Shown here: positions 1 through 64,000 of the stretch, piece by piece | How positions within the stretch are numbered: position 1 is the first letter of the stretch | Layout: each line of letters begins with the position of its first letter | DNA from: Deinococcales bacterium | Lineage (GTDB): Bacteria > Deinococcota > Deinococci > Deinococcales > JAAFIG01 | Direction of reading: 5' to 3' | Assembly (NCBI GenBank): GCA_031414595.1 | Contig: JANNVX010000014.1 | Coordinates: 32,001-96,000, forward strand | Length of the DNA stretch: 64,000 nucleotides | The notes under the pieces: model-generated | What the model saw: the letters and a program-made list of their open reading frames with translations, nothing else | What the model was told of the DNA's origin: nothing | Databases searched by the model: none | Made by a program: the position numbers and the translations under genes

Positions 1-1
1 T

Positions 2-3000
2 AATGAAACCAATCAACCTGTGCAAAAGACAGAATATGATTCGCTAAATCGTGTAGTTCGAGTCACAAAACCAGATGCTTCAAAAGTAGAAACGCAGTAC
101 GACATCCACGGACAAGCAAATAACGAGAAAATCTATAAAAAAGATGGTGCAGTTCGTCGAACAACCACAACAGAACGCGATTCATTAGGCTATACAACAT
201 CAATGTCTGTGACTGGCGACAGTAGCCCTTCATATACCCTTACCTATACCAATGATAGCCTTGGGCGAATTCGCAGCATCACCCACAGTGACATCAGCAT
301 TAACCCGAATGTCTCTGACCGTACTATCAGTATGCGGTATGACATTGAAGGAAATCAAATTTACCAAAATGGTATGACCATGCGTGGTGAAAGTTCATTC
401 ATGCAGGATCAACGCCGACCAGCCAGTGCTTACGAATTTGATGCTCTTAATCGCAAAACAAAAACTCATGTTCGGCTGTACCCAAGTTCTGATGTCGAAA
501 CAGTTACACCAGGAACAGATACTGCTACTACCACAGCCGTCTACGATGGTTTTGGCAATGCAATTCAAACCATAGACCCTAATGGCTACAGTACCGAAAA
601 TGCTTATGATGCAGCAGGCAAGGTTTTCCGTACTCAGCGTCAAATGTGGTTAGGTACAGAACCATCGGATGTACCAGGTAAGGGTACAAGTCTTGACCGA
701 AGCATCAGTGCAGCAGCCTATGACGCTTCAGCCCGTACCATCAAAACAGTAGATGCGGCTGGAAACACCCGTCAAATGAAATATGATCCACTTGGCAATG
801 TGTTGGTTGAGGTAGATGAACGAAACTTTGTGGTCAAAGGGTATACCTACACCGATGATGGATTACCACTAGGGTTTTGGGAGCCAAAATCTGATGCCAA
901 TAACCTCGCAAAACTACCGAGTTATAATTTCGGCAATCCAAATGTTAGGGTCGGTAACACAGCTAACCCACGTCCTGGTGGACATGACCTAGTGAAGTTT
1001 AACGTGTACTCCACCAGTAATAAACGTCCACTTCCGGAAAGAGTATTAACCGCTACCGGAACCACCACTACTCAACCAACCACCAGTGGTTCAGGTGGCG
1101 CAGAAACAAACTTTGAATACGACTTTGCTGGACGAGTCATGAAAACAACTTTGCCTGCCGATGAACAAGGTGTCCGTCACATCATCACTCAGGAATACAA
1201 CGAAGATGGTGAAGTCACCAGTATTACAGATGCCGATGGTTTTACCACCACCATGAAGTACGACCATAACAACAAAATACTTGAACAAAAACAATTAGCT
1301 CGAGCAGGTTCAACAGACAGCAATGCTGGATTGGGAAGTGGTTTAACCAGCACATTTGAATATGATGTTTTTGGCAATCTAATCGAGAAAAACGAACGTG
1401 GGCTTATTACTAAATATGCTTATAACAGTATCGGAAAAGCAGTTGCGGAAAGCCAACCAACCAAACCAAGTGCAACCAGTAGCATAAACTGGGCGCGACG
1501 TGGCTACCGCTTAGATGGTGAGTTATTGATCAAAACAACCACTGATTTCCAAAATTATTACAATCCAATACCAACCGCTCCAGACCAACCAATTGAAATG
1601 GACACATTAAGTGGTGTGGTCAATGGTGGGAATGTCACTGGCTACCAACTAGACACCAATGGTCGGATCATTGGTGAGGCTAGTTTTGGGCGTAAACGCA
1701 CTAATGGTGCAATCAACGATAATAACCAAGATTATGATACGTCATTCGCAGCCCAAGAGAAACAAGAACAGCTTTTCTACAACGGTTTGAATCTTCGTGT
1801 AAAACGAATCTTCAATGGTGACCGAGCAATTTATGCGCCTCAACGAGATGCCTCTGGACGTTTTATCCTTGGTAATGGCACTGCCAGTACAAACCCGACA
1901 GACCCAAATATCAGTACCGCTTACCAAACGTATAATCGTTACGACAACCGAGGCAAGTTGCTCGAGCAGTACGATCAAAATGCTGCCTTTACAGGAACCA
2001 GCCGCTTTAATTTATTCCGCTATGAATACTCAGATACAGGTAAAGAAATTCGTAACAACCGCAATGTGCGAGTAGAAGCTCCCGTATTACTCTGGTCAAA
2101 CAATGGGAACAGACCAGCCGATCCAATCCTCGGAAAAACCGTACTCATGGCAGCCAGTGTTGGTGTTGTGGTCAGCCAATACAATGAACGCGATACACTC
2201 GAGAAAACAGTGGTCAAAGACCGAGCGCCTAGTGGAATTCAAGATTTAGCCCCAGAAACCAACCGAGTGACAACTTATGGCTATTATCCAAATGGTTTGA
2301 AAAAACAAACTTCGGTTGCTCCAGATAATAATGCAACGCCATTGGGGACAGTAAAATACACCTACGACCAAAGAGGACGCGAAATTAAAGTTGAAGATGA
2401 CAACGGAGCAATAGATACACGACGAGACGATAAGGGAATACCACGTGGTCTCCAAAACAACATCAGTGGTACAGCAACCACTACCACCACCTACAAACCT
2501 GGCGAGCTTACCCGTATTGTTAAAGATGGCTCGAACAAGTGTTATCTCCAACAAACGACAATCAACACCCTAGCAAACCAGCCATATGAAATATCAGAAT
2601 GGATTTACGACCCACAAGATGTTTCTCCAGTAGCCTTTTCTTGTGGTGTCAGCCAACCAACCCGTAAAACCATCACAACCTACAATGAACAAACGCTGCC
2701 TGTAGAAACCAACATTGTTAATGCACAGACCCGTACAGTAGCTGATTCATATACAGATTTTACAACAGACTCAACTGCTAAACAAACATATCAATACAAC
2801 GATTACAGTTATGAAACGAAAGTCAACTTTGAGTCAACCTTAAAGTCCCAAGGCTTTCGTAAAGGATATTCCTGTCAGAAAGTTGCAATACGACCAAGCA
2901 TAGAAGTGCCACTCACCATGCCTGATCCAAATAACCCTGGTGGACCATACATTGCTGGTATTCCATATCCAGACGCATGGTTAGATTCTACCTGTACAGC

Positions 3001-6000
3001 CCAAACACAAATTTATCAACCTGGTTCAACGGTTCCAGCAAAAGACATGTACGACTATGTAGCCCAACGTGAAGGTTTTACCAGCGAATCGTCAAAGAAA
3101 GACGAATCCATCAGTGAATATACAATCACAGGTGCAAAAACACTCTTGAAAGAAACCAAGAATATTGGTCTAATTGTCCAAGCTGCAAACCCAGATACAG
3201 ACTTTAGGGGTGCAATATCTGCTCCACCACTGGGCGAAACCACGACGACACAAAAGTACATTCTTGATTCGAGTGGAAATAGACTTTATGTTGCAGGTGG
3301 CGACTATGACGGTTTTGTTAAACGTTACAATGCCATTGATAAACCAGCCATGTACTTCAAGTGGAGTGGCGGTGCAACTGATCCTTATGCTGCTTACAGT
3401 GATTTTGTATACGACCCAAGTAACACCCAAATTATCTCGAGTACCAGTGGAATTAGGCAAAAACGCATTGCTGGTAATTTAGGTTATGAAATTATTCGTG
3501 ATACCAGTAACTTGTTGTATTCGGATGATGACTTACAAATTAGCAATAAGCGCATTGGGCGACTCTGGCGACTCTGGGATCCAGGCGGACTTTTTGGTAT
3601 TGGAATGGGCTGGAAAACCGAACAAGTTACAGATGCTAATTCGTATACAAACCCCAATAATTTTGTGCAACGCAACGCAACCTATAGCATGGCAGATGGT
3701 ATTGTTGATAATACTTCATGGACAGGCATTGTACCATTTAGTGTTATTCCAGACATAGGAACGCAATTCCAACTTGAAGCGCCACAAACAGCACTCAGCA
3801 CTCAGGTAGGCATTTCCCCGTCAAGCATTACAGCACCTACAAGTGTAGTTACACCACCAAGTACAGGCACTCCAAGCAGCACTGTTACCACACCAATTGC
3901 TCCAGCCCCTGTACCAGTAGTTCCACCAGCAAATACTCCGCCAGCCTCGAGTCCAGCCCCCGCAAATCCAGCATCAGTTCCACAATCTGCAAATACCAAT
4001 AATGCACCAGCAAATACCACCAACGTTACAACCCCAACAATAGGTGTTACCGTCACCCAGCCAGTCCCCGCTCCAGCGACACAACCAGCCCAAGCCCCTG
4101 CTACGCAACCCAATGTTCCAGCAGCAACCAACCAACCAAGTAACCCAACTTCAAACACCACCCCGCTCGCCCCAAATAATGCCATTCTTAACCCACCAAC
4201 TTCTGTTGTACCTCAAACCTTGGGCAATACGAACTCGAGCAGCGTAACTTCCCCTCAAAGCAGTAGCGTCGTTCCGAATATTGGTTTGACCCCATCGAAC
4301 GTTCAAGCGCCTTCGACCAGTGTCACACCAAACATTGGTACTTCACCGAACTCGAGTAACAGCAACATTACAGCCCCGCAAAGCACTGCTAAACCCGTAA
4401 CTGGAGTACCAACTGCAAGTACAATTCGTCCTCCAACTTCGGTAACTGCGATACGTGCAGAATCACCTGATGGTGGCGAGTTCATTTCTTTACTCGAGAC
4501 CACATCGCAGCAGGCTTGGGATAATTATCAGACGTGGTTAAAGAGCTATTTTAGTTATTCTCGAACAGCCATTAAACAAATAATGGATAAAAACAACTCT
4601 GGGGACAAAGCCATCGGTGAATTTAAGGACTTACTGATTCAATGGCTAGGCTCGAGTTTAGTCCGATGGGCAGATAAAAACTTGAGTGAGTATTACTCAA
4701 GTAAAGTTGCATCAACTATTTATAACTTACGTCATGGTTTAAGTGACCAAAACGAAGTCATTGAAATGTTTGTGGTTTACGCTTCGATTGTTTTCTTAGC
4801 GGATGCAAGCGGCGCTCATGGTGAAGATGCCAGAACTAAACTTGTCAATATCTATGGCTTCTCTATTTTCCTAATGCAATCCAAAGGAAAAGTCGCGTCA
4901 GGCAAACCACTAGACTACGCTGGGTTTGTTACCAGAGACATTAAAACAAACGGTGCTTGGGATGCCAAAAAGATAAAAGCACATATTCTAGGTTGGATTG
5001 GCACAATTGATTATTGGGATCCTAATGCTAGAGATGCAAAAGCGCAATTGTTCGCTTTGGATATGTTTATTGGTGGGTTAAGAATCCTAATGGGTATTGG
5101 GGCAGCCGCTCTTGTGCCTACTGCCCCTGCTGTGGCTGGAGCATTGGCTTTCTGGGGTGCGGTGGATAGTTTATACACAGCACTTGCTGGTAAAGACGCG
5201 TTGACAGGACAATCAGTGGGCGATCTTGGGCGAATACTGGCAGCAGGTGGTGTCGCGCTGTTCGTTTTCCAGGCTGCCAATGGTATCCGTTCAGCAATGG
5301 CAATTGGTTGCAATAGTTTTTCTGCTGAAACGCCTGTCAGTACCATTGATGGACAAAAACGAATTGATTCTCTGCAAAAAACAGATAATGTCACGGGTTT
5401 CCATGAATACTCACGAAAGACTAATGAATATCAAGTTACTAATACAATTTCACACACCGACACAACCGTTGCCAAACTGGAACTGGAGACAGATAGTGGT
5501 CAAGCAGAAACGCTGACCACAACACCAGAACACCCATTTTATGCTTTAGTTGAGCCAAATCAAAACTCGAGTGGTGTGTGGGTCAACGCGGAGAAACTCA
5601 AAACTGGGAACTGGGTTAAGCGACTAAATGGGTACGGAGTTGTTAAACGTTCATGGAATGAAACAGCCAATCAGAAGATGTATAACTTAACTGTAGAGAA
5701 TGCTCATACATTCTTTGTGGGAAAAAACGATTGGCTGGTGCATAATACAAATCAAGGTTGTGCAAATTTATTCGCAGTGGCAAATCTTGATCCGGGTGAT
5801 TTTGGACGAAGTGATAAAGTTCACTTTAATAGAGCAAATGCCCAGCTGGAAGCTCAATTATTGGCTAACCCAGGGCTTGCGGCGCGTTTAGACGCGACAT
5901 CACGATTAATCGACCCGACAGCAGCAACTGCACTTTCTAGGGTTTCATCAACTGGAACTCGACAAACTCCTATAGGTTTTACGTGGCATCACAGCCTAAC

Positions 6001-6127
6001 CCCGGGGAGACTTGAGTTAATAACTCTTGGTGACCATTACTATTTGTGGACACTTAATCATCCAGGTAACATGGGTGGATATGCTATTTGGGCAGTTCCA
6101 GCTGGTGCGCCACTTCGTAGACCGTAA
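2..6127 (+). CDS. Rhs/YD-repeat polymorphic toxin, 5'-truncated by window edge: YD repeats, Pro/Thr/Ser linker, PT-TG-like segment, pretoxin HINT domain, C-terminal WHH (HNH/EndoVII) nuclease
   Basis: Frame open from base 2. Many YDxxGR/N repeats; GKDALTG motif; HINT motifs CNSF...TTPEHPFY...YNLTVENAHTFFVG...LVHN (5309-5746); toxin HFNRAN...FTWHH...H...GG..IW. Confidence 0.9.
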   Translation, partial: NETNQPVQKTEYDSLNRVVRVTKPDASKVETQYDIHGQANNEKIYKKDGAVRRTTTTERDSLGYTTSMSVTGDSSPSYTLTYTNDSLGRIRSITHSDISINPNVSDRTISMRYDIEGNQIYQNGMTMRGESSFMQDQRRPASAYEFDALNRKTKTHVRLYPSSDVETVTPGTDTATTTAVYDGFGNAIQTIDPNGYSTENAYDAAGKVFRTQRQMWLGTEPSDVPGKGTSLDRSISAAAYDASARTIKTVDAAGNTRQMKYDPLGNVLVEVDERNFVVKGYTYTDDGLPLGFWEPKSDANNLAKLPSYNFGNPNVRVGNTANPRPGGHDLVKFNVYSTSNKRPLPERVLTATGTTTTQPTTSGSGGAETNFEYDFAGRVMKTTLPADEQGVRHIITQEYNEDGEVTSITDADGFTTTMKYDHNNKILEQKQLARAGSTDSNAGLGSGLTSTFEYDVFGNLIEKNERGLITKYAYNSIGKAVAESQPTKPSATSSINWARRGYRLDGELLIKTTTDFQNYYNPIPTAPDQPIEMDTLSGVVNGGNVTGYQLDTNGRIIGEASFGRKRTNGAINDNNQDYDTSFAAQEKQEQLFYNGLNLRVKRIFNGDRAIYAPQRDASGRFILGNGTASTNPTDPNISTAYQTYNRYDNRGKLLEQYDQNAAFTGTSRFNLFRYEYSDTGKEIRNNRNVRVEAPVLLWSNNGNRPADPILGKTVLMAASVGVVVSQYNERDTLEKTVVKDRAPSGIQDLAPETNRVTTYGYYPNGLKKQTSVAPDNNATPLGTVKYTYDQRGREIKVEDDNGAIDTRRDDKGIPRGLQNNISGTATTTTTYKPGELTRIVKDGSNKCYLQQTTINTLANQPYEISEWIYDPQDVSPVAFSCGVSQPTRKTITTYNEQTLPVETNIVNAQTRTVADSYTDFTTDSTAKQTYQYNDYSYETKVNFESTLKSQGFRKGYSCQKVAIRPSIEVPLTMPDPNNPGGPYIAGIPYPDAWLDSTCTAQTQIYQPGSTVPAKDMYDYVAQREGFTSESSKKDESISEYTITGAKTLLKETKNIGLIVQAANPDTDFRGAISAPPLGETTTTQKYILDSSGNRLYVAGGDYDGFVKRYNAIDKPAMYFKWSGGATDPYAAYSDFVYDPSNTQIISSTSGIRQKRIAGNLGYEIIRDTSNLLYSDDDLQISNKRIGRLWRLWDPGGLFGIGMGWKTEQVTDANSYTNPNNFVQRNATYSMADGIVDNTSWTGIVPFSVIPDIGTQFQLEAPQTALSTQVGISPSSITAPTSVVTPPSTGTPSSTVTTPIAPAPVPVVPPANTPPASSPAPANPASVPQSANTNNAPANTTNVTTPTIGVTVTQPVPAPATQPAQAPATQPNVPAATNQPSNPTSNTTPLAPNNAILNPPTSVVPQTLGNTNSSSVTSPQSSSVVPNIGLTPSNVQAPSTSVTPNIGTSPNSSNSNITAPQSTAKPVTGVPTASTIRPPTSVTAIRAESPDGGEFISLLETTSQQAWDNYQTWLKSYFSYSRTAIKQIMDKNNSGDKAIGEFKDLLIQWLGSSLVRWADKNLSEYYSSKVASTIYNLRHGLSDQNEVIEMFVVYASIVFLADASGAHGEDARTKLVNIYGFSIFLMQSKGKVASGKPLDYAGFVTRDIKTNGAWDAKKIKAHILGWIGTIDYWDPNARDAKAQLFALDMFIGGLRILMGIGAAALVPTAPAVAGALAFWGAVDSLYTALAGKDALTGQSVGDLGRILAAGGVALFVFQAANGIRSAMAIGCNSFSAETPVSTIDGQKRIDSLQKTDNVTGFHEYSRKTNEYQVTNTISHTDTTVAKLELETDSGQAETLTTTPEHPFYALVEPNQNSSGVWVNAEKLKTGNWVKRLNGYGVVKRSWNETANQKMYNLTVENAHTFFVGKNDWLVHNTNQGCANLFAVANLDPGDFGRSDKVHFNRANAQLEAQLLANPGLAARLDATSRLIDPTAATALSRVSSTGTRQTPIGFTWHHSLTPGRLELITLGDHYYLWTLNHPGNMGGYAIWAVPAGAPLRRP

Positions 6128-6327
6128 ATTAGAAATACTGGAGATGTGAATGCACGTGAAAAAGTGTTCAAATATCAGAATTCTGTACAACCAAGAACAC
6201 ACATCATTACATTGAGAATTTGCAATCAATGTATCAGCTAGATGAGCCTTCGGTGTATTCAATGTGAATTAAAATCTACTTCATAGTATGTACACCGACA
6301 GAGTTTCACTTCAAGAAAGAGGAATTT

Positions 6328-6786
6328 ATGCGCGATTTTAGAAAACTCAACCTAATTAGTGGTAATTCAAAAAAGCCTCTAAATAAAACACTTATGCACG
6401 ATATATCTATGGAGTATGGTTTTGTATTCCCAGAAAGTTACATTCAGTTTTTAGAATTCGATAACTCTGCTCCACATCCTGAGAGAGATACGTTTTTTCT
6501 TAGCCCAGAAGATGGTTACGGCATTGACTACTTTTTTTCTTTTACTGATGAACTGTATCCAACGGGTTTTTTGATGTTTTTGGATGAATTGAAAACAGTC
6601 AATAATAAAGTTTTCCCGTTTGCGAAAGATGGAGGTGTTAGTTTGTTCTGCTTTAGATTTTTTCAAGATGGAACTTATGATGTAGGGTACTTATCAAGTC
6701 ACTATAGGTATGAAAGCTATCTCTATTTAGCAGCATCTTTTGAGAGTTTCATTGATCAACTTCAAATTGATCCAGATATGATATAA
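6328..6786 (+). CDS. SMI1/KNR4 (SUKH) family immunity protein
   Basis: FPESYIQFL, PFAKDGG...FCF and LAASFESFI motifs; directly downstream of the toxin; RBS GAGG. Confidence 0.85.
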   Translation: MRDFRKLNLISGNSKKPLNKTLMHDISMEYGFVFPESYIQFLEFDNSAPHPERDTFFLSPEDGYGIDYFFSFTDELYPTGFLMFLDELKTVNNKVFPFAKDGGVSLFCFRFFQDGTYDVGYLSSHYRYESYLYLAASFESFIDQLQIDPDMI

Positions 6787-6949
6787 AGCCGAAGCATAGT
6801 GAGTATCTCTGTATTGAAAAGCACCATAATGCAATTTTTAGAAAAAAATCGAAGGGTGAGTGAAGAACATATTTTAGTTCACTCATAAGTCTCCAATCAT
6901 AAAAAGATCGTTGTAGTGAACTACACTTGAACAATATTTAGGAGTTTTT

Positions 6950-7414
6950 ATGTTTACAGTTCGGTTTAATACTTTACTTCCAATCAGCTTTGTTTCGCTT
7001 TGTGGTTTAACAATGCTTGGCTTGTTGATTCGTGGTGTGGATTTCACTCGGTTGCTCGTACCAGTAATTCTTATTTTTGCAAGTTTCCGTGCGTTTTCCG
7101 CAATCTACTTTTCGGTGTACATGCAAACACTTACCTTTAGGATTTCTTTCACGGCAGTTAAGCCATTTGAATTTCACAGTGCAGAAGTTCGCTCAGGGCG
7201 GTTGCACTTTTTGGATGCAACAGGTAAAACCCTCCTGAGTGTGGCAACTTGGTTGTGTCGTACCGAGGATGTGAGTGCTTTGGTTAAGCAGTTTCCAGCA
7301 TCTGGTATCCAAGTTACTGGTGGGCATCATAGGCTTGCAGAAATTCTAAGGCGTGTTGAAAATGGCACTTTTGACCCAAACACAATCATAGTATTTACCA
7401 TTCAAGGGAAGTAG
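6950..7414 (+). CDS. Membrane protein (copy 1 of duplicated gene) with an unrelated C-terminal tail
   Basis: Two hydrophobic segments; RBS AGGAG; near-identical to 7891-8256 up to QFPAS. Confidence 0.6.
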   Translation: MFTVRFNTLLPISFVSLCGLTMLGLLIRGVDFTRLLVPVILIFASFRAFSAIYFSVYMQTLTFRISFTAVKPFEFHSAEVRSGRLHFLDATGKTLLSVATWLCRTEDVSALVKQFPASGIQVTGGHHRLAEILRRVENGTFDPNTIIVFTIQGK

Positions 7415-7419
7415 GAGCT

Positions 7420-7800
7420 ATGAATCGTGTAATGTACAAAATTCTATACCTTGAAGATCAAGAAGTAGGGCGGTTTTACGATTTTATTTTTAACGAAAAG
7501 TCTTGGCTTGTATTCATTTCTATTTCTGGAAATGAATACATAAACACTTTTCACCTTGAACATTTACCGTTCTCGGCTAATGTTAGAAAAATATGTGTAT
7601 GGTCATGTAAGGATGTTAGTTCAAAAAGTTCCATGAAAATCATTGAAGAATTGGAACTCAACTTGAAAAAATTCTCAAATAATCAGATGGGCTTTGGTGA
7701 TGTATTTGAAATTTACCAGCCAAATTGGGAAACTTGGGGTGCTGGAATTCCAGTGGAAATTTCTTCAAAAATTAGCGAACTTATGTCTGACTTGCCTTAA
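7420..7800 (+). CDS. Hypothetical protein, possible orphan immunity protein
   Basis: RBS AGGAG; AT-rich; sits in the toxin cassette region. Confidence 0.55.
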   Translation: MNRVMYKILYLEDQEVGRFYDFIFNEKSWLVFISISGNEYINTFHLEHLPFSANVRKICVWSCKDVSSKSSMKIIEELELNLKKFSNNQMGFGDVFEIYQPNWETWGAGIPVEISSKISELMSDLP

Positions 7801-7890
7801 AAGTTTAGAATAAAAATCTAAACCAGCTATACTAAAGATTAGTAAGTCATGAGAGGTAATTTTCAACAAGGTCTTGCGAATAGGAGTTTT

Positions 7891-8256
7891 ATGTTTACAG
7901 TTCGGTTTAATACTTTACTTCCAATCAGCTTTATCTCGCTTTGCGTTTTAACAATGCTTGGCTTGTTGGTGCGTGGTGTGGATTTCACTCGGTTGCTTGT
8001 GCCAGTGGTTCTTATTTTTGCAAGTTTCCGTGCTTTTTCCGCAGTTTACTTTTCGGTATATATGCAAACAGTTACCTTTAGGATTTCTTTCACGGCAGTT
8101 AAGCCGTTTGAGTTTCACAGTGCAGAAGTGCGTTCAGGGCGCTTGCATTTCTTGGATGCAACAGGTAAAACCCTCCTGAGTGTGGCAACTTGGCTATGTC
8201 GTACTGAGGATGTGAGTGCTTTGGTTAAGCAGTTTCCAGCATCCTCTAAGGAGTAG
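7891..8256 (+). CDS. Membrane protein (copy 2)
   Basis: ATG at 7891 after AGGAG; stop abuts the next gene. Confidence 0.7.
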   Translation: MFTVRFNTLLPISFISLCVLTMLGLLVRGVDFTRLLVPVVLIFASFRAFSAVYFSVYMQTVTFRISFTAVKPFEFHSAEVRSGRLHFLDATGKTLLSVATWLCRTEDVSALVKQFPASSKE

Positions 8257-8262
8257 GTCTTT

Positions 8263-9453
8263 ATGAATTTACGTTGGTGTGGTTTGACAGTGGTTATGGC
8301 GTTACTGACCGCTTGTCCAGACCCTAATGATCCAAATAAGCCAACTGTGGCTATCACAACCCCTGCTTCGGATGCCACTGTTAGCAATACCATTCCAATT
8401 CAATTGGATGCTGTGGATAATGTTGGTTTGGCTCGAGTCGAAGTTTTTGTGCGTGGTCGTGGTTCAACTCAAATTGGTTTGAATGTGGGTAGTGCCGTCA
8501 GTGCGCCTTTTGTGGTGCAGTGGGATACCACAGGTGTTCCCAACAATACCGAACTCGAATTGGTGGCTCGAGCTTATGATACGGCTGGAAATGAAGGGGT
8601 CAGCACCCCTATCCGCATCAAAACCCAAAATGCAAATCTGCCCAGCCTGACCTTGCTCTCTGGCTATTCGCTTCCCCCAAAACCCGTGCAGTTTGCCAGC
8701 AGCAAGCTCCAAACCCAAAACGTTGCACTTGACTCGGTTTTACCAGCCCATACAACCCGTGTACTCGAGGCTTTAGAAGCCCCCAAGAACCTCTCAGAAC
8801 TTCGCGCTCGAGTTGCCAGCACCTCGGCAGTTATTCGCCCATTGGCATTGACTCGAGACTTGGCGCTGGAATGGGAATGGAGTCCTTTTCAAAGCGTTGG
8901 CAGTATTGCAGGTGCGGATGGTTACGGGATTTTCTTGTCTAAACTGGACATTGCTGGGTCTTATCAGCGCCTGCTGAACCAACAAGCAACAGCTTCTGGC
9001 GCTCAGAAGTTCTCGAAAACATTTTCTGAAGCTCGCACAGGAGATGTCTATTTTGGTTGTGTAACTGCCATTGTGGATAATCGTTCTCGAGAAACACCTT
9101 GTAGTAACGCAGATGCAGCCAAATTCCCACCAGACCAAGATGTGGCAGCACCCGCCGATGGTGCGGTTGTCTCGGATGGTCGCCCAACCCTGACTTGGAC
9201 AGCCACCCCAAATGCAATTGGTTATTTGTATTTGCTCTATGACCGTAACCCTTGGGATGCCAATGCCAAAATTATTTGGCGCAACACCCCAGCTACCCAA
9301 ACCACCGATAAGTTATTGGCAGCTTATCCAAGTGCTTTAGCCCCACTTGCCAAGGGAACTTACTATTGGTGGGTTGCGGGGGTTAGTTTTGATTCGTTTG
9401 GTAAAGCGGATGGTTTTTCGTTTTCTGATCCGCGTACCATCGTTGTGCCTTGA
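8263..9453 (+). CDS. Lipoprotein with bacterial Ig-like domain(s)
   Basis: Lipobox LLTAC; Ig-like pattern PTVAITTP...DNVGLARVEVFV...WDTT...ARAYDTAGN. Confidence 0.8.
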   Translation: MNLRWCGLTVVMALLTACPDPNDPNKPTVAITTPASDATVSNTIPIQLDAVDNVGLARVEVFVRGRGSTQIGLNVGSAVSAPFVVQWDTTGVPNNTELELVARAYDTAGNEGVSTPIRIKTQNANLPSLTLLSGYSLPPKPVQFASSKLQTQNVALDSVLPAHTTRVLEALEAPKNLSELRARVASTSAVIRPLALTRDLALEWEWSPFQSVGSIAGADGYGIFLSKLDIAGSYQRLLNQQATASGAQKFSKTFSEARTGDVYFGCVTAIVDNRSRETPCSNADAAKFPPDQDVAAPADGAVVSDGRPTLTWTATPNAIGYLYLLYDRNPWDANAKIIWRNTPATQTTDKLLAAYPSALAPLAKGTYYWWVAGVSFDSFGKADGFSFSDPRTIVVP

Positions 9454-9466
9454 GTTGGAGTGAATT

Positions 9467-11557
9467 GTGTTGAAACCTTTAACAACTCGAGTCTGGTGCT
9501 TGGTAATGGCGCTTATGGCGGTTTTGGTTGCTTGCCCTGATCCAATTCCACGGGTGGAGTATAAATTGCTGAGCATTTTGCCTACACCAGTCACCCCGGG
9601 CGACACAGTGACCGCCTTTGGGGTATTTCCAAAAACCGCCCAAGTCTTTGTGGGTGGTGAACTGATCACAAGTAGCGCAGTCAAGGACGGCTTGCGCTTT
9701 ACTCTTCCAAGCACAGCCTCAGCACAGGATACCAATGTCCGAATTTCAGGTGTTGCCCCTTGGGGAGAAAACATCAGCTTGGCTGGGTCTTTGGCAGTAA
9801 ACCCAAGGATTGATGCGGTTGCGGTTCAAGGGCAGTATGTGCGAGTTCTTGGGGCTGGCTGGACGGCTTCCTCGAGTGTGGTGCTTAAAGTCAATGGTCG
9901 GGCTGTACCAGTTTCTCAAGATGGTGCTGCTTTGCTGGGTGAACTGCCGAGGTCAGCAACTTTTGGCTTGTTGACTGTTACTGTCGAAGTTGCTAAAAGA
10001 GTTTCTAACCCCAAAGGTGTCTTATTTGAAGCTGGAGCAGTTCAAGGTCGGGTGAACATCCCAGTTGCGGTGGCTGAAATTCAGGCTCGAGTTTCAACCG
10101 TAAAAGCCACTCAAGTAAAGGCATTCTTAGTCAAAGGCACACAAGCTGCACAACGCGCAGTTCGGCTTTTGCCATACGCAGCCACAAAAGCTATCCGAGC
10201 TTTAGACTTAACCCAATTTACCTTCTCGAGTGTCGCCCTAGCCCAACAAGCCTTTAGGATACTTCGAGATGCAGCTATTTTTGCCGCATGGGATCAGTGG
10301 GTTGGGGTTACAGATGCAGGACTCAGCACCATAAGTCAAGCCCCCAAAAGTATTCGGACAACCTTGGCAGGTTCAGTCCCAACACCGAGTTCTGAGCAGT
10401 GGTTTCTTGGTTTACAAAGTATTCCAATGGCATGGCAAGTTACTCAAGGCAAAAACGTAACTGTTGCGGTGATTGATACCGGAGTTGACCTCAAGCATCC
10501 AGACCTCAAAGCCAATGTTTTGCCTGGATATGACTTTGTGGATAACGACCCAATTGCCCAAGATATTTCCGGACACGGCACACATGTGGCTGGGCTGGTG
10601 GCTGCCAATGGAAAAGCTTATGGCGTTGCACCACAAGCAAATATTTTGCCAATTCGGGTACTACGAGACCTCTCTGGCGGCAGCACCAGTACAGTTGCCC
10701 AAGGGATTCTCTGGGCAGCCAACTTATTGCCAGATTTACCAAATCTAAACCCAGCCCAAATTATTAACTTGTCGCTTGGCTCAAATGACTATAGTCCAAT
10801 CCTTGATGCGGCTATTCAGCAAGTCCAAACTCGAGGTGTGATTGTTGTTGCCGCAGCAGGAAATAGTGGTGGTGCAGTAGCGTTTCCTGCGGCACTCAAA
10901 GATGTTATTGCGGTAACTGCTTTGGCTGGGGTCAGAGGTGGAGACTTGCTTTACCAACCGTCTTATGCGTCCCGAGGTCCCGGTGTTTGGGTCACGGCTT
11001 TTGGTGGCGATATGTCTCAAGACCAAAATAAGGATGGTTTCCCCGACGGTATTCTCAGTACCGATGTGACCGACACAGGTTATGGTTTACGAATGGGGAC
11101 TAGCATGGCTTCACCCCAAGTTGCTGGACTTGCAGCACTTGCACTGGCGAGTGGCTCAAAACCAGCAATGGTACGTGAACTCTTAGCTCAAACAGCAACA
11201 GACTTAGGTGTTCGAGGCATAGATTTACAATTTGGCTATGGTCTAATTTCGTCTCGAGCCATCACAGGCAGCCAACCTCGAATGTATGCCATTGCACTGG
11301 ACACCACAAGTAAAGTGGTCAGTTGGAGTCTTGTACAGCAAGATGGTACGTTTCTGGTTCAAAACCTGACCCCAAGTCAAAATTTGCAAATCATTATTGC
11401 TAGTGACGAAAACGCCAATGGTATCGTTGGAGAGATAATGGAATGGCGTTCAGATACCTTGGAAATTCAAGCGGTAGCCGCACAAATTAAAGACGTTGAA
11501 ACCCTATCTTTGCATCCATCGAATCAAAGTGGTGTGCAGTTGATTGTTAAACCATAA
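9467..11557 (+). CDS. Lipoprotein S8 (subtilisin-like) serine protease with N-terminal IPT/TIG-like region
   Basis: Lipobox LVAC; catalytic motifs VIDTG, GHGTHVAG, AAAGN and GTSMASP. Confidence 0.92.
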   Translation: MLKPLTTRVWCLVMALMAVLVACPDPIPRVEYKLLSILPTPVTPGDTVTAFGVFPKTAQVFVGGELITSSAVKDGLRFTLPSTASAQDTNVRISGVAPWGENISLAGSLAVNPRIDAVAVQGQYVRVLGAGWTASSSVVLKVNGRAVPVSQDGAALLGELPRSATFGLLTVTVEVAKRVSNPKGVLFEAGAVQGRVNIPVAVAEIQARVSTVKATQVKAFLVKGTQAAQRAVRLLPYAATKAIRALDLTQFTFSSVALAQQAFRILRDAAIFAAWDQWVGVTDAGLSTISQAPKSIRTTLAGSVPTPSSEQWFLGLQSIPMAWQVTQGKNVTVAVIDTGVDLKHPDLKANVLPGYDFVDNDPIAQDISGHGTHVAGLVAANGKAYGVAPQANILPIRVLRDLSGGSTSTVAQGILWAANLLPDLPNLNPAQIINLSLGSNDYSPILDAAIQQVQTRGVIVVAAAGNSGGAVAFPAALKDVIAVTALAGVRGGDLLYQPSYASRGPGVWVTAFGGDMSQDQNKDGFPDGILSTDVTDTGYGLRMGTSMASPQVAGLAALALASGSKPAMVRELLAQTATDLGVRGIDLQFGYGLISSRAITGSQPRMYAIALDTTSKVVSWSLVQQDGTFLVQNLTPSQNLQIIIASDENANGIVGEIMEWRSDTLEIQAVAAQIKDVETLSLHPSNQSGVQLIVKP

Positions 11558-11576
11558 GTGCAACCACGGAGGTTAT

Positions 11577-12821
11577 GTGAAGAAATTTTTTGGAATACTC
11601 TTAGTGATGGTCGCAGTTGCTGTAGGCATTGTCAGTCTTGCCGCAGCTTATCCAGCAAAACTCGAAAGTTTCCCTAGTGGATTTAGAATTCGAGCTGAAC
11701 AAAATATTCGTTTTTTTGTGGATTATCAGCAAAAGCAAATCATCGTTCCCGAAGCTCAATTGCCAGAGGGTACAAGTGTGCCATCAGATGCAAAGCTCGA
11801 GTTGCGAGCAGATGGTTTTATCCTAACCCTTTCCTATCCTTTTTCGGTAACGCTCAATCCATCAGGAAAATTGCTGACTATTCTCAAAGACGAACCAAAT
11901 GCTGTGCCTTCTGACGTTCGCATCCCCGTTTTTTACGAGATGCACAATGCCCAAGCATCCCAAGTCGCAGCTATTTTGACCCGTTTGTATCCTGGTTTGA
12001 AAGTTGAAGTTGATGAGCGTCAACGTTCAATCATAGTGCTACTCAGTCCTGCTGACCGTGAAGTAGTTGACCAAGTAATTAAACGCTTAGATGCACCACG
12101 ATTACAAGTCATGTTTGAAGCTGAAATTGTTGAAATAAACCGTAAAATATCACAGCAACTAGGCATAGATTACTCGAGACTTTTTAACCTTAACTTCAAA
12201 TTCAATGAAGGAACTCCACCCAATGGAGTGCTTGGCTTTGCGCCATTTCAACGCAGCCCTCTGTCACTTGAAGTGGGCATTAACCTGCTCAAATCAAACG
12301 GTGTGGCTAGAACACTCACTCGCCCTCGCATTGCCGTTTTGGATGGTCTCGAGGCGCGTATAAATGCTACTCAGACCCAGCCTATTCGCACAGTTGGCTC
12401 TGGTGGACAAGTTACTGTCTCCAATATCACCACAGGTATCAGTCTTCGTTTAGTTCCTAAAGTCGCTCCAGACAAGACCATTGAATCACAACTGAGTATT
12501 GCTGTTTCGTCACCTACAGGTATCTCGAGTGAAGGTTTACCAACCTACAGTACCCGTGAAGCGAGCACAACGGTACGAGTAAAAAATGCTGAGAGTATTG
12601 TTATCGGTGGATTGATCGAATCAAGGCGTAGTACCTCAAGTTCAGGAATTCCGGGGCTTATGGATATTCCAATTCTCGGAGAATTATTCAGAACAACCTT
12701 TACCGAGGAGTCTGACACCGATCTTTTGATTGTTGTTACCCCCTATGTAGTCAATAATGTCTTGCTCCCAGAAACTCCTCCTGCTCCAGAAACTCCTCAA
12801 GAACCACCAAGTCAACCATGA
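11577..12821 (+). CDS. Secretin (GspD/PilQ-type outer-membrane channel), short form
   Basis: N3-like domain, DAPRLQVMFEAEIVE, IVIGGLI, GIPGLMDIPILGELF and LLIVVTP; GTG start after GGAGG. Confidence 0.9.
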   Translation: MKKFFGILLVMVAVAVGIVSLAAAYPAKLESFPSGFRIRAEQNIRFFVDYQQKQIIVPEAQLPEGTSVPSDAKLELRADGFILTLSYPFSVTLNPSGKLLTILKDEPNAVPSDVRIPVFYEMHNAQASQVAAILTRLYPGLKVEVDERQRSIIVLLSPADREVVDQVIKRLDAPRLQVMFEAEIVEINRKISQQLGIDYSRLFNLNFKFNEGTPPNGVLGFAPFQRSPLSLEVGINLLKSNGVARTLTRPRIAVLDGLEARINATQTQPIRTVGSGGQVTVSNITTGISLRLVPKVAPDKTIESQLSIAVSSPTGISSEGLPTYSTREASTTVRVKNAESIVIGGLIESRRSTSSSGIPGLMDIPILGELFRTTFTEESDTDLLIVVTPYVVNNVLLPETPPAPETPQEPPSQP

Positions 12822-13249
12822 AAAGATTGAATTTGCTTTGGGTTTGTATTGTCTGTCTAATGGCGTGTGCGCCTGCGGTCAGTATTACATTTCAACCTCA
12901 AGTAAATAATCCTCTGACTCAAAAAATGATTGTGGCTTTTAAGGCTGTCTTTACTTATTATCAACTACAAGTTAAAGAACAGGCTTCATATCAATACGAC
13001 GGAACAGATGAACGAGCGTTTCTACTGGCAATTGATCAGTTTTACCTTGCAAATCCAGGTTTTTGTCCAATGAATGATGGATTCCATGTCAATGCAGATG
13101 GCACATTGCAAATGACCTTGGCAGCAAAAAAAGAACAGGTTATTGCTTTCATATATGACCTTCGGAATAAGCCCAAATTTGTTTATGTAATCGTCTCTGG
13201 AATTAGCCAAATTGAACCCCCTACTCGCCCTTGTCGTAACGGAAACTAA
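12818..13249 (+). CDS. Hypothetical lipoprotein
   Basis: Lipobox LMAC; ATGA overlap with the secretin stop. Confidence 0.7.
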   Translation: MKRLNLLWVCIVCLMACAPAVSITFQPQVNNPLTQKMIVAFKAVFTYYQLQVKEQASYQYDGTDERAFLLAIDQFYLANPGFCPMNDGFHVNADGTLQMTLAAKKEQVIAFIYDLRNKPKFVYVIVSGISQIEPPTRPCRNGN

Positions 13250-13257
13250 GGAATAAT

Positions 13258-13959
13258 ATGAAAAAATGGATTGTAATTACCGCTTTAATTGTAGGAACAG
13301 CTTTTGCCTTAGCTCAAAGTAATGGTTTAGCTTTATTCAACAAAGTTCGAGCTATACATGGGGATGCAGCTCTGACTGGACTCAAAACACTCCGAATTAC
13401 AAGTAATGTAGAAAATATTGACTCGGTAGGAAAGGTATCAATCCTTGCAACCCAAGTCGCAATTTACGATTTTGAAAATATGCGTTACAAATTGTTGGTC
13501 AGCACAGGAAATCAAGCTATAGACGGGTATCGAATAACTTCAAATGACTCAACTCAATGGACTCCGAAGGGCATCAAAGCAATCCCAGAAAGTCAAGCAA
13601 ACATCCTGCGGTATACATTTGTTCAAGGTATCCTACCTTTACGCCTCAATCCACAAACATGGACTTCAATCAATCAGACTTCTGGTACTATCGCAGGTTT
13701 GAACGGGGACATATTAACGTTGCAAAGTGCATCACAACGTACTTCATTACTTGTAAATAATGATGGTGAAATTCAGGCACAACGTTTTACCGTAGGCGAT
13801 CAATTTGAGACTGTCTTTGGGGAGTATCAAGTTATTTCAGGAATTCGCTTTGCAACTCGAGAACGATTACTGAGAAACGGGAATTTTGCCATTAGATTAT
13901 CGCATACCAAAATTAATGTTAATCCTTCACTCAATGCTACAGATTTTATTTTGCCGTAA
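13258..13959 (+). CDS. Hypothetical exported protein
   Basis: Signal peptide MKKWIVITALIVGTAFALA; RBS AAGGA. Confidence 0.7.
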   Translation: MKKWIVITALIVGTAFALAQSNGLALFNKVRAIHGDAALTGLKTLRITSNVENIDSVGKVSILATQVAIYDFENMRYKLLVSTGNQAIDGYRITSNDSTQWTPKGIKAIPESQANILRYTFVQGILPLRLNPQTWTSINQTSGTIAGLNGDILTLQSASQRTSLLVNNDGEIQAQRFTVGDQFETVFGEYQVISGIRFATRERLLRNGNFAIRLSHTKINVNPSLNATDFILP

Positions 13960-13988
13960 GAGTTTACTGCTCTAATTGACGGTCTGAC

Positions 13989-14110
13989 TCAGCTTTTCCG
14001 ACTGGTCATTCCAAACACAAAGGGTGGGGCTAGTTTACCCATTTCCTTAAGGTCTGCTTCGATTTCTTCGCGCTGATTGGTTTAGCGTTTAATGCCACTG
14101 GCTTGTAGCA
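13989..14110 (-). pseudogene. Remnant paralogous to the C-terminus of the 18299-18688 protein
   Basis: Translates LQASGIKR*TNQREEIEADLKEMGKLAPPFVFG versus LQPTGSTRQTNHRQQVKADFETMSKPVPAFVFG; internal TAA. Confidence 0.7.
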
Positions 14111-14590
14111 CCAATTTGGCATTTAAGTAAGACATAAATTCTCTTTAATCTAATCCCACCGCACAACTGCTTGACCCGTTCCAAATCACTTGTGAAATCA
14201 AGCAACCAATTGTCCATAATAGCTTTCTTCTTTGCCTAGCTTGAATTGGATGTGATGGATTTACGTTATTTATCATAGGTTAGTTGCGAGATTGAGTTCA
14301 CTACAGAGGAATTTATATTGCATTTATAGCCAAATTATATCTTTTTTATGATTTGGCTAATTTCAGTATATTCACTTGAAGCATAGTAAAGTTTACCGCA
14401 CAGTCACATTGAAATCAGCAATTTACTCATGTTCTTGAATCTAATTTCCTCCGCGCCGTTCCCTGTGTACTCACAAGGCAGCAGATTTGATTGGTTTTGG
14501 ACAAATTCTCAAAAGTGAGCGCACCGTAATATGACCCTCGAGATAATCATACATATCTCGAGTCCAAAAAACGCTTCCCGCCTTGCTTTA

Positions 14591-14911
14591 TCACTTCGTT
14601 GTACTCTTTTGACGTTTAGGTGGTAAATGATTTGAAGAAGGTTGTGCCAATAAATCAGATGGCTCAAGACCCATCTTTCGAGCTACTGTGAACAATCGAA
14701 GCAAAGTAGGATTAAACCGCCAGACCTGTTTACTCTCGAGTTGCTGATACCAATTCAGTCCAATGCCCAGTTGCTCGGCTGCCTTTTCTTGTGTCCAACC
14801 CAATTCCAATCTGCGTTGCCGAATGCGACTTTGAATCAATCGCAAGTATTCTGCATCTCGAGAATCTAATTCTCGTAGGAATTCTGTCAGTGCAGTTGAG
14901 CGTTGCGGCAC
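14591..14911 (-). CDS. XRE-family HTH transcriptional regulator
   Basis: IRQRRLELGWTQEKAAEQLG..YQQLE...NPTL. Confidence 0.85.
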   Translation of the reverse strand: MPQRSTALTEFLRELDSRDAEYLRLIQSRIRQRRLELGWTQEKAAEQLGIGLNWYQQLESKQVWRFNPTLLRLFTVARKMGLEPSDLLAQPSSNHLPPKRQKSTTK

Positions 14912-14945
14912 ATTGTTACAATTCGCTTTGCCATCCTCTTAGACA

Positions 14946-14963
14946 ACCCTGTTCAAACAGGGT
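14946..14963. promoter_or_regulatory. Inverted repeat ACCCTGTT-CA-AACAGGGT, candidate XRE operator
   Basis: Perfect 8-2-8 inverted repeat between divergent genes. Confidence 0.55.
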
Positions 14964-15045
14964 ATACTAACTTAACCATGACCAGCCAAAGCGTATGTAA
15001 CAGTAATTGGCTTGGGTCAATGAATCGCTAACAAGGTGAAGGGGT

Positions 15046-17043
15046 ATGTTCATGACAAAGCAGAAAAAATGGTTTCTGGCACTCGGTATTGGAATCTTGG
15101 CAATCGCAGTGGCGCAAAGTCCTTCATACACCTTTAGCATTGCTGGTCGTAATGTCAAGTTAAGCACCCTCGAACAAAAGAATCAAGTCTTTGTGAACAT
15201 CACCGAACTTGGCAAAGCAATGGGTTTTGGCGTGACCATTGACCAAAAGAAACGCACCGTTGTCCTCAGCAATACCTCGAGTGCCGTTGCCAGACTCACC
15301 CCACCTGTCAATCCCAATGCTCCAATCCAAGTCAATACCCTCACTGATACCCCAGATGCCAAACCAGGTGATGCCATTTGTGCCGATAGCCTAGGACAAT
15401 GCAGCTTAAGAGCCGCGATTCAAGAAGTGGTGGCACAAAAACGAACTCGAGATATTCGAGTACCCAATGGAACCTATACCCTCGAGCGAGGCGCGTTCAA
15501 TATCCCAGCCCAAAATGCTGCTTTCCAAGTCCGTATTCGCGGTGAGAACAAAGACAGCACCATCATCAATGCTGATGGACGAGACCGTGCTTTTGTGCTG
15601 AATGCAGGGCAGAAGTTGCTTCTCGAGAACTTGACCATTCGTAATGGGTCAACCACGGAGTCAGGTGGGGTGATCGCCATTCTTGGATATGGCAGTGGTA
15701 CAAACTCGGCTTTAACCCTCAAATCAACCAAATTCTTTGCCAACAAAGCCGGTGGGAGCGGCGCAGTGATCGCTGTTCTACAAGAGTATGGCAGTGTTTC
15801 AATTGACATCAGTCAATCTGAGTTTAGTGGTAACAGTGCCAGTAAAAATGGAGGGGCAATATCCGCAGTCATCGGTCAAGAGCCTACCAGCTTAACCATT
15901 GACAACTCAGTCTTTATTGAGAACTCGAGCCTTGGCAGTGGCGGAGCAATTCAAACCAATGGAAATCTGAAAATCACCAAATCGCAGTTTCTAAAAAATG
16001 AATCCAGTGGTGGTGACGGCGGGGCAATCTCGAGTCGCGGTTCAACCAACTTCAGTGATGTCACAATGGATGGCAATTCAGCTTCAAATGGTGGTGCGGT
16101 CTTTATTGGTAGAGATCAGAAAAACGTTTCATTTGAAAATACACGCTTTTTGAACAATACAGCCACCAGCAATGGTGGGGCGTTATTTATTGATATGCAA
16201 AGTGCCTTTAATATGACTAAATCAGCATTTACTGGCAATACCAGTAAAAACTCAGGTGGAGCAATCTTTGTTTCCAACAGCAATAACATCAGCATCGCTG
16301 AAACGAATATCTCCGCCAATCAAGCTCAGACCCAAAGTGGTGGTGGTATTTTTGTTGCCAGTACCAGTCAAATGGCTGTACGCAAGAGTCAGATTTTTGG
16401 CAATACTGCTACTGAAATGGGTGGTGGAATTTACATTCAACCTCAAGTATTCCAAGGATTATCACCGATTGTCACGATTGACAGCATAAGTCTGTACCAG
16501 AATCGAGCCAAGAACGGGGCGGGAATATACTCGGCTGGAAACCTAACCATTCAAAACAGTACCGTTTCACAAAACATAGCGTCCAATCAAGGTGGTGCAG
16601 TTTTCAGTGGAGAATCTCCTGAATCTCCACTAGCGCCAATTCTCGTTCTAACCAGTTCAACCTTTTACGATAACCAAGCAGGGGATACGAATGCTAACCA
16701 AGTTTACTCAAAGCAAAAATTCACAACTCGCTCGAGTCTGTTCTACAACAGCCAAGGCAAGAACTGCAATGCGCCAGAAGTGATTAGCCTTGGCTACAAC
16801 ATCGCTTCGGATGACAGTTGCAAATTGACTGGAAAAGCTGACCAGAACAATACTGACCCCAAACTCGGACTCCTAGCTGACAATGGTGGTGGTCTCTTGA
16901 CCCATCTGCCAGTGGTTGGTTCACCAGCCATTGATGTCGTGCCACTGAACACCTGTGAAGCTCGAGACAATCGTGGGGTGGTTCGGCCTCAAGGTGCAGC
17001 TTGTGATGTTGGGGCAGTTGAGCGCAGTCCAACGGATAAATAA
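15046..17043 (+). CDS. Secreted CSLREA-domain right-handed beta-helix (Pmp-like repeat) protein with choice-of-anchor Q-like C-terminus
   Basis: Signal peptide; CSLRAAIQE; many FxxNxA..GGAI repeats; DPKLGLLADNGG...GSPAID...RPQG..CDVGAVE. Confidence 0.85.
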   Translation: MFMTKQKKWFLALGIGILAIAVAQSPSYTFSIAGRNVKLSTLEQKNQVFVNITELGKAMGFGVTIDQKKRTVVLSNTSSAVARLTPPVNPNAPIQVNTLTDTPDAKPGDAICADSLGQCSLRAAIQEVVAQKRTRDIRVPNGTYTLERGAFNIPAQNAAFQVRIRGENKDSTIINADGRDRAFVLNAGQKLLLENLTIRNGSTTESGGVIAILGYGSGTNSALTLKSTKFFANKAGGSGAVIAVLQEYGSVSIDISQSEFSGNSASKNGGAISAVIGQEPTSLTIDNSVFIENSSLGSGGAIQTNGNLKITKSQFLKNESSGGDGGAISSRGSTNFSDVTMDGNSASNGGAVFIGRDQKNVSFENTRFLNNTATSNGGALFIDMQSAFNMTKSAFTGNTSKNSGGAIFVSNSNNISIAETNISANQAQTQSGGGIFVASTSQMAVRKSQIFGNTATEMGGGIYIQPQVFQGLSPIVTIDSISLYQNRAKNGAGIYSAGNLTIQNSTVSQNIASNQGGAVFSGESPESPLAPILVLTSSTFYDNQAGDTNANQVYSKQKFTTRSSLFYNSQGKNCNAPEVISLGYNIASDDSCKLTGKADQNNTDPKLGLLADNGGGLLTHLPVVGSPAIDVVPLNTCEARDNRGVVRPQGAACDVGAVERSPTDK

Positions 17044-17140
17044 CTTTACTTTTGCAGTTAAAAGGCGGAAAATGACTCGAGACTCCTCGAGATTTTGTCG
17101 CTACGGCAATGCGTTCTTAACACAACTGGATGGTTAAACC

Positions 17141-17584
17141 ATGCAAGCATTTATTCCCACAAGACCAGCACCCGCTCCACCAAGAGTATCACTGCTTGGA
17201 CTAAAAGCCACAACCATTTTAGAGGTTGGTGAAGCAGTCGAAAACGGTTTTGCCACAAGCCTTGTCAAGCGGTTTGCTTCGCATATCAATGCTTCGTTGC
17301 AAGATACACTCAAACTGCTGGATATAAGCAAACGCACTTTTCACCAATACCAACGCCATAAAAAGCCTCTGAGCCGAAGTGTAAGTATCAATGTGCTTCT
17401 CTTAGCCCAAATCACAGAGGCAGCCGAGCAGTATTTTGAAGATAAAACCAATGCCCATGCTTGGCTTGCCACACCTCGAACTACTTTTGGAGGCACGACA
17501 CCTCTTCAGTTCAGTCTGCTGCCCAATGGGGCTGAATACGTTAGAGCCGTGTTGAACAAACTCGAGCATGGGGTTGTTACGTGA
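17141..17584 (+). CDS. Xre/MbcA/ParS-type antitoxin (partner of RES toxins), apparently orphan
   Basis: ISKRTF HTH; A..WL.TP...FGG.TPL....GAEYV..VL.KLEHG. Confidence 0.8.
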   Translation: MQAFIPTRPAPAPPRVSLLGLKATTILEVGEAVENGFATSLVKRFASHINASLQDTLKLLDISKRTFHQYQRHKKPLSRSVSINVLLLAQITEAAEQYFEDKTNAHAWLATPRTTFGGTTPLQFSLLPNGAEYVRAVLNKLEHGVVT

Positions 17585-17724
17585 AATTTGTTTCTGCAAC
17601 GCGTTTTCAAATAGAAGTAAGCTCAACAATGGCAACTCGGGAAGCATGGATGTCCGAGCAACCCTTTTGGAGTGTCACAGTATAGCCCTAACGAAAAGTT
17701 GGGCTTTACCTGTTGAATCATTGC

Positions 17725-18117
17725 CTAAGCGTCTTCCTCATCTCTAAGCTCTCGAGTGAATATGTTGGATTCGCAATCAATTGGATGAAGACCTATGAAT
17801 TCTGCATAATCAATGTCGTTCTTTTCAAGGTTTTGGTGTTCGTTTTTATGGACTCCATTTAATCCTTCATCCAACATCCGAGCCAAATCCTCGACTTTCC
17901 CGCCCCGCTCCTTGAGAAGACGACAAAATTCTTGCCTGCCGATTGATTTTACCAAATCATCCCTATCAAAGAGCATCGCTGCGTATAATCTTGGTTCTGG
18001 CATAAAGGTTTTGTCGTGACTTGAGAATGCAATCAGGTCATAGTTAAGGTCACTTCTTTCACGAATCGCCACAAGACGCTTCCCGTACAGGTAAAAATGT
18101 GTGTTTTTCGGTAACAT
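17725..18117 (-). CDS. Hypothetical protein (start uncertain)
   Basis: Open frame; GAGG upstream of ATG 18117. Confidence 0.5.
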   Translation of the reverse strand: MLPKNTHFYLYGKRLVAIRERSDLNYDLIAFSSHDKTFMPEPRLYAAMLFDRDDLVKSIGRQEFCRLLKERGGKVEDLARMLDEGLNGVHKNEHQNLEKNDIDYAEFIGLHPIDCESNIFTRELRDEEDA

Positions 18118-18298
18118 TGTTGCCATCCTCATGCACTTGTAGAAAAGAACCTTGCAGCACCACCACAACCAAATCCCAACGACCACCAATGCTCAAAAAT
18201 CACGATTATGACTACTCAAGTAGGAAACGATACTATTGAGGTCATGCTGTGATGATTGATTTCAAACCAAAAGTAAATCATGAAACCACAAATAATCA

Positions 18299-18688
18299 CT
18301 ACCTACCACGGTATCCAAAAACAAAAGCTGGAACTGGCTTGCTCATCGTCTCAAAGTCGGCTTTGACCTGTTGCCTATGATTGGTCTGACGGGTGCTACC
18401 AGTGGGTTGCAATTGGTCTATCCAAAGTTCCAAAGCATCTTCTGGTGAGTCTTCGTAAACCTCGAGTATTTTAGGTTCGGTCGGTTTGATGCTATCCCAA
18501 TGGATGTACCGATGTAAGCGTTGTAAATGCTGTTCTGGACTTTGACTCGAGGCAATCAGTCCAAGCATGTGTGATTCCTCGAGCATGATTGAACCTGCTT
18601 CTTCGCTTCTTAGAAGTTGCAGTAATTTACTGGTGTAGTCACGCCAGACTGTGTTGACTTCACGTTTTTGACGGTTTCTTTGGCTCAT
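18299..18688 (-). CDS. Hypothetical protein
   Basis: ATG 18688 with GGAG RBS; paralogous remnant at 13989. Confidence 0.7.
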   Translation of the reverse strand: MSQRNRQKREVNTVWRDYTSKLLQLLRSEEAGSIMLEESHMLGLIASSQSPEQHLQRLHRYIHWDSIKPTEPKILEVYEDSPEDALELWIDQLQPTGSTRQTNHRQQVKADFETMSKPVPAFVFGYRGR

Positions 18689-18741
18689 ATGATTTACTCC
18701 TTTTACACATCTTTTGCTTGTAGTTGCTTTTATTTGAGAAA

Positions 18742-19086
18742 TTATCCAAACTTCCTTTGAACCAAACGCCAGCACAAAGTGACCATCAGACCAGCGAATA
18801 GAATCACTGCCCAACTTGGTAATTGCAGAATCACCGCCAAGCTGTATGAGTAAACCCCAGCACAAAAGGTTAAAGACCAGACCAATGGAATTTTGGCAAA
18901 TAATTGTAGAAACGCATCAAGATTATGCCCATAGTGCTTCTCGAGCAAGAATAGGATGATGGCAAAGACCATCAGGCTCGAGACAAGACAAAGCCCAATT
19001 GAGGCATTGACAGTCACGAGTAATCTTGTTGTCAAACCTCCAGCCAGAACTGCAAAAACAAGCAACTCGAGGTGAACCCTTTTCAT
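18742..19086 (-). CDS. Hypothetical membrane protein (about 4 TM segments)
   Basis: Hydrophobic segments; 4-nt overlap with upstream gene. Confidence 0.65.
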   Translation of the reverse strand: MKRVHLELLVFAVLAGGLTTRLLVTVNASIGLCLVSSLMVFAIILFLLEKHYGHNLDAFLQLFAKIPLVWSLTFCAGVYSYSLAVILQLPSWAVILFAGLMVTLCWRLVQRKFG

Positions 19087-19436
19087 GGTGTCTCCAAGTT
19101 CGCCTTGCCAAAAAACCGAGTATTCATTTGTTCTCGTAACCGATGATTCTCAAGGGTGAGTTTACCAAGTAAGCGCTCGAGTAGGATTTCTTGGGCTTTT
19201 GATCGCTCGAGTTGTTTTTGTAGATTCAAATTCTCGGTCTCGAGTAAACCAGATTGTTGTTCTGAACTAATAAAAGCATCATTACCAAAGCGTTCATATA
19301 AAGCTCGCCAAGAAAATAAGGTTGAAGCTAGGATTTTATGTTCTCGAGCCACAGCACTAGGTCGTTTGTGTTGTTCAATGACTTCCTTGACCATTCGCAA
19401 CTTAAATTCGGGGGTGTATAACTTTCGGTTTTTCAT
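19083..19436 (-). CDS. IS3-type OrfA-like HTH/leucine-zipper protein without OrfB
   Basis: RKLYTPEFKLRMVKE...VAREHKI..STLFSWR plus coiled coil ending LGKLTLEN. Confidence 0.75.
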   Translation of the reverse strand: MKNRKLYTPEFKLRMVKEVIEQHKRPSAVAREHKILASTLFSWRALYERFGNDAFISSEQQSGLLETENLNLQKQLERSKAQEILLERLLGKLTLENHRLREQMNTRFFGKANLETP

Positions 19437-19903
19437 GGTCTAGTCCTTACATTAAATGTAATCGTGTGAATCACGGTATCTTTTGTATCTCGAGGAAGTT
19501 CAGTAAGCTCTAATTGATGCTCGTTATTTAGGGTAAAAGCTATGGTGATTCGGCTTTTGGTTAAAGTCCATCCATCACTATTTACAGCACTTGATTCAAG
19601 AACTTGTAAAAAAGTGGTTAGAGCTTTCTCAAAGGTCGTCATAAATTGGGGGATTGGTGTTCCAAAATCATTAACAGTAAAACTTTGGCTATCCACTGAA
19701 AATTCAATGTGTACAAGTTCTTCCTTGGTGGTTACGCTGGTTGCAAGGTTTAGTTCGCTTGCTTTTCGGGTTTTGCTTGCTTTATCGAGATAGAACGCCC
19801 ATGTCACTTGGGTGATCTGAATTCTTGTGCCTAAAAGGTTATAGGTGTGCGCTATATTGAAGGTGCTTTGTACCGCACCAAGATAATCAATGGGCTGGTT
19901 CAT
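19433..19903 (-). CDS. Hypothetical protein
   Basis: Coupled by 4-nt overlaps on both sides. Confidence 0.65.
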   Translation of the reverse strand: MNQPIDYLGAVQSTFNIAHTYNLLGTRIQITQVTWAFYLDKASKTRKASELNLATSVTTKEELVHIEFSVDSQSFTVNDFGTPIPQFMTTFEKALTTFLQVLESSAVNSDGWTLTKSRITIAFTLNNEHQLELTELPRDTKDTVIHTITFNVRTRP

Positions 19904-20619
19904 TCTCGTGTCCCTAAGCCTAACTCGAGACCATCATCCAAAAGATGGTTTTCATGCTCGTTAGTTAAATTTTCCTCGAGAATAACTTTGCGTTTCATGG
20001 GTGGAATCCATTTCTTCCAATGCTCTGGGATTTCTAATCGCATTGGCTTGAGATTTTGAGCAATTAAGAAACCATGCTCGAGAACCCCAGTCATGTGTAG
20101 ATACCGAGCATCTTCGACCAAATTCAGTAAATCGAGGGTGGTTTTAGCACTGACCACAAATGGTTCTATTTTTTTGTTGTCTGGTGGGTAAACTCGCAGC
20201 AATACTAATTTCTCAGCTCGGTCTAAACGGAGGACTTTGCCAGCCGCACTCCAGAAGGTATCAGCACCATTCAAATCAACGGCATTCTCGAGGGGCATGA
20301 CTCGAGCCAAGGTGAGGTTGGCTAAGCGTTGGTCTTTGAAGGTCTTGCCGTACAACGTGGCTCTCCAAGTACCAGAGAGTTGGATTGAAGACTGTTCAGG
20401 GTGGGTGTTGCGCCACCTCGAGAAAACCCTTGGGTGAACTCGAGCGATGTAAGTACCATTTTTTGGATTGCCAAGTTGAATGGTGACTCGAGTGTTTTGC
20501 TGGTCATCTTGGATGGTGGCATTGGCTTGGATGAAGAAATGGTGGTTATAGTCGGTGTGAATACCTTTTGGCATTGGCTGTGGTGTGGTTACAAGAGTTT
20601 CAAAAACGTCATTTGACAT
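19900..20619 (-). CDS. Hypothetical protein, paralog of 20652-21248
   Basis: Shared WSA.G...D....LV..RVYP.....PF..SA motif; RBS GGAG. Confidence 0.75.
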   Translation of the reverse strand: MSNDVFETLVTTPQPMPKGIHTDYNHHFFIQANATIQDDQQNTRVTIQLGNPKNGTYIARVHPRVFSRWRNTHPEQSSIQLSGTWRATLYGKTFKDQRLANLTLARVMPLENAVDLNGADTFWSAAGKVLRLDRAEKLVLLRVYPPDNKKIEPFVVSAKTTLDLLNLVEDARYLHMTGVLEHGFLIAQNLKPMRLEIPEHWKKWIPPMKRKVILEENLTNEHENHLLDDGLELGLGTRE

Positions 20620-20651
20620 GCTATCTCCTATTCACGGGTTTCTTATCGTCT

Positions 20652-21248
20652 TTAGTTGGCTTTCCAGTTGCGCCAACGATCAGGAATTTCTAAATCTTGA
20701 TTGGTTAATACTTCTGCAACAAGCTTTTTGCCACTTAAGTTCCCTATCAAATGGACAAACTCATTTTTTCTTGGCAACTCTTGTTCTACTTTCAAACTGG
20801 CTGAAATCAAAAATGGCGTGGCTCGAGCTTGCTCAGGGTAAACCCGAATCGTGACCAATCGGTGTATTGGGTCACTTTTGGTGATTTGTCCAATAGCACT
20901 CCATCGCGGCTGGTGGGAATCTTCTCGTTCTAACTCGAGGGGTTCAATACGATGTAGGTGAAGTGGTTCAAACAGCACACTATCGTTCAAAGTGCGGAAA
21001 TGAAGCGTACATAACCACCAACGATGACTTGCTGGGTTGAGCCTTAACACATCTGCACTGGCTTTAACCCGAAGCATGGTGCTATCGGAGAGTTGGATGT
21101 CCATATTGTTACCGCTCCCTGAATCGTAAATACAAGCCGCCACTCGCATAAAAGCATGGCATCCATCAGGAATAGGAAAATCAAAAGTGAGTTTTCGTGG
21201 GGTAGTGGTCAATGGTCTGCCTCGAGCTTGGATTTTGTGACTGGTCAT
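20652..21248 (-). CDS. Hypothetical protein, paralog of 19900-20619
   Basis: Same motif; ATG 21248 after AGAGGTGG. Confidence 0.75.
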   Translation of the reverse strand: MTSHKIQARGRPLTTTPRKLTFDFPIPDGCHAFMRVAACIYDSGSGNNMDIQLSDSTMLRVKASADVLRLNPASHRWWLCTLHFRTLNDSVLFEPLHLHRIEPLELEREDSHQPRWSAIGQITKSDPIHRLVTIRVYPEQARATPFLISASLKVEQELPRKNEFVHLIGNLSGKKLVAEVLTNQDLEIPDRWRNWKAN

Positions 21249-21390
21249 AAGAAATGCCACCTCTGTACACATCGGATCGTGTTTGTTACAAAAGGTGGTG
21301 GTGTTAAACGAGATTGATTGTCTTGAACTGCCAACATGAGTTGTAAGCTCAAGTGCTGACCCTAATTGCTTGGGGCATTTACATTATAAC

Positions 21391-21406
21391 ACCGTATATA
21401 TACGGT
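21391..21406. promoter_or_regulatory. Perfect 16-bp palindrome ACCGTATATATACGGT, candidate XRE operator
   Basis: Lies between the divergent operon and the XRE gene. Confidence 0.6.
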
Positions 21407-21443
21407 TCTGCTAGTCAAAGTCAACCTGTAGCCTTCGCAAACG

Positions 21444-21671
21444 ATGCCTCGCTTTGCGGTAGACCCAGAGATAATACGTGTTCGCATTCGTCAATTACGA
21501 CTCGAACAGGGTTTAACCCAAGATGAAGTAGCAGCCCGAAGTGGAATCAACGAAAAGCACTATCAAGACCTCGAGACGGGAAGGAAAGCCTTTAATCCTA
21601 CTCTCGAGACCCTCAATGCTTTTGCTTTGACCTTTGAAGTGGAACTGGCTGTCCTTCTAAAATCGGAGTAA
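21444..21671 (+). CDS. XRE-family HTH regulator upstream of the tniQ-cas operon
   Basis: IRQLRLEQGLTQDEVA.RSGI...YQDLE.G...NPTL. Confidence 0.88.
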   Translation: MPRFAVDPEIIRVRIRQLRLEQGLTQDEVAARSGINEKHYQDLETGRKAFNPTLETLNAFALTFEVELAVLLKSE

Positions 21672-21838
21672 AACCGTAGATTCCTGACACGTTATTCGGA
21701 AATTTAACGTGAAATACACGGGAGTTTGAAAATCAGAGTTGGTCATTGTAGACCAAACAAAAACAGTATGCTAAGTTATCCGTCAGTGACAGACTATTAT
21801 AAATGTCAACGAAACCTGAATCTTGAGGTAATTAGGAT

Positions 21839-22798
21839 GTGTTTCATATGATTGAAACTGCCAAAAACCCACACTGGGCAATCCACCCTCAAATCCAAAA
21901 TGGTGAGTTGTTTGAATCTTGGATTGTGCGGTTGAGTGCCGAAAATGGCTTTCGCCTGCGCGAAGTGATACAGCAATTAGAACTCAAAAATGTCTTTTGT
22001 TCTAAAAACAATGTTGAGATCAAAGCCGTAAGAAAATTGTCGGATGCAACTGGGATACTTCAATATCGAATCCTCGAATCCCATCTTGGGTGGCTTCAAA
22101 ATCACTCTGATCTTGCCTATGCAAAAACATTTACCCTTTGGGGGCGTAGCCCATCGGACACGATACAGCATTTTAAGTTTTGCCCAGACTGTTTTGCTAA
22201 TCAAGACAAGCCACACATACTGCTTGACTGGGCATTTGAAATCACTCAGTTCTGCACGGTACATCAACGACCTTTACTCGAGCGTTGTCCAAAATGCCGC
22301 GAGCCACTTCAGTTTAGTTTGCTTTTCAACAAAACAATACAACCCGAAATCTGCTCTAATTGCAGCACAAAAATGAAAATCCATGCTCGGAAACACAGCA
22401 TTGATTTCAAATTTGGTCTCGAGCTACAAAGACAAATCTTGAGCCTCCGAAAACATGACCAAGTATCACCAAAACAATCACGAATTATCCCAGCAAAAAC
22501 GTTTTTATCAATTGTTGAGCGGATATTTTATCGCTTTACCAATTTACCCAACCAGCAAACCTTCTCTAAATTGACTGATCTCTCAGTTATGTTGCTGGAT
22601 GATCGTTTTTCGCAAGCGTACCGAAGAATAAACGCCCTGACCATTTGTGGCTGGCTTTTAGCCGACCCAATAGTACGAATTATTACTCTGCGCCAATTCA
22701 CGCAAAAGTATGTTGAATACTCGACGGCTATTCAAATTATTTCTGTTCTGAATTATGCACAAGCGACATTGCAACCACGTAATGGAACTTACCAATGA
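21839..22798 (+). CDS. tniQ: TniQ family target-selector protein
   Basis: N-terminal HP....GELFESWIVRLS..NG; zinc-binding FCPDC, FCTVH...LLERCPKC and CSNC; start at 21839 or 21848. Confidence 0.9.
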   Translation: MFHMIETAKNPHWAIHPQIQNGELFESWIVRLSAENGFRLREVIQQLELKNVFCSKNNVEIKAVRKLSDATGILQYRILESHLGWLQNHSDLAYAKTFTLWGRSPSDTIQHFKFCPDCFANQDKPHILLDWAFEITQFCTVHQRPLLERCPKCREPLQFSLLFNKTIQPEICSNCSTKMKIHARKHSIDFKFGLELQRQILSLRKHDQVSPKQSRIIPAKTFLSIVERIFYRFTNLPNQQTFSKLTDLSVMLLDDRFSQAYRRINALTICGWLLADPIVRIITLRQFTQKYVEYSTAIQIISVLNYAQATLQPRNGTYQ

Positions 22799-23529
22799 GC
22801 TTATTTGCACTCGAGGTTTGGGGCGATTACGCCTGTTTCACACGTCCTGAAACAAAAGTTGAAAGACTTAGTTACCCTGTGATGACTCCAAAAATTGCTC
22901 GAGCAATTTTTGGAGCGATCTACACCCAGTTTTCTGGGGGTGAAACACCTCACACAACTTTTTTCTGGCAAGTCAGGCGAATCGAAATCCTCAATCCAAT
23001 TGTGTTTATTTCGTTCTCACACAATGAAGTCAAAGGGAGAGCAAGCACTTACAACATTTTGCGCTCAGTTCATCAGCCCGACGCACTTCAACCGCTCATG
23101 GCAGATGGCAATGATGATTCCAGCAAAGAGACTGGGCGCACCCAACGCCAATCAATGATTTTGCGCGAGGTGCGTTATCGGATATTCGCTGAACCAGTGC
23201 TGTACAATCCAAACCAAAGCAATCTGAAGCAAATCACCCACGAATTTGCTCGACGTGCAGCCAAAGGCAAGTGTTTCCATCAGCCTTTTTTGGGATGCCG
23301 TGAATACATAGCATTTTTCCAGCCAGTTCCGCCCACATTTGGCGTTGGCGCACCGATTTTTGAAGATATTGGTTGGATGATCTACGATACGTTTGATCTA
23401 TCACAGCCAAGCTCAATCACCATTACACCAAGCATTAGTATCTTCAGGGCGACGATTCAAAACGGTGTTCTCGAGATACCGCCGTATGATAGCAACGAGG
23501 TACGCAAACTAGGACTGGGAGTGATTTGA
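22795..23529 (+). CDS. cas5c: Type I-C Cas5 (Cas5d)
   Basis: LEVWGDYACFTRPE.KVER.SYPVMTP; RRA.KG.CFHQPFLGCRE; F.A....GVL. Confidence 0.97.
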   Translation: MSLFALEVWGDYACFTRPETKVERLSYPVMTPKIARAIFGAIYTQFSGGETPHTTFFWQVRRIEILNPIVFISFSHNEVKGRASTYNILRSVHQPDALQPLMADGNDDSSKETGRTQRQSMILREVRYRIFAEPVLYNPNQSNLKQITHEFARRAAKGKCFHQPFLGCREYIAFFQPVPPTFGVGAPIFEDIGWMIYDTFDLSQPSSITITPSISIFRATIQNGVLEIPPYDSNEVRKLGLGVI

Positions 23530-25343
23530 TGCTCGAGGCTCTGATCGAATATGCTCACCGAAAACAATTGGTTCTCGAGCCTGGTTTTGCTGGCAGGCGT
23601 ATTCATTGGTTAATAAATCTTGACTCTAAAGGACAGGTTCAATCCGTTTCTTTTGCAGATGAATCCAAGCGACGAGCGAAGTTGTTTCCATGCTGTCCAG
23701 ACCTGCAACAGCCCCAACTGATCAGGCTGCCACATGTACTTAAACAGCTTGGAATACTATCAACACGAGCAGCCCACTTTTTAATGGATTCATGTTGTCG
23801 TGTGGTGCTTTATCCAGATAACGATCAGTTGGAACAACATAAGACTTTTCTAAACCTAATCCAACTAGCAAGCCAAGAAGTTAGGATATTACGACCAGTT
23901 GCAAAAATGCTTTCAAAGCAAAAGGAAATTGGTCGAGTACATCAAGCCCTCATTCAATTGAAAGCCACAAAAACCGACAAAGTATCGTTTTCGGTGGATG
24001 GAGTGGTCATACTTGAGGATACAACGTGGCATGATTGGTGGCGAAGATTTTATATAACCACAAGCTCAAAGCAAAATTCAGATCGTATGATCAGTCTGGT
24101 TTCAGGAGAAGTTATTTCGCCTGCCAGAACACATCCAGCGCTTAAATCCTTGGTCGAAAAAAAAGTAACTTTTGGAGCGGCAGTAGTGGCTGTGCATAAA
24201 ACTGCCTTTACCTCATATGGGCTAAAACAAGCCGAACACGCCGCCATGTCAGGAGCATCTGCCGCTGCCTATCATGCAGCTCTGGAAGATTTATTGAGAC
24301 AAACTAGGATGGTTCATGGTACGAAAGCGGTGTATTGGTACAACCAAGAAATTCCACTACAATCCGACCCACTGGCGCTGATGTTGCGCGATGAACGCAT
24401 AGATAACATCAACTACCGAAAACAGCTTGAGGATATTCTTTCACAAGCTCGAAAAGATGATTCTCGAGATGTTGCTTGCCATATTGCTGTGTTGCGTGAA
24501 AATGAAAATCGGGTCAGGATTTCATTGTACAAAACGCTGCGATTGAGTGAAGTGGCGGCTGGACTTATTAAATGGCTCGAGGATACTTCAATTGATGGTT
24601 TGGCAGGTACTGGTTTCGTAGTTGATCTACCCAGCGAATTTGCTGGTATGTTTCGTCAACGAGTTGGGGGAAAAAGCGATAAGGCACTTGACTTTCAACC
24701 ACTACTGATTGTGTTGTACCAGCAGATGCTCAACCCCACTCTACCCATTGCGATGGCTCTGGTTGATTATTCACTTAAATCGGTCATTACCAGCTTTGTA
24801 AAAGGCAAATTTCAGGCAGCATTTGCAACCAAGGCAGATTTACCATTGCGACAAAATTTGGTGATTTACATGGGTATTTTGAAAGCATTTTGCCGTCACT
24901 CAGGTGATCGAGACCTATTGCAACAACTGAATCCTAATCATCCTAATTCACACTATCAAACAGGTCGGCTCACTGCGATGCTCGAGCGTATTGATGGGTT
25001 GAATAATCCTCCACATGTTGAACTCAAAAACCAAAGGTTGTTTTTGCAAATTATGACGACACCGAACAATATCCTGCAAGAAAAAATGGCTTCCAGTCAA
25101 CGAAAGCTCAAGCGACTTGAAAGAACTCGACGATGGTTCAGCCTATACTTACAAAAAGAAATGAATACGATTTGGGAGAATCTTGATGCTAAGGTTCGGA
25201 GTAATAGCTCAGTAAAACGCCAATGCTTATTCCTATTGGGTTACTTTCAACAAACCATTTCTCAATTGATTGAACCTGTGCAAAACGATGATTTTTACAA
25301 TTTGGAGTCGAGAACCTTTAAGGAGCAACATGAAACCGATTGA
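23526..25343 (+). CDS. cas8c: Type I-C large subunit Cas8c/Csd1
   Basis: ML.AL..YA N-terminus; AFTSYG..Q...A; C-terminal Y..GRL.A.LE and Q..FLLGYFQQ; lies between cas5 and cas7. Confidence 0.9.
   Translation: MMLEALIEYAHRKQLVLEPGFAGRRIHWLINLDSKGQVQSVSFADESKRRAKLFPCCPDLQQPQLIRLPHVLKQLGILSTRAAHFLMDSCCRVVLYPDNDQLEQHKTFLNLIQLASQEVRILRPVAKMLSKQKEIGRVHQALIQLKATKTDKVSFSVDGVVILEDTTWHDWWRRFYITTSSKQNSDRMISLVSGEVISPARTHPALKSLVEKKVTFGAAVVAVHKTAFTSYGLKQAEHAAMSGASAAAYHAALEDLLRQTRMVHGTKAVYWYNQEIPLQSDPLALMLRDERIDNINYRKQLEDILSQARKDDSRDVACHIAVLRENENRVRISLYKTLRLSEVAAGLIKWLEDTSIDGLAGTGFVVDLPSEFAGMFRQRVGGKSDKALDFQPLLIVLYQQMLNPTLPIAMALVDYSLKSVITSFVKGKFQAAFATKADLPLRQNLVIYMGILKAFCRHSGDRDLLQQLNPNHPNSHYQTGRLTAMLERIDGLNNPPHVELKNQRLFLQIMTTPNNILQEKMASSQRKLKRLERTRRWFSLYLQKEMNTIWENLDAKVRSNSSVKRQCLFLLGYFQQTISQLIEPVQNDDFYNLESRTFKEQHETD
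24918..25343 (+). CDS. cas11: Putative internally translated Cas11 (141 aa, in frame within cas8c)
   Basis: AGGTGA at 24902-24907, then an in-frame TTG at 24918 just before the Y..GRL motif. Confidence 0.55.
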   Translation: MQQLNPNHPNSHYQTGRLTAMLERIDGLNNPPHVELKNQRLFLQIMTTPNNILQEKMASSQRKLKRLERTRRWFSLYLQKEMNTIWENLDAKVRSNSSVKRQCLFLLGYFQQTISQLIEPVQNDDFYNLESRTFKEQHETD

Positions 25344-26295
25344 AAATCGCTACGAATTTCTACTCATTTTTGATTGCGAAAATGGCAATCCCAATGGTGA
25401 TCCCGACGCAGAAAACCTTCCAAGAATAGACTCCCAAGACGGTCATGGATTGGTCTCTCCAGAATCAATCAAACGAAAGATTCGTGACCGTATTGCCCTG
25501 AATGGTATAGAAATCTTTATCCAACACCAAACCAATCTCAATCGTGCGATTTTTGCGGCGCGTGAACAGAGTAATACCTTAAAAGACAAATCCACCAAGA
25601 TAACATTACAAAACGCCGCTGCAATTATGTGTAAACGATTTTATGATGTTCGGACTTTCGGTGGGGTAATGACTACAGGTGTCAATTCAGGTCAATTGAC
25701 TGGACCTGTGCAGATTACATTAGCTCGCAGTGTTGACCCAGTTCATATCATGGATTGGGGAATTACTAGAGTGGCTGTTGCCGAAACTGTCCAAGGAGCA
25801 AAAACCCTGGCTGACTACGAACAATGGGAATCCGAACAAAATGCTTCAGATTTAAGAACTATGGGACGGAAAAGCCTGATTCCATATGGATTATTCGTAG
25901 CCAAAGGCTGCATCAGTGCGTTTGATGCGGAAAGAACAGGGTTTTCAGAAGCTGACCTCGAATTGCTCTGCGAAAGCATGTTAGACATGTTTGAACACAG
26001 TCGCAGTGCCAGTCGTGGTTTGATGACCACAAGGCGCTTGGTAATTTTTAAGCATATAGGATCATCCAAAGACCCCAAAGTGCGCCTCAAACAAGCTAAA
26101 CTAGGGCGTATTCCAGCACAAAATTTGCTCGAGTTAGGCAGAATTGTTCGCATTTCTCGCGTCAATAAAGATGCTTTTCCTCGAGCCTATCACGATTACG
26201 ACGTGGTTGTGGATACCAGTGCATTACCAGAAACCATTGAAGTGCTGGATTTAGATTTGTGGGATGAAGAAAAGTTTCGCTCGGCTTGGGTTTAA
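25330..26295 (+). CDS. cas7c: Type I-C Cas7 (Csd2)
   Basis: IENRYEF...FD..NGNPNGDPDA.N.PRID; FYDVRTFG.V; GPVQ; TMGRK..PYGL; ATG 25330 after AGGAG. Confidence 0.97.
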   Translation: MKPIENRYEFLLIFDCENGNPNGDPDAENLPRIDSQDGHGLVSPESIKRKIRDRIALNGIEIFIQHQTNLNRAIFAAREQSNTLKDKSTKITLQNAAAIMCKRFYDVRTFGGVMTTGVNSGQLTGPVQITLARSVDPVHIMDWGITRVAVAETVQGAKTLADYEQWESEQNASDLRTMGRKSLIPYGLFVAKGCISAFDAERTGFSEADLELLCESMLDMFEHSRSASRGLMTTRRLVIFKHIGSSKDPKVRLKQAKLGRIPAQNLLELGRIVRISRVNKDAFPRAYHDYDVVVDTSALPETIEVLDLDLWDEEKFRSAWV

Positions 26296-26467
26296 GCGAA
26301 CCCTTAGTGGCACTAAAATCACCTATAGTTCGCGGAAACCAAATTTCGTCTATGACGTGATTCTTCTGTGCGATATTGAGTAGTGATCAAAAAATTAATG
26401 TTGAATTATTGGGTTCGCAGAATGTATTCCTTTTTGACTTTGTACTATGAAAAGATATACATTTACA
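26296..26467 (+). promoter_or_regulatory. CRISPR leader with predicted promoter TTGACT(26434)-18 bp-TACATT(26458)
   Basis: GCGAACCC...GTTCGC...GGGTTCGC leader-type motifs; AT-rich; ends at the first repeat. Confidence 0.7.
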
Positions 26468-26645
26468 GTCTCAATGGCATCTAGCCGTCGAGACGCTTGA
26501 AACCAAACCCGACGAAAGGATGCACATTACGATAATCCGTCTCATGGGCATCTAGCCGTCGAGACACTTGAAACATTGCCATCTAAAGTCCAATCACATA
26601 CATTGGCATGTCTCTATAGCTTTTAGACATTGCGATGCTCGAGAT
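26468..26645 (+). CRISPR. Minimal CRISPR array: 36-nt repeats at 26468, 26539 and degenerate 26610; two 35-nt spacers
   Basis: Repeat GTCTCAATGGCATCTAGCCGTCGAGACGCTTGAAAC (hairpin, GAAAC end); third copy is 24/36 identical; period 71. Confidence 0.92.
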
Positions 26646-26717
26646 TTGGAACTTTACAAAAAAAGTCTTTGCAGTAGCGACAATAAACCGTTAGCACCAC
26701 TACATTCTCTTAAAACC

Positions 26718-26746
26718 TTGAATAAACATAGGACATGAGCTAGGAT
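26718..26746 (+). promoter_or_regulatory. Predicted promoter for the delocalised repeat-spacer: TTGAAT-17 bp-TAGGAT
   Basis: Canonical spacing; predicted start falls at the 5' end of repeat 26751. Confidence 0.6.
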
Positions 26747-26750
26747 TACA

Positions 26751-26808
26751 GCCTCAACGGTACTTAGCCATCGAGACGCTTGAAACTAACCAATTGACCT
26801 ATATGCCC
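26751..26808 (+). CRISPR. Delocalised atypical repeat (26751-26786) plus tRNA-targeting homing spacer (26787-26808)
   Basis: Repeat GCCTCAACGGTACTTAGCCATCGAGACGCTTGAAAC; spacer TAACCAATTGACCTATATGCCC matches the minus strand of 27086-27107 at 18/22. Confidence 0.88.
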
Positions 26809-26890
26809 GAATTTATTTTTTCCAAAGCCTCTTGTTCCAGATATGCGGAGGTCAAAGCCAAAAGGTTTGCTTGAAAGGAGTATTGGGATC

Positions 26891-27038
26891 ACTGACACGG
26901 TAAACGATAAGAAATGATATAGAATTTAACTCGAGTTCGTTAAACACAATGTTTATTTAGGAAAGTTCAATCAGTGCCACGGTAAACGATATTGACATTC
27001 ATAAAAATAATTACTGACAAAGTAAACGATAATTCACA
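26891..27038 (-). repeat. Tn7-like transposon end with three TnsB-type binding repeats
   Basis: ACTGACACGGTAAACGAT (26891), AGTGCCACGGTAAACGAT (26973), ACTGACAAAGTAAACGAT (27013), then 8 bp AATTCACA, i.e. a 5'-TGT terminus. Confidence 0.85.
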
Positions 27039-27043
27039 CCTAT

Positions 27044-27072
27044 TTGCCAAATGTGCATTTTACGGTTAATCT
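27044..27072 (+). promoter_or_regulatory. tRNA promoter TTGCCA-17 bp-TAATCT
   Basis: Canonical spacing, 13 bp upstream of the tRNA. Confidence 0.7.
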
Positions 27073-27085
27073 AGGGGTCGTGCGA

Positions 27086-27162
27086 GGGTCTATAGCTCAA
27101 TCGGTTAGAGCGGAGGTCTCATAAACCTTAGGTTCGGGGTTCAAGTCCCCGTGGACCCACCA
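27086..27162 (+). tRNA. tRNA with CAT anticodon, most likely tRNA-Ile2 (lysidine); elongator Met not excluded
   Basis: Full cloverleaf: GGGTCTA/TGGACCC acceptor, GCTC/GAGC D-stem, GAGGT-CTCATAA-ACCTT, CGGGG-TTCAAGT-CCCCG, ACCA end. Confidence 0.95.
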
Positions 27163-27185
27163 AATTATGAAGTTTGGATTTAATA

Positions 27186-27677
27186 ATGCCTTACACTCCA
27201 ATTCTTGCCACGCTGGGTTATTTAATCTCTGAAGATAATCAAAAGGTTTTACTGGTGCATCGGCATAAACGCAACGCCGATGCACATCTTGGCAAATACA
27301 ACGGACTGGGCGGGAAACTCGAGCCGTTCGAGGATGTGGTCTCCGGTTTGCGCCGTGAATTCTTAGAAGAAGCCGGAATTGCCCTAGATAATGTAAGACT
27401 GCGCGGCACAATCAACTGGTCTGGTTTTGGTAAGACGGGCGAGGATTGGTTTGGCTTTATTTTTGTAGCGCGTGGTTTTTCTGGGCAAATCACCTATGAA
27501 AATCTCGAGGGAACGCTTGAATGGGTCGAAATTTCTAAGTTACTGGCTGGGGATTATCCGCTTTGGGAGGGCGATAAGCATTTTTTACCACTGGTTTTTG
27601 ATGATAACACAAGCCCGTTTTCTGGGGTGATGCCGTATAAGAATGGCAAACTGGTCTCTTGGGCATTCTCGAGATAA
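27186..27677 (+). CDS. NUDIX hydrolase (8-oxo-dGTP diphosphatase-like)
   Basis: Nudix box GGKLEPFE......RREFLEEAG. Confidence 0.9.
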   Translation: MPYTPILATLGYLISEDNQKVLLVHRHKRNADAHLGKYNGLGGKLEPFEDVVSGLRREFLEEAGIALDNVRLRGTINWSGFGKTGEDWFGFIFVARGFSGQITYENLEGTLEWVEISKLLAGDYPLWEGDKHFLPLVFDDNTSPFSGVMPYKNGKLVSWAFSR

Positions 27678-27678
27678 T

Positions 27679-30600
27679 TTACATATCCCAATGCACACGG
27701 CTGGTATCTTGGGCTTTTTCAATCACTAAACGGATTGGTAAGCGGTCTGCGAGGGCTGGGACGTGAGTTATTACGCCAACCATGCGCCCTTGGGTTTGCA
27801 GGTTCTCTAAGGTGTTGGCGACCATTTCCAAGGCATCTGCGTCGAGTGTGCCAAAGCCCTCATCTAAAAAAAGTGCGCCTAGGGCTTGGCTTCCAGCTAG
27901 ATAATCGGACAGGGATAAAGCCAGTGCAAGCGAAGCAATAAAACTTTCGCCACCCGAAAGGGTTTTTACGCCTCGAGATTCTAAGCCGTTCCAAGCATCC
28001 CGAACATGAAACTCTGCATCTATCAGTTCGAGCGTATAGCGTTCTCGAGTGATACCCTGCAAGGTTTTGGTGGCACGTTGCAGCAGTTGTTGTTGGACTC
28101 CTGCCAGTAAATAGTCTTGGAATTCATTGCCTTTCATATCTAGGGCTAGGGCAGCGTAAGTGTCAAAGCGTTTTTCTAGCCCGTTTTGCTCACGGCGTAG
28201 GTCTTTAGCTTGTTTAATCTGTTGTTCTAACTGGGTTTTTTCGGCTTCGAGTTGCCCAAGTGTGCGGCGCAAGGTTTGGTTTTGTTGTTCTAAATTTTGC
28301 TGTTGCTGCTCGAGTTCTTCGGGTGGTGTCTCGGGTTTTCTGCCGCCCAATTCTTCAGCAATTTGGTTTTGGCGTTGTTGCACCAACAATTGATTTTGCA
28401 GGTGTTTTTGGATGCTTTCCTCGAGTGCCAAAATTTCGGCTTCGGGTAGGCTTTGGCTTAGCGCGGTTTGGCTGTCTAAAAAACCCAATTCTGCGAGTTT
28501 GGCTTGGGTGGTTTCTTGGGCTTGCATAGCTTCTTGCTGGGCGGTATTTAAGTTGTTGCGTGTGGCTTCTAAGGCACTTTTTAGGCTGGCGGTCTGGGTT
28601 TTAGCGTTTGTGTACGTTTCTCTGGCTTGGCGCTCATTCTGCTCGAGTTGCGAGCGCTTGGTTTTGAGGTTTTCAATCTCGGTTTTGAGGTTTTCATTTG
28701 CGCCAGCTTGCCGTAATTCATAAGCAAAAGCCCCAAGCAGTTTTTGTTTAGCGGCTTGTAAGGCAGCATTGGCGTTGCTGTGTACGCCCAGCCGAGCCTC
28801 GAGTTTAAGCACCAAGGTTTTGCGTTCGCTTTCGATTTCTAGGCGTTGCTGCTCGAGCCGAAGGCTTTCTTGCAAGGCATTTTTTTGTTCTGCCTGACGG
28901 CTTTCTAAAAGCGAAACGGCTGCCTCGAGACGGCTTTGTTGGCTGGCAAGTTGCGCTTTTGTTTTACTCAGTTGCTCAGATGCACTTTTTTCGGCTTGCT
29001 GCAATTGTGTTTTGTTTTGCTGCAACTGCCTAACACGGTTTTCAAAATCGGTGGCTTGGCTTAATTCATTGGCTAAACCAGAAAGTAATTCGGCTCGAGC
29101 CGTTTGTAAGGCACTTTTGGGGTCGGTGGAATCTGAAAGCACATCTTGCCAGCCTTGCAATAGTTGCTCGAGTTCTTCGCTTGTCTCACGCAAGGTTTTT
29201 TCAACTCGAGCCACTTCTTTAGCTGCACTCATTTTATTTTGTTCATGGTTTTTAGCAGCTTCTTTTAAGCGAGTGAATTCATCACGTAAACGGCTGACCT
29301 CGAGCAATCCAACTTGCAGGGCTTTTTCGGACGTTGGCACATTGGCATTAAAATCTGGCAGGGTTTTAAGTGGTTCGCCACACACAGGGCAAGGGTCGCC
29401 GATATTTAAGTCGCGTACCAATTCAGCCGCGATATTCTCACGTTTTGCGGCTTCGAGTTTTGCCTCGAGTTCTTTTTGAGTGGCTGCCGCGATTTTCCCA
29501 TCGCTCAGAACCGTGTTTTGCATGGTTTTTGTTTCTTCAAGTTGGGCTTCCCATTGTAGCAGTTCATCCCTTGCCGTCTCGAGTTCGGTTTTGGTGTTGC
29601 CAATTTGTTTGACAATTCGGACATGGGTTTTTAATTCGTTCTGGACAGTCATTATTCTCGTCCAAGCCTGTTCACTAAAACTTGGTGCGAGCGGACTGGC
29701 ATCTTCAAGCTGCCCACCAAGTTCGCTTAAACGTTTTAATTTGGGTTTTAACGCCTCGAGTCCACGCAGTTCTTCTTCTAAAACGGGGATTTGCAGGGCG
29801 GCTTCTCGAGCCGTTTCTAGTGCGTGCATGTCCTCGATTTGTCTTTGCTGCACATCTTCAAGAACTTTTTGTTGCTCGAGTAGCGCGGTCTGGGCTTCTT
29901 TAAGACGAAGACCAACCGTTCCAAGTTCGGCGCGGCGGCGTTCAAGTTCTTTGAGTTGTTTTTGACTTCGTTCCAAAAGTGGTAATTGGGCGCTTAGTCG
30001 CTCGAGTTCACTCCAAGCAGTTTCAGTGAACGGTTCGCCCTCGGCAGTATCGCTCAGGCTTCCACCCAAGGCTTCCAATCGTTCTAAACGCGGCACAAGC
30101 GCCGTTAAAGCCACCACCTTATCCTCGAGATGTTTCGTGCCAAGGGCGGCTTCTCGAGCCGTTTCTAAAGCCTCTAAATGCTGTTGCTCGAGCCTGTGCG
30201 CCGACTCAAAACGCTGCTGGGCGGTTTCAGCTTCCCGTTTAATTTGACCAAGCCGCGCTTCAAGTTTTATGTTTTGTTCAATCAATGGCAAAATACTCGC
30301 CACGCGCCGTGCAGCTTTAGCTTGGGTTTGTAGTGCTTCAATTTTTGCTTGGGCAGCCTCTAAACCCTGCCACTCGAGTTTTACATTTTGCAGCGCGGTT
30401 TCTAAACGCCAGATGTCCCTTGCCTCAATCAGTGCCGTCTTTAACCGCTCGAGTTGCTGACCTGTCTGCTCGAGTTCCCTTTGTTTTTGCAGTTGTGTGG
30501 TTTCTAGCGTCTCGAGCGCTTCTGGTGTGGCAGTGGAGAGCGATTCTAACTGAATTTGCAATGCCTCAGATTTAGTTTTGGCTTCTCGAGCCAGTTCACC

Positions 30601-31134
30601 ACTGCGTTTTTGGATGTTTTCGATTCGCTCTAAACCAATCAAATTCTTGAGTAAATCACGGCGTTGCTTGGGTTCACCGCGCAAAAAACGATCAAATTCA
30701 CCCTGCGGTAACAGTACCGCTCGAGTAAAACCTTCAAAATCCAAACCGACGGTGCGTTCAATCGCTTCAGCAACTTCTTTTTTCTTGATTTGCTCAACCG
30801 CCGTAACCCATTTATCATTTTCCAAGCGCTCAAACCGAACTTCCGAACTTTTACTCGAATAAGTGCGAGCCACACGATATTTGCGTCCATCAGAGGCTTC
30901 AAATTCAAGACTTAAACTCATGCCGCTACTGCCTTGGGCAATCAGTTCCTTGGCGGGTTTAGAACCTAAACGCGGGGTTTGTTCAAACAGTGCAAAGGTC
31001 AGGGCATCTAAAATACTCGATTTTCCCGCGCCAGTCTGCCCAACAATTGCAAATAACTCGAGATTCGAGAAGTCAATCACCGTCAAATCCCTAAAACACG
31101 TAAAACCCTGCAATTCTAAGCGAAGCGGACGCAT
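27679..31134 (-). CDS. sbcC: SbcC/Rad50-type SMC ATPase
   Basis: Walker A GQTGAGKS, LLPQGEF, zinc hook CPVCG, signature LSGGE, Walker B LFLDEGFG. Confidence 0.93.
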   Translation of the reverse strand: MRPLRLELQGFTCFRDLTVIDFSNLELFAIVGQTGAGKSSILDALTFALFEQTPRLGSKPAKELIAQGSSGMSLSLEFEASDGRKYRVARTYSSKSSEVRFERLENDKWVTAVEQIKKKEVAEAIERTVGLDFEGFTRAVLLPQGEFDRFLRGEPKQRRDLLKNLIGLERIENIQKRSGELAREAKTKSEALQIQLESLSTATPEALETLETTQLQKQRELEQTGQQLERLKTALIEARDIWRLETALQNVKLEWQGLEAAQAKIEALQTQAKAARRVASILPLIEQNIKLEARLGQIKREAETAQQRFESAHRLEQQHLEALETAREAALGTKHLEDKVVALTALVPRLERLEALGGSLSDTAEGEPFTETAWSELERLSAQLPLLERSQKQLKELERRRAELGTVGLRLKEAQTALLEQQKVLEDVQQRQIEDMHALETAREAALQIPVLEEELRGLEALKPKLKRLSELGGQLEDASPLAPSFSEQAWTRIMTVQNELKTHVRIVKQIGNTKTELETARDELLQWEAQLEETKTMQNTVLSDGKIAAATQKELEAKLEAAKRENIAAELVRDLNIGDPCPVCGEPLKTLPDFNANVPTSEKALQVGLLEVSRLRDEFTRLKEAAKNHEQNKMSAAKEVARVEKTLRETSEELEQLLQGWQDVLSDSTDPKSALQTARAELLSGLANELSQATDFENRVRQLQQNKTQLQQAEKSASEQLSKTKAQLASQQSRLEAAVSLLESRQAEQKNALQESLRLEQQRLEIESERKTLVLKLEARLGVHSNANAALQAAKQKLLGAFAYELRQAGANENLKTEIENLKTKRSQLEQNERQARETYTNAKTQTASLKSALEATRNNLNTAQQEAMQAQETTQAKLAELGFLDSQTALSQSLPEAEILALEESIQKHLQNQLLVQQRQNQIAEELGGRKPETPPEELEQQQQNLEQQNQTLRRTLGQLEAEKTQLEQQIKQAKDLRREQNGLEKRFDTYAALALDMKGNEFQDYLLAGVQQQLLQRATKTLQGITRERYTLELIDAEFHVRDAWNGLESRGVKTLSGGESFIASLALALSLSDYLAGSQALGALFLDEGFGTLDADALEMVANTLENLQTQGRMVGVITHVPALADRLPIRLVIEKAQDTSRVHWDM

Positions 31135-31826
31135 TAGCTAATCTGCTCGAGCGGAAGGTGGGTCAGGCGATTGGCATAAATGAGTTCGGTGCTTTGGTGG
31201 GTGCTTTCGTGGACATCAATCCGCGTGATACCGGTGTTATTGAGTTGAAACCAGTGCTTACCCGAACCTACCGCTACGCCAAGCGCTTGCCCCATAATAT
31301 GAGCGTAAAAATGCCCATGCGAAACAATCGCAACTCGGTCTTTTGTGCCACCATGACGCTTGAGTAATTCTGCCCACATCTGAACGGCTCGAGGGTTACA
31401 GTCTAGTTCTACGGCTCGAGACCACCAGCCTTGTGTGCCGTAAATCGAAAAATCTATGCTCGGAAAACGCGCCCCCAGTTCGGCTCGGTTCTTGCCAGAT
31501 TGCCCAAGGCGTTGCCCATCCTGCTCGAGCCAAATACCACCAGTTTCATGCCATTCTTCCCAGATTATAGGGGTTAAACCTGTGCCACGGCTAATCTCGA
31601 GCGCGGTGTGAATCGCCCTTGTCATGGTACTACAATACAAATGTGTAAAACGCTGACCACTTTCAAGCGGGTCGGTATTGCGAGTCAAAAAATCACCTAG
31701 GGTAGTCGCTTGTTTGACCCCAAGACTTGATAGTTCAGGGTCATCAGAACGCCCCAATTCTGCGCCAGTGGCATCAAAAAGAGCATTGTTAAGACTTTGG
31801 GCATGGCGAATAAAGTAAAACCGCAT
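31134..31826 (-). CDS. Histidine phosphatase (phosphoglycerate mutase family)
   Basis: YFIRHAQS, S...RA..TA, IVSHG. Confidence 0.9.
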   Translation of the reverse strand: MRFYFIRHAQSLNNALFDATGAELGRSDDPELSSLGVKQATTLGDFLTRNTDPLESGQRFTHLYCSTMTRAIHTALEISRGTGLTPIIWEEWHETGGIWLEQDGQRLGQSGKNRAELGARFPSIDFSIYGTQGWWSRAVELDCNPRAVQMWAELLKRHGGTKDRVAIVSHGHFYAHIMGQALGVAVGSGKHWFQLNNTGITRIDVHESTHQSTELIYANRLTHLPLEQIS

Positions 31827-31907
31827 GGGTTATTTATACCAGACAAGCGATGAGTTATCGGGGTTTTTCGGTGCATTACATTACTTTTAGGTGTGGTAAT
31901 ACGAGTT

Positions 31908-32342
31908 TCAGGAAGCCCATGTTTTACCAATGCCTGAACCTCTTTGGCTCTCGAGAAGTAGGTCTTGATGCAACGAAGTACCTTGTTCCCTAGCGGCTGT
32001 GATTGGAATGAATTCATCAGTGGTTTTTAAGCCTATGACCAACTCTGCATTTACTGCGTTACAGAGTCGCAACAATGTTTCAAGGGTATGGTTTTGATTT
32101 ACATTTTCCCAACGTGAAATAAGACTTTGTTTTACCCCCATTTTTTTAGCAAGTTGCGCTTGTGTATAGCCTACTGTCTTACGCGCTTTTGCTAAAGCAA
32201 CCACTAAACAATATTTTACAGCCTCTTCATTGGCAATGGCTTGCATTTCTGGAGTATCAGGAATCAAATCCTTCATCCACTTTGCCAAGTCCACAGGGGA
32301 AGTAACGGATGCTTGTACTTTGCTAATTTTTTTGTTTTTCAT
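31908..32342 (-). CDS. HigA-like XRE antitoxin
   Basis: HTH TQAQLAKKMGVKQSLISRWE; downstream of the toxin. Confidence 0.8.
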   Translation of the reverse strand: MKNKKISKVQASVTSPVDLAKWMKDLIPDTPEMQAIANEEAVKYCLVVALAKARKTVGYTQAQLAKKMGVKQSLISRWENVNQNHTLETLLRLCNAVNAELVIGLKTTDEFIPITAAREQGTSLHQDLLLESQRGSGIGKTWAS

Positions 32343-32346
32343 AATT

Positions 32347-32718
32347 TTATTCTTTCTGAGCTTCTTCGCGCTCGAGAATAATAGCGCGGCGTTGACGGGC
32401 GACTTGTAGTTCCAATGGTGGTATTTTATTGTTTGAACGTCCTACTTTTGCAAACCCATGAAGTAAAATAATTCTTGTGCCAATGGTCGTAAAAAGAATT
32501 CTCGGGTTGTTCGTAGAGTTTTCGGCGCGTAATTCAAAAATACCTAATTCTATCTGGGAAACGATGTGCGAAGAGACAAGATGTTTTTCATCTCGAGCAT
32601 ACTGAAGTCTCAATAGTAGCCTTTGTACTTCTGCATTTAACAACTGACCAAGGAAGTCCTGAACAGGGTTTTTTCCACGATGATCGGTAAATTGTTCTAT
32701 GCTCCATTGAACAGACAC
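32347..32718 (-). CDS. RelE/HigB (Gp49-like) toxin
   Basis: G.NPV.DFL, IFELR, RILF, IILLHGF.K...K.P..E...A..R. Confidence 0.85.
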   Translation of the reverse strand: MSVQWSIEQFTDHRGKNPVQDFLGQLLNAEVQRLLLRLQYARDEKHLVSSHIVSQIELGIFELRAENSTNNPRILFTTIGTRIILLHGFAKVGRSNNKIPPLELQVARQRRAIILEREEAQKE

Positions 32719-32785
32719 TATTCATAACCTCTTAGAGTATATAACTTATAACTTATATTTTGTGTGACAATCGTAACACAAAACC

Positions 32786-34318
32786 TTAATTAACCATTTG
32801 GCTTTTCATCAATTCTCGAGCCGTGCTTTGGTCTTGGCTGCTGGGCATTCCCCAATCGGGCTGATAGGCAAACAAAGTTTCTAAAGTCTGGCTGCCAAAT
32901 TGGTCATTGAGAATTTCAAAGTGTTTACTCGAGATAAATGCAGGGTGAGGCTGCCCGCAAGCATGACAAAGCCGCAAAATTTCTTTACGCAGCGTAATTA
33001 AATAATTGGCAAGCCGAGCGCTTTTATCGCTTGGGTCAAGTCCTCGAATCAGCCACTTATCTTGGGTTGCCACACCTGTTGGACAGTGGTTGGTGTGGCA
33101 TTTTTGAGCTTGGATACAACCAATGGCGAGCATCGCTTCGCGGGCAACGTTAATCATGTCGCAACCTAAGCCAAAAGCAAACAGCGCATCTTCAGGGAAA
33201 CCCAGTTTGCCACTGCCAATAAAGACAATCTGCTGCTGCATTCCGAGCTTGGCAAATTCGGCGTACACCCTCGAGAAACCCATCTTAAACGGTAAACTCA
33301 CATGGTCAGTAAAGGCGAGCGGCGCAGCCCCAGTACCGCCTTCGCCGCCGTCTATGGTAATAAAGTCAGGTCCCTGATTCCGCGCTTGCATTCGTTGTGC
33401 CAGCAACTGCCAAAACTCGAGGTCGCCAACTGCACTTTTAATCCCCACGGGTAAACCTGTTTGGCTGCTCAGCAGCTCAAGAAAATCAATTAAGCCATCC
33501 ACACTGTTAAAAGCACTGTGGTGGCTGGGCGAAATGCAGTCCTCGCCAATTGGCACACCCCTTGCCTCGGCAATTTCGGCACTGACTTTATGGGCGGGAA
33601 GTACCCCACCAAGCCCCGGTTTTGCGCCTTGGCTTAGTTTAATTTCGATGGCTTTGACGGGTGCGTTTTGGACTGACTCGAGGAATTTTTCTAAACTAAA
33701 CGTACCATCCAAGTTTCGGCAACCAAAGTACCCCGTACCAATTTGCCAAATTAAATCACCACCACTTTTGTGGTATCTCGAGATACCGCCCTCACCCGTG
33801 CTTTGCAGCGCCCCAGCAATTTTTACGCCACGGTTTAAGGCTTCAATCGCCGGAGCAGATAAACTGCCAAAACTCATGCCCGAAACACCCACCACACTGC
33901 TCGGGCGAAAGGCTTTTGGGCGATTGTGGTATGCACCCATGACCTTAGCGCATGGAAGACTGTAATTTGGGTCGTGCGACTCGGGAAGCGGAAAAACACT
34001 GTGCTTGATAATCAGGTAATTTGGGCTTAACTCAAGGTCGTTGTCTGTGCCAAAACCAAAGTAATTGTTTTGTTTTTTGGCACTGGCATAGACCCAAGAA
34101 CGTTGGTCTCGAGTAAACGGACGCTCGGCATTATTGGCACTGATGATGTACTGACGCAATTCAGGACCCACCATCTCGAGGGCATAACGCGCCCAGCCCA
34201 ACACAGGGAAATTTCGACGAATTGCATGTTTGGTCTGACGCAAATCAAGAATTGCTACAACAACTAGAATCACCACAATCAGTGCAAGCCAGAACATAAA
34301 TCCCAGTTTAACATCCAT
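32786..34318 (-). CDS. FMN-binding glutamate synthase family protein
   Basis: MSFGSLS, TGEGG, EIKLSQGAKPG.GG, DGGEGGTGAAP, CIQAQKCHTNHCPTGVATQ. Confidence 0.93.
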   Translation of the reverse strand: MDVKLGFMFWLALIVVILVVVAILDLRQTKHAIRRNFPVLGWARYALEMVGPELRQYIISANNAERPFTRDQRSWVYASAKKQNNYFGFGTDNDLELSPNYLIIKHSVFPLPESHDPNYSLPCAKVMGAYHNRPKAFRPSSVVGVSGMSFGSLSAPAIEALNRGVKIAGALQSTGEGGISRYHKSGGDLIWQIGTGYFGCRNLDGTFSLEKFLESVQNAPVKAIEIKLSQGAKPGLGGVLPAHKVSAEIAEARGVPIGEDCISPSHHSAFNSVDGLIDFLELLSSQTGLPVGIKSAVGDLEFWQLLAQRMQARNQGPDFITIDGGEGGTGAAPLAFTDHVSLPFKMGFSRVYAEFAKLGMQQQIVFIGSGKLGFPEDALFAFGLGCDMINVAREAMLAIGCIQAQKCHTNHCPTGVATQDKWLIRGLDPSDKSARLANYLITLRKEILRLCHACGQPHPAFISSKHFEILNDQFGSQTLETLFAYQPDWGMPSSQDQSTARELMKSQMVN

Positions 34319-34323
34319 TTAAT

Positions 34324-34369
34324 CCAGAACCGACTTTCTTGGGCTTCATGCACAATCACTTGAAGTTTC
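34324..34369 (-). pseudogene. hicB 5' fragment
   Basis: 46-bp near-copy of 35545-35590 lacking the start codon. Confidence 0.65.
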
Positions 34370-34440
34370 TACTCGAGAAACCAAAAAATACATCAAAATT
34401 TCGTGAACCATAAAAAATCGAGTTTGTACAATTTGCTCGA

Positions 34441-34473
34441 GAAAATAAAAGAGCAGCCTTTGCAGACTGCTCT
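34441..34473 (-). terminator. Intrinsic terminator (repeat copy 1)
   Basis: AGAGCAG...CTGCTCT stem with U-tract on the minus strand. Confidence 0.75.
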
Positions 34474-34490
34474 CGGCTCGAGACGCAAAT

Positions 34491-34889
34491 TTAGGGGAGC
34501 AACTCCAAGTAATCTAAATGAAGCGGTTTAACAACACGAAAATGTCTTCGGTCTAAAGTCAGCACTTTGCGAATACGGTAACGTTCGGCTAAGGCAACAA
34601 TACTTGCATCCACAAAACCAAGGGGTAAATCTTGGTAATACCGTCTAATCTGATTGACTCGCTCTAAATCCAATTGGTCAAATGTCAGTAACTCGTTATT
34701 TTTGACAACCCGTTCAAAAAAGGTTTTCGCCGTATTTTCACCAAGGTATTTACAAAGAAAATAGTCAACTTCGCACAACACAGAAGTTGGTACAAGTAAA
34801 CCTTGTGTTTCAAAAGGCTTAATGGCTAAATGATGCTTGTCGTTTGCATCAATCATGGCGATTAAAGCGCCAGTATCGCATAAAATCAT
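34491..34889 (-). CDS. vapC: PIN-domain VapC toxin
   Basis: ILCDTG, E, FVDASIVALAER, LTLDRRHF. Confidence 0.92.
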   Translation of the reverse strand: MILCDTGALIAMIDANDKHHLAIKPFETQGLLVPTSVLCEVDYFLCKYLGENTAKTFFERVVKNNELLTFDQLDLERVNQIRRYYQDLPLGFVDASIVALAERYRIRKVLTLDRRHFRVVKPLHLDYLELLP

Positions 34890-35113
34890 GTACGCCGCTC
34901 GAGCGGATGGTCAGCAAAAAGCAATTCATCTACCCGTTCAGATAAATCACCAATGCCAGAAGCTCCAATGCCAGCCCATGAAATTCTGGGTTGCCTTGGC
35001 TCGAGTAAAACCGGTTCTGGTTGACCCAAGGACAGTTGCAATTGCCTAAGTAATTCGGCACGTTCATGAAAAGAGAGTTGAGTCATTTCTTTTTGTAACT
35101 CGAGGAGGCTCAT
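34886..35113 (-). CDS. Putative VapB antitoxin
   Basis: Small ORF overlapping the vapC start; G.SG.GDLSERVDELL. Confidence 0.75.
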   Translation of the reverse strand: MSLLELQKEMTQLSFHERAELLRQLQLSLGQPEPVLLEPRQPRISWAGIGASGIGDLSERVDELLFADHPLERRT

Positions 35114-35152
35114 GGCTTTATTGTGGCATAAGAAACCCATTTTGAGAAGTCG

Positions 35153-35188
35153 AGAAAATAAAAGGAGCAGCCTTGGCGAAACTGCTCT
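35153..35188 (-). terminator. Intrinsic terminator (repeat copy 2)
   Basis: GAGCAG...CTGCTC stem plus U-tract. Confidence 0.7.
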
Positions 35189-35194
35189 TAAGTT

Positions 35195-35401
35195 CTAAAA
35201 ATCTGCTTCGGTCAAACCGGCTTGCTTGATCAAAAAAATCTGCAAACCAATTTTTAGGGATTTATGCCCATGAATCGGAATTGAAAGCCGTACCATTTCG
35301 CCAGTTTTGCCATAAATATGATGACTGCCATTGATTCTTAGTAGCACCCAGCCTTTAGTTTCTACGGCTCGAGCCAATTCAACACCAGACAGGCTTTTCA
35401 C
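35195..35401 (-). CDS. hicA: HicA toxin
   Basis: GW...RINGSHHIY...IPIHG...K.G. Confidence 0.92.
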
Positions 35402-35592
35402 ACAGCAATCTCGAGAATCCGACCACTGACTGGCGGTGGAATATCCACCAGTAAACAGCCTTCAACAGCCTCATAGATGTTACTCAGCAATTCCTCAAAA
35501 GTATCGCCTTGAGTAGCACAACCGGGCAGGGCGGGTACTTCTGCCCAGAACCCACCTTCTTTTGCTTCATGGACAATCACTTGAAGTTTCAT
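35398..35592 (-). CDS. hicB: Short HicB antitoxin
   Basis: [22 protein letters not shown]...NI.EA. Confidence 0.92.
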
Positions 35593-35608
35593 GAACAGAT
35601 TATACGGC

Positions 35609-35645
35609 AAAAAAATAATAAGAGCAGCCCTTGCAGACTGCTCTT
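35609..35645 (-). terminator. Intrinsic terminator (repeat copy 3) of the S41 operon
   Basis: AGAGCAG...CTGCTCT stem plus U-tract. Confidence 0.75.
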
Positions 35646-35660
35646 GGCTCGAGAAGGGGT

Positions 35661-37139
35661 TTAGTAAGAATTATTTTGAGCTAAGTGGCTCACTTGACTA
35701 GCAGTCCAAACGGTGGTTTGCGGAATGAAATTAAAGTTTTGTGCAATTGGCTGGCTCGAGACGGCTACAGCAGGTTTAACACCAAGGCTTTCTAAGGCTT
35801 TCTCGAGTGGTTCGTCTCGTCCTGTGTTGAAGAATTTATATTCAAAGTTTTCGGTCAGTACATCGGGTTTAACTTGAGCAGGTAGGTTCCCTCCTGTTGA
35901 CCACACGGCTTGAATTGTAGGCATTCCAGCCGCTCCACCGTTCGCCAATCCAAAACGGGCGGTGTTGGTGTTGCCAATACCGACAGTCGGTGAACCGAAC
36001 ACTTGGGCGCGTTTGGCTTTCTGGATATAAGAAGCAAAGTATTCACAACCAGAAGCACAACCGCCATCCACCAGGACGGCTAGGGGTCCTTTATAGACAA
36101 CAGGGTTAATAATACTAAGACTAATAAGTTCGACTTTTTGTAAGTTGCGTGCAAAAACTCTTCCAGCGTTGTAACCCCATTCAATCGTGTTTCGGGCTGG
36201 ATTATAACGAGGAGTCCACTGCATTAAGTCTGGTGTTTCGATAAAAGCACCAACCGAAGCAATCGTCTCGAGGACACTGCCACCGCCATTGCTGCGTTCG
36301 TTGTAAATGATGCCTTTTGCGCCTCTAGCAACAGCTTCACGCACAAGTTCATGAAGTTTTTGGGCAACCCCATTGATTTGAAAATCTTTCATGGTAATCA
36401 TCGCAATACCATCTGGGCGAATCTCGAGTCCAGGTTGTTCGGATGTGTTGATCAGTTCGCCTTTGATTGGAAGTTCAATCCGAGTGCGATTGAGACCGCG
36501 CAGTAAAATCATTTTAATCGTTTCGCCAGCCCGTACTTTGGTTGTGAAATCGGCATATGACTTGTTGATATTTTCGAGGTTGCCATCAAAACTAGCAAAC
36601 ACCACGTCGTTATAACCAATCCAACGGTCACCATATTTAATACCTGCCTTATCAGCAGGGGCATCTTTGACAACACTGGAAACAAACCGATCACCAATGA
36701 ATTTACTGGTTAGGTTTCCTTTGTCATCTGTGCTGCATTCACCGGTTGGCGTTTCACAAAAGTTGCGTAAACCAATACCAATTCGAGGTGTTGGACTGGT
36801 GGCTGCTCCGCCTCGGTTGGCATTTTCTTGGGCAACGTTAGCGGCGGTTAGATAGTAGGTATGGTCATCTTTGAAATCATCGAACAATTGCACCAGCAAA
36901 GGTTCAACTTTGTCATAGCCACATTTTTCTTTAAGCTCGCTACAGGCTTCGTCTACTTTAGCTTGGTACTTGGCAATGATTTCTTGGACATTGATGGTAC
37001 TCGGACCAAAATACTGGGTCTCGAGGAAAAAAGCCGCTTGGTCAAATAAATCTTGGGCGGGGCTTCCAATGTATTTCTGGGCGCTGGCAACCGAGCCAAG
37101 CGCGGCAGCAATGGCAATGATTCGTACAAGGTTTTTCAT
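35661..37139 (-). CDS. S41 family peptidase with PDZ domain
   Basis: Signal peptide; [14 protein letters not shown]. Confidence 0.88.
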
Positions 37140-37163
37140 GTGTCCTCTTTTGGAGAATGGGTT

Positions 37164-38666
37164 TTAGTTGCTGCTTTGTAGCTCAAACGCCTTCCTTGGG
37201 GTGTACGATTGTTCAAGTACAGCTGTAATAGCATCATAACCAAAGGTTGGAATCGGCGCAAAAGGCACTTTAATTTCGGTGCTGCTGCTTGGGGCTTGTA
37301 GGGTTTTTACCCCAACACTCTCGAGGGCTTTATTCAAACCAGCATCTACACCAGTTTTGAAAACATCAAAAGTAGTGACTTTGAAATCAGGGGTGATAGC
37401 CGAAGGGAGTGGTGTTCCATCTGCCCAAAATGCCCGAAGGGTTGGCATATTGGCTGCCCCACCATTGGCTAAGGAAAAGCCTTGGGTGTTGGTGTTACCA
37501 ATACCAACGGTTTCTTCGCCAATCACTAGACCGCGTTTGGCGCGTTGAAAACTGCTCGAGATGTATTCGCAAGCACTGGCGCAACCACTGTCCACCAGCA
37601 CCGCAAATGCGCCTTCAAAAAGTACGGGATTTGTTACGGCACGGGTGGCATTGATTTCTGGGCGTGAGACATAACGCTGGTAGAAACCACCATTTTCAAA
37701 ACCTTCTTCGACGGTATTCTTATCGGCATTGTAGCGGGGGGTACGGCGCATTGCGGCAGGGGATTTGACAAATGCGCCTGTGGTAAACCAACGCTCCAAG
37801 GCAGAACCACCACCGTTGCCACGTTGATTAAAGATAACCGCTTTTAAGCCTTTGCTGTTTGCATCGCGGATGAGGTCGTGAATGCGTTGTCCAATTCCAG
37901 CAATCAAGTAATCTGGCACACGCAAAATACCAACCCCATCAGAGCGCAACTCGAGTTGTGGCACTTCGGAGGTATTAATGATTTCGCCTTTGACTTGAAC
38001 ATCCAGTTTTTGCTTTTCGCCACCACGCAAAATTTGCATGGTCAGGACTTCGCCAGCCCGAACCTTGGTGGTAAATTCAGCTTGAAATTGATTCAGTCTT
38101 GCCACATCGCCATTAAAGCTCGAGTAGAGTATGCCGCCATACCCAATCCAGCGATCACCGTATTTAAGACCTGCTTTGTCGGCTGGGGCATTTTTGACCA
38201 CGCCAGTAATTAAACGGTCTCCGTTGAGTTTGCTGGTCAGGTTGCCGGCTGCATCAAAAGTGCAAGCACCTGTTGGCGTTTCGCAGTAGCTCAGGCTGGT
38301 AAAGCCAATCCGTGGGACTGGGCTGGTGGCTGTCCCAGCCCGATTAGCATTTTGTTGGGCAACTGCCGCCGCACTTAAATAATAGGCATGTGGGTCTTGA
38401 ATTTCATCGAACATCACATCTAAAAGCGGTTCAATAGTGGTTGAAGCACACAACACACCTGTAGCAGCACATGCTTCGTCTACTTTGGCTTGGTACTTGG
38501 CAATGTGGTCTGCCATAACAATCGTACTTGGACCAAAATACTGAGTTTCTAAAAAGAAACTGGCTTGGTCATATAAATCTTGGGCTGGACTGCCAATATA
38601 TTTTTGCGCTCCTGCGGCACTCGAGCAGACCAAAGCAGCAGTTAAGCTCAGTACAAACTTTTTCAT
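37164..38666 (-). CDS. S41 family peptidase with PDZ domain
   Basis: Signal peptide; DPHA, RGNGGG, CASACE. Confidence 0.88.
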   Translation of the reverse strand: MKKFVLSLTAALVCSSAAGAQKYIGSPAQDLYDQASFFLETQYFGPSTIVMADHIAKYQAKVDEACAATGVLCASTTIEPLLDVMFDEIQDPHAYYLSAAAVAQQNANRAGTATSPVPRIGFTSLSYCETPTGACTFDAAGNLTSKLNGDRLITGVVKNAPADKAGLKYGDRWIGYGGILYSSFNGDVARLNQFQAEFTTKVRAGEVLTMQILRGGEKQKLDVQVKGEIINTSEVPQLELRSDGVGILRVPDYLIAGIGQRIHDLIRDANSKGLKAVIFNQRGNGGGSALERWFTTGAFVKSPAAMRRTPRYNADKNTVEEGFENGGFYQRYVSRPEINATRAVTNPVLFEGAFAVLVDSGCASACEYISSSFQRAKRGLVIGEETVGIGNTNTQGFSLANGGAANMPTLRAFWADGTPLPSAITPDFKVTTFDVFKTGVDAGLNKALESVGVKTLQAPSSSTEIKVPFAPIPTFGYDAITAVLEQSYTPRKAFELQSSN

Positions 38667-40003
38667 ATTCCTCCTAAATCCCCGAAGGCTCGAGGCAGCT
38701 TGGGTTTGGAAACTAAAGTGCTAGGTTTAACATTTAAGGCTTCTAAGGCTTTCTCGAGCATGGCATCACGCCCGCCCGCTAAATTCTCGAGGTCCTCGTT
38801 AAATCGGGTGTCTGGTGTCACCCGTTCACTGGCGTATGTTCCATCTGGGCGGATTCCCTTGCCGATGGTTAAACCAATAAAACTTCCGTTGGCAAGGTCA
38901 AATAAGCGTGTGGCGGTGTTCAGTACGCCGTAGGTTTCTTCGCCAACCACCACGCCGCGTTTGGCATACTGCATTTGCGCCGCAAAAACCTCGGCGCATG
39001 AGGCACTGTCGCTATTGACCAGCACGGCAACCTTGCCTTTGAATTGGGCTGGATTGGCAATGTTATAGGCTTCGGTTTGGCTTTTACCGTTGCTGACACT
39101 GGTTAAACCGTTTTTATAGCTGTAAATGGTTCTCGAGTAGCGTGTCTCGAGGATGTTACTGAGTTCTGGTAGGAACGCACCGGGCGCACTGGTGCATTCG
39201 GTCGCCACACCACCGGGGTTATCGCGTAAGTCCACCACAATGCTGTTTGCCCCTTGGCTTTCGACGGTTTTGACCAGTTCATGGAACTTTGTGCCAACCT
39301 CTTTGAATGGGGTGAATTCATGAATCCGAATCACGGCGGTGGTGCTTGGTAAGCCGTTTGGTTTTTTGATTTCGGGTAGCCATGCCGTGCCGACCAAAAT
39401 TGGGGTAACACTAATCTCGAGATTAGTGTTACCGTCACGCAGGATACTAAGCTGCATGGCTTTTCCTTCAGCTTCTAGCCCTAAGAACAGCGCTTCGTTT
39501 TGACTGGGCGAACTTGGTAAACGCTGACCATTTAAGCGCACGATTCTATCGCCGCGTTTTAAGCCCGCTTTGCCAGCCGGTCCGTCTTCGCGCACATCGG
39601 TGACAACACGGTCTGAAACTCGAGGCAATTGAGTGGTGGCAATTTCAAGACTAGGGCTACCAATCCCGCCCCCGCCGATTTGCCCCGCGAACTGTGTGGC
39701 GATTTCTGATGGCACAAAGTAACTGTGTGGGTCGTTTAATTCCCGAATCATTAAAGCAATTGGGCGTTCGGCATTACTAAACGGGCAATCGGTGGCTCGA
39801 GAAGTGCAATTGCTGTCTACTTGGGCTTGGTACTTGGCAACTAAGGTGCTTAGATTAACTTTACTAAAGCCATTGTAATTAAATTCAACAAAGAAACTGG
39901 CTTGGTCAAATAAATCTTGGGCGGGTGTGCCAATGTAACGTTGGGCGCTGGCAGCACTCGGGAATGCCAAGGCAGCAGCAATCACAAGTGCAAGGTGTTT
40001 CAT
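38663..40003 (-). CDS. S41 family peptidase with PDZ domain
   Basis: DPHS, DLRDNPGG, SASCAE. Confidence 0.9.
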   Translation of the reverse strand: MKHLALVIAAALAFPSAASAQRYIGTPAQDLFDQASFFVEFNYNGFSKVNLSTLVAKYQAQVDSNCTSRATDCPFSNAERPIALMIRELNDPHSYFVPSEIATQFAGQIGGGGIGSPSLEIATTQLPRVSDRVVTDVREDGPAGKAGLKRGDRIVRLNGQRLPSSPSQNEALFLGLEAEGKAMQLSILRDGNTNLEISVTPILVGTAWLPEIKKPNGLPSTTAVIRIHEFTPFKEVGTKFHELVKTVESQGANSIVVDLRDNPGGVATECTSAPGAFLPELSNILETRYSRTIYSYKNGLTSVSNGKSQTEAYNIANPAQFKGKVAVLVNSDSASCAEVFAAQMQYAKRGVVVGEETYGVLNTATRLFDLANGSFIGLTIGKGIRPDGTYASERVTPDTRFNEDLENLAGGRDAMLEKALEALNVKPSTLVSKPKLPRAFGDLGGI

Positions 40004-41256
40004 TTTGCCCCGAGAAGCTCGAGGGCTTTCTCAAGTTGGGCATCGCGTCCAGCCGCCAGTGCTGCTAAGTCTTCTGGGACAACCACATTTGGGGTGACTG
40101 CCATTGGGAATGGGCTTTTATCCAAGTTCAGCATTCGGTACTGGGAAATTTGGATAATATCATCGTTAATCAGTTGGGCTAATCCACCGCCACTAACACC
40201 GTTTTGTCCACTGGTGGTGACACCGACCACTTGAGCGCGTCCGACCCGTTGCAAGAAATACGCCAGCATTTCCGAAGAATTTTCGGTGATTTGATTAACC
40301 AAGACCACAACTTTACCTGTGTACTGAACTGGGCTGGTGGCTTGGACAACATCTTGGGCTTGTCCGCCTTCGGGTTGACCACGAATCAATGCGCCGTTTT
40401 TCTCGAGGAAGTAAGTCAAGTCTTGACCGGCAAAACGTTGGTCATAAGTAAAGCCACCTTCTTTGATAAATGCTCCAGCCGCCAATAATGCTTCTGAATC
40501 AAAGCCACTGAATGAATCACGCAAATCTATAATCACGCCAGCCGCATTATCACGAATGGCTCGAGCCACATTGGAGTGTACCCGTGTGCCGATGCTGCCA
40601 TACAAGTGCGGAATCCGAATCATCAGGGCTTTACCAACCGCGCTGCGGTACGGGGCGCGTGGGTCTTCGACCAAAATAGGGGTTACACTAGCAGTTTTAT
40701 TTGTGCCAGCCACACTGTACTCGAGCGCAATGGCTTTAGCACTGGCTTCGGCAGTTTTCAGGGCTGCCAAGGTTGCGGGTGCGCCGTTGATGGTTTTAAT
40801 CAAGTTGCCTCGGCTGAGGTCAGCATTAAAAGCCGGTTCGCCGGGGAATGCCTCGAGAACCACAAGCCCTTGCCCAGCCAATTCACGGGCTTGAATGCCA
40901 ATCGTTGGGGTGCTGGGTCCTTTTCCATCCACATAACGGTCAGAGGTGTCTGAATCCTCAGGGCTGACCAAACGGGTAAATGGGTCATTGAGGTTTTTCA
41001 TGTATCCGACAATCACTTCTCTGCCTTTATCATAGCCACAAGTGGCTACCCCAGCACAGAGTTTTTGGACATCTGCCAGCATGTTTTTTTGCAGTTCACG
41101 CCAGTATGGAACTTTACTTGGACCATTGTAATAAAAACCAATGTAAAACGAGGCTTGTTTGACCAAATCCTCGGCAGGCGTGGTTTTGGCTTGGGCATTG
41201 GCAATGCCTAAACTACTAGCGGCAATAGCGAGGGCGATAAGTAATGGTTTTTTCAT
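40000..41256 (-). CDS. S41 family peptidase homolog, probably catalytically inactive
   Basis: Same architecture but DPFT, DLRDSFSG and TENSSE. Confidence 0.8.
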   Translation of the reverse strand: MKKPLLIALAIAASSLGIANAQAKTTPAEDLVKQASFYIGFYYNGPSKVPYWRELQKNMLADVQKLCAGVATCGYDKGREVIVGYMKNLNDPFTRLVSPEDSDTSDRYVDGKGPSTPTIGIQARELAGQGLVVLEAFPGEPAFNADLSRGNLIKTINGAPATLAALKTAEASAKAIALEYSVAGTNKTASVTPILVEDPRAPYRSAVGKALMIRIPHLYGSIGTRVHSNVARAIRDNAAGVIIDLRDSFSGFDSEALLAAGAFIKEGGFTYDQRFAGQDLTYFLEKNGALIRGQPEGGQAQDVVQATSPVQYTGKVVVLVNQITENSSEMLAYFLQRVGRAQVVGVTTSGQNGVSGGGLAQLINDDIIQISQYRMLNLDKSPFPMAVTPNVVVPEDLAALAAGRDAQLEKALELLGAK

Positions 41257-41404
41257 GGGCGCTCCTTTTTGGGGTGGGTGTAAACATCTTAGAATACTGC
41301 TTTTGATGTGTTCTCGAGTAGTTCGTAGCTTTCAGTTTTTCTTTAGGTTATTGCCACAAAATTGCCATATTGACTCTTGGTATAAAAATAATTATACTTG
41401 AACT

Positions 41405-41641
41405 ATGAAAACAGCCATCTCCCTACCTGATGAGTTATTCTTACGCGCCGAAGCCTTTGCTAGTCAAAAAACCATGAATCGCAGCGAACTCTATGCCAAA
41501 GCCCTGACCGATTATCTCGAGCAGCACGACCATAGCAGCATCACGGCACAACTAAACGATGTTTACAATGACATAGATAGTTCATTATCACCAAAAATTG
41601 CCGAACTTGGCTTTGAAACATTACGCCGAGTCAACAAGTGA
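41405..41641 (+). CDS. RHH antitoxin (MazE/ChpI-like)
   Basis: MKTAISLPDELF..AE......NRSELY..AL..YL. Confidence 0.85.
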   Translation: MKTAISLPDELFLRAEAFASQKTMNRSELYAKALTDYLEQHDHSSITAQLNDVYNDIDSSLSPKIAELGFETLRRVNK

Positions 41642-41988
41642 ATCGTGGCGAAATTTGGGAAATCGAATTCCCACTGGTTGCTCGAGAAAACTCAGAACCA
41701 TACGGTCATGGTCTAGCCGTGATTGTCTCGAGCGATGCTTTTAATCAAAGTGCTATTCGTACCGTCATGGTCTCGGTACTGACCTCGAATATCAAACTCG
41801 CTCGAGCGCCCGGCAATGTCCTGCTGCTAAAAGAAGATATTCCAGAATTACTTATGGATTCAGTCATCAATATCTCGCAGGTTTTGGTTGTGGATAAAAG
41901 TCGTTTACGCAAGTTTCGGGCTGTCTTGGATTTTTTTAGTCTCGAGCTACTTAATTTGGGATTAAAACGTGTCTTTGATTTAAGTTGA
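41638..41988 (+). CDS. PemK/MazF family toxin
   Basis: RGEIW, VIVSSDAFN, TSN.....PGNV, SVINISQ...VDK.RL. Confidence 0.9.
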   Translation: MNRGEIWEIEFPLVARENSEPYGHGLAVIVSSDAFNQSAIRTVMVSVLTSNIKLARAPGNVLLLKEDIPELLMDSVINISQVLVVDKSRLRKFRAVLDFFSLELLNLGLKRVFDLS

Positions 41989-42144
41989 GGATTTGTCCGT
42001 AAATAAAATCCGTGAATTGCAAGGCGATGACAAGCATCGCCCCTACGAAAAAAAATTGTCCTGTAGGGGCGAACCTTGTGTTCGCCCTGTAAGAAAATAC
42101 GTTTTTTCGTTCTGAAATCGGGAAGTTATTTCTGGACAAATCCT
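41988..42144. mobile_element. MITE-like element (157 bp) containing a divergent pair of GTAG-type REP hairpins
   Basis: TIRs AGGATTTGTCCGTAAATAA / AGGATTTGTCCAGAAATAA (17/19); GTAGGGGCG hairpins at 42046-42021 (-) and 42063-42088 (+). Confidence 0.75.
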
Positions 42145-42184
42145 TAAGGCAATTGTTCTGACCAAATTCAAGTAATCTCGAGTC

Positions 42185-42997
42185 ATGAAACTTGGTTACT
42201 CATTCTGCCCAAATGACACTTTTATTTTCTATGCACTAACCCACAATAAAATTAGTCTCGAGCAACCCATAGAAGAAATGCTCGAGGATGTCGAAACCCT
42301 GAACCTTTGGGCGCAAACAGCACGACTCGAGCTAACCAAAATTTCCTACCATGCCTACGCCCATGTGATGGACAATTATGTGGCATTGCGCTCAGGTGGG
42401 GCGCTGGGGCGTGGGGTGGGACCGCTTTTGGTCGCAAAAACTAAGTTGGAGGATTTACGCGGCAAGACTGTGGCAAGTCCGGGCAAATTTACCACTGCAC
42501 AATTATTACTACAAATTGCCCATCCAGAAGTCAAAACCGTTTTTATGCGTTACGACCAGATTATGCCAGCCGTGGAGCGCGGCAAGGTAGATGCGGGGCT
42601 AATTATTCATGAATCAAGATTTACTTACGCTCAACACGGACTGGTGAAATTGCTAGACCTTGGGCAGTGGTGGGAAGCCGACACAGGTTTACCACTGCCA
42701 CTTGGAGCGATTCTGGCACGGCGCGATTTACCCGCTCAGACTTTGCAAAAACTAAACACTGCTGTGCGCTCGAGTCTCGAGTACGCCTATGCCAATCCGA
42801 CTGAGCCAAAAGCCTATATTCGTCAACATGCGCTCGAGATGGAAGACAGCGTGATGCAAGCCCATATAGATTTATACGTCAATGAATTTAGCTTAGATGT
42901 CGGTGAGACTGGACAGAAAGCCGTGGAAACGCTGTTTGCTCGAGCCGCCGCGTTGGGCTTTATTAAAAAGCCTCAGTTGCCGCTTTTTGTGGATTAA
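42185..42997 (+). CDS. mqnD: 1,4-dihydroxy-6-naphthoate synthase (futalosine menaquinone pathway)
   Basis: S.CPNDTFIFYAL, GGALGRGVGPL, GLIIHESRFTY, HIDLYVNEFS. Confidence 0.93.
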   Translation: MKLGYSFCPNDTFIFYALTHNKISLEQPIEEMLEDVETLNLWAQTARLELTKISYHAYAHVMDNYVALRSGGALGRGVGPLLVAKTKLEDLRGKTVASPGKFTTAQLLLQIAHPEVKTVFMRYDQIMPAVERGKVDAGLIIHESRFTYAQHGLVKLLDLGQWWEADTGLPLPLGAILARRDLPAQTLQKLNTAVRSSLEYAYANPTEPKAYIRQHALEMEDSVMQAHIDLYVNEFSLDVGETGQKAVETLFARAAALGFIKKPQLPLFVD

Positions 42998-42998
42998 A

Positions 42999-43026
42999 AA
43001 AGCGCAACCCAAAAGGGCTGCGCTTT
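42999..43026. terminator. Bidirectional terminator
   Basis: AAAGCGCAACCC-AAAA-GGGCTGCGCTTT between convergent genes. Confidence 0.75.
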
Positions 43027-43039
43027 CTCGAGAGTGGCT

Positions 43040-44791
43040 TTACTTATTAAAAATAATCTGATTGGTCACATACGAAGGAATCGGACCCAAATTATAGACA
43101 AAGTTACCAATTTTGTTGCTGACCGCCGCGATATTGGCTGGTTTAGCAATCATGATTACGGGGAGGTACTTGGCGTTTAGAAGTTGCCATTCGTCGTAGA
43201 GTGCGCCGCGTCTGCCTTGGTCAGTGATTTTGCTGGCTTCTTCAAAAATGTCAAATAAGCGCTTTTCCCAGCTTTTCATGTTGGCTTTACTGATTGGTTG
43301 TCCAGGCTTTGGACGTAGGCTCGAGTGCCAGTAGTACAAATCGCCGCCGGGTTGCCAAATAGCTTTGCGGAGTTGTGGGTCTGGTTGGTTGCCAAAGCCA
43401 TAGACAGCCGCTTCAAAATCTCCAGCGTTAGCTTTAGAAAAAGTGGCAGAAGTGGTCAGGATTTGCAAATTGGCTTTAATGCCTATTAACTTTAAGTCGG
43501 CTTGAATGACTGGAGCAATTAAGTGTCCGGGGAAAAATGGATTGTCGTTTGGGGCAATTAAACTAAACTCCATTTCTTTGCCACCCGCAAAGTTGCGAAT
43601 TCCATCACCATTGGTGTCTTTTAGACCAAGCGCATCGAGGGCTGCATTGGCGGCGCGAAGGTCGTAATTTCCAAGGTAACTGCGGGTATCAAAATACCAA
43701 CTCGAGACTGGAGCAACAGGTGTACCAGGCAATTCGGCAAGTCCATTAAAAATATCATCAATGATGCGTTTGCGGTTGACGGCTGGCTGGACTGCCTGAC
43801 GGAATTTATCGTTGCTGAATAAGCGAGCCAAGTCTGAGTCTTTGGCATCAAAATTAAAAGCCAAGTGCGGCGGGCTTCCAAAAAGGGCAGATGCGCGAAT
43901 CACTTTGAAATTTGCCCCAGCGACTTCGGCGGCTTTGAGTTCTGGGAACAATGCACCTGTGATGTTTAGGGCATCTATGCCACCCGATTTCATTTGGGCA
44001 ATTTGGGCATTGCTGTCTTTGATAATCAGGTACTCGAGACGGTCAATATAGGGTAACTTGTTGCCAAAAGCATCCGATTTCCAGTAATTGCTGTTCTTGC
44101 CAAGCACCAATTTTTGATCGGCAGTATAACTGGTGAACTTAAATGGTCCTGTACCAACAATATCGGCTAGGTTGGTGTTTGTTCCCCAAGCAGTGTTGAT
44201 GTCGGCGGGAGCAGCCCCACCTTCGATACTGAATTTTAGTAATTTGTGCTTTGGCATGATAAAAGTACGCAGTTGTTGCAAAATCGCGCCAGATGGTGAA
44301 GGCATGGTCATTCGCATCGTGAATTCGTCTACTTTTTCAAATTTTGTACCTGCCGGGAAACCTGCTGCGCTATTACCTCGAGCTTGTGGGTTCAAAATCA
44401 TGTTGTTAAACGTAAAGACCACATCGTCGGCATTAAAATCCTGACCATCGTGCCATTTGACCCCACGGCGTAACCTAAAGGTGTAAACTTTGCCGTCCTC
44501 GGAGGTTGACCAAGATTGTGCCAAGCTCGGTTCCATTTTATAGGTATCGAGGTTGTACTCGACCAAGCCCTCAAAGACATTGCCAAGAGCGGTGTAGGCA
44601 TTATTATCGGTAATTCCGTAATAATTAAAGCTGCCCGGGGCAGCAGGGAGCATCAGGGTGTAACTGCCTCCGTATTTGCCTTCGACCACACCAAGTTTAG
44701 GCATGGCGGTCATTTGAGGAGCGCCTTTGGGGTCTGCTGCAAATGCCGTTGTGGACAACAACACCGACAGCGCGATTAAACGTCGTTTCAT
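43040..44791 (-). CDS. ABC transporter substrate-binding protein, family 5
   Basis: PSLAQSW..SEDG..YTF.LR.GVKWHDG..F.ADDV.FT; GTGPF; ATG after GGAGG. Confidence 0.92.
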   Translation of the reverse strand: MKRRLIALSVLLSTTAFAADPKGAPQMTAMPKLGVVEGKYGGSYTLMLPAAPGSFNYYGITDNNAYTALGNVFEGLVEYNLDTYKMEPSLAQSWSTSEDGKVYTFRLRRGVKWHDGQDFNADDVVFTFNNMILNPQARGNSAAGFPAGTKFEKVDEFTMRMTMPSPSGAILQQLRTFIMPKHKLLKFSIEGGAAPADINTAWGTNTNLADIVGTGPFKFTSYTADQKLVLGKNSNYWKSDAFGNKLPYIDRLEYLIIKDSNAQIAQMKSGGIDALNITGALFPELKAAEVAGANFKVIRASALFGSPPHLAFNFDAKDSDLARLFSNDKFRQAVQPAVNRKRIIDDIFNGLAELPGTPVAPVSSWYFDTRSYLGNYDLRAANAALDALGLKDTNGDGIRNFAGGKEMEFSLIAPNDNPFFPGHLIAPVIQADLKLIGIKANLQILTTSATFSKANAGDFEAAVYGFGNQPDPQLRKAIWQPGGDLYYWHSSLRPKPGQPISKANMKSWEKRLFDIFEEASKITDQGRRGALYDEWQLLNAKYLPVIMIAKPANIAAVSNKIGNFVYNLGPIPSYVTNQIIFNK

Positions 44792-44898
44792 AAGTCCTCC
44801 TTGAATTGTCAAGCGAAGGTCAGTTTACCATGAAAACGTTTACGGAGTTCAAGCAAAAAAAATCTCGAGCCAAAAGACTCGAGTTTCTTTCAGAAAAC

Positions 44899-45267
44899 TT
44901 ATTTTTTCAGCAAGTCACGAATTTCGGTCAGTAAGGCTTGGTCGGCTGTCGGACCAGCCGCCACTTCTGGTTTTTTCATTCTGTTCATTGGCACAACGAT
45001 AAAGAAGTAGACTGCTGCTGCCACCATCATAAAGTTGATGATTGAATTGATGAACTTGCCAATTAAAATACCGCCCTTGCCATCTGCCCCAGCACCAATC
45101 ACAATACTCGAGAAATCTGGAGCGCCAAAAAGCATTCCCAAAAGCGGTGTAAAGACATCTGCCACCAAAGAAGCCGTGACTGCCCCAAATGCCCCTGCGA
45201 TAATCACACCAACCGCTAAGTCAACCACGTTACCGCGCATCAAAAAATTCTTAAAACCTTCTAACAT
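44899..45267 (-). CDS. mscL: Large-conductance mechanosensitive channel
   Basis: FKNFLMRGNVVDLAVGVII; LLTEIRDLLK. Confidence 0.97.
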   Translation of the reverse strand: MLEGFKNFLMRGNVVDLAVGVIIAGAFGAVTASLVADVFTPLLGMLFGAPDFSSIVIGAGADGKGGILIGKFINSIINFMMVAAAVYFFIVVPMNRMKKPEVAAGPTADQALLTEIRDLLKK

Positions 45268-45352
45268 ACTGTACTCCCCTTTCGAGCCTAAACTCGAATT
45301 CAAATTGTAGGAGATAAACCCCTAAAAAAACAACTGAACTAAAAGTTAGGTT

Positions 45353-46726
45353 TTAAGCCCTGCGTTCTTTAACCGCGTGGGCGCTATAGCCAAATTGCGG
45401 CAAACTGCTCTGGGCATTCTCGAGAATCACCCTTGCCAGTTCGCCTAGATTCTTGCCACCAGAGCGCACATCCATTTTTAGGTCTTGGCGTAAGTTGGTT
45501 AAACTTATATCGTCGAGCATTAACTCTGTGCCGTAACGAAGGGTGCTTGGGCTGACAACCAGCAGGTCAGCTTCGGATGCCTCGATATTCTCGAGAAAAC
45601 ACCGCCCAGTCAGCAATCCCGCCACGGTAGTGACTGTCCCAAAGGTCTTATTCTCTAATGCCCGAACCTCTAAGTGTAAGCCGCGCACTGCCCGAAGCGG
45701 CTCGAGGGCTAAGTCCAGAATCGGCGCAAAGAGCTTGCCTGTACCCAAAATCACTTTTGTTCCCGGTACGGCTTTGGGTAAGGGTGGTAACTCGCCACTT
45801 AAAAAATCCCTGACCATGCCGACACCGTTCTCGAGCATCGGGTAGCCTTCATACGCCTCTTCGGGTGGCAAAGGTTCGCCAGCCAGAATATAAAATTCAT
45901 CGGATGGGAAAATAAAGCGTGTACCGCGTTCTGTAAACATTTTCTTTTGCCACTTGTGGGCGATTCGCAGCACATCGGCAGCTTCTTCGCGGTTAAATGG
46001 GCGCAAGGAGGGCAAATTCTTACGGTGGTCGGTTAATCCAAGCGGCACACAGGCAACCGACAGCACATTGGGTAAGCTCGAGAGATACTCAAGGCTTTCC
46101 TCGAGATGCACCCCATCGTTGCGGTTTGGCAGCAGCACCAATTGGGTGTAGAGGTCTATGGATTCTAAACGTTTTAGGGTGTCTTGAATTTTGGTACTTT
46201 CGGGGTCTTTGACTTTTAAGCGCCACCATTTCATCATGTCGGCACGAAGCGCTTGGTCGGTGCTGTGAACCGAAACATAAAGCGGCGAGAGGTTCTCGGA
46301 TAAAATTCGGTCAAAATCATGTTCTGATAAATTGGTCAGGGTCACGAACGAACCGTATAAAAACGACAAACGGTAATCGTCATCCATCACATACAGGCTC
46401 TTGCGAAAGCCTTTAGGCATCTGATGCACATAGCAAAATTCGCATTTGTTGGCACAGATTTTAATGCCGTCAAATAGAACATCAGAAAACTCGAGACCGG
46501 GGTCTTCCCAAGAGACCGCAAAATGCAGACTCGAGCCGTCGGTGCGCTGTACCTCGAGGGTTACATCGCCAATCTCGAGTTCACGGCGATACGCCAGAAT
46601 ATCGGTAATGGCTTTATTGTTGACCCGAATCAGTGAATCACCTGCTTGGACACCCGCTTTTTGGGCAGCCGAATCGGGTTCGACCCTCGAGACCAGCGCT
46701 GGATAGAGTGTTTCTAGGGACATCAT
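45353..46726 (-). CDS. PDZ / radical SAM-like DUF512 family protein
   Basis: CANKCEFC, DDDYRLSFLYG, LENGVG. Confidence 0.88.
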   Translation of the reverse strand: MMSLETLYPALVSRVEPDSAAQKAGVQAGDSLIRVNNKAITDILAYRRELEIGDVTLEVQRTDGSSLHFAVSWEDPGLEFSDVLFDGIKICANKCEFCYVHQMPKGFRKSLYVMDDDYRLSFLYGSFVTLTNLSEHDFDRILSENLSPLYVSVHSTDQALRADMMKWWRLKVKDPESTKIQDTLKRLESIDLYTQLVLLPNRNDGVHLEESLEYLSSLPNVLSVACVPLGLTDHRKNLPSLRPFNREEAADVLRIAHKWQKKMFTERGTRFIFPSDEFYILAGEPLPPEEAYEGYPMLENGVGMVRDFLSGELPPLPKAVPGTKVILGTGKLFAPILDLALEPLRAVRGLHLEVRALENKTFGTVTTVAGLLTGRCFLENIEASEADLLVVSPSTLRYGTELMLDDISLTNLRQDLKMDVRSGGKNLGELARVILENAQSSLPQFGYSAHAVKERRA

Positions 46727-46797
46727 TTGTACACTGTACTTCAATGCTCTAGGGCAGTGTGACGTATGCTCCAAGGCAGTGTAACGTATGCTAGGGC

Positions 46798-47904
46798 ATG
46801 AAATTATCTGGTCAGATTCTCACCCCCAGAGGTTGGCACAGTGGCGAACTTGAATTCGATACTCGGATTCTTGGGATTCGCTCCAAATTAAATGCCCCCA
46901 ACCGATTTATTGTCCCCGGATTTATAGATGTCCATGTGCATGGCGGTGGTGGCGGCGACACCATGGACGGACTAGAGGGCATTAAGAAACTGGCAGCATA
47001 TCATGCCCAGCACGGCACAACTGCACTTTTAGCGACCACCATCACCAATCCTTGGAAAAATGTTTTAAGCGCCTTAAAAAATATCCATAAAGCCATGCAA
47101 GCCCCCCATTGGACTGGCTCGAGAATTCTTGGGGCGCATTTAGAAGGTCCTTTTATTTCTCCACATAAACTTGGGGCGCAACCGCCATTTGCAATCCACC
47201 CAACTCCTGAACGGGTAAGCGCGGTACTCGAGCGACAAGTGGTTAAAGTCGTGACCCTTGCGCCTGAACTGCCCCATGCGCTTGAGGCAACTCAAATGTT
47301 TCTCGAGGCTGGGGTGCGGGTCAGTTTAGGACACACGATTGGCACAAGCGAAGATGCAAGTCATATTTTTGAACTTGCCAGCCAATTAAAACGCGCTACA
47401 CAAATCAGTGGCACACATTTATACAACGCCATGGGCGGACTCGAGGGACGCAAGCCCGGGGTGCTGGGTGCGCTGCTTGGTAATCCCAATGCCTACGGCG
47501 AAGTGATTCTGGATTTTCTGCACGTTCACCCCTCGAGTTTCCGAGCGGCTTTTTTTGCCAAACCAGAAAAACTGATGCTGATTACCGATGCAATGCGGGC
47601 ATCGGGAATGCCAGACGGACAGTACGACCTTGGTGGACAAATGGCGAGGCTCGAGAATGGCGCAGTCAAACTGCCAGACGGCACACTGGCAGGCAGTGTT
47701 CTGACCATGCTTGGTGCAGTCCAGAACGCGGTCAGGGCTGGTCTGGCGCTCGAGGTGGCAGTTAAACTGGCTTCCAGCCATCCTGCCCAGTATTTAGGGC
47801 TAACCGACTGCGGCAAAATTGCTAAGAATGCTCGAGCCGATTTGGTGGTGCTGAACGAAGATTTAAGCCTCGAAGCGGTTTATATTGATGGGCAAAAAGT
47901 ATAA
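46798..47904 (+). CDS. nagA: N-acetylglucosamine-6-phosphate deacetylase
   Basis: PGFIDVHVHG, HLEGPF, THLYNAM, LITDAM, LAGS. Confidence 0.95.
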   Translation: MKLSGQILTPRGWHSGELEFDTRILGIRSKLNAPNRFIVPGFIDVHVHGGGGGDTMDGLEGIKKLAAYHAQHGTTALLATTITNPWKNVLSALKNIHKAMQAPHWTGSRILGAHLEGPFISPHKLGAQPPFAIHPTPERVSAVLERQVVKVVTLAPELPHALEATQMFLEAGVRVSLGHTIGTSEDASHIFELASQLKRATQISGTHLYNAMGGLEGRKPGVLGALLGNPNAYGEVILDFLHVHPSSFRAAFFAKPEKLMLITDAMRASGMPDGQYDLGGQMARLENGAVKLPDGTLAGSVLTMLGAVQNAVRAGLALEVAVKLASSHPAQYLGLTDCGKIAKNARADLVVLNEDLSLEAVYIDGQKV

Positions 47905-47932
47905 AAAAGCCGAAGGTATTGCCTTCGGCTTT
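47903..47932. terminator. Bidirectional terminator
   Basis: AAAGCCGAAGG-TATTG-CCTTCGGCTTT. Confidence 0.8.
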
Positions 47933-47939
47933 GATTGTT

Positions 47940-50633
47940 TTAGAACGGAAAACCAAGTCTAAAGTAGAACTTACCGCCCGGATTCCAAGCACTCCAACCA
48001 TAATCTAAGCGAATCGCAGGGAGTTGAATACCCCCAAAGCCGAGGTTGATTTGCACCCCGAGACCATAACCAAATTGCACCCCAAAAGGAATTTTTGTTC
48101 CAGCCCGGTCAGCCCTGAATTGACTATCGCCGCCCCAAGCGTTACCAAAATCTACCCAAACAATGCCGAGTAAACCATACGTAAAAGCGGTTTGTAATCC
48201 AAAATCAAAACGTAACTCGAGTGAACCGGTGTAGTAAATATCGCCGCGTAAATCACCAAAGTCAAAACCACGTAAGTTAATCGCTTCAGAAGCAGTTGCG
48301 CCACCGATGCTAAAGATTCGGCTGCTTGGGGCTGACCCAAAGAGCGCCCCGGCGTTGAACCTAAAAGCCAGCGCAAAGTTACGGTCATCGCCACCAACGC
48401 CAAATTTGCCTTGTGAATCCCAACCTAGCCCAAGGTAGGTGCGAAAACCAAATGTGCCTTGGGTCCAAGATAAGGGGCGCGGCAATGCACCGGGCAGGGT
48501 TGAATCTATGCGGTCAGTGCCAAAACCATACCCAAGGCTACCTTGAACCAGCCAGCCTTGGGTCGGGAAATCCTCACGGTTTTTGGTGTTGAATTCACCC
48601 GATAAACTGACATAAGCGGTTAAATTATTCAGTGGCACACCTTGAGCAGTACCTGCTCGAGCATCCACGGCGGCTTGGTTATTGGTGTTGTTGAATGGCT
48701 TTGTACCGACATCTCCGGGGGTCTCGAGGAAATTTTGTTCGTACTGGAAATCAAAGGCAATCCGAATTGTGAAGTTACTAAAAAGTTGTCTGCCCAAGCT
48801 GATTCCAGCCCCAGTGTTGCGGGTACTAAAATAACGAGGACCTTCGTTGATGTTAGCCGTGGTTGGTAAATCTAAAAAAGTACGGGTGAATTCGACGACC
48901 CGCTTAGAAGCCACATTGGAGGAAAAATAAACCGATATTTCGGTGCGGTTGGTGGCAAAGTCTAAAAAGTTAAAATCAAGCCAAGGAATTGAGTACGAAA
49001 AACCACCACTGACGACTTGCCCAGCCTCATTGGGTTGGGCTTGAAAAGTCACATTCATGCGGTGTCCTACACCCCAAGCATTGCGCTCGCTGTAGGTCAA
49101 GTTGCCTGCAAAACCGTCTAAGGTCGAAAAAGTTAGACCGGGTAAAACCTCACCTGTGCTGCCTTCCTCGAGTTCAAGCACCAAAATCACTTCTTCGGGT
49201 TTGCCACTTGGGGCGGGTTTAATATCCGGACGAATATCTTTGAGTACCCCTAGGGCTTGGATATTCCGAAAAGAATTGCGAATTTTGTTAAAATCGAGCA
49301 AGCCACCAGCTTTGGGTAATTCACGCAGAATAATTCGGTCTTGGCTGCGGTGCGCGTTACGCCATTTTAATTCGTAACCCACCAGTTTGACCTCGAGAAC
49401 CCGCAATGTATACACACCATCGGCATAACTGACATCGGGTGTACTGACAATCGTGTAGCCAGCCTCGGTGTAGGCTTGGGAAATAGCTGTAAAATCAATC
49501 TCTCTGGCAATTTGGGCATTGTAGGTGTCGCCCAATTTTTGCGTCACCAAACGCCGTATACGGTCTGTCGGGATAACCGTATTGCCCAAAATCCGAATGG
49601 TTTGAATTGGACCTGCGGGGGCATCCTCGATGGTAAAAGTCACGATGACCGAGTTATCACCGCTTGGCTCGAGAACAATCCCGACTTGTTTATCACGTCC
49701 ACGCGCCAAATTACGGGTTTCTTTAATCAGGGTTTGGTAATTAAAAAAGTCGCCCGGTTTTTGCGATAAGGTACTGGGGTCAATGCCAAGGGCGGTGGCA
49801 TCTATGGCGGCAATTTTTAATTCGTTAATGATAATTGTCAGTACACCATTCTCGAGGCTCGATAGTTCGATATTTGGTCCTGAACCAATGTAGCCACGCG
49901 GCGTATTTGCGCCGTACCCTTTTTTGCTGTACAAGTCGTTGACCGCCCGCAGTCCTTGAAAATAAGTGCGAATATCAAATTTACCCGAACTGACCAGCGT
50001 ACTAAACTGAGCAATAACTTCTGCGCTCGGCACAAGGGTCGCGCCAACCGTTTTGACTTCACGCACGGTGGCATTTTCGTTAATTGTGTAAGTGACAATC
50101 ACTTTATTGTCTTTGGGTTTGGACAACTCGAGTTTAATCTCTAAGGTAAACGGAAAACCAATGCTTTGACGGTACACCGCCCCCAACCCAATTCGCGCCT
50201 CCTCGAGCCGAAGATTGCTGACCATCACACCCGCCGTGACATTATAGCGCTGCTCGAGTAAACTTAAAATTTGTTCGCTGGTGACAATCGAATTGCCCTT
50301 GATTTCGACTTTTTCGATTGTAGGATTTGGCGTTACGGTAATTCTTAAAATATTGCGCCCGTTCTCGAGTACCACAGCTACTTTGGTGGTATTGGCTTGA
50401 AAAAAACCTGTGCTTTCGACTTGCCCTTGAATATCGGTGGCAACCACACTTTCTAGAGCATCACCTACCGAAACACCAATCGTGACTTTGATTAAACCGA
50501 CCAAAGAATCGTCCAATATGCCAATACTGCTGACCACCACAATGTCATCAATTTGACCTTTTGGCGTTTGTGCCAAAGCAGAAGTCGAAAAAAAACATAA
50601 ACATAAGAATAAGAACCTTGTTACCAATCGCAT
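47940..50633 (-). CDS. bamA: Omp85/BamA family outer-membrane assembly protein
   Basis: Signal peptide, POTRA-like repeats, LRGF motif, C-terminal barrel ending FRLGFPF. Confidence 0.85.
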   Translation of the reverse strand: MRLVTRFLFLCLCFFSTSALAQTPKGQIDDIVVVSSIGILDDSLVGLIKVTIGVSVGDALESVVATDIQGQVESTGFFQANTTKVAVVLENGRNILRITVTPNPTIEKVEIKGNSIVTSEQILSLLEQRYNVTAGVMVSNLRLEEARIGLGAVYRQSIGFPFTLEIKLELSKPKDNKVIVTYTINENATVREVKTVGATLVPSAEVIAQFSTLVSSGKFDIRTYFQGLRAVNDLYSKKGYGANTPRGYIGSGPNIELSSLENGVLTIIINELKIAAIDATALGIDPSTLSQKPGDFFNYQTLIKETRNLARGRDKQVGIVLEPSGDNSVIVTFTIEDAPAGPIQTIRILGNTVIPTDRIRRLVTQKLGDTYNAQIAREIDFTAISQAYTEAGYTIVSTPDVSYADGVYTLRVLEVKLVGYELKWRNAHRSQDRIILRELPKAGGLLDFNKIRNSFRNIQALGVLKDIRPDIKPAPSGKPEEVILVLELEEGSTGEVLPGLTFSTLDGFAGNLTYSERNAWGVGHRMNVTFQAQPNEAGQVVSGGFSYSIPWLDFNFLDFATNRTEISVYFSSNVASKRVVEFTRTFLDLPTTANINEGPRYFSTRNTGAGISLGRQLFSNFTIRIAFDFQYEQNFLETPGDVGTKPFNNTNNQAAVDARAGTAQGVPLNNLTAYVSLSGEFNTKNREDFPTQGWLVQGSLGYGFGTDRIDSTLPGALPRPLSWTQGTFGFRTYLGLGWDSQGKFGVGGDDRNFALAFRFNAGALFGSAPSSRIFSIGGATASEAINLRGFDFGDLRGDIYYTGSLELRFDFGLQTAFTYGLLGIVWVDFGNAWGGDSQFRADRAGTKIPFGVQFGYGLGVQINLGFGGIQLPAIRLDYGWSAWNPGGKFYFRLGFPF

Positions 50634-50829
50634 GAAGCCTCCAAATAACACTCGAGATGTTGAACGCGTTCGAGTCTCGCGTGTTTTGCTCTTCCTTGCG
50701 TGAAGTGCGTGTGAGAAGCACTAATAAACTTTTCTTAGCGTGCAGCACATGCAACAGCCCAAGAGTTTACCTGAGTCAAAGCACAAAAAGGTGAGCGCCA
50801 ACTCAGACAAACAGGCTAAGATGAAGACC

Positions 50830-51666
50830 ATGAGCCAAAACTATTCTATAGATGAACGAATTAAAAGCATTGTGAGTGCCTACAAAGCCTATTCTACTGA
50901 TGTTCCAGAGATTGCGATTATCCTCGGCAGTGGTTTAGGTCCTCTGGCAGAACAACTCGAGAACCCTGTGATTGTTTCTTACAAAGACTTACCCGGTTTT
51001 CCGATTTCGACCGCCCCCGGTCATGCGGGTAGAGCGGTATTTGGCAATCTCGAGGGCAAACGGGTCTTGGCTTTTCAAGGACGGGTGCATTTATACGAGG
51101 GCTACACCGCCCACGAAGCTGGTATTCCTGTGCGTTTTGCCTACGCGCTCGGCGCAAGAAAAATTATTTTGACCAATGCCTGTGGCGGACTTAACCCCGC
51201 TTGGCAGGCTGGCGAAATAATGCTGCAAACCGATTACATCAATTTTACGGGTACAAACCCTTTGATTGGACACAATGACCCGAATGTTGGCGAACGTTTC
51301 TTACCGATGATGAATGCTTACGACCTCGAGTACCAAAAAATTGCCAAAGCTGCGGCTCGAGCCGAAAATCTAGAACTGCGTGAAGGCACGTATTTAGCCG
51401 TTTCTGGACCGATGTATGCCCCAAAAGCCGAGCTGCGGATGTTCAGGCTTTGGGGAGCAGATGCAATTGGCATGAGTACGGTGCAAGAACTAATTGTGGC
51501 ACACTACCTAAAAATGCGGGTTCTAGGGCTAAGCAGCGTCACCGATATGGCAGTGGCAGACCAAGGCGACCATTCTGGAACAACCGAAGAAAACGTGATT
51601 GCCACTGCCAAAGCCACTGCACCGCGTTTTGAGAAGTTGCTCAGGGCAATTTTACGAACGATGTAA
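50830..51666 (+). CDS. punA: Purine nucleoside phosphorylase (trimeric family)
   Basis: ILGSGLG, GHAG, QGRVHLYEG, TNACGGLN, GMSTV.E; start 50830 inferred. Confidence 0.92.
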   Translation: MSQNYSIDERIKSIVSAYKAYSTDVPEIAIILGSGLGPLAEQLENPVIVSYKDLPGFPISTAPGHAGRAVFGNLEGKRVLAFQGRVHLYEGYTAHEAGIPVRFAYALGARKIILTNACGGLNPAWQAGEIMLQTDYINFTGTNPLIGHNDPNVGERFLPMMNAYDLEYQKIAKAAARAENLELREGTYLAVSGPMYAPKAELRMFRLWGADAIGMSTVQELIVAHYLKMRVLGLSSVTDMAVADQGDHSGTTEENVIATAKATAPRFEKLLRAILRTM

Positions 51667-51839
51667 AATTATTTAGCGGCTTTTTAGTTTTTCATGTCGG
51701 TGACGCGTTTATAGTTAAAAAGAGTGTGAAACACTTAATTCTCGAGAATTCAGAACTCAGAAGTGTGGCTATTTGCCAAAAGCAACACGACGTGAAGAAT
51801 ATCCAATAGAAATTGCACTTGGAGTCTGGCAGACAATAC

Positions 51840-52724
51840 TTATGCTTCGTAGCCCAGAATCTCGAGAATACGGTTTAAGTCTTCTAAGTTATGGTAGTAC
51901 AGTTCTAACTTGCCTTTGTCTTGTCCAACTATTTTGACTTTTGTTCCAGCAATTCGGCTCAGTTCTAATTCCAATTGCCGATGTACCCGTGGTTTCTCGA
52001 GGGCTGCTTGTTTGGCTAGGATTTCTGGTGGTGGTTCGCGTTTTAAGAGTTCGGCTTGACGCACGGTTAAATCCCTAACCACAATTTGTTCCAATGCCCA
52101 GTCACGGTCTACGGCGGGTTGTGCCAATATCGCTCGGGCATGACCAGCGCTGATGCTGCCATCCTCGAGTGCCAGTTGTGCGTCCTTGGTCAGTTGCAGT
52201 AAACGCAGGGCATTGGTGATGGTGCTACGGGCTTTACCAACTGCTTTGGCCACTTCGTCTTGGGTTGTGCCGAGTTCTAAAAGCTGGTTGTATGCCCGGG
52301 CTTCCTCGAGTGCGCCAAGGTCTTCACGTTGCAGGTTTTCGATTAAGGCAATCTCTAAGGTTTCACGGTCGGTTAGTTCACGCACCACAACGGGTACTTC
52401 CTCGAGTCCAGCCCGCATCGCAGCTCGCCAACGGCGTTCACCTGCCACAATTTCAAAACGTTTACCGCGTGGTCGAACCAAAAGCGGCTGCAAGACACCT
52501 TTTTCGCGGATACTGGCGGTCAGTTCTTCAAGGGCAGCTTCGTCAAAATTACTTCGTGGTTGTTTTGGGTTTGGCTCGAGCTGTTTAATCGGCAGTGAAT
52601 TGATGATCTCTTTTTTTTCTTCACCGCTTATTTTGGGAATCAGGGCATCTAACCCTCTGCCTAAGCCACCAGTTTTTGCGGCTTTTACGATTGGTGCTTG
52701 GGGTTGTTCAGAGCTTTTGGACAC
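51840..52724 (-). CDS. parB: Chromosome partitioning protein ParB
   Basis: [28 protein letters not shown]. Confidence 0.97.
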
Positions 52725-53463
52725 GTTGCATCACCTCTTGAGCTAAGCGTTTGTACGCCCCTGCACCACTCGAGATTGGCGCATATTTGTTGATTGTCTG
52801 CCCATAACTCGGAGCTTCGGATAGTTTGACATTGCGTGGAATAACACTCCAAAATACCGAATCGCCAAAATGCTGGCGTACATTTTGTTCGACTTGTTGC
52901 GCCAAATTGGTTCGAGTATCAAACATGGTCACCACGATTCCTAGGGTTTTTAGTTGCGGATTAAGACTTACTTTGATTCGTTCTACCGTGTCAAGCATCC
53001 CAGCAATTCCCTCGAGGGCGTAGTATTCGGCTTGCAATGGAATAATAATCGCATTTGATGCTGTTAATGCGTTAATCGTTAGTGCGCCAAGCGAAGGTGG
53101 TGCGTCTATCAGCACAATATCAAAGTTCTTGAGTTGAGTCAGGACATTTTTTAATTTATTGGGATGGTCGGTCAATTCTACTGTTGCCCCAGCTAAGTCT
53201 GGTGTAGCAGGTAAAACTGATAAGTTTTCTTGCTCGGTTTTTTGAATGGCATTCTCCAAGCTCACATCACCCATCAACACATCGTAAATACCGACTTCGG
53301 CTTTTTGGATACCAAGCCCACTGCTGGCGTTGGCTTGTGGGTCTAGGTCAATTAGCAAGATGCGTTGCCCATGACTGGCAAGATACGCTGCTAAGTTGAC
53401 GGCGGTTGTGGTTTTACCAACCCCACCTTTTTGATTGACCAAACTAATAATTTTAGCTGCCAT
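52708..53463 (-). CDS. parA: Chromosome partitioning ATPase ParA/Soj
   Basis: [30 protein letters not shown]. Confidence 0.97.
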
Positions 53464-54047
53464 TATTGTCCTCCGCCGCTTAAGATGACAAAATACGCGC
53501 CATCCTCGAGTTTTGTGGTTGTGATTTGGATTGCTGAATTGAGTTTTTGTAAAGCCTCGGATTCTTGTTTAACACTGTCACCCTTGCGCGTCATGATTAT
53601 CCATTTTCGAGCTAAGTTTGGTTCGACCAGTTTGTAGATTTGTTCTAAACTTCCCAACCAAAGCGCCGTAATCACATCATACTTCTGCTCGAGTTTTCGG
53701 ACATCCCCTTGATAAACACGGCTGTTTGTTAATTTCAGACTCGAGACGACCCGCTCTAAAAAAGCGGCTCGTTTATTGCGAATTTCACATAGGGTGATTT
53801 GAATATCTGGGCGCATAATTGCTATTGGAATGGCTGGAAGCCCAGCACCACTTCCGACATCTAAAACTGTGGCGTTTGGCTCGAGGGCTTCGATAAACGG
53901 CTGGCTGCGTTCAATCCCAATTTCAAATTCGTTTAGCATTTTTGGCGAGCTTAAATCTAGCACTTTGGAGTAATCTTTGACCAAGGCACGGTAATGCTCG
54001 AGTTGTTGTGTACCTCGAGACTGCTCGGGTTGTTCGGTTTTGTTCAT
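53463..54047 (-). CDS. rsmG: 16S rRNA m7G527 methyltransferase
   Basis: [15 protein letters not shown]; position upstream of parA. Confidence 0.88.
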
Positions 54048-54409
54048 TGTTCTCCTCGAGTTTCTTGGGTTTGCAGTTCATTTGGTAATTTCGGTAGTTT
54101 ATGGGCGTATTTTTGCCACCACTCGAGAAACTGTCTACGTTTTCGGCTATTGGGCAAATGCTGATAAAAAAGTTCAGTGGCTTTCCAAAGGGCTGCACCG
54201 CGTAGCATCCAAACATAATAGCGCCGTTCGGAATGATTATATGGTCCGTAAATACTACCACCTAATAAGCGATTGAGGCGTTTGAGTGGCTCGGGGTCAT
54301 CTTCTTTTAGACGAAGTTGCAGGGCTGGTTGTTCTTTATCGCCAGTAAACGAGCCTTCGCCAATCATTAGACCCATAATGTACCCCAAATCAAAGTCAGT
54401 TAGTGCCAT
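54044..54409 (-). CDS. Small single-motif LAGLIDADG-family protein
   Basis: LGYIMGLMIGEGSF motif, then L...GG.I...Y.W; overlaps the rsmG start. Confidence 0.75.
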   Translation of the reverse strand: MALTDFDLGYIMGLMIGEGSFTGDKEQPALQLRLKEDDPEPLKRLNRLLGGSIYGPYNHSERRYYVWMLRGAALWKATELFYQHLPNSRKRRQFLEWWQKYAHKLPKLPNELQTQETRGEQ

Positions 54410-54433
54410 AGCTTTAATGTTTACCAGAAAAAC

Positions 54434-54506
54434 AGTTTCTTGTGAAACGTTTTTGTCCTTTTTTATCTGAATACTGTTTTACAGGGAAACAGTTTCTCGT
54501 GAAACA
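54434..54506. promoter_or_regulatory. Two parS-like sites
   Basis: AGTTTCTTGTGAAACG (54434) and AGTTTCTCGTGAAACA (54491) versus consensus TGTTTCACGTGAAACA. Confidence 0.75.
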
Positions 54507-54557
54507 TATTTTAAAAATAGCCAGCATCAAATTATCACTAGGGGCTAAATTCTCGAG

Positions 54558-54747
54558 TTATCCACAGATTTTTAGAGTTATCCACAATTGAACTCGAGTC
54601 TAGCCGCTATTTTTGGTGTAGTTAATCCACAGAACAAGTGGTTTAATTTTAATTTGATTCGTTAAATAAACAATACTTTATAAAATCAATCAAAATTAAA
54701 TCTAAACTTACACTCTCACTAAGACCACTATCACTGGCTGTGGATAA
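54558..54747. promoter_or_regulatory. DnaA boxes in the dnaA promoter region
   Basis: TTATCCACA at 54558 and 54578, TAATCCACA at 54623, TGTGGATAA at 54739. Confidence 0.85.
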
Positions 54748-54766
54748 CGTAATAGAATATGGAATT

Positions 54767-56107
54767 GTGAGTGAACTTGACATTTGGGAGCAAGTAAAGG
54801 ATTACGTCAAACGAAACGTGTCTGACGTGGAATACCACACTTGGTTTACCCGCATTAAACCACAAGGACTCGAGAATGGCACTTATATTCTCGGTGTACC
54901 AAACTCTTTTGCGGCTGATTGGCTTAAACAACACTACTTAAATCTGCTCGAGGAAGCACTGCGCCACATCGGGGCAACCAACCCGAAAATTGCTTTTAAG
55001 GTGCTGCCCAGCACCCCTGAAGCAATGCTGATGCCAGAGCCAAAAGCCAAAGGCAGCAGTCCTACCGCCATTCATGACGACGGACGCTTAAAACTAAATG
55101 TCAAGTACACCTTTGAAAAATTTGTGATTGGACCAAATAACAATTTTGCCCATGCAGCCGCCCTAGCCGTCGCCGAACAGCCCGGAAAAGCCTATAACCC
55201 ACTTTTTATTTATGGTGGGGTCGGTTTAGGCAAAACCCATTTAATGCACGCCGTTGGGCATAGTGTGGCAGAACGCTTTCCTGATAAACGCATCGAATAT
55301 ATCAGCACCGAAACCTTCACCAACGAGCTAATTAACTCGATTCGTGAAGATAAAATGACCAATTTTAAGGACAGATACCGCAGTGTGGACTTGTTAATGG
55401 TAGACGATATTCAGTTTATTGCCGGTAAAGAGCGTACCCAAGAAGAATTTTTTCACACCTTTAATGCCCTATATGAAGCAGGAAAACAAATTATTTTATC
55501 CTCTGACCGCCCTCCCAAAGATATTTTGACGCTCGAGGCAAGACTCCGAAGCCGTTTTGAATGGGGCTTAATTACTGATATTCAAAGCCCAGAATTTGAA
55601 ACCAGAGTGGCGATTTTACGCATGAATAGCGAATACCGACGGGTTTATATTCCCGACGAGGTACTGGAATTTATTGCCAAACAAGTCACCAGTAACATCC
55701 GTGAACTTGAGGGGGCATTGATGCGGGTGATTGCCTTTGCCAGTTTAAACGGGCTTGAAGGCAGTCAGGTCTCGAGGGCAATTGCCGCCAAAGCCCTCAG
55801 TAACGTCTTTACCGAAACCGAAGTCAGTCTCGAGATGCAGGATATTCTCGATACCGTAGCGCTTCATTACAGCATCCCGACCGAGAATCTAAAGTCGGCT
55901 GGTCGTGCCAAAGAAGTGGTCATGCCACGTCAAGTGGCGATGTTTATGATTCGTGAACTGACCAATCACAGTTTGCCCGAAATAGGGGCGTTTTTTGCAA
56001 GAGACCACAGCACCATCCTTTATGGAATTCAAAAGATTACTGAACAAGCCGAACAAGATAACGACCTTCAAGCCAATATCAGGGAGATTCGTGCCAAATT
56101 ATCCTAA
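54767..56107 (+). CDS. dnaA: Chromosomal replication initiator DnaA
   Basis: [38 protein letters not shown]; start 54767 (or 54740). Confidence 0.98.
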
Positions 56108-56452
56108 GAAAATCCACCCACAGGCTGTGGATAACCCTGTTCATAACCCTGTGGATAAGCTGTGGATAAGCTGTGGATAAGCTGTGGATAAGTGGAGACT
56201 CGGGAACACCTGTGGATAAGTGCCAAGTTGTTAGACAGTTATCCACAGGACACCCTTAAGTTATCCACAGAATTATCAACAAGCAGAATATCGTGCTAGA
56301 CAATTCAAAAGCCACTTATCCACACTATCCACAGCCCCTATTACTACTACTACTATTTATATAATTTAATCTGTTAGTATTAAACCAGCGCTCCAAAAGT
56401 CTTTGAATTTCAATAAATCAAAGACCAAGCATTCAAAATCGGAGGAATCCAT
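56108..56452. other. Replication origin oriC
   Basis: Nine perfect DnaA boxes plus variants, then GCCCC and (CTA)n trios with an AT-rich DUE at about 56338-56372. Confidence 0.95.
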
Positions 56453-57538
56453 ATGCAAGTACAAATCCCGAAAAAACAACTCAGCGAAGCCCTCGGAATT
56501 TTAGAACGAATTGTACCCGCTCGCAGCAGCAATGCCGCCCTAACTCAATTAAAAGTTGCCATCACCCCCCAAGGCTTAGCGCTTTCTGGCACAAACTTAG
56601 AGATTGACATTGAGTATTTTCTCGAGGCACAAATTGTGGATGGACAGGATTTTGTCGTTCCCGCTCAGCTTTTTGCCCAAATCACCAAAGCTTTATCGGG
56701 AGAATTGGTCGAATTACACCTCAAGGGTTCTGAACTCACGGTTGCCAGTGGCGGCAGCACCTTCAAAGTTCAAACTGGCGACCTAAGCGCTTACCCAGAA
56801 CTTCTTTTTCCCTCAGAAACGCATCTGACACTGGATGCTAAAGAATTTACCAAAAGCCTGACCAGTGTGCGTTACGCGGCGGCTGCCGAAGAATTCCGCG
56901 CTATTTTTCGTGGTGTTCAACTTGAACTCAACACCACTGGCTCGAGGGTTGTAGCAACTGATGGTTTTAGACTGGCTTACCGAAACTTTGGCGCATCAAG
57001 CACCACTGAAGCCCGTAAACTGGTGATTCCAGCCCGTAATGCCGATGAACTGATTCGGGTTCTTAAAGATGGCGAGGTGCGTCTGACTATTTCTCAAGGC
57101 ACACTCTCAGTGGCATCTGACAAGGTACGAATCAATGCCAAACTGATGGACGGCGAACTCCCAGATTATGCTCGCGTCATTCCAAGCACCTCAAGTGTGA
57201 CCGTGGCGGTCTCGGCGGGGGCGCTGCGTGAAGCGGTGGCTCGAGTGGCAGTGGTGGCAGACAAAAGCAGCAACAACAAAGTTGAATTTATTGTGGCGGG
57301 TGGCAAATTGCAATTGGTGGCAGAATCCGACTTTGGACGCGCTCAGGATGTGCTTGATGTGGTACAACACGGCTCTGAACCAGCCATCACAGTTGGTTTT
57401 CGCGCCAAACAATTGACCGAAGCCTTATCGCCGATTGAAGGTGAAGTGTTAATTGGCTTGGGATTGAATGCACCAGCCAAATTCACGGCTGAATCTGACC
57501 CCGGGTACTTGGCAATTGTCAATCCGCTTCGGGTCTAA
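56453..57538 (+). CDS. dnaN: DNA polymerase III beta clamp
   Basis: VATDGFRLA, PDYARVIP; follows dnaA. Confidence 0.97.
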   Translation: MQVQIPKKQLSEALGILERIVPARSSNAALTQLKVAITPQGLALSGTNLEIDIEYFLEAQIVDGQDFVVPAQLFAQITKALSGELVELHLKGSELTVASGGSTFKVQTGDLSAYPELLFPSETHLTLDAKEFTKSLTSVRYAAAAEEFRAIFRGVQLELNTTGSRVVATDGFRLAYRNFGASSTTEARKLVIPARNADELIRVLKDGEVRLTISQGTLSVASDKVRINAKLMDGELPDYARVIPSTSSVTVAVSAGALREAVARVAVVADKSSNNKVEFIVAGGKLQLVAESDFGRAQDVLDVVQHGSEPAITVGFRAKQLTEALSPIEGEVLIGLGLNAPAKFTAESDPGYLAIVNPLRV

Positions 57539-57542
57539 AAAG

Positions 57543-57646
57543 TTATCCACAGCTTTGGGATAACTCTGTGGATATTGTGGATAACTTTTTTAAGGCTGTG
57601 TTTGACGGCTTGAATTATCCACATAATCACAGCCCCTTGTGGACAA
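57543..57646. promoter_or_regulatory. Third DnaA-box cluster downstream of dnaN
   Basis: TTATCCACA at 57543 and 57615, TGTGGATAA at 57576, plus variants. Confidence 0.85.
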
Positions 57647-57719
57647 GTGCTAAAAAGCGAATTAAAAATTGACGATTTTTTGCCATCAATCCCACCTCAA
57701 AAGCCGTTAGATTAAACCC

Positions 57720-59420
57720 ATGACTTTTGCCGTGCCGTGGTTTTTATTGGGTTTGACCCTGATTCCGATAGTGCTGTGGCTGCATTTTATTCGTCAAGCC
57801 AAACGTCAACGAAAAGTCAGTGCTTTGTGGTTGTGGGGTGCAGAAGAAGCCCCTGAACGCCGGGCTAAGTTTAACCCAAACATCTTGCTGCTGCTGCAAA
57901 TACTAACGGTCTTGTTTGCCAGTATAGGAGCTTCTGCGCCGCGTTTTACAACCGACACTCGAGAACGGGTGCTGATTTTTGACGCGGGGGCTGCCATGAC
58001 TGCTAAAGATATTATTGGCGCAAATCAGACAGTCTCGAGACTTGAATCTGCCAAAGCACTGGCTAAACCTCTGCTGAATGGTCGTGTGACGGTCATCAGG
58101 GCGGGTCTGAGCGCCACAGTCACCACCAACAGCCAAACCAACAGCCAAGCTACCCTCGAGACCCGTCAAAAGGCACTACAAGCCTTAGCTGCTGGAGATT
58201 CGAGCAGCCAACTCGAGCCAGCCATTGCCTTAGCTTTGAGCATTTCGCCACAAGCCGAAATCGTGGTCTTTACCAGCCAAGCCGCTCCAAGCAATTTCAA
58301 AGGCACTTGGCACAGAATTCTGGGCAACGGCACAAATGTGGGGATTACGGCTTTTGCAATTCGTGGCACACAAGTGTTTGCAGCTTTTGAGAGTAACCAA
58401 AATAAACCAGTCACGGCTAAAATACGTTTGACTCGAGAAGAAAAGACAATTGCCCAAAGCGAATTAAAAATCCCAGTTCGCGGTACAGTGACTTGGACTC
58501 CTAAAGTGAGCTTGCAACCCGGAACATACAAACTCGAGTTGACCAACCCCGATGCAATGGCGCTTGACAACCAAGCCTACGCTTACCAAATTTCGAGTCG
58601 GGTGTTGGTCACGCCACCCCAAGACGATGTGCTAAAAGCGATTGTCAGTGTCCCCGGAATTCGTACTGCTGCCAGTGACACCCCACCCAGCACGGCTCGA
58701 GGCTATGATGCAATTGTGTTGGTCGGGGCAGTACCCAGAGCTTTACCCGATGGAAATTATATTATTTTTGCGCCATTACCTGCCAAAAACGAGAACCCTA
58801 AACTGGAACGAATCACCCGCAGCAACAGCACCGACCCAATTTTAAGATTTGTCAATCTTGAGGGTGTTCGGGTTCGGCGTTCCCCCCTAAGTCCCCCAGA
58901 ACTGACAGGCGGAACTTGGACACCGATTGTGTATGTCGGCGATAAACCCCTGATTTGGCGAGGCACAGCCGCCAATGTTCGGGCTGTTTATGTGGCTACG
59001 CATCCGCTCGAGACCGAACTGAGGAAATTTCCAGCTTTTCCGGTGCTGCTTTTTAACATCATTCAAGAATACGCCAACGCCAAAAATGTGCCACTTGGAA
59101 CACGGCTCGGCACGAATATCACTTTTCAAGACAACATCGCCAGTGGTTTTACCCAAGCCTTGCTGCCCGGAGTGTACACCTCCGACGGCGAACGTCTGGT
59201 GGCAAACCTCGGCTCGAGCCAAGCCACACAACTCGAGACAGGGCAGTCGGTTGAGGAAAAATTAGGGACAACCCAAAAAAGTACAAATCCGAACGCTGGC
59301 ACAGATAATTTTAGCCCGTGGCGTTTGCCGTTGCTACTGCTCGCATTGGTTGCCTTACTGCTCGAGGCGGCATTGCGCGGACAAGTTTATTTCTTGCCAA
59401 AATTAAGGCGGGCAGCATGA
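57720..59420 (+). CDS. BatA-type N-terminal / vWA-like membrane protein
   Basis: PIVLWLHF...VSALWLW...LLLLQIL; degenerate MIDAS; C-terminal TM. Confidence 0.8.
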   Translation: MTFAVPWFLLGLTLIPIVLWLHFIRQAKRQRKVSALWLWGAEEAPERRAKFNPNILLLLQILTVLFASIGASAPRFTTDTRERVLIFDAGAAMTAKDIIGANQTVSRLESAKALAKPLLNGRVTVIRAGLSATVTTNSQTNSQATLETRQKALQALAAGDSSSQLEPAIALALSISPQAEIVVFTSQAAPSNFKGTWHRILGNGTNVGITAFAIRGTQVFAAFESNQNKPVTAKIRLTREEKTIAQSELKIPVRGTVTWTPKVSLQPGTYKLELTNPDAMALDNQAYAYQISSRVLVTPPQDDVLKAIVSVPGIRTAASDTPPSTARGYDAIVLVGAVPRALPDGNYIIFAPLPAKNENPKLERITRSNSTDPILRFVNLEGVRVRRSPLSPPELTGGTWTPIVYVGDKPLIWRGTAANVRAVYVATHPLETELRKFPAFPVLLFNIIQEYANAKNVPLGTRLGTNITFQDNIASGFTQALLPGVYTSDGERLVANLGSSQATQLETGQSVEEKLGTTQKSTNPNAGTDNFSPWRLPLLLLALVALLLEAALRGQVYFLPKLRRAA

Positions 59421-61777
59421 ATTTGGTTTTTGAATACCCGATTTTTTTGATTTTAACAATGATTGGTTTGGTGCTTGCTCTGTGGTTTTCTAAGTTGCAA
59501 ATTTTGCGTCAACCGATTCTGCTGCTTCGTACTTTGGCGATTCTCACACTGGGTCTAGCCGTGGCAAATCCACTGCTAGAGCAACGCCGTGCTGGGTTGG
59601 TGATTTTAGAAGATGTATCTGACAGTGCTGCCCGAACTAACTTGCCAAGCATCAATGCTAAAGCCAAACTTTCCTTTGCAGGTCTAGCGGGAAATGCCAG
59701 CCGCGAGAACCTCGAGCCGAACCAAACCGATATTGCCACTGCCTTGCAAACTGCCACAGCCTTACAGCCAAGTCGGATTTTGCTGATTTCTGATGGCAAC
59801 GAAACCAAAGGTGATGCGATTCAAGCCTTACCAAACATTCCTGTGGATGTACTGAAGGTTAGTAGCCGCCAAAACGCGGCTGTGGTGGATTTAATCGCTC
59901 CAGATAGCCTTGCGCCCGGGGCGACAGTGCAGACCAACGCGATTCTCGAGACCAGTCAAAAAACTTCGGTGCGAATTAAAGCCATGTTAAACGGGGTGCA
60001 ACTGACCACAAAAACCATTGTGCTACCTGTTGGAAAAAGCAGCTTACCACTCGAGTTTCGTGTTCCAGACAGGGGCGGAATTTCACTCGAGGTTAGTATC
60101 GTCCCAGATTTTGCCCAACCAACCAGTGATGACCGCCGCAGCTTGGCGTTAAGTGTCAAAGCGCCGCGTGAGGTGCTGGTGATTAACGACCCAGCCATAG
60201 CCAAACTGCTTCGCGCTCAGGGGTTTAAGACCAAAGAAGGCAGCCCAAGCCTAGTGCGTGAACCACTGGCGTACAGCGCCGTGTTTGTTCGGGCAGCCGC
60301 CACCCTAACCGAAGACCAAGGTACTGCCCTGACCCGTTCACAACAAGAATTACTGCGCCGCTACATCGAAGATGGTGGTGGGGTGATGCTGACGGGCGGC
60401 GACCAGAGTTTTGGTTTGGGCGGTTGGAATCGCAGCCCGCTCGAAGCCTCGCTGCCTGTCTCGAGTGACTTACGCACCCGCGTGGATGTGCCACTGGTTT
60501 CGATGGTGATGGTCGTAGACCGAAGTTTAAGCATGGTTGGCACGGGTGGCAGCAGCAACTCACAAAAACTGGGTTTAGCGCTCGAGGGGGTTGCCAATGT
60601 GGTTGAACTTGCCAACGAACGCGATTTTCTAGGCTTAATTGTTTTTTCTGATACGCCACAGTGGATTTTTAAGCCGACTCGAGCCAACGAAAGCAACAAA
60701 ATCCAAATGCTTCGTGCCATTGAAACCATCGAAGCGGTTGGCGGAACAATCGTTGCCCCAGCGTATTTAGAAGCGATAGCTGCCTTGGATAATTCTCGAG
60801 CGGCGGTTAAACATATTATTATTCTGACCGACGGACAATTTGCCGATGGTGAAGGTTCAAATCCACCTAATTTTGCTGCCATTGCCAGAGCTGCTAAGCA
60901 AAAAGGCATTACCACCTCGAGTATTGGTGTGGGCGGCGATGCCGACAGCAAAAATCTTAAAATTATTTCCAATGCTGGTGGCGGACGTTATTATCAAGCC
61001 CAAGACCCCGACACCTTACCAAGAATTTTTACCACCGAAGCTCTGACTTCAAAACGCGCCTTGATACGCACCAATCAACCCGTGACGCTACAAACCAATC
61101 CGCTTGCAAACAGTGTCTCGAGTCAACCGCCCAGAGCCGCCAAGTACATTGCCACGACCCTCAAATCCGAAGCTGAACCAATCCTTATGGGTGCGGACCG
61201 AGAACCCGTTTTGGCAGTCTTACGCAAAGGCTTAGGACGCACTGCCGCCCTGACGATAGACTTAAACCGCCCCGATGCCCTGACCAACTGGAAAGACCTG
61301 CCCGGTTTACTTGGGACAGTTGCACGCTGGCTCGAGATTCCTGAAACACCTTATACCCTCTCGATTAGCCCAGATGCCAGTACGGTCAGTGTAGATGCAG
61401 TCGAACGCAATCAGTACCGCAATAATTTACCACTTGAGGTTCGGGTTGGCTCAAATACCATTGCTCTAAAACAAACAGCACCTGGCAAATACGAAGCCAG
61501 TTTACCCAAAAATACCGAAGGTAGCCTCGCCCTGATTTCACGCGGCATACTGCTCGAACGGCGCAGCTTAAACACCCAAAACCGCGAACTCGAGACGACT
61601 GGCGGCGAGGCAAAACTGCGCCAAATTGCCAAGAGTAGTGGTGGAAATTACTTAGAAAATTTGGACGGGTATGTGCCAGCCCAACAAATCTCGAGCCTAT
61701 CCTTAGCGGCTTGGTTAGCCGTTTTAGGACTGCTGATTTTTATAGCTGAACTGGCATGGAGACGCTTTCGCAGTTAA
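59417..61777 (+). CDS. vWA-domain membrane protein
   Basis: DVSDS and DRSLSM MIDAS motifs, LISDG, ILTDG, C-terminal E..WRR; ATG overlaps the previous stop. Confidence 0.85.
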   Translation: MNLVFEYPIFLILTMIGLVLALWFSKLQILRQPILLLRTLAILTLGLAVANPLLEQRRAGLVILEDVSDSAARTNLPSINAKAKLSFAGLAGNASRENLEPNQTDIATALQTATALQPSRILLISDGNETKGDAIQALPNIPVDVLKVSSRQNAAVVDLIAPDSLAPGATVQTNAILETSQKTSVRIKAMLNGVQLTTKTIVLPVGKSSLPLEFRVPDRGGISLEVSIVPDFAQPTSDDRRSLALSVKAPREVLVINDPAIAKLLRAQGFKTKEGSPSLVREPLAYSAVFVRAAATLTEDQGTALTRSQQELLRRYIEDGGGVMLTGGDQSFGLGGWNRSPLEASLPVSSDLRTRVDVPLVSMVMVVDRSLSMVGTGGSSNSQKLGLALEGVANVVELANERDFLGLIVFSDTPQWIFKPTRANESNKIQMLRAIETIEAVGGTIVAPAYLEAIAALDNSRAAVKHIIILTDGQFADGEGSNPPNFAAIARAAKQKGITTSSIGVGGDADSKNLKIISNAGGGRYYQAQDPDTLPRIFTTEALTSKRALIRTNQPVTLQTNPLANSVSSQPPRAAKYIATTLKSEAEPILMGADREPVLAVLRKGLGRTAALTIDLNRPDALTNWKDLPGLLGTVARWLEIPETPYTLSISPDASTVSVDAVERNQYRNNLPLEVRVGSNTIALKQTAPGKYEASLPKNTEGSLALISRGILLERRSLNTQNRELETTGGEAKLRQIAKSSGGNYLENLDGYVPAQQISSLSLAAWLAVLGLLIFIAELAWRRFRS

Positions 61778-62877
61778 AAACTGCTGATTCGAGCGGTCAG
61801 TTTGGCAATCAAGTCGTGTTTTAAGTTCACGCCAATGCCAATGCCGCTAAGTGGTTTGGTAATACCGTTTTCCATGATAATTTCTGGTTCGATGATGTCC
61901 TCATGCCAGTAGCGGTTACTTGGGGCGGTGTCGGATGCCATTGTAAAAGCTGACAGGGTTTGTAGTGCCACATTATGGGCGCGTCCTACACCACTCTCGA
62001 GCATTCCACCACACCATAAGTCCAGATTATTGGCTTGGCAGTAAGCGGCAATTTTGTGTGATTCCAAATGTCCGCCAACCCGCCCAATTTTAAGGTTGAT
62101 GACTTTGGCAGCCCCCATTTGCACAGCGCGGCGAACATCTCCAGCACTGTGAATCGGTTCATCCAAACAAAGTGGGGTTTGCAAACTTTTTGCCAGTGTG
62201 CCGTGGTCTATGATGTCGTCGTTCTCGAGTGGCTGCTCGATGTATTGCAGTTTGTATTGGTCGAGTTCTTGGAGCATATTGGTATCCTCAAGCGTATAAT
62301 CCGAATTGGCATCTACCGTTAAATTCATGTTTGTACCCAAGGCGGCTCGAGCGGCTGCGACATAGGTTAAATCGCGCCCACGTCCAATTTTAAGTTTGAT
62401 GCGCCTGTAGCCCAAGGCTTGTTGCTCGAGAACAAATTCGGCAAGGGCTTCGGGGCTTTTTTTGATTCCCACACTTAAACCGACGGGTAATTCGGTTTTC
62501 GTTCCGCCAATGTATTTCCAAAGCGGTGCATTGGCGGCTTTGGCAAACCAATCCCAAAGGGCGATTTCTAAACCAGCTTTGGCAAAAGGATGTCCGCGAA
62601 AAGGTTTGACCAAGGCTTGATAGTCGGCTGGGTTCTCGAGAACCTTGCCGATTACACTGGGCGCAATATAATCGTTTAGGATATGCCAAGCGGTTTCAAC
62701 GGTTTCATACGAATACCCAGGGGTTTCGTTGCAACTGACCTCGCCGTAGCCCGTAATCCCACCACTCGAGACGCTGACCAAAATAATACGGCGCTCCTGA
62801 GTGACCCCAAAACTGGTTTCAAAAGCGTGTTTCATGTCCATGCGAATTTCGCGCAGTTCAACTGATTCTATTTTCAT
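61774..62877 (-). CDS. menC: o-succinylbenzoate synthase / N-acylamino acid racemase (enolase superfamily)
   Basis: FETSFG, KLK, VDAN, EQPL, LDE, WCGGMLE. Confidence 0.85.
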   Translation of the reverse strand: MKIESVELREIRMDMKHAFETSFGVTQERRIILVSVSSGGITGYGEVSCNETPGYSYETVETAWHILNDYIAPSVIGKVLENPADYQALVKPFRGHPFAKAGLEIALWDWFAKAANAPLWKYIGGTKTELPVGLSVGIKKSPEALAEFVLEQQALGYRRIKLKIGRGRDLTYVAAARAALGTNMNLTVDANSDYTLEDTNMLQELDQYKLQYIEQPLENDDIIDHGTLAKSLQTPLCLDEPIHSAGDVRRAVQMGAAKVINLKIGRVGGHLESHKIAAYCQANNLDLWCGGMLESGVGRAHNVALQTLSAFTMASDTAPSNRYWHEDIIEPEIIMENGITKPLSGIGIGVNLKHDLIAKLTARISSF

Positions 62878-62938
62878 ATACCCTTAGTTTACCCTACAAA
62901 CTTGCAAACGTCCTCAAGTCACGGTAGCCTAGGCACAG

Positions 62939-63544
62939 ATGCGTGTTGTCCTCGCCACCAGTAACCAAGGCAAGCTAAGAGAATTCCAAGAAGCCCTATT
63001 GCCGCTTGGTTGGGAATTACTGCCGATGCCAATCGGTTTAACCATGCCAATCGAAGACGGCAGCAGCTACGAAGAAAATGCTCTAATAAAAGCGGCGGGT
63101 ATTTGTCATGCCTTAAAAACCCCGACCCTAGCCGATGATTCTGGACTCGAGGTAGAAGCCTTAAATGGCGCTCCGGGTGTCTACAGCGCTCGTTTTGGTG
63201 GATTGGTCAGCGATATGGATAGGAATTTGTATTTACTTGAAGCCATCAAAAACGTTCCCAACCCTCGAGTTGCCAAATTTGTTTGCGTCCTGACCCTTGC
63301 TTATCCAGATGGCTATGTTGAATCGTGGCGGGCAGAATCGCACGGAGAAATCCTTGAGGGTCCACGCGGACGAGAAGGACACGGCTACGATCCACTTTTT
63401 TATGTGCCGAGCTTAGACAAAACCTATGCCCAACTGACCACAGCCGAAAAACGCAGCATTTCGCACCGAGGACAAGCCATAGATAAAATGCTGGCAGCCT
63501 ACAAAGATGGCGCTCCTAAACGAGAAATCACGCGGCTTGAGTAG
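62939..63544 (+). CDS. rdgB: Non-canonical purine NTP pyrophosphatase
   Basis: ATSNQGKLRE, ADDSGL, PGVYSAR, GYDPLF, SHRG. Confidence 0.95.
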   Translation: MRVVLATSNQGKLREFQEALLPLGWELLPMPIGLTMPIEDGSSYEENALIKAAGICHALKTPTLADDSGLEVEALNGAPGVYSARFGGLVSDMDRNLYLLEAIKNVPNPRVAKFVCVLTLAYPDGYVESWRAESHGEILEGPRGREGHGYDPLFYVPSLDKTYAQLTTAEKRSISHRGQAIDKMLAAYKDGAPKREITRLE

Positions 63545-63548
63545 TGTT

Positions 63549-63998
63549 CTAAAACAAATACCGCTTGGCTGTGACCTCGAGAATGGTGGCAATGCTGACC
63601 CCTTCTAAAGCCACATCAGGGCAATCCAGCAACTCGAGATTTAAGTCCTGCAAAGCCCGTAAGACGGCTGGCAATCGCTCGAGTAGCGTATTGGCGGCAT
63701 CTATTTGTAAACCAGCAAAACTTGTGTCGTTCATAAAAACATAGACTTGAGCGGCATCAAGTACCTCGTTGTCTAGCACTTCACGCATCGTGCGCCCACC
63801 GACTTCGAGGTACAATCTGCCTTTACCGCCCATGCCCTCGGCTCGGTAATCCACATTGACCACACCAAGCAAATTCGTACTCTCGGGTTGCACCTCGAGT
63901 TGTTGCAACGCCAATACCAAACGCTCAAATTCGCTTGGCGTAAGACCGATGCGCTCCTTCTCGAGTTGGTTTTGCAATGCCTGAACTGCAAATGCACT
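63549..63998 (-). CDS. Hypothetical protein, probably 5'-truncated by the window edge
   Basis: Frame remains open to the window end. Confidence 0.6.
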   Translation of the reverse strand, partial: SAFAVQALQNQLEKERIGLTPSEFERLVLALQQLEVQPESTNLLGVVNVDYRAEGMGGKGRLYLEVGGRTMREVLDNEVLDAAQVYVFMNDTSFAGLQIDAANTLLERLPAVLRALQDLNLELLDCPDVALEGVSIATILEVTAKRYLF

Positions 63999-64000
63999 CG

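Follow-up and report, generated by a model that had tools for sequence, protein, structure and literature searches.

Target-proximal end of a probable Tn7-like type I-C CAST located 5' of a tRNA(CAU) gene in Deinococcales

In a 64-kb stretch of Deinococcales DNA (hereafter the window), three similar sequences lie at uneven intervals directly upstream of a tRNA gene and its predicted promoter. The question raised by this locus is whether these sequences form the end of a Tn7-like transposon and, if so, by what means such an element reached the 5' side of a tRNA gene. The first-pass annotation had described a Tn7-left-like end with three spaced repeats over 148 bp, the last of them 8 bp from a TGT terminus at 27038, a presumed 5-bp target duplication and an insertion that spares the tRNA promoter.

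Repeats and terminus upstream of the tRNA gene

Both strands of the 64-kb window were searched with the pattern ACTGACANNGTAAACGATA, allowing up to three mismatches. Three matches were obtained (26891-26909, 26973-26991 and 27013-27031), all on the plus strand; the chance expectation is 0.10, and three or more matches were found in none of 100 shuffles. The repeat search, the pattern and a consensus scan together delimit three direct, spaced and non-overlapping repeats of 23 bp on the plus strand at 26888-26910, 26970-26992 and 27010-27032 (span 26888..27032), whose start-to-start spacing is 82 and then 40. In the repeat search, the second and third copies were each 87% identical to the first. 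When all the 23-mers of both strands of the whole window were scored against the consensus, the three repeats reached 23, 20 and 20 out of 23, and the next best sequence 17/23. Judging from the anatomy of the end, the repeats are probably TnsB-type transposase binding sites; the window itself contains no tnsB gene.

The repeat-bearing end comprises 148 bp, from 26891 through 27038. The core GTAAACGAT of the last repeat ends at 27030 and is followed by 8 bp (AATTCACA) up to the terminal ACA (27036-27038), which reads TGT on the minus strand. The 8-bp terminal segment on that strand is TGTGAATT (27031..27038), with 27038 as the last transposon base and 27039 as the first base of homology to an empty site described below, which sets the boundary. 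Both an 8-bp terminus closing with 5'-TGT/ACA-3' and several repeats of about 20 bp, in the same orientation and within about 150 bp of the terminus, are characteristic of Tn7-like ends. The coordinates first assigned to the repeats and to the terminus all hold.

No second end was found in the window. Inverted (minus-strand) copies of the repeat at 18/23 or better were absent from the window in the scans with the pattern, the terminal 17-mer and the consensus, and a second CCTAT-TGT junction is likewise absent from the 64 kb. The sole other match of the terminal 17-mer, at 19136-19152, has three mismatches, which is chance level, and was rejected as a candidate far end. Most likely, the other transposon end lies beyond the edge of the window, with the far side of the empty site also outside it. 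Because of the published layout of CAST ends, "left end" is a fair label for the end described here, though only operationally, for an end with spaced sites toward which the cas operon reads, and the absence of tns genes near it is unsurprising.

Genes of the xre-tniQ-cas module

Toward the end, the plus strand carries in this order xre, tniQ, cas5c, cas8c, cas7c, a two-spacer CRISPR array, a homing spacer preceded by an atypical repeat, and the end itself. The xre gene (21444..21671), directly upstream of tniQ, encodes a small Xre-type HTH protein of 75 aa, counted from the ATG (Pfam HTH_3, E 3.6e-11). According to the accessible text of a preprint (bioRxiv 10.1101/2021.08.16.456562) and of the CAST review, CASTs have been reported to have co-opted transcriptional regulators or xre elements, and by analogy the xre product is a candidate regulator of the module.

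The tniQ gene (21839..22798, plus strand), which encodes a protein of 316-319 aa, is recognized by Pfam TniQ (E 4.5e-16) and by the PADLOC TniQ models and overlaps cas5c by 4 bp; TniQ has no domain for DNA binding at its C terminus. Its AF2 model (pLDDT 88.6) has as its best PDB fold match the TniQ of a type I-B CAST (8fcu_P, E 1.8e-6), followed by V-K TniQ, I-F3 TniQ and TnsD. The family and fold matches thus identify a target selector of the TniQ/TnsD family, as carried by Tn7-like elements. Its own family is very small: an indexed search returned three proteins, and a profile search of 1.84 billion representatives gave 10 at E <=1e-30; beyond about 12, the matches fell off sharply.

The cas5c gene (22795..23529, plus strand) exceeds the NCBIfam Cas5c cut-off (114 bits; cut-off 85) and is also matched by Pfam Cas_Cas5d and PADLOC Cas5c (E 9e-42). 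Cas5c is the pre-crRNA-processing subunit in type I-C systems. The large subunit encoded by cas8c (23526..25343, plus strand) is divergent: it is matched by Pfam Cas_Csd1 (E 1.8e-57) and by the I-C Cas8 structure 8g9t in PDB (E 6e-13), and its NCBIfam Cas8c score of 152 bits is under the cut-off of 218.65, yet Cas8c is the sole family matched. The cas7c gene (25270..26295, plus strand), whose start codon is uncertain, scores 277 bits with NCBIfam Cas7/Csd2 (cut-off 182) and matches the I-C Cas7 structure 7kha (E 2e-68). The nearest relatives of Cas8c are 50% and 41% identical; they are followed, at 30%, by a canonical Meiothermus ruber Cas8c. For a TniQ with 47% identity and for the 50%-identical Cas8c, the longest contig listed is 10,633 bp in both cases, and this equality suggests that the tniQ/I-C pairing is conserved in a relative.

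The set cas5c, cas8c and cas7c without cas6 is that of type I-C, and the presence of effector cas genes without cas3 or cas1/2/4 is that of CASTs. No cas3, cas1, cas2, cas4 or cas6 was found among 25 + 48 ORFs at 6.0-31.8 kb and 29 ORFs in the remainder of the window. The search for tnsA, tnsB and tnsC, which covered the larger ORFs window-wide and the stop-to-stop frames of at least 70 aa at 6.0-27.1 kb, was also negative. Because no tnsA, tnsB or tnsC is present in the window, the anatomy of the end and tniQ are the only two features from which membership of the Tn7 family is proposed. Upstream of the module, seven minus-strand ORFs at 17.7-21.4 kb gave no match to Pfam families (E up to 5), NCBIfam or PADLOC.

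CRISPR array and homing guide

The mini CRISPR array (26468..26645, plus strand), detected by the repeat search, comprises the repeats R1 (26468-26503) and R2 (26539-26574), a degenerate R3 (26610-26645) and two spacers of 35 nt each (spacer 1, 26504-26538; spacer 2, 26575-26609). A promoter-like site, TTGACT-18-TACATT (26434..26463, plus strand), ends 4 bp ahead of the first repeat; it is a consensus match only, and three such sites occur in the region versus 3.2 expected. The 36-nt repeats R1 and R2 fold as hairpins with the 9-nt tail GCUUGAAAC (z -3.8 and -3.0), and R3 is identical to R1 at 24 of 36 positions by manual count on the alignment. In type I-C systems, the repeat hairpin would be joined by a conserved 3' tail that serves as the 5' handle, and the PAM would be of the TTC class; the single PAM instance at the locus is CTC. 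No CRISPR repeat family was matched in Rfam, where the tRNA was the only credible match. Spacers 1 and 2 gave no plasmid match, phage matches that were either absent or at E 0.4 only, and no second site in the window.

An atypical repeat (26751..26786, plus strand) is located 105 nt beyond the array. It differs from R1 at 6 of 36 positions, its final 16 nt being identical, and its hairpin is weakened (-4.9 kcal/mol, z -0.28). The homing spacer follows immediately (26787..26821, plus strand), 230 bp inside the end. Complementarity to nt 1-22 of the tRNA extends over its positions 1-22 (26787-26808) and not over positions 23-35: the spacer begins TAACCAATTGACCTATATGCCC, and tRNA nt 1-22, when reverse-complemented, read TAACCGATTGAGCTATAGACCC. 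Mismatches occur at positions 6, 12, 18 and 19, the last of which would be an rG-dT wobble. In type I R-loops, as described in the available part of PMC9881144, every sixth position is flipped out and has no role in specificity; that three mismatches should fall on exactly 6, 12 and 18 of 22 positions has, by arithmetic, a chance of 1 in 1540. When these three positions are ignored, 18 of the 19 non-flipped positions match the tRNA, and the next-best site on both strands of the window (about 128,000 positions) reaches 14/19.

tRNA +1 is exactly where the complementarity ends. The remaining positions, 23-35 (GAATTTATTTTTT), match neither the tRNA leader of the window nor those of two other contigs with the same tRNA, L001 and L002 (see below), where 5/13 and 3/13 positions agree by eye, no better than in the window. 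A 10-nt remnant of a repeat 3' end, TGCTTGAAAG (26867..26876, plus strand), was recognized by alignment, and no intact repeat was found after the homing spacer. A short array with a specialised attachment-site guide beside the end is the arrangement known from CASTs. The guide could nevertheless be a relic, given that only 22 of the 35 spacer positions fit the target and that no intact repeat follows.

This state of preservation bears on the main live alternative, namely that the locus is the fossil of a genuine past RNA-guided insertion, immobile since the loss of tnsABC or of its other end. Such a history would agree with the absence of tns genes from 27 kb of the island, with the degenerate third array repeat and with the missing repeat after the homing spacer; additionally, an IS-type HTH_Tnp_1 ORF and the seven unassignable minus-strand ORFs just upstream of the module are compatible with rearrangement. 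However, the ORFs of tniQ, cas5c, cas8c and cas7c are all intact, follow one another closely or overlap, and match their families over the full length, and the three end repeats are well preserved (20-23/23). We therefore regard a fossil element as unlikely, although it deserves to be kept in mind.

Target, PAM and insertion distance

The gene at the attachment site is a tRNA with the anticodon CAT (27086..27162, plus strand), called as Met by ARAGORN and matched by the Rfam tRNA model with 72.3 bits. As a tRNA(CAU), it could be of the Ile2/lysidine type instead of Met. The guide match places protospacer and PAM on the minus strand (27073..27110), with the protospacer running from 27107 to 27073, its paired part from 27107 to 27086, and the PAM 5'-CTC-3' at 27110-27108. 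On the plus strand the triplet reads GAG (27108-27110) and lies inside the D-arm. The copy of the homing spacer at the array is flanked by AAC, unlike the CTC of the target. CTC appears in the accessible text of a preprint (bioRxiv 10.1101/2021.10.18.464778) as an accepted secondary PAM of canonical I-C systems, after TTC; that it is not the top-ranked I-C PAM in the same source is an observation that counts against the reading preferred below.

As the protospacer is on the minus strand and its PAM is in the D-arm, the PAM-distal side is upstream of the tRNA. The gap between terminus and PAM measures 69 bp (27039-27107), or 72 bp from the first base of the PAM, and the terminus lies 34 bp past the 35-nt protospacer and 47 bp past the paired 22 nt. 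The distance of 69 bp on the PAM-distal side had been given correctly in the first-pass annotation. The PAM-distal side is also the one on which CASTs insert, at a fixed distance; the distance given here comes from a single insertion (n=1). With respect to the neighboring genes, the insertion is located 47 bp upstream of the tRNA and 5 bp upstream of the -35 box, in the intergenic space that separates the tRNA from a divergent exonuclease gene.

The empty site and the junction

When nt 1-25 of the tRNA (protospacer and PAM) were used to scan a collection of genome contigs, three contigs were obtained, L001, L002 and L003, all from Deinococcales MAGs. Each of them carries the exact 25 nt, and in each the gene was called tRNA-Met(cat) by ARAGORN. 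L002 is 100% identical over all 77 tRNA nt and L001 98.8% identical over 83 nt including flank, and in both of them the same tRNA stands in unrelated surroundings. The empty site comes from one short assembly, the 1,861-bp MAG contig L003. Its positions 1-819 align with window positions 27857-27039 at 95.6% identity over 819 bp, and its positions 820-1861 (1,042 bp) have no match in the window.

The alignment of the window and L003 diverges exactly at 27038/27039, directly left of CCTAT. The two sequences share CCTAT TTGCCAAATGTG... to the right of the breakpoint and differ to its left, where L003 has ...GCGTTTATTCT and the window ...GATAATTCACA. Since the homology begins at 27039, the foreign DNA ends at 27038. 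L003 has a single CCTAT, directly preceding the same TTGCCA, and in the window CCTAT (27039..27043) was confirmed to occupy the 5 bp directly before TTGCCA. We presume that CCTAT is this copy of a 5-bp target-site duplication: its single occurrence at the L003 breakpoint is compatible with such a duplication, of which one junction is visible in the window.

The repeats are absent from L003, where neither an exact pattern match nor a 23-mer scoring at least 14/23 against the repeat consensus was found, and also from the two other contigs with the identical tRNA, L001 and L002. A likeness to repeat 3 in the L003 sequence ATTACTG..C, suggested by a MAFFT alignment, was attributed to chance, as it is offset by 4 nt and no 23-mer of L003 reaches 14/23. 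With an exact breakpoint, one CCTAT and no repeats in L003, the comparison favours the transposon-end reading with which we started; the observation that would have spoken against it, repeats retained in relatives lacking the island, was not made in L003, L001 or L002.

The unmatched part of L003 carries an Exo_endo_phos exonuclease gene on the opposite strand, at L003 positions 921-1685. This gene is missing from the window, and the island must therefore be larger than 27 kb or rearranged. The composition of the island also differs from that of the flank: its left 27 kb has a G+C content of 43.7% vs 47.6% in the flank, and its tetranucleotide correlation to the flank is 0.57-0.82 vs 0.89-0.94. 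A scan of the genome contigs with one tniQ peptide pattern gave 20 matches, none of which was confirmed as a close tniQ relative.

The junction allows two further explanations to be weighed. Entry of the island by a tyrosine or serine recombinase or by homologous recombination, with the Cas/TniQ genes and the spacer match unrelated to its placement, could draw on the fact that the far boundary is outside the window, but we consider it very improbable: no integrase family is represented in the 27 kb, the junction is 47 bp upstream of the tRNA and not within its 3' part, the ACA terminus is preceded by three direct repeats, and the flanking tRNA is matched, with a valid PAM and at a CAST-like distance, by the spacer that lies 230 bp inside the end. 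One could also take the repeats for operators or an UP-like array, in other words for regulatory sites native to the tRNA promoter region, as the predicted promoter follows them within 160 bp; this is hardly credible, since L003 shares promoter and tRNA but has a different sequence and no repeats left of CCTAT, and L001 and L002 have the identical tRNA without the repeats. The empty site, together with the anatomy of the locus, contradicts both explanations.

The tRNA promoter

The predicted tRNA promoter (27044..27072, plus strand) consists of the -35 element TTGCCA (27044-27049), a 17-nt spacer and the -10 element TAATCT (27067-27072). A scan with a generic sigma-70 consensus did not call it, because the -10 element fits at only 3 of 6 positions. 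Three unrelated upstream contexts, those of the window/L003, L001 and L002, all have the motif TTGCYA-N17/18-TARNCT ahead of the identical tRNA. On the two strands of the whole window taken together, the motif has a single occurrence; a much looser form of it is present in 11% of random 120-nt pieces. On sequence grounds, TTGCCA-17-TAATCT is likely to be the tRNA promoter. Support for the promoter reading is thus indirect: the motif is kept in the three contexts, and the sigma-70 scan gives no call for it.

Proposed origin of the insertion

We consider it very probable that the repeats mark one end, the target-proximal one, of a type I-C CAST of the Tn7-like kind, and that guidance by its crRNA brought this element to the 5' side of the tRNA(CAU) gene. 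In such an element, Cas5c would process the transcript of the array and guide, and the Cas3-less I-C Cascade with the homing crRNA would bind the tRNA(CAU) gene on its antisense side, using the PAM CTC in the D-arm and forming an R-loop that spans tRNA nt 22 to 1. TniQ, docked at the PAM-distal end of Cascade, would recruit TnsC and the transposase, and the element would be joined on the PAM-distal side, at 69 bp from the PAM or 72 bp when counted from its start. The location of the insertion, 47 bp upstream of the tRNA, would result from the protospacer pointing toward the 5' end of the tRNA gene. An element of this kind may be mobile at present or may have been so in the past.

Comparison with known systems

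The published systems are compared below as they are described in the accessible parts of the cited sources. Among them are the nine putative metagenomic I-C CASTs of Rybarski et al. 2021 (bioRxiv 10.1101/2021.08.16.456562), which have the same Tn7-type context and combine tniQ with cas5, cas7 and cas8c in the absence of cas3, cas1 and cas2. Unlike the present locus, in which tniQ overlaps cas5c, they have tniQ beside tnsABC and not beside the cas genes. Moreover, in the text available from that source no array, atypical self-targeting spacer, or tRNA or other attachment site was detected for them, whereas all of these were identified here. It should be mentioned that our locus is set apart from these I-C loci by their published description, not by sequence.

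The guide arrangement resembles that of V-K CASTs (Hsieh & Peters 2021, 10.1101/2021.02.06.429022). There, too, a short guide stands apart from the array and adjoins one end of the element, a protospacer in the opposite orientation is situated just beyond that end, and tRNA genes serve as attachment sites; the geometry of a spacer inside and a protospacer outside, in opposite orientation, is the one that was used to find the V-K attachment guides. However, the V-K guides pair over 17 nt and are preceded by about 13 nt of repeat, and the elements integrate downstream of tRNA genes (same source), whereas here 22 nt are paired and every sixth position is flipped, the guide is preceded by an atypical repeat of full length, and the insertion is upstream. 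The effector also differs, being Cas12k in V-K CASTs and a multi-subunit I-C Cascade here.

Homing guides with atypical repeats were reportedly described for type I-F3 CASTs by Petassi et al. in 2020. As in the I-F3 elements, an atypical repeat is next to a self-targeting spacer, which in those elements serves vertical transmission, an Xre-type regulator is encoded beside the module, and targeting relies on TniQ-Cascade (PMC11300857, PMC11406308). Unlike them, the present locus has another Cas subtype, lacks Cas6 and uses a different attachment site, and the target-proximal end in I-F3 CASTs is the tns-proximal right end (PMC11300857, PMC11406308).

The insertion itself is similar to that of the I-D McCAST, which inserts 75 +/- 6 bp from the PAM start (here 72) with a 5-bp duplication, has its left end adjoining the target and tolerates mismatches at the sixth positions (PMC9881144). 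By contrast, the I-D McCAST and the I-B2 PmcCAST employ the TnsD protein instead of a guide for the tRNA attachment site, insert 29 +/- 1 bp after tRNA-Leu, and have TAC/GTA ends with sites in both directions, unlike the TGT/ACA end with sites in one orientation found here (PMC9881144). The TniQ nearest in fold to that of the locus is from a type I-B CAST. With the left end of Tn7, the present end shares spaced (here putative) TnsB sites, an 8-bp terminus with TGT/ACA and, presumably, the rule of a 5-bp duplication (PMC11406308). In Tn7, however, the right end with its overlapping sites faces the attachment site, and here the end with spaced sites does so (PMC11406308).

In the account of the same review, it is the overlapping-site end that tends to be closest to the attachment site (PMC11406308). 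The orientation of the present end runs contrary to that trend and counts against the overall reading; the spaced-site end at the target is either an exception, or the far end has sites that are still more widely spaced.

Significance of the locus

I-C CASTs are listed as a known variety (accessible text of PMC11656645 and PMC12669027), and the term I-C has 0 occurrences in a 2024 CAST review. In the openly accessible main texts that were searched, I-C CASTs were described by Rybarski et al. and by Hu et al. only, and we found no I-C CAST with an array, a guide or an attachment site. A similar element or a 5'-side tRNA insertion could already be contained among the I-C loci in the supplements of Rybarski and co-workers or in the tables of Hsieh & Peters.

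Targeting by I-C CASTs was not amenable to analysis before, because the putative metagenomic loci had no array, guide or attachment site. The present locus provides a complete and testable targeting set for a Cas6-less three-gene Cascade, consisting of the repeat and atypical repeat, the homing guide, the PAM, the protospacer, the insertion distance, one end and a natural empty site. The locus also illustrates how a tRNA gene can offer a safe harbour on its promoter side, and, since its spaced transposase sites are at the end that faces the target, it bears on how Tn7-like elements set the orientation of their insertion.

A more far-reaching reading, which we offer tentatively and with some doubt, is that the locus belongs to a separate, Deinococcota-borne lineage of I-C CASTs, distinct from the array-less ones, which homes by a deliberately short 22-nt guide within the tRNA and has its spaced-site end at the tRNA 5' side. 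If this were true, the short guide would be portable between hosts with differing tRNA leaders, the residence of Cascade on an essential tRNA gene would be kept low, and the guide would be unusable for a host Cas3. The spaced-site ("left") end at the target and the insertion on the tRNA 5' side, abutting the -35 box, would then constitute two exceptions to the usual geometry of CASTs and Tn7.

Identity of the attachment-site tRNA and sequences at the transposon end

The tRNA gene that serves as the attachment site, and which is the target of the homing spacer, lies at 27086-27162 (+), carries the anticodon CAU and was assigned to Met by ARAGORN. In each of three Deinococcales MAG contigs, a gene called tRNA-Met(cat) matches the first 25 nt of this gene exactly. 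Because the tRNA has a G1-C72 pair, it is presumably not an initiator tRNA, and it could be the lysidine-type tRNA-Ile2.

A 10-nt remnant of the 3' end of the CRISPR repeat (TGCTTGAAAG), preceded by a small hairpin, is located at 26867-26876, after the homing spacer and before the first transposase site (the first of the three TnsB-type repeats). This remnant could be what is left of a terminal repeat that has decayed, or it could belong to a second guide unit that has been truncated. At the other side of the CAST module, a small Xre-type HTH gene (21444-21671, +) is located immediately upstream of tniQ, and it resembles the regulators that published work describes beside I-F3 and V-K CAST modules.

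Cargo of the island

The window opens, within the island, with a very large RHS/YD-repeat protein gene (2-6127, +; more than 2041 aa), which contains a PT-HINT pretoxin domain and extends past the window start. It is followed in gene order by a SUKH/SMI1-type immunity-like gene (6328-6786, +) and then by three small ORFs without an assigned family (6950-8256, +); these genes together look like a polymorphic-toxin cassette. The island also contains a cluster (8263-13959, +) with genes for a Big_7 Ig-domain protein, a subtilase of the S8 family and a secretin (425 aa), together with two ORFs without an assigned family. The subtilase is 696 aa long and has weak matches to PADLOC subtilase/IetS. 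An HTH (antitoxin-like) ORF (14591-14911, -) and a separate Xre/MbcA/ParS-type antitoxin gene (17141-17584, +) were found as well, and no toxin partner adjoining either of them was recognised among the gene-family calls.

The cargo is separated from the CAST module by seven successive ORFs at 17725-21383 (-). A family match was obtained for one of them (19083-19436; HTH_Tnp_1, IS3/IS66 orfA-like), whereas NCBIfam, PADLOC and Pfam, the last even when E values as high as 5 were allowed, gave no match for the other six.

Chromosome flank

Immediately to the right of the attachment site, the chromosome encodes an SMC-like ATPase (1151 aa) and then a histidine phosphatase (27679-31826, -). The ATPase matches PADLOC LmuB (E 1e-29), and the two genes may represent a defence pair. 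Further along, four tandem paralogous genes for S41 (C-terminal processing) peptidases with PDZ domains are located at 35661-41256 (-). The genes parB, parA, gidB, dnaA and dnaN are found at 51840-57538, which is likely the replication origin region; the CAST attachment site would thus lie about 27 kb from it.
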